DNA of 64,000 nt, taken from Flaccisagitta enflata. Its lineage: Eukaryota. The DNA lies in assembly GCA_965153355.1 (NCBI GenBank), contig OZ231126.1, positions 25,606,001-25,670,000 on the forward strand. The letters are read 5' to 3'. Numbering within the stretch: the first letter of the stretch is position 1; each line of letters opens with the position of its first letter. Below, one piece after another: positions 1-64,000 of this stretch. Made by a program: the position numbers and the translations under genes. The notes under the pieces were generated by a model. The model worked only from the letters and a program-made list of their open reading frames with translations. It was not told where the DNA came from and made no database searches.

Positions 1-3000
1 CAGAGAGGGAATTCATTATCAGAGCGCCTGCGCCGCCGCCTCCCCACGTTTTAGGCTCATAAATATCCCCCCCCCCCTTTATCATCTCTGTGATATGATT
101 TTCATTGTCGATCCTCCTTATTCAAAAAGTTTGATATTGACAGCTTGTTTTCTTTATTTTGCATTTTCAGTGTCCTTCAATCATTTAAATGCCTAATCTC
201 TCTTTTTTAGCAGAAAACATCTTATTTGAAACCTTTGTTATACTCCAGCTGTCTTGGGCTAGGGAGGGTCGATGAGAAGATTTGATAAGTACTACAGGTT
301 TACATTATTGTTGCAGCATAAGGAGGGGGGAGGGATGAAGATGCGCATTTTGACCTAATATTGCTTCAACAATGTGAAAAACCTCCTCTCAGTACGGTAT
401 TTACTGTCTATAACTAATAATGATTTCGGAAAATCATGTTTGTTGATACTGCCAAGCTACAACAAGAGTAACAGAAATCTACATGCAACACATACAATTT
501 GTTAGTCTTTCTAAAGACGATTCTCTTCATTTCCAATATTGGCATTAACAGAAATCCATCACTAACAGAAAAAAAATTACTAGTCTCTTTAGACCAACGG
601 GATTTAACTGCAAAAAAAAAAACTGTTTTGATACAGTCTTACCCAGCTCTAATGGACCTGTTGTTAACAGAATTCCACCTAAAACGGATGCCAAGTTTTT
701 TCCCTTTTTTAGTCGCATGTTGCGCGACTCTACACCCCGCTATGTCGGTCCGTCGGTCCATTGGTCGGAAGGTTGGTCCCCTTCTTACTTTTTTTGAGTT
801 TTTGAGCGTTTTGAGCATATGGCTCCTGCCCAGATGCCTTGGTGACCTTCTCCAGCACTGCTCCTGCCCATCCACACGCAACTAGGGTAGCCGTGTATCC
901 GGCCTTGTTATCATAATTGGCACCAACAGAGTTCCACCTATAATAGGCATAACTATTGATCCCTTAAAATCTGTGAGGACGGGATGCAACTATATGAAGA
1001 CTCAGCTTGTGCTATTATGAGTTAATATTAGCTAATCTTTCTGTTATCAGTGAAATCTGATGTTATGTAGTCTCTTACAATATTCTGCAAAAATTAGGAC
1101 ACCAATAACTTTAACAATGTCTAAAACTGCAATGCAGTCTGCTTTATGGCTACATATCTATGATCTCCCTCTTTCATAATAGAGAATGGAAACTGCATGG
1201 CGTGCAAATGTAATCTTTTGTTCGCAACCTAGAATATGAATTGTACTTGGATGTCCTCTATCAAACTATTAAAAAACAAAAGATCCTGGCATCTGTACTG
1301 TATTTACTACCATGATCAATTTTGATACGTTTGAGTACAGAACATAATGACACACTTGACGCGATTGTCCACAGACTTCCCTGGCAAAGACGTCATTGCT
1401 AACGAACAGACGCACAGCTGGTGTAAATTCATTCTCTAAAATATTTCTATCGAGATACACTTTTTATCTAGGAAAAAAGAAAGAAAGCTTTAACCGCATA
1501 TTTTTGTCAAAATTGATGCCAGATGGTAGATGATGGAAAAAATAAAATCATATTATAGTTAATTGCTTCAAGTCAATGCCATGAAACTTTTTAAAACAAT
1601 CTTGTTTAGCAGGGGGCTGTTTCATGGTGCCTTTACTTGTCCCTGGCCTCTCGCAGAAAACGAGCTGTCAAAAATTTGTGATTAAACCTGGTGAGTTGGG
1701 TCGAGCAGAGAATGTCTCTTAAACCATCAGATATATAAAGAAATAGCTACTTTACATCATTTGATTCACTTTTGCGTCCATCTTCAACCACAAAGTCCAC
1801 GGACAATTTTGGAAAATATTTTTTATCATTCTATTTCAAAAAAATGACCAGGAAACAGTGTTTGTTTCCCCAGTCTCTCTGGTAACAGGGTGTGCAAAAA
1901 ATTTCGTACTTGCTATCAAATCTAAAGAAAAGACCCCTATCACTGAAGAAATTTTCTCAGATTGATATCTAAATTTGAAAGTTAGGTTAGGCCTCATACT
2001 TTAGATAGAGAAAAAGGAGGTAGGGTAGACAGCAGAATGTGTTTTTAGTCGCCGACTAGCGACTCTACAAGAGGCTTTGTCCATCCGTCCGTCGGTCGGT
2101 TGGTCGGTTGGTCCGTGGTGATCGAGTCAAAAAGTGGGAAAACACACATTTCTGCCCCTGCCCACCCGTCCGCGACTGGTATTGGCCGTGTATCCGGCCT
2201 TGTTAGAATGACAGGGACAGAAGTAGAAGGTTAGAATAGATTTTTTTTGATGAACATTTATCTCTTGTCTAAATTTGACTGTTGTATCATTTTTTGAGGA
2301 CTCAAACCCTTTCATGTAGTTGACCTAACCAAATCTCCTTGATGGGTTTCTCCTCAATTAGTCCATCCAGGGGCTGATAAAGTTACAAACCCTTCTTCTG
2401 TGAATAAACAGAGCTCTGCCAATAAACTCATGTTAAAATCCTTTTTTCAGTTTTTTCTTTAATACATGTCATGGTCATCTATGGAAATTTTAACATCTGT
2501 TCTTGATTTCAACCTTTAGCATAACCAACTAAGATACTCCGGTTCAAGTTTTATTAGCCTTTAAGACTAGATCAATTTCAAATACATGAGAACTACCATT
2601 GGTGTGTAAAAGCCTAACTGAATCCGACAAGTCAGTTGGATGACCCGATTTACTATTTGCCAATTTGATTTGAATGCGGTGAACTTGTCCATTTTGACAT
2701 TAAAAAATTTGCGACATACTAGCCCAAAACTTTTGCAAAACTCGAAAGTCATCCTAAAGCATATGATCATTTGACTGCAGCAACCACAGTTACGCCCCGC
2801 TATAACGGATCCAAGAGTAACGAAAATGCACCTAAAACAGATATGAAATGTTGGTCCCTCCATACTATTAGCAGCAGAAATCTGCTCTGAGAAATTTGCA
2901 CTGGATTCAAACTCTGAAGGAGTGTTTCTCCAAAACGAATAGAGCAATTAACCCTGAATTGGTTTTATTTTAAAGAGTTGTCAAGACTCTTTCAAGCGCG

Positions 3001-4756
3001 TCCAATCTGGAATATGTTGCTGTATCCATTGATGAGCAGTGTACCTTCAAAGTTTAAAGCCAGTGCAGATTTCTCTGCTCACCCTGTTTTTTCCTTTTAT
3101 TTCTTATGTTAGAAATAACAGAAATCAGCCTATAACAAATTAGATTTGTTGGTCCCTTGATGACAATTATTGAAGGGTTCAACTGTAATTTTGTTTCAAG
3201 CTGTTTTATCAAACTCAAACTGATTATAATAGAAAGGGGATTGAAGATGAACTTTCATGCTAGCTGTCCTCCTCAAGGCTCCCCCGACTAGTGGTCATGA
3301 AAGAAAAAACAAGCAATGAAACAGATGTATTCATAGTACATTATGCAGTAGAAGGAAAGAATTTTTTTTCTTCACTTACGAATACCACCATATGATATTC
3401 TTACAAGCACGCCAGTAACAATGGAGAAAGAAAACAGGGAGCACCACTAGAGCACACCTCCTAATAAAATGCACCCGCCTATAAGGCACACAACCTACTG
3501 CCCCATCAGATATTTTTCTAGTTATTTTTGAAATAGCAATAAGGCAGCTACACTATCAGATATAATGTTGCAACATGTTACTCAGTTCATTGAAATGCGC
3601 TCTGATGAAGCTCAACTGTAGTTGCAAAAGGTTTGGATGGTCATCAGTATGCGATACCCCAGAGTAAGTTTATAGGGGATAGGATGGTGAGAGGGGCGGT
3701 ACCCCTGAAAGGGCCAATAACCTATGCATAGGCCCAACCATGGGGCCATAATAAAGATATTACTATGCCATTTCCGCACATAGCATAAAGTAAAACAACG
3801 AGTTGGTGCACCACGACTTGAACTATGAATTAGCATCAGATTGAACACACAAGCTATGCATGTTTGTATGAGATTGCATGCAGACGTGCGTAAAGAAAGG
3901 CATGTTCTCTCGAAACGTGATGAGAAGACTGCAGATGAATTTCTTTCTGCATCTTCCTTACTTTCACACTTTCCTTCATTTTCTTTCTCTCCTTTTCCTG
4001 AGTCTTCTCTAGAACAGATTACGCCTGAGACTGGATACGCCCACAACCTGAAAGATTGAGTCTTAGACTGGTTACGCCCACCACCTGAAAGATTCACAAA
4101 TTCATTTTCGGACCAGCACAAGGTGTATATGATTGTAGTCATGTGCAAGTGACTATGAATTACTAGTTGGTTGGTTAAGTCCATCTGAGAGTCGCTTGAT
4201 CTCTCTCCCTGTAACACTTTATGCCATGTATAGTTCAGCGTTGCGGCAAATTAGGCAAACTAGCTCTAGAAGGCATTGAATTTGGGTCCCACCATCTACT
4301 TATTTGTTTATCAATTGTTTTTGGTGTTCATTCATTTATTTACCTATCTACTAATTTATTCATGTTTCAAATAATTCATTTCTTTATCTATTCAATAATA
4401 TCTTCAATTCTTCATTTATATAGTACTAAGCTATTTCTTTATCTGTTTATTTATTCATTCAATCATTTTTTTTACTTTTTATTTGTTATTTTTTCGTCTT
4501 TCAGAACTCGGAAAACATCACCACTTAAAGTTAAAAGTACTGATGGATGTGAGTCATTCCAGTTTCCATAAATTACATTTACCCTGTAGGTGGAACAAAA
4601 GCTTGAAGGTTTCTTCAATGGCTTGTGTGAGCATGAGCACAACTTAAAATTAAGGAATGACTTAATAAATTGTATAGTTTCTGTAAATAGTTTGTAGGGT
4701 TTTTTGTATCATAAAAGCCAACAATGTCATTCTGCTTCTTAACTTCTAAGTTAATA

Positions 4757-4932
4757 CAGTGGGACCCCGCCTCATCGGTCCCATTGGGACTGAAGATTCT
4801 TCACCTTTATTTCAAGGTAACCATTAAAGAGAGGTGAAATAACATTAAAAACTATCATTTTGGACCTCAAAATGTTGACCTTTATTGATGGAGAACCTTT
4901 AAAAGCGAGGCTGTTATTGCGGGGTTCCACTG
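4757..4932. mobile_element. MITE, pogo/Tigger-like ends
   Basis: TA-CAGTGGGACCCCGC ... GCGGGGTTCCACTG-TA. Confidence 0.8.
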
Positions 4933-5573
4933 TAGTCGCAAAAGCGTTAGATGGTCAGCGGTACCCATTGCCCCTATGTGAGTGTATGTGGGTGTGAGGT
5001 GGTTAGAGGGGCAGCGGCCCCGAAGGGGCCGATGGCCTATGCTGTTTTTATTTGAGCCTCAAGGCTGGAATTATGGCCTCAAGGCTGGAATTGGGGCCTT
5101 GAGGCTTGGAGTTGAGCCTTGAGGCTTGGATTTGAGCCTTGAAGCTGGAATTATAGCCTCGAGTGTGGAATTATGGCTTCGAGTCTGGAATTGGGGCTTT
5201 GAGGTTTGGATTTGAGCCTCAAGGCTAGGATTTGAGCCTCGAGGCTGGGATTTGAGCCACGAGGCTGAGATTTGGGCCTCAAGGTTAGAATTTGGATCTC
5301 TGGGGTGGAATATGAGCCTTACAGCTAGAATTTGGGCCACAGGGCCAGTTTTTGGGCCTCTGGGCTAGAATTTGGGCCTCAAGGCTAAAATTTGGGCCTC
5401 AAGGTTAGAATTTGGATCTTTGGGGTGGAATATGGGCCTCAAAGCCAGAATTTGGGCCAAGAAGAAGGAGGAGAAGGAGGAGGAGAAGGAGGAGGAGGAG
5501 AAGGAGGAGGAGGAGAATTTTCTGCATATGTGAAAGCATAGGTCATCGGCCCCTTCGGGGCCGCTGCCTAAAA
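4933..5573 (-). mobile_element. HINE-like repeat family B with an internal ~20-bp GGCTGGGATTTGAGCCTCGA array (also ~7862-8340 and ~18070-18600)
   Basis: Shared ends GGGCAGCGGCCCC-GAA-GGGGCC hairpin and TAGTCGCAAAAGCGTTAGATGGTCAGCGGTACCC. Confidence 0.65.
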
Positions 5574-5811
5574 GGAAAGAAATGTTTGAAAAAAATTTGA
5601 AGTGCAATTTGGGGGTTTTATGAAGGAATTCTGAAGCGAAGTGGTGGGGGAACCACTCTAGTCCGAATCCAATTCTCAAAATGAGGCCAGTGAAGTCTCT
5701 ATCCACTCAAGTCAGAATCGGACATGAGTGGTTTGGTAACTCAACTACCCATTCGGTCTAGAGTGGTTATCCCAGTTACTTCAGATCGGACTGGAGTGGG
5801 GTATCTTCTTA

Positions 5812-5874
<63 letters not shown>

Positions 5875-6227
5875 CTCCTGACTCGCTGATCTTTTCCTCA
5901 TCAAAGACTTGATAGCAATAAACGCGAGTGAGTTAATGTCCACCGTTGTGGTCGTACGTCTAAGTAACTTACTGCATACGACATCGCATACACAAGATTT
6001 GACCGTTGATTGGTGAGGCCAATTTTTACTCGCTCACTCATTGGACAACGATCGAGGGGCAAAGAGAGAAAGAAAAAGGGACGGAAGCAATGGCTTCTTG
6101 AATGTCCCACCTGATCATCTCATTGTACCTGTTTTTCCCTCAAAAATGACTTTACCTACGGTGATGAGTCAGACATTTGATTCATTCACATTTATGCCTT
6201 TGAGAAAACACGAACTTACAAACCATC

Positions 6228-7009
6228 ATGGATCATCCCCAATTAGTCAAATCCCATCGTGGAAAACTTCTTCTCGTCGATCAAGATTACACGCTCACTC
6301 TCAACAAACGACAAAATGGAAAATACTATTTTCGGTGTTGTCACAAAAAGCCTGTTCAATGCCACGCAACTGCAGTTGTCAAAGGCGAGCTGGAACCAGG
6401 AAATTTCGAGGTTCTTTCTCATCGTGTGGAGCGGCATCATCATGAAAAGTTTCCCATTGACATTCTCATCAAAAACTTCAACGATCAGTTCAAAAAAGCT
6501 TGCGTCGAAAATCTTGACGTGTCCGTTCTAAAGGTCTACGAGGATGAGAGAATTCGCTTCACAGCATCATTGTCGCCTGCACAGAAAACTGCTTTTTTGC
6601 AGAAAATTCCCGCGATCAAATCTTCCCTCATGATGGGTTACAGAGCCCGCGCTGCTGAATATCCATCACTTCCCAAAACAATTGAAGACATTGTGATACC
6701 AGAGCGCTTCACAACAACATTAGACGGCGAAAGACTTTATCGTGGTGCGACACCCGATGGTGTGCACCTCTGGATGTCCACGACTGAATGCCACCATGCT
6801 GGCCGGGGGAAAAAAATGTATGGCGACTGCACCTTTTTCTCCGTTCCCGAACTTTTCGCCCAGATGCTAGTATGCAGGACGATCATCAACGACACACCCG
6901 TCACTATCTCCCACTCCCTTTTGCCCAACAAAAAAAAGAAAACTTACAAAAGTGCTTTGACGCAGATCGTCGAAACCTGCGCCAGAGAAGGCGTCACGCT
7001 TATTTTCAC
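6228..7009 (+). pseudogene. MULE transposase exon 1 (FLYWCH domain and first catalytic Asp)
   Basis: FLYWCH-like LVKSHRGKLLLVDQDY...YFRC-x7-C...HHH; MULE motif YGDCTFFSVPELFAQM and LLPNKKKKTY. Donor AC|GTATAC (phase 2) joins in frame to exon 2. Confidence 0.9.
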
Positions 7010-7134
7010 GTATACGCTACAGAATAATCATTGGAATAATTTGATTCATAGTGACTTAAACATATTTATTCTTGTTAGTTGTGTGCACGCGACTCTACAA
7101 CCAGCTGTGTCCATCCATCCGTCCATCAGTCCAT

Positions 7135-7749
7135 CACAGTGGGCCTTAACTGGGTATGAGTTTAAAAAAATCCCCAATGGTATTGACTAGTATGAGTAGG
7201 TACAATTTTTAGTGGAGAATTGATGTAAACCCTTTAAAAAAAATTTCCCTTGAAAATTTTTGCAAAAATCATTAATAATTATCAATTATTGTATATATTT
7301 ACATATAGATCTCAGGGATATATCAGTTTTAAAATTCTGACTCAAGAATCATATACCTGATGAAATTTCCAATCATTTGATAGGTCATACTACATGCTCT
7401 CAGGAAAAAATAAGATTTTCATTTTTTATGCCACCGTTACAAAAAAAGCAATGGTGGCTTAAAACATGAAAATCTTATTTTTTCACGAAAGTATATAGTG
7501 TGTCCTTAATGATTTGAAATGTCATCAGGAATGTGAAACTTGAGTCAGAATTTAAAAACTGATATATCCTTGAGATCTATTAGTCAATATATACAAAAAT
7601 TGATAGTTTTTAACAATTTTTGCAAAAATGTTCGAGGGAATTTTCTTATAAGGGTTTTCATCAATTCCCCACTATAAATCATACCTACTCATACAAGTTA
7701 CTACCAGTGGGGATTTTTTTAAACTCATACCTAGTTAAGGCCCACTGTG
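7135..7749. mobile_element. Foldback MITE with CAC...GTG ends in transposase intron 1
   Basis: CACAGTGGGCCTTAACT ... AGTTAAGGCCCACTGTG, inverted arms over most of its length, CCAT on both flanks. Confidence 0.85.
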
Positions 7750-8430
7750 CCATCCTTCAAACTTTATTGTTTTGGAATTTATAAGTGGTTACACATTTTT
7801 TTGAAAAGAACATCAAGGCTTTGAATGGCCCCAAAATTAAGAACATCTTAAGAAATAACGAATAGTCGCAAAAGCGTTAGATGGTCAGCGGTACCCGTTG
7901 CCCTATGTGAGTATATGTGGGTGTGTGATGGTGAGAGGGGCAGCGGCCCCGAAGGGACCAATGACTTATGCTCAGTAAGTTTTTGAAGATCTATGGTTGA
8001 AAGTGAGCATCAATAATGGGTTTTAGCCTTGAGGTTGGGATTTGGGATTTGAGCCTCGAGGGTGGGATTTGAGCCTTGAGGTTAGGATGTGAGTCTGTGG
8101 CTGGGACTTGAGCCTCGAGGGTGGGATTTAAGCCTCGAAGCTGGGATTTTAGCCTTGAAGCTAGGATTTGAGCCTTGAGGCTGGGATTTGAGCTTCAAGT
8201 TTGGGATTTGAGCCTCAATGCTAGGATTTGATTCTCTAGGCTGGGATTTGAGCTTCTAGGCTAGGATTTGAGCCTCAGTTGGGATGTGAGCCTCGAGGTT
8301 GGGATGTGAGACTTGAGGTTGGGATTTGAGCCTCGAGGCGAGGGGTATAGTAGTAATGTTGGTGGGTAGGGACAGCGCCCTGTATCTGGCCTTATCTGTT
8401 GTACATTTTATTACAATGATTATGCTATAG

Positions 8431-8909
8431 CGAGGTGCACACCGATTGTGAAGTTGGACTGTACACGGCGTTCAAGGAGGTGTTCCCCGGTATCAAGGTT
8501 CGCCTCTGTTACTTTCATATAACAAAGGCGATCAAGGACAAGAAGTCAAAGGTCGGCCTTTTCCCACTGGTGAAAGGCAACGCCAGTCTCCGAAGATGGT
8601 TGGCTCAAGCCCAAACCATTTTTTGGTTTCCGCCCGCGCTCATTCCGAGAATATGGCAATTGATGTGGTCCTTCGTTGACGACGAAATGCGGAACAACAA
8701 TCTCGTGCTCCGGATTAAATCGTATCTTGAACAAATTTGGATTCATACCTCTTTCCCAATCATGCCTGGTTTGCCCAAGTACGATCCCATGAAAACCAAC
8801 ATGTGGGACGTCAGGGAACTCACAAACACCAACAACTTCTCCAAAACAAACATGTTTCGCTACAAACAACGTTTCGGTTGCAGTCCCAACATCTTCAAAT
8901 TTGCTTCAA
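8431..8909 (+). pseudogene. MULE transposase exon 2, copy 1 (catalytic Glu changed to Lys)
   Basis: Acceptor TATAG|C and donor A|GTAAGT. Encodes HTDCE...VFPGIKVRLCYFH (second Asp and CxxH) and TNNFSKT, where copy 2 has TNNFSET. Confidence 0.9.
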
Positions 8910-8957
8910 GTAAGTGAACATAATGGGTTTATTGAAAATTAAAAATTACTGTGTAAA

Positions 8958-9117
8958 TGATAACAATAACAACAACAATAACAACAATATCTACAACAAC
9001 AACAACAACAACAACAACAACAGCGATAACAACAACAACAACAACAACAACAACAGCAATAACAACAACAACAACAACTATAACAACAACAACACCAACA
9101 ACAACAACAACAACGAT

Positions 9118-9201
<84 letters not shown>

Positions 9202-9487
9202 AACGATAACAACAACAACAACGATAACAACAACGATAACAACAACAACAACGATAACAACAACGATAACAACAACGACAACAACAACGATAACAACAAC
9301 AACGATAACAACAACGACAACAACAACAACAACGATAACAACAACAACAACGATAACAACAACAACAACGATAACAACAACAACAACGATAACAACAACA
9401 ACAACGATAACAACAACAACAACGATAACAACAACAACAACGACAACAACAACAACAACAACAACAACGACAACAACGACAACAACG

Positions 9488-9523
<36 letters not shown>
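8958..9523 (+). repeat. (AAC/GAC/GAT)n compound microsatellite in transposase intron 2 (shorter allele at 40182-40566)
   Basis: Seen directly; starts about 50 bp after the exon 2 donor. Confidence 0.95.
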
Positions 9524-9524
<1 letters not shown>

Positions 9525-10120
9525 GCGCCATATAGTCACATAATCAAATAAAGACATAGTTACGGTAAGGAATTGACCCTTATCGAGACAAAAAATGTAT
9601 GTCAGTAATATTTTAGACCGACTGATGGGCCAAATGATAGACCAATAAAGGGTGGTCCAATAAAGTATTTTTTTACCTCATAACTTGAATAACACTTTTT
9701 TTAGTTTATATTGTTTTTCTAAACAAAAGAGGTTTTCTTATTTTTTCATTTGCTGAAAATTGTTTTTAATTTACAACAAATCAAATATTTGTAGTTCAAT
9801 CTAAACACCATTGAAAGTTCCAAAGGCTCTCATGCTTTGGTATCTTCCACATAGTTTTTTATCAAAATTTAATGATTTTTAGTCACGTGCACGCGACTCT
9901 ACAACCCGCTTTGTCCATTGGTTGGTCGGTCGGTTGGTCACACTTTACTTTTTTTATGATTTTATTACTTTGACCTCCTTGCTCCTGCCCAAATGGTCAG
10001 GTGACCTCAAATATGGCCCCTGCCCACCCGCACGCGACTTAGGTAGCCGTGTATCCGGCCTTGTTGATAGTTGTATCATCATAGAATATTCAAAACAAAA
10101 ATAAATTCTAGTTTGGTTAC

Positions 10121-10317
10121 TTTTTTTAGTCGCGTGCACGCGACTCTACAACCCGCTTTGTCCGTCGGTCGGTCGGTCGGTCGGTTGGTCACACTTTACT
10201 TTTTTTTATGATTTTATTTCTTTGACCTCACTGCTCCTGCCAACATGGTCTGGTGACCTCAAATATGGCCCCTGCCCACCCGCACGCGACTTCGGTAGCC
10301 GTGTATCCGGCCTTGTT
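10121..10317 (+). mobile_element. HINE/DINE-1-like repeat family A, representative copy (others at ~705, 2043, 9877, 25074, 40917, 55836, 59796, 59960 on +; ~11510-11690, 20745, 22476, 54332 on -)
   Basis: T-run, palindrome AGTCGCGTGCACGCGACT, (GTCG/GTCC)n, 3' CACGCGACT, hairpin GCCG-TGTATC-CGGC, then CTTGTT. Absent at the homologous T-run in copy 2 (~41158-41175). Confidence 0.75.
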
Positions 10318-10454
10318 TTTGCCACCCGTCACCAAGAAGAGATGTGTGCACATGACTTAAATGGAAGCACGGCTATCCCAATGATGTGTGGGTGGGCAGG
10401 GCCTGAATTGAAGGTCACTAGCGCATATTGGCAGAAGCAGTGAGATCCAAGAAT

Positions 10455-11050
10455 AAAACAAGGCCGGATACACGGGCCAAGACGGTGCGCCGGGCGTTAT
10501 TAATTCCTAGACCTATTTCTAGTTCTATCTGACCTATCCCTAGCTCTATTAGACCTATCCCGAGCTCTATCAGACCTATCCCGAGCTCTATCAGACCTAT
10601 TCCGAGCTCTATCAGACCTATCCCGAGCTCTATTAGACCTATCCCAAGCTCTATTAGACCTATCCCGAGCTCTATCAGACCTATCCCAGGCACTATAAGA
10701 CCTATCCCGAGCTCTATCAGACCAATTCCGAGCTCTATCAGATCTATCCCGAGCTCTATTTGACCTATCCGACCTATCAATAGCTCAATCAGACCTATCC
10801 CCTGCTCTATCAGACCTATACCCAGACTTATCCGACCTATCACCAGTTTTATCAGACATATCCCCACCTTGATCAGACCTAATTGTAGCTGATTATTTTA
10901 GTGAATGAAGTGACGAGTATCATCAATGATGAACGAAATGAGTTTTCAATTGATTTCAAATATTTTTAGAAATATTTCATTTGATCGTGACCGACAGATG
11001 GACGGACAAACAGACAGAGCCTCTTATAGAAGTGCTATGGCGCACCAAAA
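10455..11050 (-). repeat. Interspersed repeat with a 21-bp tandem core (AGACCTATCCCGAGCTCTATC); inverted relative at 16240-16857; both are also in copy 2
   Basis: 21-bp periodicity produces the (LGIGLIE)n pseudo-ORF; ends in CCGTGTATCCGGCCTTGT like family A. Confidence 0.8.
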
Positions 11051-11919
11051 AATCATCGACGCATATTTCTGAATCATTTCCAGTGATTTTTGCTTTTTAA
11101 TTGCGGACACGCAACTCTATAAGAGGCTTTGTCCGTCCGTCCGTCCGTCCGTCCGTCCGTCCGTCGGGTGGTCCGTCACGCTCGAGTTGAAAACGCGAGA
11201 AACGCGCATTTTACGATGCTGCAGCTGTCATAGAATGTGTGTGGGTGTATGTTAGTGTGTGGGAAGGGGGTTTGGGCGAGGCTGGGGGTTGGCTGCCCCT
11301 GCCCACCCGTCCGCAACGATATTGTGACCCCCGCGTCACTTGTTTTTCGAGAATTTCAACTCGAGCGTTACGTGACGTGACGGACAGAGCCTCTTATAGA
11401 GGTGCTGTGGCGCACCTAAAAAGACATAGCAAAATATGACTGACCAATGGACGTACAAACTGGAATGTAGATTTGCGTAGCACGCAACTGAAAATAGAAC
11501 AAGGCCAGATAGACTGCTACCCCAATCGCGTGCGGGTGGGAAGGGGTAGTATTTGAGTTACTGGATCATTTGGGCAGGAGTAGTGAAACCAAAGGTCGCA
11601 AAAACATAACGTAAAATGGGGACTGACCTACCGACCGACCAACGGACGGACATAGCGGGAGTAGAGTCGCGTAGCACGCAACTAAAAAAAACATTGTCTC
11701 CCAAAAACAACAAATCTGATTGCAACGGAACTCCGTCTAAAACAAATTAACGGATACACGGATACACGGATACACGGCTACCGAAGTCGGGTGCGGGTGG
11801 GCAGGGGCCATATTTGAGGTCACTTGACCATTTGGGCAGGAGCAGTGAGGTCCAAAAATTAAAATCATTAAAAAAGTAAAGTGTGACCAACCGACCAACC
11901 AATGGACAAAGCGGGGTAC

Positions 11920-12563
11920 TAGTCCAGTCTGTTGATGCATGAAATTGAGCAAACTCGGCTTTTCCGGAACAAAGCTTGAAAATTTGCATACAAGTATTTA
12001 AAGTTATGTAGATCATAATAATGATAGGTGCAGGTCAAAAAAATTTGAGCACCTGTCCTAAAAATTCATCTAAAATTTTCAAAACCATGCCACCGCCAAA
12101 CCGTCGGCCTCAGGGCAATAAAATTTCATAAGCAAAAAAAAATGTGTTTTATATATGTGCATAGCAAATTTCAGCTCTGTTGCTCTATTACAAGCAGAGA
12201 TATAGCTAATGTACTTTTGGGTGTATTGTTCTCAAAAATACCCGTTTCAAAAAAAAAATGCAGTTTTTATATACAAAAGTAAATTGGCTATATCTCTGCT
12301 TCTAATCAAGTTAGAGAGCTGAAATTTGTTGTGCATATGTACAAAATACATATTCTTTAGCTCATAAAATTTCATTGCCCTCCCTCAAGCGGTTTGGCGA
12401 TGGCATGATTTTAAAAATTTTAAACGATTTTTAAAGATTGGTGCTCAAATATTTTTGACCTGCACCTATCATTATCATGATCTATATGACTTTAAATACT
12501 TGTATGCAAATTTTCAAGCTTTGTTCCAGAAAAGCCAAGTCCTTTCTTCAACAACCTGGACTA
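11920..12563. mobile_element. Foldback MITE inserted in a HINE-like repeat (also present in copy 2, ~45959-46583)
   Basis: TAGTCCAG ... CTGGACTA with long inverted arms; TAC duplicated on the flanks. Confidence 0.8.
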
Positions 12564-12935
12564 TACAGAGTCGCGTGCACGCGACTAAAAATATTGCATG
12601 TTTGTCGTTTTTTATACGGGCCATCATAGATAAATGTGCTCCCTACTATGGGCCCAAAAAGTCATATTCTTACATGGCATACTTCGTAAAAGTTGTAGCA
12701 AATTTAGTTTTTAATGATGTTTATCTATCGATTTCATGTATAATATGGATATTTTAGCGGGAATAAATGGAAATGTTATCCACGGCAACAGAATATGATG
12801 GGAAATAAAACACTTTATGTATCATTTGTATTCCTAACATGCTTCCCCAACTAATTGAAGTCCAGACAGCATCTACTATTTATATAGCACTTACTGGTTT
12901 GGGTTTCTGTACTGAATTAAACTGCTGTACAATAG

Positions 12936-13402
12936 CCTCCGAAAGATGGGAAAATGGTCTTAGCAACGTTTCAAGCTGCTGCAAATGCGTGGACAATATC
13001 AAAGATATTTGTCTCAAGTGCTTACAGATGCTCATCGACCGACATCTGCCCATATGCGATCGTATCCAAGCTGGGGACGTCCACAGTCGCCGACATGATG
13101 ACTTCCACAATGGTATCCAAACTCGGAATGGCCTCAACCGACAGTGCTACTCAGTTCGTGTCTTTTCTGATGAGCAGCATGATTTGGCCCTGGAAACGCT
13201 CAAGAGACGTTTTTGTCCAAATCGAAGTGTCAAGAAATTAAGATACATTTTAAGCGTCTTGATCGAGGAAGTCTTGATTAGGATTTTTGCGGAGTTCCTG
13301 TCAATTGATTTCATAGAGGCAGAGAAGAAAATGCGGCCTCCTCCGGTTGACCACGAGGAATTAAGAAAGGCAGCTGAGAAACTTCAACAAATGTCTCCGT
13401 AA
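12936..13402 (+). CDS. Putative terminal exon 4 of the element, resembling the PWWP3A/MUM1 C-terminal domain (copy 1)
   Basis: Open frame within ORF 12839-13402, acceptor AATAG|CC. Pattern IQAGDVHSRRHDDF...FSDEQHDLALETL...LRYILSVLIEEVLIRIF...IDFIEAEKKM. Intact in both copies. Confidence 0.6.
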
Positions 13403-14125
13403 ATCGAATTTGGAATTCATTGTCAATAAGTGCATCAAAGAGGGCATCATGCGGATTGGCATGAAATGCTTGGAAACGATCATGCTTTGGGAAAAAAAAT
13501 ACTGCCTGTTTTTACTTGAATTATGCTACCAGCAGATTCCAGTTCACAATTCTCTTTACATCTAGGATGCAACTTTTTTGCTATTTATTACATGCTGCGT
13601 GTTATGATGAACATCTTTGCAATGATCCTACACAGGATTTTCATATTTCTGACTCAAAATCTTCATCTTTTTAATTCATCACGTATAAGCATTCTCGCTG
13701 ATTGATATGCTTTTGAAAAAAGAAGTTTGACTGGTATCAATGATCAATGTAATATTGTTCAAGCTGTTTACAGTTGTTTGCTTTTAGTTAGAAATCACAT
13801 TCTTGGCTGCTTCACATTGGCATCCTTTCCCTCGGTTAACGACTTTGCTGGTGAATGAACAATAACTTTGGCCACTTACTCTGTTGATTAACCAGCTCCT
13901 GTATAATCTAAAGTGTTTTGCTTTTTTTTAATCGAATTAAGCACTTCCTACATTTCATTACTGATCCCCTTTTGATCTAAAATTGGTTTTCGCGTGCTTT
14001 ATCATCACCATTGTTAGAAAAAAAAAAAACATTGTCATACGTCATTAATTTCTATCATGCCTATATACAATGCTTCTCTTAATATACATCTTGGTCGTGT
14101 AAAAACATTGGGTGGTTTTATTGAA

Positions 14126-14898
14126 CACGGCGTCCAGGAACAAACTCTAGGTCTAAAAAAATGGTCAAGATTCTTGACCTGGGGAAATGTCTTTTTTGAT
14201 GCATTAGCTACAAATTAATGGTAAAAATAAAAAAATCTGCTTATAAATATAGAATTGATGGTCAAATAATAGCCAAAAGAGGCATTTTTAAGCATATTTT
14301 AGATTAAAAATTGTATTCATGGCTTCTAAAATTATGTAAAAATGTATGAAAAGTTTGGCTACAGTTGTTGCACTGATGCTTTTACCTACTTTAGTTTGTC
14401 TAAAATGATTTTCAATAATCAAAACAAAAAAACACCAAAAACTGCTGTAAAATGACTATTTTTGATTATTTTTTGCTATTTCTAAGCTCTAATCTTTCAA
14501 ATATCTTTTAAAACTAGCTGGATTATATTCCAGCATGTGTATCTCAACAACATTTTTACATTTTTCATAGTCTTCAAAAATTCTAAAGAAGTAATTATGA
14601 ATTATCTATAAAATAACCCTCTAAACTTACTCAATAGGTAAAAGCATTATTACAGCAACTATTACCACACTTTTCAGATATTTTTTAAACCGCTTGAAGC
14701 TATAATCTTAATTTCTGATATAAAAAATATTTAAGAGTGCTTTGTTTTGGCTATCTTTAAGCTTTGAATTTGATATTTCCATACCAACTTTTTTAATTTT
14801 TGCCATAGATAGATAGCTAATGCATCAAAAAAAAACTTTTTCTCAGGTCAGGAGTCTTGACCATTTTTTCGACCTATGGTTTGTTCCTGGACGCCGTG
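14126..14898. mobile_element. MITE with CACGG ends and 4-bp TSD, Chapaev/CMC-like (copy 2 counterpart 48399-49221)
   Basis: TGAA-CACGGCGTCCAGGAACAAA ... TTTGTTCCTGGACGCCGTG-TGAA. Confidence 0.88.
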
Positions 14899-15099
14899 TG
14901 AAGCATTGAAATAACAATCGTTTGAATGGATTTGGCTAGCTTTACAGTGAGATGCTTTTAAGCAGATACCTGTAGACAAAGTGGGATTTGGTGCTTTTGG
15001 GGGGGGGGTTACGAAGGAGGAGAAGGAGAAGGAGAAGATTCCCCATATGTGTGAAAGCATAGGTCAGCGACCTCTGCGGGGCCACTGCCCAAAAAACAA

Positions 15100-15175
<76 letters not shown>

Positions 15176-15252
15176 GAACTGGATGCAGAAATATGTTTTT
15201 AGTCGCTGGCTAAGCGACTCTTTAAGAGGCTGTGTCCGTAGGTATGTAGGTA

Positions 15253-15865
15253 TGACGCACTGAAATTAAAGTAAGAGGAATTTACCCAGAGGACAAAGTT
15301 ACCATTCACTTTACTATTTTTGCTTAGGTCAATGCTTGTGTTTATTTTTTTGTACCTAAATGTGTAAACTTACATGTGGAAATCAATCTGTCACTGTCAA
15401 ATGACAAAAATGCGAAAAGATTGAAAGAAATTCGATTCTGATGAGACTAAAAAAAGAAAAAAATGGCGACAATCATTTTAGTAACTGCTCACTGAAAATT
15501 TTAAATTTGCATAAAAGATCCAAATATCATTGAAATAAGAACATAGCGCCCTCAGTTTATGTTTTAGGAATCGCGCTATGTTCTTGTTTTGTTGATATTT
15601 TGATTTTCTATGCAAATTTAAAATTTTCAATGAGCCATGGTCCATTGACAAGATAATTTTTTTACTGAATTTCGCATGTTTTTTCCGCTGTAAAATAAAG
15701 GATTGGAATTTAAAACTGGCATATGCGAGTCAATTCATGCAAAATATGGTTTTTGACAGTTTAATTGAAAACATAAAAACAAAAATTGTCATTAAATTTC
15801 ATCTTATAAATTTCATGACTTATCTAGCTCGGGTAGCAAATTCTATGATAATTTTCAGTGCGTCG
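15253..15865. mobile_element. TA-targeting MITE specific to copy 1
   Basis: TA-TGACGCACTGAAA ... TTTCAGTGCGTCG-TA; empty site GTAGGTATGTTGG at 49574-49586. Confidence 0.9.
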
Positions 15866-16987
15866 TATGTTGGTAACGCGAACTTTTGGCTGACGCGAAA
15901 TCGACTGAAATAGTGATATCTGAGCATTACGGCCCCTGCCCCGCCACATAACAGCCCCCAACGACTACTTATTGGCCGTGTATCCGGCCTCATTTTTTTT
16001 CACTTTTGGCCGAATAGAAAATGGTACATGGCAAATGGCACATGGATGTCTACAAGCACATACCTTTTGTTACTTGGTAAAAGCAGACCCCAAATTCTCA
16101 CTGCGTTAGGCAGAGCCAGAAAGAAAAAAAGAAAGGCCGAGTGTAGGCCAATACATGCGTCTTGCTTTCGAAGAACAGATGAACGAATCAGTGAAGGAAT
16201 TAAGGTATAAAAAAAGGTACAACAGCTTGTTTTGCGTTTTTAGGTGCGCCATAGCACCACTATAAGAGGCTCTATGTGCTGGTTGGTTGGTAGGTCAGTC
16301 GGTCACGCTCGAGTTGAAAATCTCTAGAAGAAGAAAAAATCACTGGAAATGATTTGGAAATATGCCAGGATGATTTTAAGATGCGCCATAGCACCTCCAT
16401 AAGAGGCTCTGTCCGTCCGTCCATCCATCGGTCACGCTCGATTGAAAAATTGCTAAAAAAGTTTAAAATAAATTGAAAACTTATTTCGTTCATCACTGAT
16501 CACTGACGATACTCATCATTCTGTTCACTAAAATAATCAGCTACGGTTAGGTCGGATAGAGCTGGGGATAGGTCGGATAGGTCTGGTGATAGGTCGGATA
16601 GGTCTGGGGATAGGTCTGATAGAGCTGGGGGTAGGTCTGATAGAGCTGGTGATAGGTCTGAAAGAGCTCGGGATAGGTCTGATAGAGCTCAATATAGGTC
16701 TGATAGAGCTTGGTAAAGGCCTGATAGAGCTCAGGATAGGTGTGACAGAGCTAGGAAAAGGTCTGATAGAGCTAGTGATAGGTCTGATGGAGCTAGGGAT
16801 AGGTCTAAGAATTAATGACACCCAGCACACCGTCTTGGCCCGTGTATCCGGCCTTGTCTGTTTCAAAAGCCTGGCCGACAGACTAACAGACAAACAGAGC
16901 AACTGGCATGACCTCTTGAAGACATGCGTAGACGCGTATAAAAACGCTCTGAATGCTTTAGTGCAAGGACGTAAAGGAGAACAACAT

Positions 16988-17096
<109 letters not shown>

Positions 17097-17110
17097 GAGA
17101 CAGAGAGAGA

Positions 17111-17156
<46 letters not shown>

Positions 17157-17509
17157 GAGAGAGAGAAGAAAGAAAGGAAGAAAGAAAATCAAAATGAGAA
17201 TGCAATCAAGGCAAAAAGTTATTTTTTCTCCCTTTTTTCTCCCTTATTACTTTTTTTCACAATCCACTTGAGGCCGATCGCCAATGAGGAACCTTTTTTT
17301 CCATTCCACTTCAGGCCGAATCATGAAATGAGGGCAGTGAGCTTCCAATCCACTCAAGGCCGATTCGGCCTTGAGTGTTTGAGCTACTAACTCTAGTACG
17401 AAATTCGGACTTTAGATACCTCCTCAGAGAGGTTGACCTCTCATATAGTATTGAATGAGGGGTTTAACTCACCAGGGGATAACAGATATCGTTGAGTTAC
17501 AACGAACTA

Positions 17510-19019
17510 CATGGTGTTTCACGCGTTTTGAGGTTTAAAGAATCGATATAGCTTTTCTCCTAGAAAAGCTAATCTAAATCTGAAAAAAGGCCTGAGTAGA
17601 TCTTGAAGTGCAGTTTTTTTATGGCACCAATTTTTTATACCTGCACTTTTAAATATGCCCACTATGTAAGTTTGAAAAAAAACAACCATATCCAGCCTGC
17701 ATCTTTAATCTGGATAACTATGGCAAAAAAAAAGCAAACTTTTTGTTTGTTAGTGTTTCACATCCAAGCAATAAGAAAAACATAGCAAAATCCATGACCA
17801 TTTTGAAGCTCTGCGAAAGATCTTTCTAATGAGACCTTGCTGGTTGTCATACATCTATCTTTTTAGAAATGGCAGAAGAATGAAGACCGGTGGTCAAGAA
17901 TTTGGAAAGTCTGTACCACCTGATTTTCATGGGCTATCTTTATTGTAACAAAGGAATCAAACGAATTGAGTTAGAAATTGGTTCTTGGCTCCATTTTATA
18001 AAAAATTCATAGCTCTTTGATTTGCTCATGGATATCGAGTAGCTAAGACAATCCTGAGTAACGTAATTAACAATAGTCGCAAAAGCGTTAGATGGTCAGC
18101 GGTACCCGATGCCCCTATGTGAGCGTTTGTGGGTGTGAGGTGGTTAGAGGGGCAGCGGCCCCGAAGGGACCGATGACCTATGCTGTTTTTATTCAAACCT
18201 TAACGATTGAATTTGAGCCTGGAGGCTATATTTGGGGTCCTAAGGCTGAGATTTGAGCTCTGAGGCTGGGATTTGAGCCTCAAGGCTGGGATTTGAGCTT
18301 GGAGGCTGGAATTTGAGCCTTGAGGCTAGGATTTGGGGCTAGAGACTATAATTTGAGCCTTGGGGCTGGGATTTGAGTCTTGAGCCTGGGATTTGGGCTT
18401 TGAGGCTTTGGTTTGAGCCTCGAGGCTGGAAGTTGGGCCTCAAGGCTGAGATTTGAGCCCTGAGGCTGGGATTTGAGCCTCATGGCTGGGATTTCCTGAG
18501 ACGCAGAATTTGGGCCCTGGTGACATGAGATGAGAAGAAGGACAGAAGATAAATTTCCATGTGAGAAACAAGTCCTGGTCCCTTCTGGGCCTGCCCAAAA
18601 CGGAAAGAGCAAGATTTCTCGATGGAAAAAAATTGAAATGAACATTTTTTTCAATCTGTGATTTTTTTCTTTAATCTTTTGCCATTTCTAAATGAATGAA
18701 GCTACAATGTCCAGCAACATCGCGTTTTGAAATTTTTTTGCAGAGTTTTTAAAAAGTCATGGATTTTCTGTAGTTCAGGTTGATAGTTGACCAGAAACTA
18801 GTAAAAGAAGTTGTCCATTCTTTTCTTTACCATGTTTAGTTAACTGGATAATGTTGTTTACTTTAAACTCCCAAGGTAAAAAGCGCAAATACAAAAACTT
18901 GGTGACATAAAAAAACTGCACTTCAAGATCTATTCAGACCTTTTTTCAGAATTGGAATAGCTGTTCTAGGAGAAATGTTATGTCGATTCTTAAAACCTCA
19001 AAACGCGTGAAACACCCTG
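17510..19019. mobile_element. Non-autonomous Tc1/mariner-type element with a nested HINE-like repeat (~18070-18600)
   Basis: TA-CATGGTGTTTCACGCGTTTTGAGG ... CCTCAAAACGCGTGAAACACCCTG-TA; arms over 120 bp. Confidence 0.85.
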
Positions 19020-19300
19020 TATGAACTGATGAATAGATGGACGAACCGACATACAGACGAATTGATGCCCATCAATGTTCTCATTGTGTGCATACCCATC
19101 CCCGAACTTTTAGCGCGTGTTTCCGGCACATTTATCATTGGCAAGGTCCCGCATCTTTTTATCATTCTTATTACTCTTTGATATTCGATTTCATTTGCAT
19201 TTACATTTCTGACCCCTAAAAACAGCTGACCCTGAGAGCTGGTCAAAACGACCCTTCTCCATCGCTATTTTTTTTCCTTCTCGTCTCTCTCTAAAAGTCA

Positions 19301-19361
<61 letters not shown>

Positions 19362-19535
19362 ATCTTCATTAACATAATAATGAATGAGTGAGCAACGTCT
19401 TTTGTGTGTGTGTGTGTATATATCTTTCTGTGTGCCCTGCACTGCTATTTTGTCTCTCTGTTGTCAACGTGCTATTCTATTCTTCTTATTCTCTATCCCA
19501 GTAGCCCACTGTCTCAGCCTGCCCCTGCACCTGTG

Positions 19536-19593
<58 letters not shown>

Positions 19594-19866
19594 CTCATTT
19601 TATTCCCCCTTATCCCTCGTACTCGCCTAAGATATTCATATCGGACATATCTCCTATTTCTGACCCTGACGCCAGGTCACTCATATAAAAAGAAGAAAGA
19701 AAAAGATCCCCCGCTCTTCCATGCTCGCCTAAAGTTGGACTGTCTGACTGTGGACTGTCTGACTGTCTGTCTGTCAGTCTATCACGCTTGTCTGTCTGTC
19801 TCTCTCTCGTCTGTCTGTCTGTGTTTCTTTCTGTCTCTTTTGTCTGTGTGTGTGTATGTGCTGATT

Positions 19867-19914
<48 letters not shown>

Positions 19915-20455
19915 GCTCCCTCTCACTCTTGTCATACAGCCGGAGGCAGAAGCTTTTATACGACATTTAGTCCAAATATAGAGCAAAGAAGGGCAAAAAT
20001 TTCGCCTCCACCGTCATCTCATTACCATTTTAATCCATGACCCCTTTTATGTGAGGTTTATGTATGATTTATAGCTGTATGGATCATACTAGCATGTTCA
20101 CTTGACAGGGTGGTATTTGATACTGCAGAAATTTTTCAGCTGTATTTGCTTAGTTCGTTTTTGGTCAAACGTGTTCTTATTTTTTCTAACGAAACCATGA
20201 AAATCATTTAAAAGAAGGCCAGAAACACAGCTACCCAAGTCGCGTGCGGGTGCGCAGGGGCCGTAGGTGAGGTTTCGATAGCATGTTGGCAGGAGTAGTA
20301 AAGCCAAACAAGTAAAGATAAAGATGTAAAAAGAGTAAATTAAAAAAAAAACGCAGGTGGAAAGCAGTTTTACGACTTTTTGCCAAAACAGGCCTATTGT
20401 CTGGTAACAGGTTTTTAGATCTTAACAATTTCCTAACTACAGAATTCGTCAGCAC

Positions 20456-20748
<293 letters not shown>

Positions 20749-21132
20749 TCGCGTGCGGGTGGGCAGGGGCAGTGACCTGGCATAAGGGCAGGAGCGGTAA
20801 TGCAAAAAACGCCCGTAAACGCCGAAAAAGCAAAGTGTGACGGACTGACCGACCAACTGAACGACCGACCGACATAGCGGGTTCGAGAGTCGCTTGCACG
20901 CGACTAAAAACTGACGGTCGGAGAAAGTGAAACCTGAACAAACTAAACTGAAGTAAGGTGGTAAATGCCTTTAAAGCGTTACTGAGGCAGTGAATAAGGC
21001 ATCTGAAGTTGGGCAGTGGGAGTCGATACATTCGAAATACAGTTGAGCTTCACTAAAGCGCATGTCAATGGTTTGGACAAAATCATGCCTCATAATCAAG
21101 TTTCCTTATTGCTATAAAAAGAAGTAACTGTA

Positions 21133-21470
21133 TAGTAGGTGTCGTCTAGACTTGGAAATACGGGGAATTCATTCCAGGAGGACAAATAAACTTAAGAGAT
21201 TGATATTTGGAATATAGACTAATAAAAAAATTTTTATTGCTAATAAGTATCAATATTTTAAGAACTTTTTTGAGAGATGATTGTTTAAGATAAAGTTCGC
21301 TACAACTTTCCCACAATATGTTCAGTAAGAATGTGTTTCCATGGCAACCAACACCCATAGGTGATAAAGCATCCTTTCATCAATTTATATTCCAAATATC
21401 AGTCCCTTAAGTTTATTTGTCTTCCTATAATGAATTCCCCCGTATTTCCAAGTCTAGACGACATCTACTG
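21133..21470. mobile_element. TA-targeting MITE
   Basis: AGTAGGTGTCGTCTAGACTTGGAAATACGGGG ... CCCCGTATTTCCAAGTCTAGACGACATCTACTG, TA flanks. Confidence 0.88.
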
Positions 21471-21933
21471 TACAATTAATGATGGTCAATCATTGAAGAC
21501 TGTTAACACAGGCTGGGCATAGGACGAGAATTCATAAATAAATACACATTGATACATAAATACATACATACTGATACAAAAGGCGATGAAGAAAAATAAC
21601 ATGCATGAATGTTGATCATTAATTGGTGAAATTGTTTGATTCAGGTGTCCTCTTTTTGCTACAGATTTGTAGTCGTGGACGTGATTCCATTTTGTTCAGT
21701 TCTTTCTTTTTGATCAGTTCTCTCTTTTTTGCACAGTTCTTTCTTTTTTGTTCAGTTCCTTTCTTTTCCTTTTTTGCGTCTTTTTTAATTCTTCTTTGTC
21801 TTCTCTTCGCCAGACTGGAACCCGAAAAAGGAGGGACGAATTCGTTTGAAGTCTTTTCACCTGAAAGTCAAAAAGTCTGACAAAAAAGAAAGAACTTTGG
21901 ACATGGAAGAAGATCCTGAGGAGCAGACGACTG

Positions 21934-22145
<212 letters not shown>

Positions 22146-22787
22146 AAAACAGACAGACAGACAGACAGACAGACAGAAAGACAGAGAGACAGACATACAG
22201 AGATAAACAGCCAGCCAGATAGACAGACAGATAGAGAGACCGAACGTCAAGCAAACAAAGACAGACGGGTAGGGACAAACAGACAGACAACCCGACAAAT
22301 TGACGAACAGAAAAAAAAAAAACAGACAGACGGCGACAGACAGATACATCCTTACACATACAAAGAAGATTCATGTCAAAAGAGCAAAAATCGATGGCAA
22401 AAAAGTTAATATGAAGCGAGAAAAATAGAGGCACAGACAGAATTTAGAGACTGAGACAAAAATGAGAAGAAGAAAGTCCGGATACAAGGCTACCCCAGTC
22501 GCGTGTGGGTGGGCAGGGGCAATGATGTAGAAAGTCACTCGGGCATTTTGGCGGTAACGCTGAGCTAAAAAAAAACTCATGAACGCCGAAAAAGTAAAAC
22601 AACCGACGGACGGACAAAACGGGGTATAGAGTCGCATAGCACGCCACTAAAAAGTAACTTTCAACGCAATTGGCCTCTTACAAATTTGTGGTGTAGAAGA
22701 AAGGCGAGAGATTTCGTGGAGGAAGGGAAAGTAGAAGTGAAAGGGACAGGGAGATTTTGTGGTCCCCCAAAGTGAAAAAAACAGGAC

Positions 22788-22877
<90 letters not shown>

Positions 22878-23483
22878 CAGACATAGACAGACAGAGACAG
22901 ACAGAGACAGACAGAGACAGAGACAGAGAGAGAGAGAGAGAGACTGAGAGAGACTGAGAGTCACGAAAACAGACCCTGGAGTCACATGTTTCGACATCGA
23001 AAAGAGAAAAAGAGAGAATGAGATAGAGAGACAGAGATCCAATGAAGAAGAAGAAAGAGAGAAAATGAGATAGAGAACCAAATAAGGAGAAAGAGATGGA
23101 GAGGAAGGGTGGAAGTGGGAGGCAGGTCCACGCTGGAGGAAGGGAATTCAACGCTCTGCCGTGCCTGCTGCAGTTGCTGACAACCAAACCAAGGAGGCCG
23201 CCATGATGCATGGAGACGCTAAAGCATATAGCGACACCAAACAACAAATTACGACATGACAAATGAGCCTCGGCCGTTGCGCGCTTCGTCTCCGTCGTCG
23301 CCATCGTCGTCATTGTCATCGTCATCGTTGTCGTCACTGGCATCTCAGACCCTCCTTCCATTTTCCTCTTCCGTAGAACTGCTCTTCCTCCTCCCTCCGG
23401 GTTTTGTACAGGAAACCCTTTGAGTTTGACTAGCCATGGAACGTCCTTCGTCGAAATGTGGGTAATAGTATAGTAAAGCTTAT

Positions 23484-23542
<59 letters not shown>

Positions 23543-23572
23543 ATCTCTTATCATCATCTGTCTCTCTCTTCT

Positions 23573-23618
<46 letters not shown>

Positions 23619-25739
23619 TCTCTTACTTACCTTCTCCTCCTCTCTTCCCTCCTCCTTCTCCTCCTCCATCTCCTCCTCCTCCTCCTCCTCCTGCTCCATC
23701 TCTTCTCCCGTTTCTTTCTCCATTTATCATGAGTTGTACCCTTTTTCCTTCCCGGTGGCCTCAACCACCGCTTTTCAGCGTCTATCCCAGTCATTTGCCC
23801 CTGATATCTCTACCCGGTAATCACCATATAGACCCTCTTTTCCCTTTTCTTGCTTTCCATTTCTATCTATCTGTCTGTCTATCTGTCTGTCTGTCTGGCT
23901 GTCTTTCTACATGGCTGTCTGGCTGTCTGGCTGTCTTTCTATATGGCTGTTTTTTCTGACTGTCTTCCTATATCATCTTTCACTGCCGTCTTTTTTCCCT
24001 CTTGCTTTTGGGCCATTCGATTATTGTTTCCTTTGACCTCTATCATCTCCTACTTTCAACGACGTTTGGGTAACTGCTTGGCTGACCTTACATACCTTAA
24101 AACGATATAATGACCGTATCATTCTTCACTTTTACATACCTGAATTTGTCTACCAGCCAGTTATTTAACCCGTATACAGATTCATAACGTAAAGTAATGG
24201 TCCGATTGCCTCGCTTATTCTGACATGTTCCCAAAATAGATTGTTATTAGTCCTTTATTTCTTATTTCGAGTCTGTTGTCTTTCTCTTACCTTCCTCAAT
24301 CTTTCTTTTCCTAAACGCGTACTATTTGTTTACCCGACTTTTGTCTAAATGCACGTTCAAAACAACAGTTTGTCTTGTGGCACAATGTTTTTCCTCGGTC
24401 GCTCGGAAAATCAAAGCATTTGTGGTTTTTCTTCCATTACAATTTTACCATTGATATGGCTGTTAACTTAGCCTTGATGTAGTTAAATGACAATCATAGG
24501 GATTGATTGTTTCGTCTTCTGTTGGTCATTCATTCTCTCAATTGCTTCAATAGCGTTTTTCACGTCACTGTCTCTTCACAGCTGTTGAACACTTTTTTTA
24601 GCTCTGCCCCGGCCCAGTACATGTCTGAATGGCTGCTTTGTATTCACACTCGTTGTTTTGCTGCCACTGAGTTGGCCATGGACTTTCGATTCTTTCTCTA
24701 AAGCGAACGTTGAATTTTCCTGTGATTTTTTCTACTCGGCTTCGTAGGAATCAAACTGAAGCCTTAGATTTGTCGCTGTCACTTTGACATGCAAAGTCTA
24801 ACGTCAAGCACAATATTCGGTGTCATAGTTGCCTTCATACTCTGAATCACATTCCACACTTATGACACATACTAATCCATCGTCACCACCAGCAGAGTTG
24901 GCTGATCCTAGCTTGTCATGTAATGCAGAATGATTTCATGCTGAATGTCTTGTCTAAGGTCTTGTTGTGAACGCATATCTCAATAGTTAATTCAATATAT
25001 ACAAGAACCATATTAAATTGCGAACTGGCTGATCCAAAAAGTGCACTTGACTAAAAATCAGATTTTATCTCACTTTTTAGTCGCGTGCACGCGACTCTAC
25101 AACCCGCTTTGTCCGTCGGTCGGTCGGTTGGTCCGTCACACTTTACTTTTTTTTATGATTTTATTTCTTTGACCTCACTGCTCTTGCCCAAATGGTCTGG
25201 TGACCTCAAAAATGGCCCCTGCCCACCCGCACGCGACTTCGGTAGCCGTGTATCCGGCCTTGTTACGGCCATAGGTACTGAGCATAAATGCAGCAATAAA
25301 GGTCCCTTTCTCAATCAATCTTTGAAACAAAGATCAAGTCGTTACAAAGAACGATTTCAATTCCGTTGAACTGACATTTTATATTCTAAGTACATCGAAC
25401 AACTAGCATCTATTATGATTCAAGCGATTACTATCATATTTCTCCCAGTTGCTCATCCAGGCAACGGTTCTGTTAGAAATGCGAAGACCATTCTGAAAAG
25501 AAGGCTGGAAAAGCAAACACGATTATGAACGCTCGGAAGAAATGAAATCCACTGTTTCAAAAAAACATAAAAAAGGCTAAAAAAATAATGGTTTATTTTC
25601 CGGTGGTTGATCCTTGGATAAGAAAGAAAGAGAGAGAGAGAGAGGAAGAGTGTTTCTCAAACAAGGATCTCTTTTGAACGACCAACCGCTTACTCTCCTA
25701 GTTAACTGTGTGTATGAGGAGTAAGAAAGCAAGAAAGAA

Positions 25740-25845
<106 letters not shown>

Positions 25846-26221
25846 GAGAGAGTATGAAGCCATTTAGGAGATATGGTATGGAAACCGATGATTCCTAACT
25901 TTATGAGGGTCTTAAAGCGCCTTTCTCCTCTCCCCATTTCCACCGCTGCTGCCACCGCCACCACCATCGCCACCGCCGCCGCCACCGCCAGTGGCGTCGT
26001 CGTAGCGCGTGACAGATACAAATGTGGCCAATTCGAGAAAAAGAGACTTCACACACTCACGAAAGAAAGAAAGAAGATAGAAGTAAGAAAAATTGAGAAA
26101 AAGACACAAAAAAGGAGATTTTCTCCCCCTCGTTACTTTCAATTTCATCTGTAGATCGTTCTTTTATTATTTGTTGTGTCTAACTTTTTTTCCTTCTCAC
26201 TTTTACATCTTGCGATTCTTG

Positions 26222-26738
<517 letters not shown>

Positions 26739-27889
26739 TCCAACTTATCAATTCTGCCCTTGTTTCTGACTGACTTTCCTCATTCCAGGCTTGGCTTTCA
26801 TTTCCTCCAATCTGGCTCCATTTCACTTGCTCCCACGTCTATCCTTTCTCTTTCTCTCTCTTTCCTTCTTCTTAACCTTCCTTTCCTCCTTTTTGTCCTC
26901 CATTTTGGTTCCACTTCTTTTGCCCTAGTTTTCCTCCGGTTTTCTTTCCCCCTTCTTATTTCCTTCCGGAGGTGAATCAAGAGAGGTCGACTTTTTCTTT
27001 TTCCTTGTTCCTCCACTACTTCCTAACACTGAACATGTGCCTGTTTCTCGGAGCTGGCCTTAGCTTGTTTTCGGCTCATTTTTAACATTAGAAGTGGAAA
27101 TCCCAGCTTATAATCGCATGCACGGTTTGAATTGGTAGTTCAAAATGAGCAGGATCCATGGTGAAAAATAGGTCCATTACAGTCATGCTTGAATAAATTG
27201 CAACTGGATTCAGTCAAAAATCAGAAAAACATAGATGAAATTGAAGCTTTTCAAAAGATGAAAAAACTGAAACCAAGTAGAGCAAATTTTGTTGATACAT
27301 TTAGATGGAATGCTGTTTTAAAGAGAAGGACTAAAAAATGGGGAAGGAAATTCATCATAATTGAGCGTTTTTTATATCGGTGATATTTTTCTTCAAACCT
27401 TTGTTATTTCTAAACAAATGAAGCCGCAATGACCAGTAACATCGCATTTGGAAGATTTTTTGCAGAGCTTTCAAATGGTCATGAATCCTTTATGGTCAGG
27501 GCCCTTAATTTGACCAAAAATAGACGAACAAGTAGAGATTAACATGCAATGTCAGTGGTCTCTCTACCTAAACTACCTCATTAGCTTTGCAACCTTGATG
27601 TCGTGCAGAATTGTGATAACTGATAAGTGTTAAAAATGGTGGTAAATAAACTTAATATTGATGCAAACCTGTCAAAAAATATTTAATTTATATAGTTTGA
27701 CCAATAAAGTATGGCTCAATGATCGAATTAAGATCCAGTTGCAGGACTGTACAACAATGTGAACGTCGCGTGCGTCGCGTCAGACCGTTGGATAGAAATG
27801 AAATTGAAACATAGAACACCTGAAAGCATAAAAGACTCTAGAAACCTACAAAATGACAACATTTCGGAGATTGTGAGCAAGCCAATCGA

Positions 27890-27923
<34 letters not shown>

Positions 27924-28170
27924 AGGAAAAAAGATTGATTCGGTGTGTCCTTGGTCGGTCAAAAATTTCCATTGTTGTCCACTTTCGCCGTTGACACTAA
28001 ACCTTGAATCTGCATTCATCAACATTTCTCGCCGCTTGTTTTTTGTCAAAATGATCGAAAAGATGTATAAAAACCCTAAACAACCAGGAGCAACGAATAT
28101 TGCCATAAACTAGACTCGTGCGGTGACAAATACATTTCATTTCTCTGCGGTTTCCTCGGACACAAACATC

Positions 28171-29676
28171 ATGGAAGAAAACGGAAACGATGGAGTCAAA
28201 TTAAACTACAATCGTCCCGAAAGAGGCCAAATTTCATCTTTGTCATCCGTTCAAAAAGCTGACGAAAACCTGCCCAAAAAAATGAAAAAGCGTGACCTCG
28301 ATCATGGAGAAGAAAATGAAGTTCACTCCTACTTCAAATGTGATCAGTGTCAATCTACCTTTTCCCGTATGAGCAGCCTGAATACTCACTTGAGACGGCA
28401 TACCGGAGGAAAACCATTTAAATGTGATCTATGCCCATCTACATTTTATGATAAAGGAGATTTAAAAAAGCATATGAGGATCCACACGGGAGAAAAACCT
28501 TTTAAATGTAACGCTTGTCCAGCCGCTTTTACTATGAGTGGTACTTTAACTTTGCATAAGCGACAGCACACGGGTGAAAAGCCGTTTAAATGCGAAATTT
28601 GTCCATCGGCCTTCTCCAGAAAGGATTCATTAACGGGTCACTTTAGAACACATACAAAAGAGAAACCATTCAAATGCCATTATTGTCCACATGCAGCTGC
28701 CACAAAAGGTACATTAAATAGTCACATCAGAACTCACACAGGAGAGAAACCCTTTCAGTGTAACGTTTGTCCCTCTGCATTTGCCAGTAGTACCAACTTA
28801 ACCATGCACAAAAGGACACATACAGGAGAAAAACCTTACAAATGCAAAATGTGTCCATCAGCTTTTCCTCAAGGTTCTCATCTAAAACGGCACATGAAGA
28901 TGCACAATGGAGAAAAGACTTTAAAGTGTAATTTTTGTCAATCTACATTTATTGATAAACAAATCTTGAAGCAACACCTTAAAATACATGTTGAGAAAAA
29001 ACTCTACCAATGTGATATCTGTCAGTCTTCTTTCTACCAGACCAGTGGTTTGAAATCACACCTCAGGACGCATGCGGAGGAAAAATTATTTCGATGTGAT
29101 CACTGTCCATCCACTTTCACTCACAGCCACTCTTTGAAAAAGCATTTGGAACTGCACACCAATGAAAAATCTTATCGATGCAGCATTTGCTCATCAGCAT
29201 TTGCCCAAGAAGCTGGTCTGAGAAGTCACATGAGGACTCACACGAAACCAAAATCATTTCAATGTGATGTCTGCAATACTGTTCTCGTCAGCAAACAGAG
29301 TTTAAAAGATCACATGAGAACTCACAATGGCGAAAAACCATTCCAATGCAAAATCTGTTTATTAACTTTTTCACAGATAAGTCATCTCAGGACACATGAG
29401 AAAAGACATAACATAAATCAAAGACCGCAATGTCAAATCTGTGAGACTGCATGCGCCGATAAATATGCCTTAAAGAAGCACATGCTTATGCACACGGAAG
29501 AAAAAGAGCTTCATTGTAACTTATGTTCATCAGCTTTCTCTCGCATTCAAAACATGAGAGAGCATATGAAGACACACACGGGTGAAAGATTGTTCCAGTG
29601 CAAGATATGCCCCTCAGCTTTTCCACAAGCAAACCATCTAAAAACTCATTTGAGAACGCATGAAAACCTTGAATAA
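28171..29676 (+). CDS. Tandem C2H2 zinc-finger protein, 16 fingers, about 501 aa, single coding exon
   Basis: Uninterrupted ORF from ATG 28171 (frame open from 28123). 16 C-x2-C-x12-H-x3-H units with TGEKP-type linkers. AATAAA near 29938. Confidence 0.93.
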   Translation: MEENGNDGVKLNYNRPERGQISSLSSVQKADENLPKKMKKRDLDHGEENEVHSYFKCDQCQSTFSRMSSLNTHLRRHTGGKPFKCDLCPSTFYDKGDLKKHMRIHTGEKPFKCNACPAAFTMSGTLTLHKRQHTGEKPFKCEICPSAFSRKDSLTGHFRTHTKEKPFKCHYCPHAAATKGTLNSHIRTHTGEKPFQCNVCPSAFASSTNLTMHKRTHTGEKPYKCKMCPSAFPQGSHLKRHMKMHNGEKTLKCNFCQSTFIDKQILKQHLKIHVEKKLYQCDICQSSFYQTSGLKSHLRTHAEEKLFRCDHCPSTFTHSHSLKKHLELHTNEKSYRCSICSSAFAQEAGLRSHMRTHTKPKSFQCDVCNTVLVSKQSLKDHMRTHNGEKPFQCKICLLTFSQISHLRTHEKRHNINQRPQCQICETACADKYALKKHMLMHTEEKELHCNLCSSAFSRIQNMREHMKTHTGERLFQCKICPSAFPQANHLKTHLRTHENLE

Positions 29677-30126
29677 GCAGATCATAGGCAGGGACTGCCA
29701 ACCCTGAAACATGGACAATCCATATTACTCAGCTTCCAGAGTGGACCCCCAAGGAAACAAGTATCTACACTTTTTTGGCCTATCCGTAGATATGGCTTTT
29801 ATTGTACATGACAATCTCGTACTGTCCTATCAAAAATTGTATTTCATTTCATTACTTAACTTTACATTATATCACATAATCATATTCTAGAGAAAAAAAC
29901 AAACAAAATTTGCTCAATTTAAGAAAATTCATCTTGTAATAAAAATCTATTTGTTTTTACTCATTGACAATTCTTCTTTTTATACGGATTGAGCTACAGA
30001 CAGATCTGAGATTGGCCCGAAATCAAACATTTCTCACTGTAAATTTTGGTCTGATACTAAAAAGATATCCTCGTTATACTCGATTTTGTGAGAACATGTA
30101 ATGGACTCGAAAATGTCGCGTAGCTA

Positions 30127-31334
30127 CAGGACGATGGGAGCAAAGACAACCTACTATCTTGGTCAAATTAAGAGTCCGGCATGTTATATTACATAGTGGG
30201 CAGATGATTCAAAAAAACATATGAAAATTGGTGACCATTGGAAAGCTCTGCAAAAATGCGATCTGATGCCACCAAGCAGAACTCTGTAGATCAATTTGTT
30301 TAGATTTTACAGCGAAAAGAGTTAAATGATTCCCCTTGATCTTTAGAGTGAAAATCATTGATTTCTGTCTTTGGAATTCCAGCAGCTTCATTTGGATATC
30401 TCCTATACATATCAATGATAAAAGCATAAGAAAATCGGTGACCGTTTTAAAGAGCTTCACAAGAGCTTTCATTTGCCACCAAGCAGAGCTCATTTGCTCA
30501 AACCGTTTAGATTTTACAACAAAATTAGTACAAGCCTTACCCAAAACCTAAGTAGCAAAAACAGATGAAAAAGTTGGGAAACCTGTCACACGCAAATCAA
30601 TGACACTGTTATATGAGACCAAAAAGATCACAATACAAGCATTATTTAGTGCCAAAATATGCTGAAATAAACTTTGGTTATAAGAGAAGAGGTTTTGCTG
30701 ATCAATATTCAAATATAGATAACTAAATCCAATCGCGAGGACTCTTAATTTGACCAAGATAGTAGACTGGAGGATAGATTTAAGATATCTTAATTTCATT
30801 TGATATATAAAAAAATAAAAATTTATGCTAATTAAAGGTTGCTCTATTGCTTGAATATATTGATTTCTCTCATTCTTCCACTTGTTACTTGACTTTATTA
30901 CAACTTCATATTCAATATTCTAACCTAGCTCATTAGATTGAGCTAAAAATTTTATATCACAAAAAAAAATAATAACTCAATCAGATCATTTTTAAAGGTT
31001 TTATGCCTGATTTAAGCTTTGCCCAGATATATATACATAATTATTCCTCTTGAAAAGTAACTATAAAATATGTAAAAATAGTCCAATTGAGCTGATTTTT
31101 TCTTCTCAAAATTCTATTAATTTTTAGCTCAATCTAATAGATTAGGTAAGAATGTTGAAAAATGAAATCCTAATGAAGTCAAGTCACAAGTTAAAGAATG
31201 GGAAAAACTAACATATTCAAGCAATGGAGCAGCTTTTAATTAGCATAGATCTCAATGTTTTTTATAAATCAAATGAAATTAAAATACTTAAAATCTATCC
31301 TCCAGTCTAGGTCGTCTTTGCTCCCATTGTACTG
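30127..31334. mobile_element. TA-targeting MITE with a second MITE (30765-31307) nested in its right TIR
   Basis: Left TIR CAGGACGATGGGAGCAAAGACAACCTACTATCTTGGTCAA. The right TIR is split at TA by GACTGGAGGATAGATTT ... AAATCTATCCTCCAGTC. Confidence 0.85.
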
Positions 31335-31856
31335 TAAAATATCTTAGTCATAAAAAGTGGTAGGGGATGACATAAACAAACATGCCCTGGCCCAGATTAC
31401 ATTGTGTCCCTTAGATTGAAAGTATAAATCATTAAAAATATGAATCACTGTACATCTAGATATAGTTTGTCATTATCAGCTGATAATGGAGGGATTTGTG
31501 AACTTTTTGAGGGGGAAGGGATTTACATCATCTTGTATCAAATCCATATCGCCCTTTTGTATATGTTTGATTGCACTCTATGCTTACAATAAATGTCTTT
31601 ATTTCTTGAAGTTTTTGAAATCTTCAGTTGAACCGTAATGTAAACCAATAATTAGGAACTATTTTCTTCCTAATCTTCTTTGATTCATGACATGCGTCCT
31701 TGCGTCTTTATGAGAGTGTCTGTTTCAAGATTGGTCGATCTATATGTCTGTTACGCCACTTCAAAAATGGTAGACAGTTTAGTCGACGTTTAATAACCGC
31801 GAGAATTATATTTCTCAAATCCGGTGCCGCAAAGATCGTCATTCATCAATCATCTA

Positions 31857-32266
31857 CCACACGGATAAAATAAAAAAGACGCACTTTCAAATGGCTAATT
31901 CTGCCTATGAATTTTCATAAAACTCAATTAAATCATAGACCATTTGAAAGCCCTTCAAAAGTATTTTCATTTGGCGTCAATCTGGTTATTTTATCTTTTT
32001 TCGTTTAGATTTGGCATTAGTTTGAGTGAAAACTTTGCCCATTCCAGTTTTACAATCCTTATGTAAAATTGCATTTTTGCAAGTTAGTGCTTCTCTTTGC
32101 AGGGCTCTAGCTTCTAAACTGTTTGAGATACAGACCTGGGATTAGTCTAGATTGAAAGATCTTTTGAAAATCTTTCAAAATGACTCAATTCAAAAATGTA
32201 CAAATAGTTTTTTGTATCTGTCTCATGAATAGGTAAGGAGGTGCGTCTTTTTTTTTAGTCGAGTTG
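31857..32266. mobile_element. Degenerate TA-flanked MITE
   Basis: ...AAAAAAGACGCAC versus GTGCGTCTTTTTT... inverted ends, imperfect. Confidence 0.55.
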
Positions 32267-33621
32267 TATCATCATTCATCTATCATTCTATCATTAATCG
32301 ATGTATCGTTACCTGACCGGGATGATTAAAATCTTTTCCCCGTACATCAATTTCCCCCTTCCACATATTTTTCCGCTGCCTCATCTTCATTCTGCATCTT
32401 AGTTCTAGATATCATCTCAGTCAAACCCTTCTTCATTTTTCCACTACTCGCTCGCTTCACACACTCTCCCTACCGACACCTCCAGAAGAAAGGAGAAAGG
32501 ATCTAGAAGGCATGAGGCAAAGAAGGCTCCGTCTGGATTTACTTTCTACCGCTCTGCCGGACGCCGAAGGAGATGGGAAGCCGGTCGTCCAGCACCATCC
32601 GACAACACCTCCACATCCTTTGGTCACTACCAACACTGCCGCCTTTAGAAACGCCGCTGCCCACGCTACGCAGCCTCAGCCATCGGGCACCGCCGGTTCA
32701 GAGCAATAGCTCCACCCACGCCGCCGCCGCCGCCTACAACTTTTTGTATCGTCGGCCGCGGTTGCAGTTGCCGCCGCCGACTCTGCCACGATCAACTTCA
32801 CCGCTTCTGACAGACGCCTCCACAAGACGCCTCCAACGAGGCAACCGACTTCAAATCCACCAACGCAATTGACTCCTTGTTACTTCATATTCTCCCTCCG
32901 CTTCTTTCCCCCCCCCCTTTTCAGCGACTGATAGCACGATGACGTAGATATAGTCATAATTACTTCTTACTTAGCAATTCCTCTGAAATGTGTAGAGTTC
33001 ATCGTAGCGTCTTGGGTAGTTTGTCAGTCCTCACTCAGCCTTATCCGGCCCAAACGAACAACCACCGCATCATTATTGATGAACCAACATCATTTAAACC
33101 AGAACCACCTCGTGACTAGGCCACAGCTCATCATAGATGGCTTCACAACAGTGATTACATCTCTGTCACATCACCGATAAGGCGATAACACCAATGGCAA
33201 TGTCATACATCCTGCTTATTAATGGCGCCACATTCAGATATACCCAAGCCCCATTCACAATTCTGCGACAGCCCCACGTCCAATGATACCAGATCTAGAG
33301 CTCCATCGCCATAAAAACTTATCCTCCCTCTCCATTTGCCTTTTTTCCGCCTGGTTTGTCGGCTTTTGTCGGTCTGTTCCGTCGGCCTGGTTTTGTCGGC
33401 GGCTGCGAAGGATTTACTGTTGTTTTTACAACTCTTCCGCGCCTTTGGAATCGATACAACTTTTCTTCTGTTTCTCCTCCTTCGCGCGGATCTCAGCCTT
33501 TCTTTACGACCTTTTCTTTCTCTTTTGCAGCCTTCTATATGGATCTTTCTCTTTTTTTCCCTTTTTTTTTTCTTTCTTTCTTTCTTTCTTTCTCTCTTTC
33601 TTTCTTTCTTTCTTTCTTCCC

Positions 33622-33674
33622 TTTTTGGGCAGCGGCCCCAAAGGGCCGATGTCCTGTAGGACACAGGGGTGAAT

Positions 33675-33706
<32 letters not shown>

Positions 33707-35520
33707 GTCCGTCCGTCCGTCCGTCCGTCCGTACGTACGTCCGTACGTCCCCCCCTAAAGCTTCTGAATTCTCAAATTCCCATTGAATAACATGGGAAAA
33801 TGACAAAATGCTAACTTCCCATTGAATAACATGGGAAAATAACAAAATTCAAGCTTCACATTGAATAACATGGGTAAACGACAAAATACAACTTGGAAAA
33901 ATTACATAAAATGGAAAAATACATATATCCCATCCAATAACATGGAAATTTAACAAAAAATGAAAAAAATTGCAAAAATTGCAATGGGATTACATGGAAA
34001 ATTGATAAACAAGTCATCCAAGGATCGCACATGGTCAGCGGTACCCGATGCCCTGCTTGGAGTGATTAGCTGAAGAAGTAGAGTGAAAGCAGGGCAGCGG
34101 CCCAAACGGGCCAATGTCCCGTAGGACACAGAGGTGAATTTCCATATGTCCTGAGAGGGCATATTTGAGGCCTTAGTGGCAATTTTCCATAATAATCAAT
34201 AGGAATTTTGCATTTTTTTAAATTCTTTTGTCAATTTTCCATGTTAATCGATGGGAAACATGCATTTTTTTGCGTTTTTGTAAGTTTTCCATGTTATTCA
34301 ATGGTAAGTTTGGATTTTGACAATTTCCCATCTTATCCGATGGGAATTTGAGGCTTGAGAAGGGGGATGTACGGACGTACAGACGTACGGACGGACGTAT
34401 GGAAATTCACCCCTGTGTCCTACAGGACATCGGCCCTTTGGGGCCGCTGCCCAAAAAGGAAATTCTCTAGAAAATTAACAGGAATTTGTAAAAAATATAG
34501 AACTCCCATTGAATATCATGGAAAATTGCCTGAAAATTGCCCAAGGGCCTGAAATATGCCTTCTCAGGACGTAAGGAAATTCACCCCTTTGTCCTACAGG
34601 ACATCGGCCCTTTGAGGCCGCTGCCCTGCTCTCACTCCACTTCTTCAGCTGATCACTCCAAGCAGGGCATTGGGTACCGCTGACCATGTACAATCCTTGG
34701 ATGACTTGTTTCTTTTTGGGCAGCGGCCCTGGAGGCTTTTCAGACCCCAAATTAGACCCCTCAGACCCAAATAAGGCCTTTCAGACCCCAAATCAAGCCT
34801 TTCAGACTCCAAACCACGCCTCTCACACCTTAAATCAGACCTCTCAGAGCCAAAATCAGGCCTCTCAGCCCTCCAAACCAGCTACTCAAACTGGAGAAAA
34901 TTGTCCTATGTGGAATCATAGGTCATCGGCCCCTCTGGGGCCGCTGCCCCTCTCATAATCTCCTTCCCACATACACTAACTTAGGGGCATCGGGTACCGC
35001 TGACCATTTAACGCTTTTGCGACTTTTTGGGCAGCGGCCCCAAAGGGCCGATGTCCTGTAGAACACAGGGGGGAATTTCGAGACGTTCGTCCGTCCTTCC
35101 GTCCTTCCGTCCTTCCGTCCTTCCGTCCCCTGGACCATCAAGGCCTCAACAGCCTCCAGGACTCAATTTAGCCCTCAGGCCTAAATCAGCCCTCTTGGCT
35201 TTAAATCAGCCCTCCTCCCATGCCCTAAATCTGCCTCCAGACCTCAAATCTGCCCTCCAGACCTTCAATCAGCCCTCCCCAGCCCTCCAACATAACCCTC
35301 CTCAAATCTGCTCTCCAAGCCTAATTATGCCCTCCAACCCTCAGATATGCCTTCAGTGGCATAAATCAGCATCTAGAGCCCTCAGGATGGACGGACGTCT
35401 CGAAATTCCTCTAGCCTACAGGACATCGGCTTGTGCCATGCCCTGCTCTCACTTCTCTTTCTTCCTGGATCACTCAGCAGGCATCGGGTACCACTGACCA
35501 CAAAGGATCCTTATGACTTT
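33622..35520. mobile_element. Cluster of nested and tandem family-B HINE-like repeats
   Basis: Repeated GGGCAGCGGCCCCAAAGGGCCGATGTCC units in both orientations, with (GTCC)n and GGGTACCGCTGACCA. Confidence 0.7.
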
Positions 35521-36030
35521 TTTCTTTTCCTTTCTTTCTTTTCTTTTCTTTTCTTTCTTTTCTTTCTTTCTTTCTTTCTTTCTTTTCTGACCATTCAATT
35601 TTTGTTTCTTTCTTTGACCATTAATTCTTTCTTTCTTTCTTTTACCATTCAATAATTCATTCATTCATTCATACATTCATTCATTCATTCATTCATTCGT
35701 TCATACATTCATTCATTCATTCATTCATTCATTCATTTCATCATTTATCAATCACTCTCATTGACTTTGTATTCTTTTCCTTACTATTTATGATTTTATC
35801 TCCTCAGTAAGGAGTCCTCACTCCCCCAGCCCCCCTTCCTCTGACCCTGTTTAAAAACTCTCCCCCCTCTTTTCTCCCTTTTCCGTCTATCCCCCCTTTC
35901 TGCCCCATAACTCTCTGAAGATGCCGTTTAATATAATAATAACGAGCGACAAGCAGTTTCGTCTCTCTCTTTCTCGATCATTTTCACGTTATTATTCGTC
36001 TTTCAAATCTTGTCTATCTTCTACCGTCTC

Positions 36031-36107
36031 ATTGGTTTGTTCCATATCACCCAATGACGTCACAATGAATATCCTCCATCGTGATTGGTCCAGATGAAGT
36101 GACGTCA
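36031..36107. promoter_or_regulatory. Cluster of two CRE palindromes and three CCAAT boxes
   Basis: TGACGTCA at 36055 and 36100; ATTGG at 36031 and 36084; CCAAT at 36051. Confidence 0.45.
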
Positions 36108-36221
36108 CAAAGCTTCTTCTTTTTTCTCTATTCGGTCCTGGCGATGGCTAAAGTGAGATTTATTGTCTCTTTGCCGATTCCAAATGGAAAGGAAATTGTC
36201 CCGTTTCGCGAGGGAACTGGG

Positions 36222-36560
36222 AAAGCTCCCAAGTATGGAATTGGTGAAGAAAGAGTTGGAGGGAGAATGGCGATCGCTCCTTTGTATGGATTTGGGGAAG
36301 GGAGAGTGGGTGAAAGAACGGACTGAATAGCAAATTGGCAATGGCTCCTGTATGTGGAATTGGTGAAGAGAGAGCGGGTGAGAGAATGGTGAGGGCTGAG
36401 AATGGAATAGGTAAAGGGAGAGTGGGTGGGAAAATGGCGGCGACTCCTAAGTATGGAATTGGTGAAGGGAGAGAGGGCTGTGTATGGAATTGGTGAAGGG
36501 AGAGTGGGTGGGAAAATGGCAAGGGCTCCTGTGTATGAAATTGGTGATATGAGATTGGGC
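36222..36560 (+). repeat. Degenerate purine-rich tandem repeat (GCTCCTGTGTATGGAATTGGTGAAGGGAGAGTGGGTG core)
   Basis: The core recurs about 7 times with variable spacing. Confidence 0.75.
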
Positions 36561-37360
36561 GAGAGAACTAGTAGGGTGAATTTGTGAGGGACTTTTATGG
36601 GCTCATGAATATGAAACTCATGCATGGAAAGTTGGTTTGGGATCTGAGAGGGAACTGGGATTGGCGATGTGACAGTCAAGGAGAGGCAGAGGGAAGGGAA
36701 TTGGGGTAGAATTGCTGAGTGTACACGAAAAAGATGGGCGTCTGGGTTATGGTGAAATATTGTGCTAGGGTTTTGGAAGAATGAGTAAATAAGCATGTTT
36801 GCCTGCAGAGAACAGATCTCCGTATGTGTGTAGAAGCTATCTGCTATCTAGGATGTTGTATAGCTGTAGCGTTAGGCTACTGAGCGTTTTTCAATCATTT
36901 TCAATCAATTCGTTTAAAAAATGTGGATTGCGAGGCCGTCATCTAACGTTGGTAAGTGGCAAATGCGCTAATGCACCATTTTACGACTCGGTCATTTGCG
37001 TCTACAAATCCGTAAACTCAGCTTGTTCCTGACTAGCTCCCTTTCAAGTCGGAAGTGAACATTACATCACAATTGGCGCGTTGCAAGCGGGAAATTTTTA
37101 CGATAGTCTTAACGGAAGTTTTGACGGTAGTTTTACGGGTTGACGACGATAACAACACGGATGCAGTAACAAACGGACGACATCGAATGAACAATGTGAC
37201 AATTGCCGTCATCGTCTGATAATATGACAATTATGAGACTTGATCCGGCAACAACTTTAATCATTACGAGGCGACGCTACGACGACCGAGACCGAGTTCC
37301 CGAAATGTGACAATTATACGATCGTTACCGGCGGAATCGGATGAATTACTGCCGTGGTGG

Positions 37361-37401
<41 letters not shown>

Positions 37402-37437
37402 ACTTCGTCCTAAGCAAAAAAGGATAAACAAACCAAT

Positions 37438-39312
<1,875 letters not shown>

Positions 39313-39654
39313 GTGAGTCTGTGGCTGGGACTTGAGCCTCGAGGGTGGGATTTAAGCCTCGAAGCTGGGATTTTAGCCTTGAAGCTAGGATTTGAGCCTT
39401 GAGGCTGGGATTTGAGCTTCAAGTTTGGGATTTGAGCCTCAATGCTAGGATTTAATTCTCTAGGCTGGGATTTGAGCTTTTAGGCTAGGATTTGAGCCTC
39501 AGTTGGGATGTGAGCCTCGAGGTTGGGATGTGAGACTTGAGGTTGGGATTTGAGCCTCGAGGCGAGGGGTATAGTAGTAATGTTGGTGGGTAGGGACAGC
39601 GCCCTGTATCTGGCCTTATTTGTTGTACATTTTATTACAATGATTATGCTATAG

Positions 39655-40133
39655 CGAGGTGCACACCGATTGTGAAGTTGGACTGTACACGGCGTTCGAG
39701 GAGGTGTTCCCCGGTATCAAGGTTCGCCTCTGTTACTTTCATATAACAAAGGCGATCAAGGACAAGAAGTCAAAGGTCGGCCTTATCCCACTGGTGAAAG
39801 GCAACGTCAGTCTCCGAAGATGGTTGGCTCAAGCCCAAACCATTTTTCGGTTTCCACCCGCGCTCATTCCGAGAATATGGCAATTGATGTGGTCCTTCGT
39901 TGACGACGAAATGCGGAACAACAATCTCGTGCTCCGGATTAAATCGTATCTTGAACAAATTTGGATTCATACCTCTTTCCCAATCATGCCTGGTCTGCCC
40001 AAGTACGATCCCATGAAAACCAACATGTGGGACGTCAGGGAACTCACAAACACCAACAACTTCTCCGAAACAAACATGTTTCGCTACAAACAACGTTTCG
40101 GTTGCAGTCCCAACATCTTCAAATTTGCTTCAA
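39655..40133 (+). pseudogene. MULE transposase exon 2, copy 2 (catalytic Glu intact)
   Basis: Same splice sites as copy 1; HTDCE, CYFH, TNTNNFSET and PNIFKF motifs. Confidence 0.9.
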
Positions 40134-40313
40134 GTAAGTGAACATAATGGGTTTATTGAAAATTAAAAATTACTGTGTAAATGATAACAATAACAACAAC
40201 AATAACAACAACAATAACAACAATATCTACAACAACAACAACAACGACAACGACGACGACAACGACAACAACAACAATAACAACGACAACAACGATAACA
40301 ACGACAACAACAA

Positions 40314-40344
<31 letters not shown>

Positions 40345-40476
40345 AACAACAACAACAACAACGATAGCAATATCAACAACAACAACGATAACAACAACAA
40401 CGATAACAACAACAACGATAACAACAACAACGATAACAACAACAACGATAACAACAACGATAACAACAACAACGAT

Positions 40477-40565
<89 letters not shown>

Positions 40566-43033
40566 CCGCCATATAGTCACATAATCAAATAAAGACATAG
40601 TTACGGTAAGGAATTGACCCTTATGGTGACAAAAAATGTATGTCAGTTATATTTTAGACCGACTGATGGGCCAAATGATAGACCAATAAAGGGTGGTCCA
40701 ATAAAGTATTTTTTTACCTCATAACTTGAATAACAATTTTTTTAGTTTATATCGTTTTTCTAAACAAAATAGGTTTTCTTATTTTTTCATTTGCTGAAAA
40801 TTGTTTATAATTTACAACAAATCAAATATTTATAGTTCAATCTAAACACCATTGAAAGTTCCAAAGGCTCTCGTGCTTTGGTATCTTCCACATAGTTTTT
40901 TATCAAAATTTAATGATTTTTAGTCACGTGCACGCGACTCTACAACCCGCTTTGTCCATCGGTTAGTCGGTCGGTTGGTCACACTTTACTTTTTTTATGA
41001 TTTTATTACTTTGACCTCCCTGCTCCTGCCCAAATGGTCAGGTGACCTCAAATATGGCCCCTGCCCACCCGCACGCGACTTAGGTAGCCGTGTATCCGGC
41101 CTTGTTAATAGTTGTATCATCATAGAATATTCAAAACAAAAATAAATTCTAGTTTGGTTTTTTTTTTTTTTTTTTGCCACCCGTCACCAAGAAGAGATGT
41201 GTGCACATGACTTAAATGGAAGCACGGCTATCCCAATGATGTGTGGGTGGGCAGGGGCTGAATTGAAGGTCACTAGCGCATTTTGGCAGAAGCAGTGAGA
41301 TCCAAGAATAAAACAAGGCCGGATACACGGGCCAAGACGGTGCGCCGGGCGTTATTAATTCCTAGACCTATTTCTAGCTCTATCTGACCTACCCCTAGCT
41401 CTATTAGACCTATCCTGAGCTCTATCAGACCTATCCCGAGCTCTATCACACCTATTCCGAGCTCTATCAGACCTATCCCGAGCTCTATTAGACCTATCCC
41501 AAGCCCTATTAGACCTATCCCGAGCTCTATCAGACCTATCCCAGGCACTATAAGACCTATCCCGAGCTCTATCAGACCAATCCCGAGCTCTATCAGATCT
41601 ATCCCGAGCTCTATTTGACCTATCCGACCTATCAATAGCTCAATCAGACCTATCCCCTGCTTTATCAGACCTATACCCAGACTTATTCGACCTATCACCA
41701 GTTTTATCAGACATATCCCCACCTTGATCAGACCTAATTGTAGCTGATTATTTTAGTGAATGAAGTGACGAGTATCATCAATGATGAACGTAATGAGTTT
41801 TCAATTGATTTCAAATATTTTTTGAAATATTTCATCTGATCGTCACCGACAGATGGACGGACAAACAGACAGAGCCTCTTATAGAAGTGCTATGGCGCAC
41901 CAAAAAATCATCGACGCATATTTCTGAATCATTTCCAGTGATTTTTGCTTTTTAATTGCGGACACGCAACTCTATAAGAGGTTTTGTCCGTCCGTCCGTC
42001 CGTCCGTCCGTCCGTCGGCTGGTCCGTCACGCTAGAGTTGAAAACGCGAGAAACGCGCATTTTACGATGCTGCAGCTGTCATAGAATGTGTGTGGGTGTA
42101 TGTTAGTGTGTGGGAAGGGGGTTTTGGCGAGGCTGGGGGTTGGCTGCCCCTGCCCACCTTCCGCAACGATATTGTGACCCCCGCGTCACTTGTTTTCCGA
42201 GAATTTCAACTCTAGCGTTACGTGACGTGACGGACAGAGCCTCTTATAGAGGTGCTGTGGCGCACCTAAAAAGACATAAAAGCAAAATATGACTGACCAA
42301 CGGACGTACAAACTGGAATGAAGATTTGCATAGCACGCAACTGAAAATAGAACAAGGCCAGATAGACTGCTACCCCAATTGCGTGCGGGTGGGAAGGGGC
42401 AGTATTTGAGTTACTGGATCATTTGGGCAGGAGTAGTGAAACCAAAGGTCGCAACAACATAACGTAAAATGGGGACTGACCTATCGACCGACCAACGGAC
42501 GGACATAGCGGGAGTAGAGTCGCGTAGCACGCAACTAAAAAAAACATTGTCTCCCAAAAACAACAAATCTGACTGCAACGGAACTCCGCCTAAAACAAAT
42601 TAACGGTCTCTTTAACGATTTTTTTTCATCTTTCATGTAACAGAAGCGTACAAAATCTATGTTTTCCCACAACGCAATAAAACAGTATATTATAAGTTTT
42701 AACACCAAAACTGTTCAATCATTAAAGCAGCCCCAAAAGGGGACGAAGTCCTGTAGACTGACGGACGGACCGACGGACTGACGGACTGACAAAGCAGAGT
42801 GTAGAATCGCGTAGCACGCCACTAAAAAAAGTGTATGTGTGTGGGTTTGGGGGCATTGGGTTTGGATGGGGTTGAATGCCCCTGCCCACCCATCCGCAAC
42901 AATGTTGTGATCCCGGGTCACTCATTATCTTTGCTCCTGCTCAAATGCTCAAACATACTTTTGAGGTCAGCTTATGACAAATATAACTCTAGATAAATAT
43001 TATGATCTTATCCATCTTGTGCTTTCTTTCCAG

Positions 43034-43487
43034 AGGTTCAGCGTGAGGTTGAGCTGATTCACCAGCGGCTGGTAACGATCGACGACCATCCAAAAGTTCC
43101 CAACCCTCGAACCGCTGAACTTTTTGCGAGTCGCCATCGTTGGAAAATGGAGCTTCAAACGGCGATTGAAAGAGGTGGTGTGACGGATGACGCTCTTATG
43201 CAAGCGATGGATGAAATCCTTTGAATGAATCGCGCCGCTCGTCATGCTAAGAAATCATGTCAACAAGGCAACGTGGCACGTCCAGAGCAAGCTAACGCCA
43301 ATGAGGATGAACACGCTGAAGGGACGAGCGAGCAATCCGACGGAGTGTTGATGGACGAGCAGATGGAGGAAGCGATGGACGACGTAGACGAGACTATTGA
43401 TGATCTGATGGACGATTCGATTGACGAGCTTATGGATGATGCGATTGACGAACTTATGGATGAATCCATTGATGAGCTCGAAGTTCT

Positions 43488-43580
<93 letters not shown>

Positions 43581-43964
43581 CGCTGATCAGATAGACTCGA
43601 CATCGACAACGGAACATTCCGTGGCTGCAACTGTTTCCTGCGTCGAACAACAAGACCATGATGGTGAAATGGCGCAACAAACTAACAATGCGCGGGTTGC
43701 TGCGATCGAGGAAGATGAAGAGGAGGAGGATGAAGATGAGGAAGAACTACGGGAGCGTGAAAAACAACTACAACAACAGAAGCAAAAGCGGCAAAAAAGA
43801 CTTCGACGACGGCAAGAACAGCAACAAATGCTGCCCCAACAACAACGACAGCAACGTCAGCGGAAAAATCAACCCAAGTCTTCTCAGCAACAGCAAATTC
43901 AGCCAGACTGTACGGGACAACCGGATGAAAATCAAGAATCCACCCCGCAAAGCAGTGATACGCC

Positions 43965-44054
<90 letters not shown>

Positions 44055-44221
44055 GCGTTGGGGTAAACCAAGACGCGTTCCCACAGCCTCAGCAACCACG
44101 ACGCCGCTCATTACGGAAATGGAGACTATCTCTCAATTGACGTCTTTAAACGCGGAGCTTCCACTTCCGGCTTCCTCACCTCCGCCTCATGTGGGGGCCG
44201 CAATGGCGTCTACGTCTCAAG

Positions 44222-44313
<92 letters not shown>

Positions 44314-44554
44314 AAACAAAAACAACAACAAAAACAACAACAACAGCACCAAAAACAGCCACAGGGAAAGCAACAAAAACAAATGAAACGTTCCTCTAAG
44401 ACAAAAAAAAAATCAAATTTTCTTTGTGAAACTTGTTCGAACACTTATGCGAACTCCTTCAATCTGATGCGCCATCAGAAACAAATTCATAACAGTGCTG
44501 ATCAACACGACCCATTGTCGTCCAAAACGCATGAGGATCTTCTTAAAAATCATG
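43034..44554 (+). pseudogene. MULE transposase exon 3 (C-terminal helix, acidic repeats, poly-Q tracts, one C2H2 finger), with in-frame TGA at 43222-43224
   Basis: Acceptor CTTTCTTTCCAG|AG in phase 1 gives PNIFKFASKVQREVEL across the junction. Same frame as ORF 43225-44571; finger FLCETCSNTYANSFNLMRHQKQIH. The 3' end is either the weak donor G|GTTTTT at 44555 or the stop at 44571. Confidence 0.8.
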
Positions 44555-44597
44555 GTTTTTCAATATTATAGTATAGCTCAGTACAGAAAACCTAAAC

Positions 44598-44724
44598 TGT
44601 GTTTGTGTGTGTGTACAGAAAACCTAAACTGTGTTTGTGTGTGTGTATATGTGTGTGTGTGTTTTTGTGTGTGTGAAATGACTGATAAGTGCATATGATT
44701 CATGAGCTCTAGGGTTACATTCCG

Positions 44725-44768
<44 letters not shown>

Positions 44769-44815
44769 GACTTGATAGTGCATACGATTCATGAATTTTA
44801 GGTTACATTCCGAAA

Positions 44816-44892
<77 letters not shown>

Positions 44893-44935
44893 GACTGATA
44901 AGTGCATACGATTCATGACTTATAGGTTTACATTC

Positions 44936-44981
<46 letters not shown>

Positions 44982-45050
44982 TGTGGGTGTGTTTGTGTGG
45001 GTGTGTTTGTGTGGGTGTGTTTGTGTTTGTTTGTGCGTGTCTGTGCTTTG
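44598..45050 (+). repeat. Tandem units of (GT)n + AAATGACTGATAAGTGCATACGATTCATGA
   Basis: Spacer recurs at ~44676, 44765 and 44888 between (GT)n tracts. Confidence 0.8.
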
Positions 45051-45316
45051 GTGTTAATCAGAGCATGTACATTATTTTGTAGATGACTTAATTTTGTGGA
45101 CTAAAGACTAAACATATAGTATTAGTAATCAGTAATGTGATTCCGTCCAGACTCGAGATTGGCCCTATGGCCTAGGGAATATATATTGGAAACAAACCAA
45201 ACCTCGGAACAAATATTTCAAATACAGATTAATCAAAAGGTTCTTGACTATGATCAGTTACACATTTCAAAAACACATTTCCATGTATTCCAACAAAAAT
45301 ATCAATATCTTGAATA

Positions 45317-45730
45317 CAGACGAAAGTGAATTACAAGAAGTTAACCCCCAAAAACTGTAGCACCCCCCCTGACAGCGTCAACTATTAAATGATTAATGGT
45401 ATATCAAATAAGGAATGGCAGCTTATATAGATCCAATTAGCCTCATCTCAGTGATTTTGGAATTTCATTCCCAGTCAAGAGTTATAGCTAAAAAACTAGC
45501 TTATAATAATATCTTTTAAACTCTTGCTAGAATTGCAATTTGTTGTTTGTTTTTTTCTAGTAATAACTTTAGATAGGGAATGAAATTCCAAATTTGCTCT
45601 GAGGCAAATTGTAGTGATATAAGCTTCCATTCAATATATACTTTTTTTTTCATTCAGCGATTGAGGCTGTAGGGGGGGGGGGGCGCTACAGTTTTTGGGG
45701 AGTTAACTTCTTGTATTTCACTTTTGTCTG
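45317..45730. mobile_element. TA-targeting MITE in putative intron 3
   Basis: TA-CAGACGAAAGTGAATTACAAGAAGTTAAC ... GTTAACTTCTTGTATTTCACTTTTGTCTG-TA. Confidence 0.85.
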
Positions 45731-46744
45731 TAGATGATGAACAAGCGTATTGCCCAAAATTGAAAGATAGTTCTGATGCACCCTGATTATGTCCTGTATC
45801 ACGGCCGGATACAAGGCTACCAAAGTCGGGTGCGGGTGGGCAGGGGCCATATTTGAGGTCACTTGACCATTTGGGCAGGAGCAGTGAGGTCCAAAAATTA
45901 AAATCATTAAAAAAGTAAAGTGTGACCAACCGACCGACCAATGGACAAAGCGGGGTACTAGTCCAGTCTTTTGATGCATGAAATTGAGAACTCGGCTTTT
46001 CCGAAAGAGTTTGAAAATTTGCACGTCATATTTAAAGTTATAGATCATAACAGGTGCAGGTCGTATTTGAGCACCTGTCCTAAAAATTCATCTAAAATTT
46101 TCAAAACCATGCCACCGCCAAACCGTCTGCCTCAGGGCAATAAAATTTTATGAGCAAAAAAAAATGTGTTTTATATATGTGCATAGCAAATTTCAGCTCT
46201 GTTGCTTTATTACAAGCAGAGATATAGCCAATGTACTTTTAGGTGTATTGTTCTCAAAAATTCCCGTTTAAAAAAAAAATGCAGTTTTATATACAAAAGT
46301 AAATCGGCTATATCTCTGCTTCTAATCAAGCTAGAGAGCTGAAATTTGTTGTGCATATGTACAAAATACATATTCTTTAGCTCATAAAATTTCATTGCCC
46401 TCCCTCAAGCGGTTTGGCGATGGCATGATTTTAAAAATTTTAAACGATTTTTAAAGATAGGTGCTCAAATATTTTTGACCTGCACCTATCATTATCATGA
46501 TCTATATGACTTTAAATACTTGTATGCAAATTTTCAAGCTTTGTTCCAGAAAAGCCGAGTCCTTTCTCCAACAACCTGGACTATACAGAGTCGCGTGCAC
46601 GCAACTAAAAATATTGCATGTTTGTCGTTTTTTATACGGGCCATCATAGATAAATGTGCTCCCTACTATGGGCCCAAAAAGTCATATTCCTACATAGCAT
46701 ACTTCGTAAAAGTTGTAGCAAATTTAGTTTTTAATGATGTTTAT

Positions 46745-47040
46745 TAGGGTGGTCCCGAATTGGGTCAAATTTCATATATTGATATACTTGAGCCCTTTAC
46801 ACAAATATCCAATAAAAGAAGGATTTCTCACAAGCTGGGGTGTGAAATCAAACAAGAAACCTTGTCGGCAAAACTACAGGGTTGCTATGGGGATTTTTTT
46901 ATTGCCATAGGAAGCCTATAGTTTTGCCGCCACGGTTTAATCTTCAAGTACAGACCTCTACTTATGGGAAAACCTTCTTTTTTGGTACCTTTAGGCAAAA
47001 AACTAGAGTATATCATTTTTTGAAATTTGACCCTATTTCG
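46745..47040. mobile_element. Copy-2-specific MITE with right end deleted
   Basis: TAGGGTGGTCCCGAATTGGGTCAAATTTCA ... TGAAATTTGACCCTATTTCG; replaces the 30 bp seen at 12725-12754 in copy 1. Confidence 0.75.
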
Positions 47041-47221
47041 TAGCGGGAATAAATGGAAATGTTATCCACGGCAACAGAACATGATGGGAAATAAAACACT
47101 TTATGTATCATTTGTATTCCTAACATGCTTCCCCAACTAATTGAAGTCCAGACAGAATCTACTATTTATATAGCACTTACTGGTTTGGGTTTCTGTACTG
47201 AATTAAACTGCTGTACAATAG

Positions 47222-47688
47222 CCTCCGAAAGATGGGAAAATGGTCTTAGCAACGTTTCAAGCTGCTGCAAATGCGTGGACAATATCAAAGATATTTGTCT
47301 CAAGTGCTTACAGATGCTCATCGACCAACATCTGCCCATATGCGATCGTATCCAAGCTGGGGACGTCCACAGTCGCCGACATGATGACTTCCACAATGGT
47401 ATCCAAACTCGGAATGGCCTCAACCGACAGTGCTACTCAGTTCGTGTCTTTTCTGATGAGCAGCATGATTTGGCCCTGGAAACGCTCAAGAGACGTTTTT
47501 GTCCAAATCGAAGTGTCAAGAAATTAAGATACATTTTAAGCGTCTTGATCGAGGAAGTCTTGATTCGGATTTTTGCGGAGTTCCTGTCAATTGATTTCAT
47601 AGAGGCAGAGAAGAAAATGCGGCCTCCTCCGGTTGACCACGAGGAATTAAGAAAGGCAGCTGAGAAACTTCAACAAATGTCTCCGTAA
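47222..47688 (+). CDS. Putative terminal exon 4, PWWP3A/MUM1-C-like (copy 2)
   Basis: Near-identical to 12936-13402 (2 differences seen). Its phase-1 acceptor is compatible with the donor at 44555. Confidence 0.6.
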
Positions 47689-49421
47689 ATCGAATTTGGA
47701 AATCATTGTCAATAAGTGCATCAAAGAGGGCATCATGCGGATTGGCATGAAATGCTTGGAAACGATCATACTTTGGAAAAAAAAATACTGCCTGTTTTTA
47801 CTTGAATTATGCTACCAGCAGATTCCAGTTCACAATTCTCTTTGTTGCTTTGTTGCTATTTATTACATGCTGCGTGTTATGATGAACATCTTTGCAATGA
47901 TCCTACACAGGATTTTCATATTTCTGACTCAAAATCTTTATCTTTTTAATTCATCACGTATAAGCATTCTCGCTGATTGATATGCTTTTGAAAAAAGAAG
48001 TTTTACTGGTATCAATGATCAATGTAATATTGTTAAAGCTGTTTACAGTTGTTTGCTTTTAGTTAGAAATCACATTCTTGGCTGCTTCACACTGGCATCC
48101 TTTCCCTCGGTTAACGACTTTGCTGGTGAATGAACAATAACTTTGGCCACTTACTCTGTTGATTAACCAGCTCCTGTATAATCTAAAGTGTTTTGCTTTT
48201 TTTTAATCGGATTAAGCTCTTCCTACATTTCATTACTGATCCCCTTTTGTTCTAAAATTGGTTTTCGCGTGCTTTTTCATCACCATTGTTAGAAAAAAAA
48301 AACATTGTCATACGTCATTAATTTCTATCATGCCTATATACAATGCTTCTCTTGATATACATCTTGGTCGTGTAAAAACATTGGGTGGTTTTATTGAACA
48401 CGGCGTCCAGGAACAAATCCTAGGTCTAAAAAAATGGTCAAGACTCTTGACCTGGGGAAATGTCTTTTTTGATGCATTAGCTACAAATTAATGGTAAAAA
48501 ATGAAAAAATCTGCTTATAGATATAGAATTGATGGTCAAATAATAGCCAAAAGAGGCATTTTTAAGCATATTTTAGATTAAAAATTGTATTCATGGCTTC
48601 TAAAATTATGTAAAAATGTATGAAAAGTTTGGCTGAAGTTGTTGCACTGATGCTTTTACCTACTTTAGTTTGTCTAAAATGATTTTCAATAATCAAAACA
48701 AAAAAATACAAAAAACTGCTATAAAATGACTATTTTTAGTTATTTTTTGCTATTTCTAAGCTCTAATCTTTCAAATATTTTTTAAAACTAGCTGGATTAT
48801 ATTCCAGCATGTGTATCTCAAAAACATTTTTACACTTTTCATAGTCTTCAAAAATTTTAAAGAAGTGATTATGAAAATAGGCTGAAAAAAATCAATTTGA
48901 TAGTTTGAAATAGTTTTTTTAATTGTTATCTATAAAATAACCCTCTAAACTTACTCAATAGGTAAAAGCATTATTACAGCAACTATTACCACACTTTTCA
49001 GATACTTTTTAAACCGCTTGAAGCTATAATCTTAATTTCTGATATAAAAGATATTTAAAATTGCTTTATTTTGGCTATCTTTAAGCTTTGAATTTGATAT
49101 TTCCAAACCAATTTTTTTATTTTTGCCATAGATAGATAGCTAATTCATCAAAAAAAAACTTTTTCTCAGGTCAGGAGTCTTGACCATTTTTTCGACCAAT
49201 GGTTTGTTCCTGGACGCCGTGTGAAGCATTGAAATAACAATCGTTTGAATGGATTTGGCTAGCTTTACAGTGAGATGCTTTTAAGCAGATACCTATAGAC
49301 AAAGTGGGATTTGGTGCTTTTGGGGGTGGGGGGTTACGAAGGAGGAGAAGGAGAAGGAGAAGATTCCCCATATGTGTGAAAGCATAGGTCAGCGACCTCT
49401 GCGGGGCCACTGCCCAAAAAA

Positions 49422-49506
<85 letters not shown>

Positions 49507-50702
49507 CTGGATGCAGAAATATGTTTTCAGTCGCTGGCTAAGCGACTCTTTAAGAGGCTGTGTCCGTAGGTATGTAGGTATGTTGGTAACGCGAAATTTT
49601 GGCTGACGCGAAATCGACTGAAATAGTGATATCTGAGCATTACGGCCCCTTTCCCGCCACATAACAGCCCCCAACGACTACTTATTGGCCGTGTATCCGG
49701 CCTCATTTTTTTTCACTTTTGGCCGAATAGAAAATGGTACATGGCAAATGGCACATGGATGTCTACAAGCACATACCTTTTGTTACTTGGTAAAAGCAGA
49801 ACCCAATTCTCACTGCGTTAGGCAGAGCCAGAAAGAAAAAAAGAAAGGCCGAGTGTAGGCCAATACATGCGTCTTGCTTTCAAAGAACAGATGAACGAAT
49901 CAGTGAAGGAATTAGGGTATAAAAAAAGGTACAACAGCTTGTTTTGCGTTTTTAGGTGCGCCATAGCACCACTATAAGAGGCTCTATGTGCTGGTTGGTT
50001 GGTCGGTCAGTCGGTCACGCTCGAGTTCAAAATCTCTAAAAGAAGAAAAAATCACTGGAAATGATTGGGAAATATGCCAGGATGATTTTAAGATGCGCCA
50101 TAGCACCTCTATAAGAGGCTCTGTCCGTCTTTCCATCCATCGGTCACGCTTGATGGAAAAATTGCTAAAAAAGTTTAAAATAAATTGAAAACTCATTTTG
50201 TTCATCACTGATCACTGACGATACTCATCATTCTGTTCACTAAAATAATCAGCTACGGTTAGGTCGGATAGAGCTGAGGATAGGTCGGATAGGTCTGGTG
50301 ATAGGTCGGATAGGTCTGGGGATAGGTCTGATAGAGCTGGGGGTAGGTCTGTTAGAGGTGGTGATAGGTCTGAAAGAGCTCGGGATAGGTCTGATAGAGC
50401 TCAATATAGGTCTGATAGAGCTTGGTAAAGGCCTGATAGAGCTCAGGATAGGTGTGACAGAGCTAGGAATAGGTCTGATAGAGCTAGTGATAGGTCTGAT
50501 GGAGCTAGGGATAGGTCTAAGAATTAATGACAACCAGCACACCGTCTTGGCCCGTGTATCCGGCCTTGTCTGTTTCAAAAGCCTGGCCGACAGACTAACA
50601 GACAAACAGAGCAACTGGCATGACCTCTTGAAGACATGCGTAGACGCGTATAAAAACGCTCTGAATGCTTTAGTGCATGGACGTAAAGGAGAACAAGATG
50701 TT

Positions 50703-50870
<168 letters not shown>

Positions 50871-51242
50871 CAGAGAGAGACAGAGAGAGAGAGAGAGAAG
50901 AAAGAAAGGAAGAAAGAAAATCAAAATGAGAATGCAAGCAAGGCAAAAAGTTATTTTTCCTCCCTTTTTTCTCCCTTATTACTTTTTTTCACAATCCACT
51001 TGAGGCCGATAGCCAATGAGGAACCTTTTTTTCCATTCCACTTCAGGCCGAATCATGAAATGAGGGCAGTGAGCTTCCAATCCACTCAAGGCCGATTCGG
51101 CCTTGAGTGTTTGAGCTACTAACTCTAGTACGAAATTCGGACTTTAGATACCTCCTCGGAAAATAGACTTGCAAACAGACAAACAGACAAAAATCCATTA
51201 AACAAAGTATATTGCTTTGTGGCAGAATTTTTACTGCGTTAG

Positions 51243-51292
<50 letters not shown>

Positions 51293-52643
51293 CGAGAGCG
51301 AGAGCGAGAGAGATAATAGATATACTCTCTTTCTTCTCTCTCTCTCTCTCTCCTTCTCTTCTTCAATCTCATTTTCGCTTTCTTTGTATCCGCCGTTGTA
51401 TATATACCGCAATTTTTTCGGGACATTTTTTTTTTTATTTTTGAAAATATTCCATCACTTTCAGGCTTGGCGGTGACAATGGCGGCGGCGGAGGCAGAGG
51501 CGGTGGCGGAGGCAACGGAGGCGGTGACAATGGCGGCGGCGGTGGAGGCAACGGAGGAGGTGACAATGGCGGCGGAGGTAATGGCGATGCAGTTGGCGGC
51601 GGCAGAAGCAAGGGAGGCGGTGACAATATCGGCGGCGGAGGCGGCAGAGGCGGTGGCGGAGGCAACGGAGGCGGTGACAATGGCGGCGGCGGCGGAGGCA
51701 ACGGAGGAGGTGACAATGGCGGCGGAGGTAATGGCGATGCAGTTGGCGGCGGCAGAAGCAAGGGAGGCGGTGACAATATCGGCGGCAGAGGCGGCGGTAG
51801 AGGCGGCGGCAGAGGCAGTGACAATGGCGGCGGTGGCGATGGCGATGGAAGCGGTGGAGGCGCTGGAAGCGGCGGCGGAGATTGCGGTGGCGGCGGCAGA
51901 GGCGGTGTTTGGGGCTGGTAAAGGCGCTTGCAACGGTGGTATCGCGATCATGTTTAGATCTGGTTCACGGTTGTGTCAAAGGTAAGAAGGCTACATGATG
52001 ATTGATAAAGGCATTCGGGTAGATGATCCGGCGATGATATTTTCACTTAGAGTATGCGCAGAAGTGACAGAAGCTACAATGGTTTGGCCACGGCATGTTG
52101 GAAAAGCAACGATTGGGTAGCAGGCTACTAATACTATACTAGCAATATCTTTCGATGCGGCAAGCTTGGATGTGGTGGACGCGGTAACGGCTCGGAAGTA
52201 GAGTGTTTGGATGCGGTGGATGCGGCAACAGTTTGGCTGCAGGGTGTTTGGATGGAGCAGTGGTTCAATGGATGCGTCGCCTGTTCAGCAATATATCCAC
52301 CGTGGCGTGTTTGGATGTGGCTTCGGCGGATTGGTTTAAAAGGCGGTTTTAGCGTCTTTTGTGCCAAAAGTATCGAGAAAACGGATCGGAAGAAAAGAAT
52401 AGAAAAGAAAAGAAAAGAGAATTCATCCTCCGAAGAAGAATGAAGACGAAAAACGGATAGACCTCCAGACTTCAAAAACCACGCTTTTTAAAGCTTTTTT
52501 TTTTCTTCTTTTTTTACCTCTCTTTTCTGTTTATTTCATTTTTCACTGTTTTCATATTATTTTTTTTTCGTTATTTTTCCTAACTTTTTTTTCTTTTTTC
52601 TGTGTCTTTTTTCTTCTTTCTCCATCAAATGACAAAAATCGAC

Positions 52644-53484
52644 AAACTTGATGGCACACTTGATGGCAAACTTGATGGCAAAATTGAGGGCACCTTGAAG
52701 GCAAACTTGATGGCAAACTTGATGGCAAACTTGATGGCAAAATTGAGAGCAAACTTGGTGGCAAACTTGTTGGCAAAATTGATGGCAAACTTGATGGCAA
52801 ATTTGATGGCAAACTTGATGGCAAATTTAATGGCAAACTTGATGGCAAAATTGATGGCAAACTTGATGGCAAACTTTGATGGCAAACTTGATGGCAAACT
52901 TAATGGCAAACTTGATGGCAAAATTGATGGTAAACTTGATGGCAAACTTGATGGCAAACTTGATGGCAAACTTCATGGCAAACTTGATGGCAAACTTGAT
53001 GGCAAACTTGATGGCAAACTTCATGGCAAACTTGATGGCAAACTTGATGGCAAAATTGATGGCAAACTTGATGGCAAACTTGATGGCAAACTTGATGGCA
53101 AACTTGATGGCAAACTTGATGGCAAACTTGATGGCAAACTTGATGGCAAACTTGATGGCAAACTTGATGGCAAACTTCATGGCAAACTTGATGGCAAACT
53201 TGATGGCAAACTTGATGGCAAACTTCATGGCAAACTTGATGGCAAACTTGATGGCAAACTTGATGGCAAACTTCATGGCAAACTTGATGGCAAACTTGAT
53301 GGCAAACTTTGATGGCAAACTTGATGGCAAACTTGATGGCAAACTTGATGGCAAACTTGATGGCAAACTTGATGGCAAACTTGATGGCAAACTTGATGGT
53401 AAACTTGATGGCAAACTTTATGGCAAACTTTATGGCAAACTTTGATGGCAAACTTGATGGCAAACTTGATGGCAAAATTGATGG
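52644..53484 (+). repeat. 12-bp minisatellite (AAACTTGATGGC)n, about 70 units
   Basis: Seen directly. Confidence 0.95.
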
Positions 53485-55014
53485 CTCAATTCAAGTCTGT
53501 CGTCAAAATATTGACGTCGTTTTGAGTTGATGACGTGACGCATTTTAGAAATGGAATTTTAGAAATGGCATTATGAAATTGCTCATTTTACATGGCATTT
53601 TAGAAATAGCCTTTTCGAAATGGTATTTTAGAAATGCCTCTTCTAAAATGCCATTTCTAAAATTGCATTCTAAAAAATGCCACTTCTAAAATGCCATTTT
53701 GAAAAATGCCATTTCTTGAATGACATTTTTGAAATGCCATTTCTGAAAGGTCAATTTTAAATTTCAGAAATGGTATTTTGATGGGCATTTTTGAATATGC
53801 CATTTGAAAAATAGCATCTTAAAAATGGCATTTTAGAGATGCAGTTGGTTTGAACCAGATCATGCGCGATCGTGAACAAAAAATCTTGATGGAATTGTAA
53901 CTTGATGGAATGGTAACTTGATGTAATGGCGTTACTACCGTCGTTTGTGTAATTTTGTTACTGAGGAAAACTCTGCTACAAGTGAAAATTTCTTTATTTC
54001 ATATTTTCTTTTCATTCCTTTCTTTTTTTCTCCTTTTTTTTTTTCTTTATTTTTATTGGTTTTCTTTTCGTCTCGGAGGAAATTCCGTTTGTTTGTGTTT
54101 CCTCGTTGATGAGTTCAAAAATTTCCGCGGATGAATATTTTTGAGAAGATTTTTCCTGCAAAGTAAAAAGAATGAGAAAAATGAAAGAAAAAATAATTTG
54201 GTGGAAGTAGTAAAGATCATTGGAATGCAATTTTGGGTCCATGGGAAATGAAAAAAAAACCATTAAGGTCATTTCTTTTTTCGTTTTTCCTCTAATTCTT
54301 TTTACCCCTTTTCTCGAAATTCCTTGATTTGGAAGGCCGGATACACGGCTACCCCAGTCGCGTGCGGGTAGGCAGGGGCAGTGAAATAGGGCATTCGGGC
54401 AGGAGCGGTACGCTAAAAAAGCCCAAAAACGCAGAAAAAGTAAAAAAAAGGGGACCAACCGGCCGACCAACGGACGGACAAAGTGGGGTGTATAGTCGCG
54501 TAGCACGCAACTAAAAAAGCTTATGCCTTGCGCTGTATATATATCTCATCAACAATCCAATGTGAAGATTTTTAAAAATAAAAGATTGCGGCACAAAAAA
54601 AAAAAAAAAAAAATTAGGGATGAACTCTTGTATATATAAAATATGAGATGTTCTTAGCTTTGACAATTCCCGCCACTTAAGAAGGAGATCTGGTGTTGCC
54701 GCATTCTGTTGCAATTTGCTCCAAAATGTGCCGCTGCTTCTGACTGCATCTTTATCGATAGGGCTGTCGGGCAATTTTCCTAAGAGTTTGCTCCTCTAGA
54801 TAGATCTAGTCCCTAAATTCATCAGCTTTGTCGCCGTAAGATCATTCCCCGAAGTCATGCTAAGGTGTCGCACACTGATCAGACAATTGGCCCCCTCGGC
54901 AACTAATGTGTGGTTGTTGTGCCAAAGCTAGCTTTTTTGTCCGCTTTCCATAGTGGCATGGGATGCAGATTTTGGTTCCCAGTGCTTTTCAAAACAATCT
55001 TGCGACGACAAATA

Positions 55015-55174
55015 ACGAGCGATGAACGATGAACGATGAACAATCAATGATGAACGATGAATGATGAATGATGAACGATGAATGATGAACGATGAATGAT
55101 GAACGATGAATGATGAACGATGAACGATGAACGATTAACGATGAATCATGAACAATGAATGATGAATGCTGAAC

Positions 55175-55208
<34 letters not shown>

Positions 55209-55255
55209 CAATGAATGATGAACGATGAACGATGAACAATTAATGATGTACGATG

Positions 55256-55286
<31 letters not shown>

Positions 55287-55293
55287 GCTGAAC

Positions 55294-55342
<49 letters not shown>

Positions 55343-55567
55343 GATGAACGATGAATGATGAACGATGAATGATGAACGATGAACGATGAACAATAAATGA
55401 TGAACGATGAATGAAGAACGATGAATGATTAACGATGAATGATGAATGATGAACGATGAATGATGAACGATGAACGATGAACGATGAATGATGAACGGTG
55501 AATGATGAACGATGAACGATGAATGATGAATGATGAACGATAAAAGATGAACGATGAATGATGAACG

Positions 55568-55600
<33 letters not shown>

Positions 55601-55602
55601 CG
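55015..55602 (+). repeat. Compound (ATGAATG/ATGAACG)n 7-bp repeat
   Basis: Seen directly. Confidence 0.9.
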
Positions 55603-56323
55603 ACGAACAACAAACCACAAACAACGAAAAACGAACAACGAACAATTGATGACAAACGCCAAATGCCAGGCGACCAACAACCAACGAAGAACAACGACGA
55701 AAAGCCAAAAAGCTGAAATCGACTGAAATCGACTGAAATCGACTTGGCCAACTTGCGCTTGCAGAATACAAAAGAAGTCACAAGCACAAGAGAAAAAGCA
55801 GGGAACAAGACAGCGTCTTTTTCATCTTTTTTTTTCTTTTTAGTTGCGGACACGCAACTCTATAAGAGGCTTTGTCCGTCCGTCCGTCTGTCCGTCGGTC
55901 GGTCCGTCTGTCCGTCGGTCGGTCCGTCGGTCCATCGGTGAGCACGAGTCGAAAAGTGTGAAAACGCGCATTTCCGCTCCTGCCCACCCGTCCGCAACTG
56001 GTGGCCGTGTATCCGGCCTTGTTTTTTTTTTTTACGTGAAGACATTTATTTTTTAAAGTTGCCGCGATTAAAACAAACAAAAGGAGGAAGAATCCTGAGT
56101 AAGGGACGGCTAAGCCTAAGGCGTGGAGATTGGAGAAACATGCAAACCCTTGCAAACGCGGGCTAGCAAAGACGCAATCGTTGGAATATTACGACAATGA
56201 CATATGCGTAGATTCATACATACATGACGACATGAAGGGGTCCAGAAGGGGACGTACATGACGTGGGTAAGCAGGTACAAGGACACAAAAACACAGACAC
56301 ACAAACAGACACACAGACACACA

Positions 56324-56410
<87 letters not shown>

Positions 56411-56573
56411 ACGTAAATTCACTTTCTTTACGTTAGAGAGCTTTTGGCGAAATTCGTAATAATTTGTAGGCAGTGAGAATGGATCAGGAATGATTCTTTT
56501 GAACAATTTTGTTCCTTCATTTTCCATTTGCAGAACGCAACAGTTTTGAAAACTTCTTATCGAGTCGGTTGTA

Positions 56574-56677
<104 letters not shown>

Positions 56678-56696
56678 GTAGGGGCTGTGGTTGTGG

Positions 56697-56750
<54 letters not shown>

Positions 56751-56850
56751 TTGTTGTTGCTATTGTTGTTGTAGTGTCGTTGTAGAAGTGTTGCTGTTGT
56801 GATTGTTGTTGTTTTTGTCGTAGTGTTGTTATAGAAGTGATGTTGTTGTG

Positions 56851-56958
<108 letters not shown>

Positions 56959-57124
56959 CTTGTTCTTGTTGTTGTTGTTGTTGTTGTGGTTGTTGTTGTT
57001 GTTGTTGTTGTTGTTGTTCTTAGTTGCGTGAACGCGACTCTAGAAGCCGCTATGACGGTCTTTTGGTCTGATTGTCCGTCACGTAATATTTTTTTGAAAT
57101 ATAGCTTTAGTCTTCATTTTAAAG

Positions 57125-57550
57125 GTGTTTTATGGTACTTTAGGATACATAAGGGTACTTTAGGGCACTTAAGATTACTTTATGGTACTTAAGGTACTTA
57201 AGGGTATTTTAGGGTACATTAGATACTTATGGGTACTTTGGGGTACATTAGGTACTTAAGAGTACTTTAGGCTACTTTAGGTACTTCAGGGTACTTTGGA
57301 GCACTCTAGGTACCACAGGTACTTTAGAGTACTTTAGGGTACTTTAGGCTACTTTAGGTACTTCAGGGTACTTTAGGCACATAGGGGTACCTTGAGTATC
57401 TTTGGGTACTTAAGGGTGCTGTAGGGTGCTTTAGGGTACAGTTGGTGTTTAACTTTTTAAGGGTACTTAAGGGTACTTTACCTTAATTACCTTTGTTAAC
57501 TTTATTACCTCAATTACCTTAATTACCTTTACTACCTTAATTACCTTTAT
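57125..57550 (+). repeat. Degenerate ~10-bp (AGGGTACTTT)n followed by 9-bp (TTACCTTAA)n, inside HINE-like ends
   Basis: Seen directly; flanked by TAGTTGCGTGAACGCGACT and CACGCGACTAA. Confidence 0.75.
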
Positions 57551-58146
57551 TAGCACGCGACTAAGGTTTGTTGACCTTGTTGTTATTGTTTTTGTTATTG
57601 TTGTTATTGTTGTTGTTTTTGTTGTTTTTGTTGTGGTTCGTTTTTTTTTCCTTCGTGCTGGCGATACAACGAATAACCATGTCTGTCGGTCTGATGGTCG
57701 GAAATTCCTTCCGTCTGTCCGTCCATAGTCCATATTCCGAAGCCTTTACAGTATCACAACTTACGAAGCTTATCAGGCCTACGACCTAAATGAGGATTGA
57801 GAAATTGTGTGCAAAAGGAGACTTCCTCTCCTCGAATTTATGAAGTGAAGGAATTGAAATGGTAGAAAAATGAAGAAGAAAATGAAGAAATTGAAGACTT
57901 TTTAGGCAAAACGACCGAAAACGGAGAGAATTTTTCGTCGCCTTCTTCTCTTGGTACATGTCTAACTCTCTGTCTCTGTCTCTGTCTCTATCTCTATCTC
58001 TGTCTCTGTCTCTTCTCAGTCAGTTTGTCTGTCTCAATGTTTCTCTATCTGCTTCTGCCATTGGCTGTTGCTGTCTCCTCCTCTGGTTCACTATCTGTCT
58101 AGGTTCTCTGTCTGTCTGGTTCTCTGTCTGTCTTTCTGTCTGCCTG

Positions 58147-58238
<92 letters not shown>

Positions 58239-58246
58239 GCTCCTCC

Positions 58247-58309
58247 TTCTTTTCTTCTTCTTCTTCTTCTCCTTCTTCTTCTTCTTCTTCTTCTTCTTCA
58301 TCTTCTTCT

Positions 58310-58340
<31 letters not shown>

Positions 58341-58633
58341 TTTTTTCTTCTTCTTCTTCTTCATCTGCTTCTTCTTCGTCTTCTTCTTTTTCTTCTTTGT
58401 CCTCCTCCTCTTCTTCTTATTCTCCTTCTCCTTTCCCTGCTTCTTCTTCTTCTTCTTCTTCTTCTTCTTCTTCTTCTTCTTCTTCTTCTTCTTCTTCTTC
58501 TTCTTCTTCTTCTTCTTCTTCTTCTTCTTCTTCTTCTTTTTCTTCTTCTGCTTCTTCTTCTTCTTCTTCTTCTTCTTCTTCTTCTTCTTCTTCATCTTCT
58601 TCTTCTTCTTCTTCTTCTTCTTCTTCTTCTTCT

Positions 58634-58680
<47 letters not shown>
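58247..58680 (+). repeat. (CTT)n microsatellite
   Basis: Seen directly. Confidence 0.95.
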
Positions 58681-58810
58681 GTCCTCCAGTGTGATCGGGT
58701 GTAGAAACATTAAAAAGAGAGAGAAAACCGTCAAAAAGCGCAAAATTTAATCAAGTATCCGTGGAGGAAATAAACCCGTGATATGGAGATAGACCTACCA
58801 GTTACTTTAG

Positions 58811-58947
<137 letters not shown>

Positions 58948-59069
58948 GAGACAGACAGAGAGTCAGACAGAGAGACAGACAGACAGAGAGACAGAGACAG
59001 AGAGAAGCTGATAAGCTGATAAGCTGACAAGCCTGCTTCGCCTTGATTCAGTCGTGTGCGAGCGACTTT

Positions 59070-59630
59070 ATGAATGATATTTTATTCGTCAAATAATGAC
59101 AGAAGCACACAAAACTATAAACTAAGGACTATCCGCTACCATTATTCTTCTTCATCAACCCGTTCTAAAAAGAATTGAACGGTTGATTGTCGTATGACAT
59201 TGTTCTGACTCGTGAGATTGCCGTCGAGGAATTTTTTGGATCGTTTGCCAAAGATCTCGTAGATGTTGGGAAATCCGAGATTTTGTCGAAGTTGTCGAAT
59301 GCTCTCCCAATGGTGATAGGAGAATATCCGTCGAATCGCGTCGTTGAGAGCCGTATTACATGTGCGCATATCAGAGACAGAATATTCAACCACATCAGCA
59401 CCATTAGCCAGAATAGGTACGCAATTTGAATATAACAAACTCATCAAAACTGATTCGTCTGGCTTTTTTAATACAGAAAGAACTGAATTAACGGATCTGT
59501 AGAACGATGCTAGCGCTGGTTTTACAGAAAAATTGATATTTGCACCAGCAACTACGGTTATGCCGAGGTACTTCCATTCACGTACAAATTCTAAGGATTT
59601 ACCGTTAAGAAGCAAGTCATCAACATGTCC
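59070..59630 (-). mobile_element. 5'-truncated LINE: C-terminal part of ORF2 (RT thumb region) plus 3' UTR
   Basis: LNGKSLEFVREWKYLGITV...LYSNCVPILANG pattern, stop at 59142, then AATAAA and a short TCAT tail on the minus strand. Confidence 0.8.
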
Positions 59631-60283
59631 ATATGTTCTTACGTCTGTCCGTAGCAATTTGCTTTTTCTGCGTTTCTTGGTATTGAGGAATCATTGCCCC
59701 TGTCCATTCATCATTGATCAATTATCACTGAACCGGCCCCCGGCACATGACTAGGGAAGCAGCCTTGTACCCGTTTTTGTTCTTTTAATCCATTTATTTT
59801 TAGTCGCGGACACGCGACTCTACACCTTGCCGTGTCGGTCGGTAGGTCGGTCGGTCCGTCCCGTAACCTTTTTAAATTGCGAGCGTTTTTTTGCATTACA
59901 GCCCCTGCCAAACCGTCCGCGACTGTCCTGCCGTGTATCCGGCCTTGTTTATCCTTGTCTTTTTAGTCGCGTGCACGCGACTCTATAATCCCCTATGTTT
60001 GTCGGACTGTCCATCGGTCGCTTGGTCACCGTTTGCTTTTTCGGCATTTTCGGGCGCTCCTGCTCAAATACTTGAGTTAGCCATTTTCATCATTGCTCCT
60101 GCCCACCCGCACGCGACTTCGGTAGCCGTGTATCCGGCCTTGTTTTTTTATTGCCTCGTGTGAGTAGATGTGGGAAATGGTCTCTCAGGGAGTCACAATG
60201 TCGCACCTCGACTACAACAAAGTTGCTATTTCAATCGCGCCAACCACATTTTAAGTCAAGAAGGTAAGACCCTCGTGATGTTA

Positions 60284-60882
60284 CTATCTAGCTCAAAAGT
60301 ATAGACACAAGCGTTTTGGGCAATATCTGTGCTTAGAATAAAAAAATGATATAAAAATTGGTGAGATCCAGAAACAAGATCAAATTTCTGATTGAATGGC
60401 ACCAACCGCGTTCTTCTAGGTCAGAGCGTTTAGAAATAACAGAAAAAACAAGATCAGGACTCCAAATCAAAAATGGCAAAAAAGATTGCAGTTCATTAAT
60501 AGAAGATAGCGCCCCATTATATTGCGCCATTACAATGAGGCAATGGCAGACACAATAGTGTCAACTTCTTTGGTGGTTGGCCTGGAAACAACCCTAATCT
60601 GAACCTTATTGAATTGCTTTGGTCTCAAATAAAGAAGCTTCAAAACAAAGATAGTACAACATCAGTTGCAAGGCTGAAAAAAATTGCTCTAAAAATCTAA
60701 AAAAGATCTTGCTAATTTTCCTTAAAACTCTCTACAAAAGCATACCAGGGTGTATGAAGGCGGTTGTTACAGCCCAGGAGGCTACAATTAGTATTACAAT
60801 GTATTCCAGAATTATATAACTTAATATTTATTGAATGAATCAATCAATGCTTATCTTTTGTCTATACTTTTGAGCTAGATAG
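60284..60882 (+). mobile_element. Internally deleted Tc1-family element
   Basis: TIR CTATCTAGCTCAAAAGTATAGACA and its reverse complement, TA on both flanks. Decayed transposase WPGNNPNLNLIELLWSQIK and SIPGCMKAVVTAQ (compare WPxxSPDLNPIE, SMPxRxxAVI). Confidence 0.88.
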
Positions 60883-62145
60883 TACATGTTTAGTCAAGAA
60901 CTTCATTAGGCCCATATAGTTACATACTTGGTCAAGACGGTTGTGAGACTGTCATGGTGAGGCCCGCTTTTACTTACAAACTGAGAGTGCATACATCTGT
61001 AATAACTATTGATCATTTCAGAAAAACTCATATTCTCAATAAAATCAAACATGTGTTAAGGCGTTAACCTGAAACAATCACTTTTATCTCTTATAGAGGA
61101 TGTCTTAATGGTTATTTAGCACAAAATGCAAAAAGAAAACTAGTGCTTTTGTGTCTCCTAAAAAAAAACAAGTTTCTGTTCATGTGAGAAATTATGATGA
61201 TCCAGTTTAAACACTATAAAGCATTGTTTCAGGGATTGGAAGTTTTCTGCAATGTGATCATCCAGGGGTGTGAATGAAAGGTGAAGTGACCTCTCCATAC
61301 AATGAATTTACAATGATGGCCGATGGATGAATCTTTCTGTCTTGGAAAAAGGTTTAGCGACACCTAGGAATTTATAAGAGTGTTTATTAGAAATATCATC
61401 AAAAGAATCATTTTCATGATTCTTATGTTTTTATGATCTTTTATTTTGATAACAACCTTTGCTGTATCTTGGCAAAGTGATTTCACGAGCTTTATCAGTT
61501 GGTAAAGCATAATCATATTTGATAATTCATTGGAGATTTTGTTTGATTGTTTTGCCTGTTATTTCTAAACGCTTAAAGCTACAGAAACCAGATTGCGCTC
61601 ACCTTTTTTGATTATTTGATGTGGAATAATTTGCCTTTTTTAGAAAAGTCTTTAGCTTTTCTTGAAGCTGAAATAATCTCAGAATAAGCTTTGTCTAATT
61701 TTTTCAAATATCAAATTATATTTTTTCCCCAATTTTCAAGATGTTAGCCCTAATTCTTTTGTTTGCCATTTTTAAACAGTTTTAGCAATAGGGGTATATA
61801 AGAATCAAATTGCACTTATTTTGAAGAGTTTCTAGCTTTTCTTGAAGCAGAGATATGCTTTGTAGAAGGTGTCGCTAGACTTATTTCCTAGATAGTAGTG
61901 CAAAGATTCTCTCTCTCTCTCTCTCATTCTCACTTTCTACCCCACCCCCACTCTCCCCAATCTCCCTCCTTTGCCCACCCTCATCCTCCCCACTTGGTAA
62001 TTTACCCCGTTCGCAGAAATGTTTAGCAACTCAGCATTCAATGCTGCTGCTTCCTCGGGACTTATGGATTCCTCTTGAGGGGGAACTAGTCTGCTGCTAG
62101 GACTTAGGAGGGAGTTAGCCTGCTTTTAGAAGAGGTGGGGGTGTA

Positions 62146-62262
62146 CTGTTAGGGGATAAGGTAGTCGGCTGTTAGGGGATAAGGTAGTCGGCTGTTAGGG
62201 GATAAGGTAGTCGGCTGTTAGGGGATAAGGTAGTCGGCTGTTAGGGGATAAGGTGGCCTGCT
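62146..62262 (+). repeat. 23-bp tandem repeat (GTTAGGGGATAAGGTAGTCGGCT) x~5
   Basis: Units start at 62148, 62171, 62194, 62217 and 62240. Confidence 0.9.
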
Positions 62263-63169
62263 GTTAGAGGATGAAGTAGCCTGCTTAAAGGAGAGACGTG
62301 GTAGTTTACCACTTATCTCTACAATCCCAAATAGTCCATATGTCAGTCTGTAACACTTGCTTTTTTGTTTTTGTTTGTTTTTGTTTTGTTTTTGTTTTTT
62401 TTTTGTTTGTTTTTGTTTTGTTTTGGTTTTTTTTTTGTGTTTTTTTTTGTGTTTTGTTTTTTTTTGTTTTTTTTTGTTTTTGTTATTTTTTTTTTTTTTT
62501 TTTGGTTTTGGTTTTGGTTTTGGTTTTGGTTTTTTTCTTTTTCATTTTCTTTTCGCGTTCACAGGCAGTATTGTATTGGTGCCTCTATTCACATACATGA
62601 TTGGCTTATCATATCACTGCACCTACTACTATTCAGACAAAATGAGTATCCGGCCTTGTTTTTCCCCTTCGCGCGGTATCTTCACAGCAGCAGTCCGCGT
62701 ATTATCATAGCGCGTCATAGGATGAATACAGATTACGGAATATCTTACTAATTGCTTCGCATGCGGCTCGAGCATGGCTCAAAGCGGGGAGTCTCTGAGC
62801 TGCGCTGTGTGATAACTGATCAGGTCGCTGTGAGAGCATGAGAAAAACGTCAAATATGCAATGACAAACCGGGAAAAAAACTGTTGAACAGATGAGCAAA
62901 CAGACGGACAGACAGAGAAACAGACAGACAGACAAACAGACAAACAGACTGACAGACAGACAGACAGTCAAAAAGACAAAAAGACAGACAATCAGACAGA
63001 CAGACAGACAGATATTTCATTCACCCAGCAAACGTGTCAAAGACAAAACCAAGTTTTTTGGTATATTTTCATAACACGCTTGGACTATGAAGTATGAACA
63101 CAATCAAATACATATAAGGGTCTTGCTTAAGGTTCTATCATTTGCTACACAAAATAGTGCACATGTCGA

Positions 63170-64000
63170 TGTGACTTGTGTGTGGTTTACGATAAATGGT
63201 GACGTAATCTTGTGACGTGCATATGATACACGCCCGTCTCCTGTTACATTACAAGTAAACTTGTGACATGTATATGGTACACGCCTGTCTCCTGTTATGT
63301 TACAAGTATACTTGTGATGGTTATATGGGTACACGCCTGTTACATTACAAGTATACTTGTGACGTGTATATGGTATATGGTAAATAGTGACGCAAACTTG
63401 TGACGTGCATATGATACACGCCTGTCTTTTGTTATATTACAAGTTTACTTGTGACGTGTGTATGGTTTATGGTAACCGGTAAAGGGTACACGCTTTACTT
63501 CTTATGAAGTGTATATATGGTACCCACCCGTCTTCTCTTACAAGCACACTTGTGACATGTAACTGTACATGTACACGCTTGTCTTCCCTTACAAGCACAC
63601 TTGTGACATGCAACTGTACATGTACACGCGCATCTTCCCTTACAAGCACACTTGTGACATCCTACTGTACAGATACAAGCTCGTCTTCCCTTACAAGCAC
63701 ACTTGTGACATGCAGCTGTACAGATACAAGCTCGTCTTCCCTTACAAGCACACTTGTGACATGCAACTGTACATGTACACGCGCATCTTCCCTTACAAGC
63801 ACACTTGTGACATCCTACTGTACAGATACGAGCTCGTCTTCTCTTACAAGCACACTTGTGACATGTAACTGTACATGTACACGCTCGTCTTCCCTTACAA
63901 GCACACTTGTGACATGCAACTGTACATGTACACGCGCATCTTCCCTTACAAGCACACTTGTGACATCCTACTGTACAGATACGAGCTCGTCTTCCCTTAC
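63170..64000 (+). repeat. 51-bp satellite running off the window end, with degenerate leading copies
   Basis: TACAAGCACACTTGTGACAT... recurs every 51 bp from 63539. Confidence 0.92.

What the first reader, a model, noticed from the sequence alone, without database searches (positions are those of the whole stretch)
12936..13402. Transposon carries a PWWP3A/MUM1 C-terminal-domain-like ORF
Seen: an intact ORF in both copies with only 2 nucleotide differences noticed. Its pattern (I-x-x-G-x-x-x-S-x-R...F; FSDEQHDLALETL; LRYILSVLIEEVLIRIF...IDFIEAEKKM..PP) resembles, from my recollection of the family, the helical C-terminal domain of PWWP3A/MUM1 (EXPAND1), a chromatin and DNA-damage factor. It is preceded by a Cys cluster (CCKC...CLKC). 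Inference: the domain may be captured cargo used for chromatin targeting or anti-silencing, or the host domain may itself be transposon-related.
Basis: partly seen in the sequence, partly recalled or inferred. Interest (0 to 1): 0.75.

Follow-up and report, generated by a model that had tools for sequence, protein, structure and literature searches.

The report
PWWP3A-like domain exon in duplicated DNA
The open reading frame really does encode a helical domain related to the C-terminal domain of the DNA-repair factor PWWP3A, but it looks like the last exon of an ordinary zinc-finger gene in a duplicated, repeat-filled stretch, not transposon cargo.

Summary
Observation confirmed. A 197-codon stop-to-stop frame (12809-13402, +) recurs intact at 47095-47688.

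Domain reading supported. The peptide alone is sub-threshold on Pfam PF20886 PWP3A-B_C (E 0.021, 15.2 bits against a cut-off of 27). But it has 73 relatives, and 15 of 41 scanned also hit PF20886. It aligns directly (BLASTP 1e-10; hhalign 96-99.9%) to proteins that pass Pfam's threshold. AlphaFold2 gives a confident all-helical domain (pLDDT 93-98) with no solved look-alike.

Transposon-cargo reading not supported.
- The two copies are a colinear 9-12 kb duplication (8089-17425 and 39313-51157) that shares nested repeats.
- Its left edge lies inside a repeat that had already broken the MULE transposase.
- There are no terminal inverted repeats or target-site duplications.
- The ORF island is low-copy, whereas its flanks are hugely repetitive.
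- No relative scanned carries a transposase domain.

Copy 2 holds an upstream 448-codon ORF ending in a C2H2 finger like the one fused to the domain in relative P0011. This suggests a two-exon gene, with copy 1 having lost exon 1. No RNA evidence was obtained.

Verdict: a new, divergent member of a known but functionally uncharacterised domain family, of modest interest.

The parts
12809..13402 (+). Stop-to-stop ORF, copy 1 (197 codons plus stop). The first ATG is at 12839.
12936..13402 (+). Proposed terminal exon, copy 1. It follows an AG acceptor at 12934-12935, and homology to relatives starts at 12938. It encodes the Cys cluster and the helical PWP3A-B_C/RTC4-like domain.
12977..13021 (+). 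Cys cluster CC-x-C-x7-C-x2-C (C57, C58, C60, C68, C71). C57, C58, C68 and C71 are invariant in all 8 sequences of the close-subfamily alignment.
12971..13399 (+). Confidently predicted all-helical domain (residues about 55-197, pLDDT 93-98).
47095..47688 (+). The same ORF in copy 2. The proposed exon 2 is 47222-47688.
43225..44571 (+). A 448-codon ORF found only in copy 2, with acidic and poly-Q stretches. It is the candidate exon 1. An in-frame donor candidate is ATG|GTTTTT after 44554.
44419..44505 (+). Single C2H2-type finger at the end of the candidate exon 1. It resembles the finger that precedes the domain in relative P0011.
8089..17425 (.). Duplicated block, copy 1.
39313..51157 (.). 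Duplicated block, copy 2. It is colinear with copy 1 at 92.5-97.4% identity per aligned piece, with several indels.
42607..45805 (.). A 3.2 kb segment absent from copy 1 (junction at 11753/11767). There is ACGG/CGG microhomology and a triplicated 8-mer at the junction. It reads as a deletion in copy 1 that removed exon 1.
6204..7190 (+). Remnant of the N-terminal part of a FLYWCH-finger MULE transposase. It lies outside the duplication.
8420..8917 (+). Remnant of the C-terminal part of the MULE transposase (copy 2: 39644-40141). It is separated from the N-terminal part by a foldback (7135-7749) and a 20-bp tandem repeat (about 7853-8338).
10458..11095 (.). Left arm of a 640-bp inverted-repeat pair with internal 21-bp tandem repeats. 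It belongs to an abundant repeat family.
16331..16857 (.). Right arm of the inverted pair, 81-84% identical to the left arm. No target-site duplication spans the pair.
12684..14003 (.). Low-copy island holding the ORF. Summed k-mer depth is about 180-690 in 9 of the 10 bins (the edge bin 12684-12815, next to the upstream repeat, reads 1557 in X1 and 604 in X2). In the flanking bins it is about 7e3 to 4e6.

Best explanation
The ORF is most likely the terminal coding exon of a cellular-type gene.

**The protein.** It would have an acidic, poly-Q N-terminal region, a single C2H2 finger, a short Cys/His cluster, and a C-terminal all-helical domain of about 130 residues. That domain is a divergent member of the PWP3A-B_C (PF20886) / RTC4-like (PF14474) group.

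**The locus.** The gene lies in a repeat-saturated region of a marine invertebrate genome. The region was duplicated as a 9-12 kb segment.
- Copy 2 keeps both exons: 43225 to about 44554, and 47222-47688.
- Copy 1 lost exon 1 and the promoter in a 3.2 kb deletion, leaving 12936-13402 as an orphaned but still open exon.

**The MULE.** The neighbouring FLYWCH-MULE transposase is a decayed relic that was already interrupted before the duplication. It neither carries nor moves the gene.

**Function (inferred, not shown).** By analogy with where the domain sits in relatives, always at the C-terminal end of long and otherwise domain-poor proteins, it probably acts as a protein-interaction or assembly module of a nuclear factor. 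The conserved Cys/His cluster may bind zinc.
For: **Domain homology**
- 73 relatives at E <= 0.001, with the matched stretch at or near the C-terminus in nearly all of them.
- 15 of 41 hit PF20886 and 13 of 41 hit RTC4.
- P0100 and P0101 pass PF20886's cut-off.
- The ORF against P0101 gives BLASTP 1e-10. hhalign gives 99.9% and 96.1%.
- The AlphaFold2 model has pLDDT 93-98 for residues 55-197.

**Cellular-gene character**
- Named relatives are 'uncharacterized' genes of Patella, Solemya, Owenia, Amphiura, Patiria, Tubulanus, Potamilus, Branchiostoma, Saccostrea and Mizuhopecten, some with isoforms.
- None of the 91 relatives scanned has a transposase domain (72, 19).

**Two-exon model**
- Relative P0011 has a C2H2 finger followed by the domain in one ORF.
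- Its finger matches window 44419-44505 (tblastn E 7.9e-4). That is better than its match to the window's own poly-ZNF gene (E 0.61). Pairwise BLASTP gives 1e-6.
- In-frame donor/acceptor pairs exist.
- Homology to P0003 begins at 12938, just after the AG.

**Duplication rather than transposition**
- The blocks are colinear and share SINE-like repeats and microsatellites.
- The left edge (8089) lies inside the 20-bp tandem repeat that splits the transposase. Neither edge has a TIR or TSD.
- Exon 1 is present only in copy 2, and the junction shows microhomology.
- The ORF island is low-copy while the flanks are extremely repetitive.
Against: - **No transcript evidence.** The splice junction is inferred, and the best in-frame donor (ATG|GTTTTT) is weak.
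- **No Pfam finger call.** Pfam did not call a C2H2 finger in the 448-aa ORF at E <= 0.01.
- **Unexpected conservation.** If copy 1 were a dead orphan exon, its ORF should diverge like its flanks. Yet the ORF has 3 substitutions in 594 nt against 15 in 601 nt in the adjacent low-copy 3' flank (Fisher p = 0.007). That hints at constraint or gene conversion in both copies. The MULE-fragment control (7 in 498 nt) does not differ significantly from the ORF (p = 0.2).
- **Unusual residues.** The window protein departs from family-wide consensus at some positions, for example LRY where relatives have LDY.
- **Copy number unknown.** No whole genome was available to count copies.
- **Possible artefact.** An assembly artefact, such as two haplotypes placed in tandem, is not excluded. 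The differing flanks argue against it.
Confidence: 0.6

Rival explanations
1. The gene is cargo or an accessory gene of a DNA transposon. The element would be either the adjacent FLYWCH-MULE or a 6.4-9.2 kb non-autonomous element bounded by the 640-bp inverted arms (10458-11095 and 16331-16857). The two copies would then be two transposition products.
For: - A MULE transposase remnant lies upstream on the same strand in both copies.
- Long inverted arms flank the ORF in both copies.
- ENA/Logan data hold at least two further near-identical protein variants, P0002 and P0075.
- The majority variant in the runs of organism A differs from both window copies, so more than two copies or alleles exist.
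Against: - The edges of homology have no TIR or TSD. The left edge sits inside a repeat that interrupts the transposase, and copy 2 lacks the N-terminal two thirds of the transposase.
- The arms share an 18-nt terminus that occurs 13 times exactly in this 64 kb window, so it belongs to an abundant family. The composite has no TSD.
- The ORF island's k-mer depth is 2-4 orders of magnitude below that of the arm-adjacent and flanking repeats.
- No other transposon protein turned up among the 78 ORFs of 70 aa or more scanned in and around both copies.
- No relative carries a transposase domain.
Confidence: 0.12
2. The ORF is a self-contained single-exon gene of 187 codons starting at the ATG at 12839. 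It is functional in both copies and unrelated to the upstream 448-codon ORF of copy 2.
For: - Relatives of 137-211 aa exist (P0003, P0004, P0006, P0007).
- The ORF diverges less than the neighbouring low-copy sequence in both copies.
- The 33 residues upstream of the proposed acceptor are unchanged in P0002 and P0075 except at position 21.
Against: - Residues 1-41 are mostly predicted with pLDDT below 50 and have no counterpart in any relative.
- Homology starts exactly after an AG acceptor.
- The short relatives come from contigs of about 0.7-1.5 kb and may be fragments: P0078, in the same 90% cluster as P0003, extends upstream and begins with the tail of a finger.
- P0011 shows the finger-plus-domain architecture.
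Confidence: 0.2
3. Both copies are decaying relics (pseudogene fragments), and their intactness only reflects how young the duplication is.
For: - At about 3% divergence, an open 197-codon frame is expected to survive by chance.
- The 2 nonsynonymous to 1 synonymous ratio is compatible with neutrality.
- Several family-consensus residues are altered.
- No read of the one RNA run fell on the ORF (only about 6% of that run was read).
Against: - The ORF has 5-fold fewer substitutions than its flanks (p = 0.001 against the whole block; p = 0.007 against the low-copy 3' flank).
- Both long ORFs are intact in copy 2.
- AlphaFold2 gives very high confidence for this particular sequence.
Confidence: 0.2

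Closest known systems
Pfam PF20886, PWP3A-B_C (C-terminal domain of PWWP3A/MUM1/EXPAND1 and PWWP3B)
   Same: It is a C-terminal helical domain of about 130 residues. Its matches to the profile are colinear (positions 9-134 of 141 in relatives; 80-131 for the ORF itself). Relatives P0100 and P0101 pass Pfam's own threshold, and the ORF aligns to them directly.
   Different: - The ORF itself scores 15.2 bits against a cut-off of 27.
- No PWWP domain was found in the candidate exon 1 or in any relative scanned.
- The close subfamily has an extra CC...C..C cluster and, in at least one relative and probably here, a C2H2 finger.
- No vertebrate PWWP3A sequence could be obtained for a direct comparison (retrieved none).
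- The function of this domain in PWWP3A is not described in the passages I read. Those cover 53BP1-BRCT-dependent recruitment (PMC9162042, passages) and a PWWP-domain deletion (PMC12045991, passages).
Pfam PF14474, RTC4-like domain (yeast Rtc4, restriction of telomere capping 4)
   Same: 13 of 41 family members give sub-threshold hits (best E 0.0012). The hits fall on the C-terminal half of the domain (profile positions 75-112 of 121). In P0107 this overlaps the part matched by PF20886.
   Different: No member reached the cut-off, and the ORF itself gave no RTC4 hit. RTC4 proteins are fungal. A rust-fungus paper reports expansions of 15-45 copies (PMC9370660, passages). Whether Pfam groups the two families together was not checked.
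Pack-MULE / gene-capturing Mutator-like elements
   Same: A MULE transposase remnant and a host-like gene fragment lie within a few kb of each other, and both are duplicated.
   Different: No TIRs or TSD bound the unit, the transposase was already disrupted, and the copy number is low. The definition of Pack-MULEs used here is from general knowledge, not from a call.

Membership tests
PF20886 PWP3A-B_C | hmmscan score at or above Pfam's gathering cut-off (27 bits) | tested here: not met
   The ORF scores 15.2 bits, E 0.021, over residues 132-183 against profile positions 80-131.
PF20886 PWP3A-B_C | Significant homology to sequences that do pass the cut-off | tested here: met
   P0100 scores 28.9 bits and P0101 28.5 bits. 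The ORF against P0101 gives BLASTP 1e-10. A1 against P0100 gives hhalign 99.9%, E 9.6e-32. A3 against P0101 gives 96.1%, E 3.1e-9.
PF20886 PWP3A-B_C | Domain sits at the C-terminal end of the protein | tested here: met
   The matched stretch lies at or near the C-terminus in nearly all of the 73 relatives. The ORF ends 14 residues after the domain.
PWWP3A/B orthologue (whole protein) | A PWWP domain in the same protein | tested here: not met
   Pfam found no PWWP hit in the candidate exon 1 (P0087) or in any of the 91 relatives scanned.
PF20886 PWP3A-B_C | Same fold as the PWWP3A C-terminal domain | not testable with these tools
PF14474 RTC4-like | hmmscan match to the RTC4 profile | tested here: inconclusive
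   13 of 41 relatives hit below the cut-off, best E 0.0012. The ORF itself has no hit.
MULE-borne cargo (Pack-MULE-like) | Unit bounded by terminal inverted repeats | tested here: not met
   The edges of the shared block (8089/17425 and 39313/51157) show no inverted similarity. The 640-bp arms belong to an abundant family whose 18-nt terminus occurs 13 times in the window.
MULE-borne cargo (Pack-MULE-like) | Target-site duplication flanking the unit | tested here: not met
   The flanks differ at both block edges and at the outer ends of the arms.
MULE-borne cargo (Pack-MULE-like) | Copies explained by transposition: independent sites, each with the complete element | tested here: not met
   The left edge lies inside a tandem repeat that interrupts the transposase ORF. 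Copy 2 lacks the FLYWCH/N-terminal part. Nested repeats are shared at identical positions.
Segmental duplication | Colinear blocks that include unrelated nested repeats, arbitrary break points, and later indels | tested here: met
   Seven colinear pieces at 92.5-97.4% identity, with copy-specific indels of 50 bp to 3.2 kb.

The most novel reading that the evidence does not exclude
The zinc-finger/PWP3A-like gene is carried by a low-copy, non-autonomous DNA element. The element would be bounded by the 640-bp inverted arms, whose 18-nt termini are shared with an abundant short-repeat family. On this reading a chromatin or DNA-repair-type module has been captured and moved by a transposon in an animal genome, and the PWP3A-B_C/RTC4-like domain would have a mobile-element history.
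Probability: 0.08. Interest if true: 0.6.

Novelty: new member of a known kind. Interest (0 to 1): 0.3.

Why it matters
The work ties an unannotated invertebrate ORF, together with a set of 'uncharacterized' proteins from molluscs, annelids, nemerteans, echinoderms and amphioxus, to the C-terminal domain of PWWP3A/B and, more weakly, to the fungal RTC4-like domain.

The domain is attached to different N-terminal parts in different lineages:
- a C2H2 finger here and in P0011;
- an SLX4IP-like UPF0492 region in a brittle-star protein (27.8 bits against a cut-off of 27) and, below cut-off (24.7 bits), in a second, unnamed protein;
- weak dsRBD-like hits in others.

The confidently predicted fold has no solved counterpart.

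This is a useful annotation and a modest lead for anyone studying what the PWWP3A C-terminal domain does. It does not show a transposon carrying a chromatin factor, which was the reason for the high first-stage score.

Tried and rejected
- **Whole-genome search.** No genome is held for this window, so copy number could not be counted.
- **Phage collection.** A megablast of the ORF found nothing and was irrelevant.
- **Word-indexed protein searches.** The 'near' search found only one 97%-identical protein. The 'longer' search found none.
- **Search for vertebrate PWWP3A.** A profile search of alignment A2 among longer proteins returned 17 family members. None was named PWWP3A and none had precomputed Pfam domains. 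A direct comparison with vertebrate PWWP3A was therefore not possible.
- **ESM Atlas.** No usable hit for the whole ORF or for residues 50-197.
- **Solved structures.**
  - The PDB sequence-profile search gave 0 hits at E <= 10.
  - Foldseek against the PDB gave no match at E <= 0.001 (best 1.8).
- **RNA evidence.**
  - No RNA holder was listed by the run search.
  - The one poly-A RNA run of the same study (X9) was laid with about 6% of it read. One read landed, none on the ORF.
  - This says nothing either way about expression.
- **Related loci in metagenome contigs.**
  - The single-protein query found no relative.
  - Gene neighbourhoods of relatives could therefore not be inspected.
- **Earlier findings of this scan.** Nothing is on record for this genome.
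- **Literature.**
  - 'RTC4' with 'MUM1': 0 papers.
  - 'RTC4-like': 0 papers.
  - 'PWWP3A', 'C-terminal domain', 'transposon': nothing relevant among the 15 listed.
  - I therefore found no paper linking this domain to transposons or linking PF20886 to RTC4. Subscription journals are not covered.
- **The 640-bp inverted arms as TIRs.** Considered and rejected.
- **A 34-bp inverted match (5535-5568 and 18151-18184) as MULE TIRs.** Considered and rejected. Its right-hand partner (18151-18184) lies inside the tandem-repeat family copy at 18065-18482, and 5493-5573 itself recurs at 15015-15094.

Full report
**1. What is at the coordinates**

The window is eukaryotic. It is SSR-rich, has 33-50% G+C, and holds many SINE-like repeats.

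A stop-to-stop frame of 197 codons runs from 12809 to 13402 on the + strand. It is the first base after an AG dinucleotide. tblastn of relative P0003 begins to align at 12938. The coordinate therefore behaves like an exon start.

A second intact copy lies at 47095-47688. The copies differ by three substitutions:

| Position | Change | Effect |
|---|---|---|
| 12870 | C/A | A21E |
| 13041 | G/A | R78Q |
| 13280 | A/C | synonymous (AGG/CGG) |

**2. Is it a real protein domain?**

Yes.
- An exhaustive phmmer search of 1.84 billion representatives gave 73 proteins at E <= 0.001. Sixteen were at <= 1e-10, and the best non-self hit was at 8.9e-25.
- The matched stretch (query residues about 52-185) lies at or near the C-terminus of nearly all these proteins, which range from 71 to 1545 residues.
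- In a 41-sequence alignment, I86, G89, R95, L109 and F119 are nearly invariant, and the consensus reads I..G...S.RH...L...F..Q...DY.L.VL..E..I.I...EAE.
- In the eight-sequence alignment of the window protein with its seven closest relatives, C57, C58, C68 and C71 are invariant. The 'Cys cluster' is therefore a conserved feature of the subfamily.
- AlphaFold2 run with this alignment gives an all-helical domain with pLDDT 93-98 for residues about 55-197. Residues 1-41 are mostly below 50.

**3. Is it PWWP3A-like?**

- The peptide alone gives one Pfam hit, to PF20886 PWP3A-B_C. The E-value is 0.021 and the score 15.2 bits, below the 27-bit cut-off.
- At family level the signal is consistent. Of 41 members scanned one by one, 15 hit PF20886 (best E 4.6e-5) and 13 hit PF14474 RTC4-like (best E 0.0012). 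No other family recurs more than twice.
- Among further relatives found with a profile, P0100 and P0101 pass PF20886's own threshold at 28.9 and 28.5 bits.
- The window ORF aligns directly to P0101 over the same stretch (residues 59-187 against 598-734) at BLASTP E 1e-10.
- hhalign of the wide alignment against P0100 gives 99.9% (E 9.6e-32). That alignment contains relatives of P0100.
- The more independent test uses only the close subfamily against P0101. It gives 96.1% (E 3.1e-9) over 104 columns.

I conclude that the domain is a divergent member of the PWP3A-B_C group and probably also related to RTC4-like domains.

Three things are not shown:
- No vertebrate PWWP3A sequence could be retrieved for a direct comparison.
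- No PWWP domain occurs in the candidate exon 1 or in any relative scanned.

**4. Context: duplication, not transposition**

Self-comparison shows that 8089-17425 is colinear with 39313-51157. There are seven pieces at 92.5-97.4% identity. The shared block includes an (AAT)n microsatellite, SINE-like repeats, a 21-bp satellite and foldbacks, all in the same order. Copy-specific indels followed:
- 3.2 kb present only in copy 2 (42607-45805);
- about 290 bp present only in copy 2;
- 610 bp present only in copy 1 (15255-15864).

The MULE transposase is a wreck.
- A FLYWCH finger plus the start of the DDE domain sit at 6204-7190 (FLYWCH E 3.7e-8).
- The end of the MULE domain sits at 8420-8917 (E 2e-4, below cut-off).
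- Between them lie a foldback (7135-7749) and a 20-bp tandem repeat.

The left edge of the duplication (8089) lies inside that tandem repeat. Copy 2 begins there, directly after the stop codon of an unrelated ORF with a GDSL/SGNH-like domain (38258-39316). The duplication therefore happened after the transposase had been interrupted, and copy 2 never had the N-terminal two thirds. Neither edge shows inverted termini or a target-site duplication.

The MULE fragment differs between copies at 7 of 498 nt, 5 nonsynonymous and 2 synonymous. That is what a pseudogene would show.

A 640-bp inverted pair (10458-11095 and 16331-16857, 81-84% identical) flanks the ORF in both copies. I rejected it as a pair of TIRs for two reasons:
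- Its 18-nt terminus is shared with the abundant SINE-like family and occurs 13 times exactly in the 64 kb window.
- The outer flanks show no duplication.

Logan contigs of two DNA runs of the same organism give a summed k-mer depth of about 180-690 over the island 12684-14003. The one exception is its upstream edge bin, which reaches 1557 in X1. The neighbouring bins give about 7e3 to 4e6. The ORF therefore sits on a low-copy island among very high-copy repeats. These depths are not copy numbers.

The majority letters in those runs (A at 12870, G at 13041, C at 13280) match neither window copy completely. Two further protein variants exist (P0002 and P0075). More alleles or copies therefore exist.

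A Pfam scan covered 78 ORFs of 70 aa or more in and around both copies. These were 78 of the 81 found by the script. I left out the two copies of the ORF itself and one overlapping out-of-frame ORF. The scan found no other transposon protein.

**5. A probable upstream exon**

The 3.2 kb present only in copy 2 contains a 448-codon ORF (43225-44571). It has acidic and poly-Q stretches and ends in a C2H2-type finger.

Relative P0011 (287 aa) has a similar finger at residues 71-93, followed by the Cys cluster and the domain, all in one ORF.
- The two fingers align at BLASTP E 1e-6.
- tblastn of P0011 against the window hits 44419-44505 at E 7.9e-4.
- The best hit of P0011 to the window's own 520-aa poly-zinc-finger gene (28114-29676) is only E 0.61.
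- P0078, in the same 90% cluster as P0003, begins with what looks like the tail of such a finger.

In-frame donor/acceptor combinations exist. One example is ATG|GTTTTT after 44554 joined to AATAG|CC at 47222, which gives 598 codons. Several alternatives are equally in frame, and none is verified by RNA.

tblastn finds exon 1 only in copy 2. At the copy 1 junction (11753/11767) the flanks share ACGG/CGG microhomology, and an 8-mer is triplicated. I read this as a deletion in copy 1 rather than an insertion in copy 2.

**6. Selection**

| Region | Substitutions | Comparison with the ORF |
|---|---|---|
| ORF | 3 in 594 nt | n/a |
| Rest of the same aligned block | 34 in 1258 nt | Fisher p = 0.001 |
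| Adjacent low-copy 3' flank | 15 in 601 nt | p = 0.007 |
| MULE fragment | 7 in 498 nt | p = 0.2 |

With 2 nonsynonymous changes and 1 synonymous change, over about 466 nonsynonymous and 125 synonymous sites, dN/dS cannot be estimated.

The low divergence is mildly at odds with copy 1 being a dead orphan exon. Gene conversion, residual function, or inflated divergence in the flanks could each explain it.

**7. Relatives and likely role**

Named relatives are 'uncharacterized' or 'hypothetical' proteins of Patella vulgata, Solemya velum, Owenia fusiformis, Amphiura filiformis, Patiria miniata, Tubulanus polymorphus, Potamilus streckersoni, Branchiostoma lanceolatum, Saccostrea echinata and Mizuhopecten yessoensis. 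Several have annotated isoforms, which points to ordinary spliced genes.

The N-terminal parts vary:
- none recognisable in most;
- a C2H2 finger in P0011;
- a UPF0492 (SLX4IP family) region in the Amphiura protein (27.8 bits against a cut-off of 27) and in P0036 (24.7 bits);
- weak dsRBD-like hits in P0092, P0093 and P0102.

The passages I read say that PWWP3A/MUM1/EXPAND1 is recruited to breaks through the 53BP1 BRCT domains (PMC9162042). They also describe a PWWP-domain deletion (PMC12045991). Neither addresses the C-terminal domain. RTC4 is described as a yeast telomere-capping screen hit that is expanded in rust fungi (PMC9370660, passages).

From this I infer, without demonstration, that the domain is a C-terminal interaction or assembly module of nuclear, possibly genome-maintenance, factors. 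The Cys/His cluster of this subfamily may bind zinc.

**8. Verdict**

- The domain assignment is supported as remote homology.
- The transposon-cargo interpretation is not supported.

The finding is a new, divergent member of a known but functionally uncharacterised domain family. It lies in a segmentally duplicated region next to a dead MULE.

Noticed in passing
window 6204-7190 and 8420-8917 (+); copy of the latter at 39644-40141: A decayed FLYWCH-finger MULE transposase. It is split by a foldback element (7135-7749) and a 20-bp tandem repeat (about 7853-8338). Other copies of the tandem-repeat family lie at 4933-5342 and 18065-18482.
   Followed up: partly
window 37414-38601 and 38258-39316 (+): Two overlapping long ORFs just upstream of copy 2. 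The second has a sub-threshold GDSL/SGNH lipase-like match (E 5e-6). It may be the ORF1/esterase of a non-LTR retrotransposon; that interpretation is from recall and was not tested.
   Followed up: no
window 28114-29676 (+): An uninterrupted 520-codon ORF made of many tandem C2H2 zinc fingers. It looks like a single-exon poly-ZNF gene.
   Followed up: no
window 10458-11095, 16331-16857, 41313-41953, 50039-50569; 18-nt terminus at 13 sites across the window: A repeat of about 640 bp with internal 21-bp tandem units. It shares its 18-nt terminus with a much more abundant SINE-like family of about 400 bp. This suggests the two families are mobilised by the same machinery.
   Followed up: partly
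window 59142-59690 (-): A 182-codon ORF that looks like the C-terminal part of a LINE reverse transcriptase (judged by eye). Pfam gave no hit at E <= 0.01.
   Followed up: no
window 52629-53485: A long tandem array with a 12-bp period, about 93% identical between shifted copies.
   Followed up: no
relatives P0069 (Amphiura filiformis, 943 aa) and P0036 (396 aa): The same C-terminal domain is joined to an N-terminal UPF0492/SLX4IP-family region. This links the domain to another genome-maintenance protein family.
   Followed up: partly
window 12750-13550, via coded runs X3-X6: Four runs labelled as marine metagenome hold 17-55% of the sampled words of this stretch. X3, the only one of them laid, covers the ORF at a depth of about 3-5. 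The organism's DNA, or that of a close relative, is therefore present in seawater samples.
   Followed up: no
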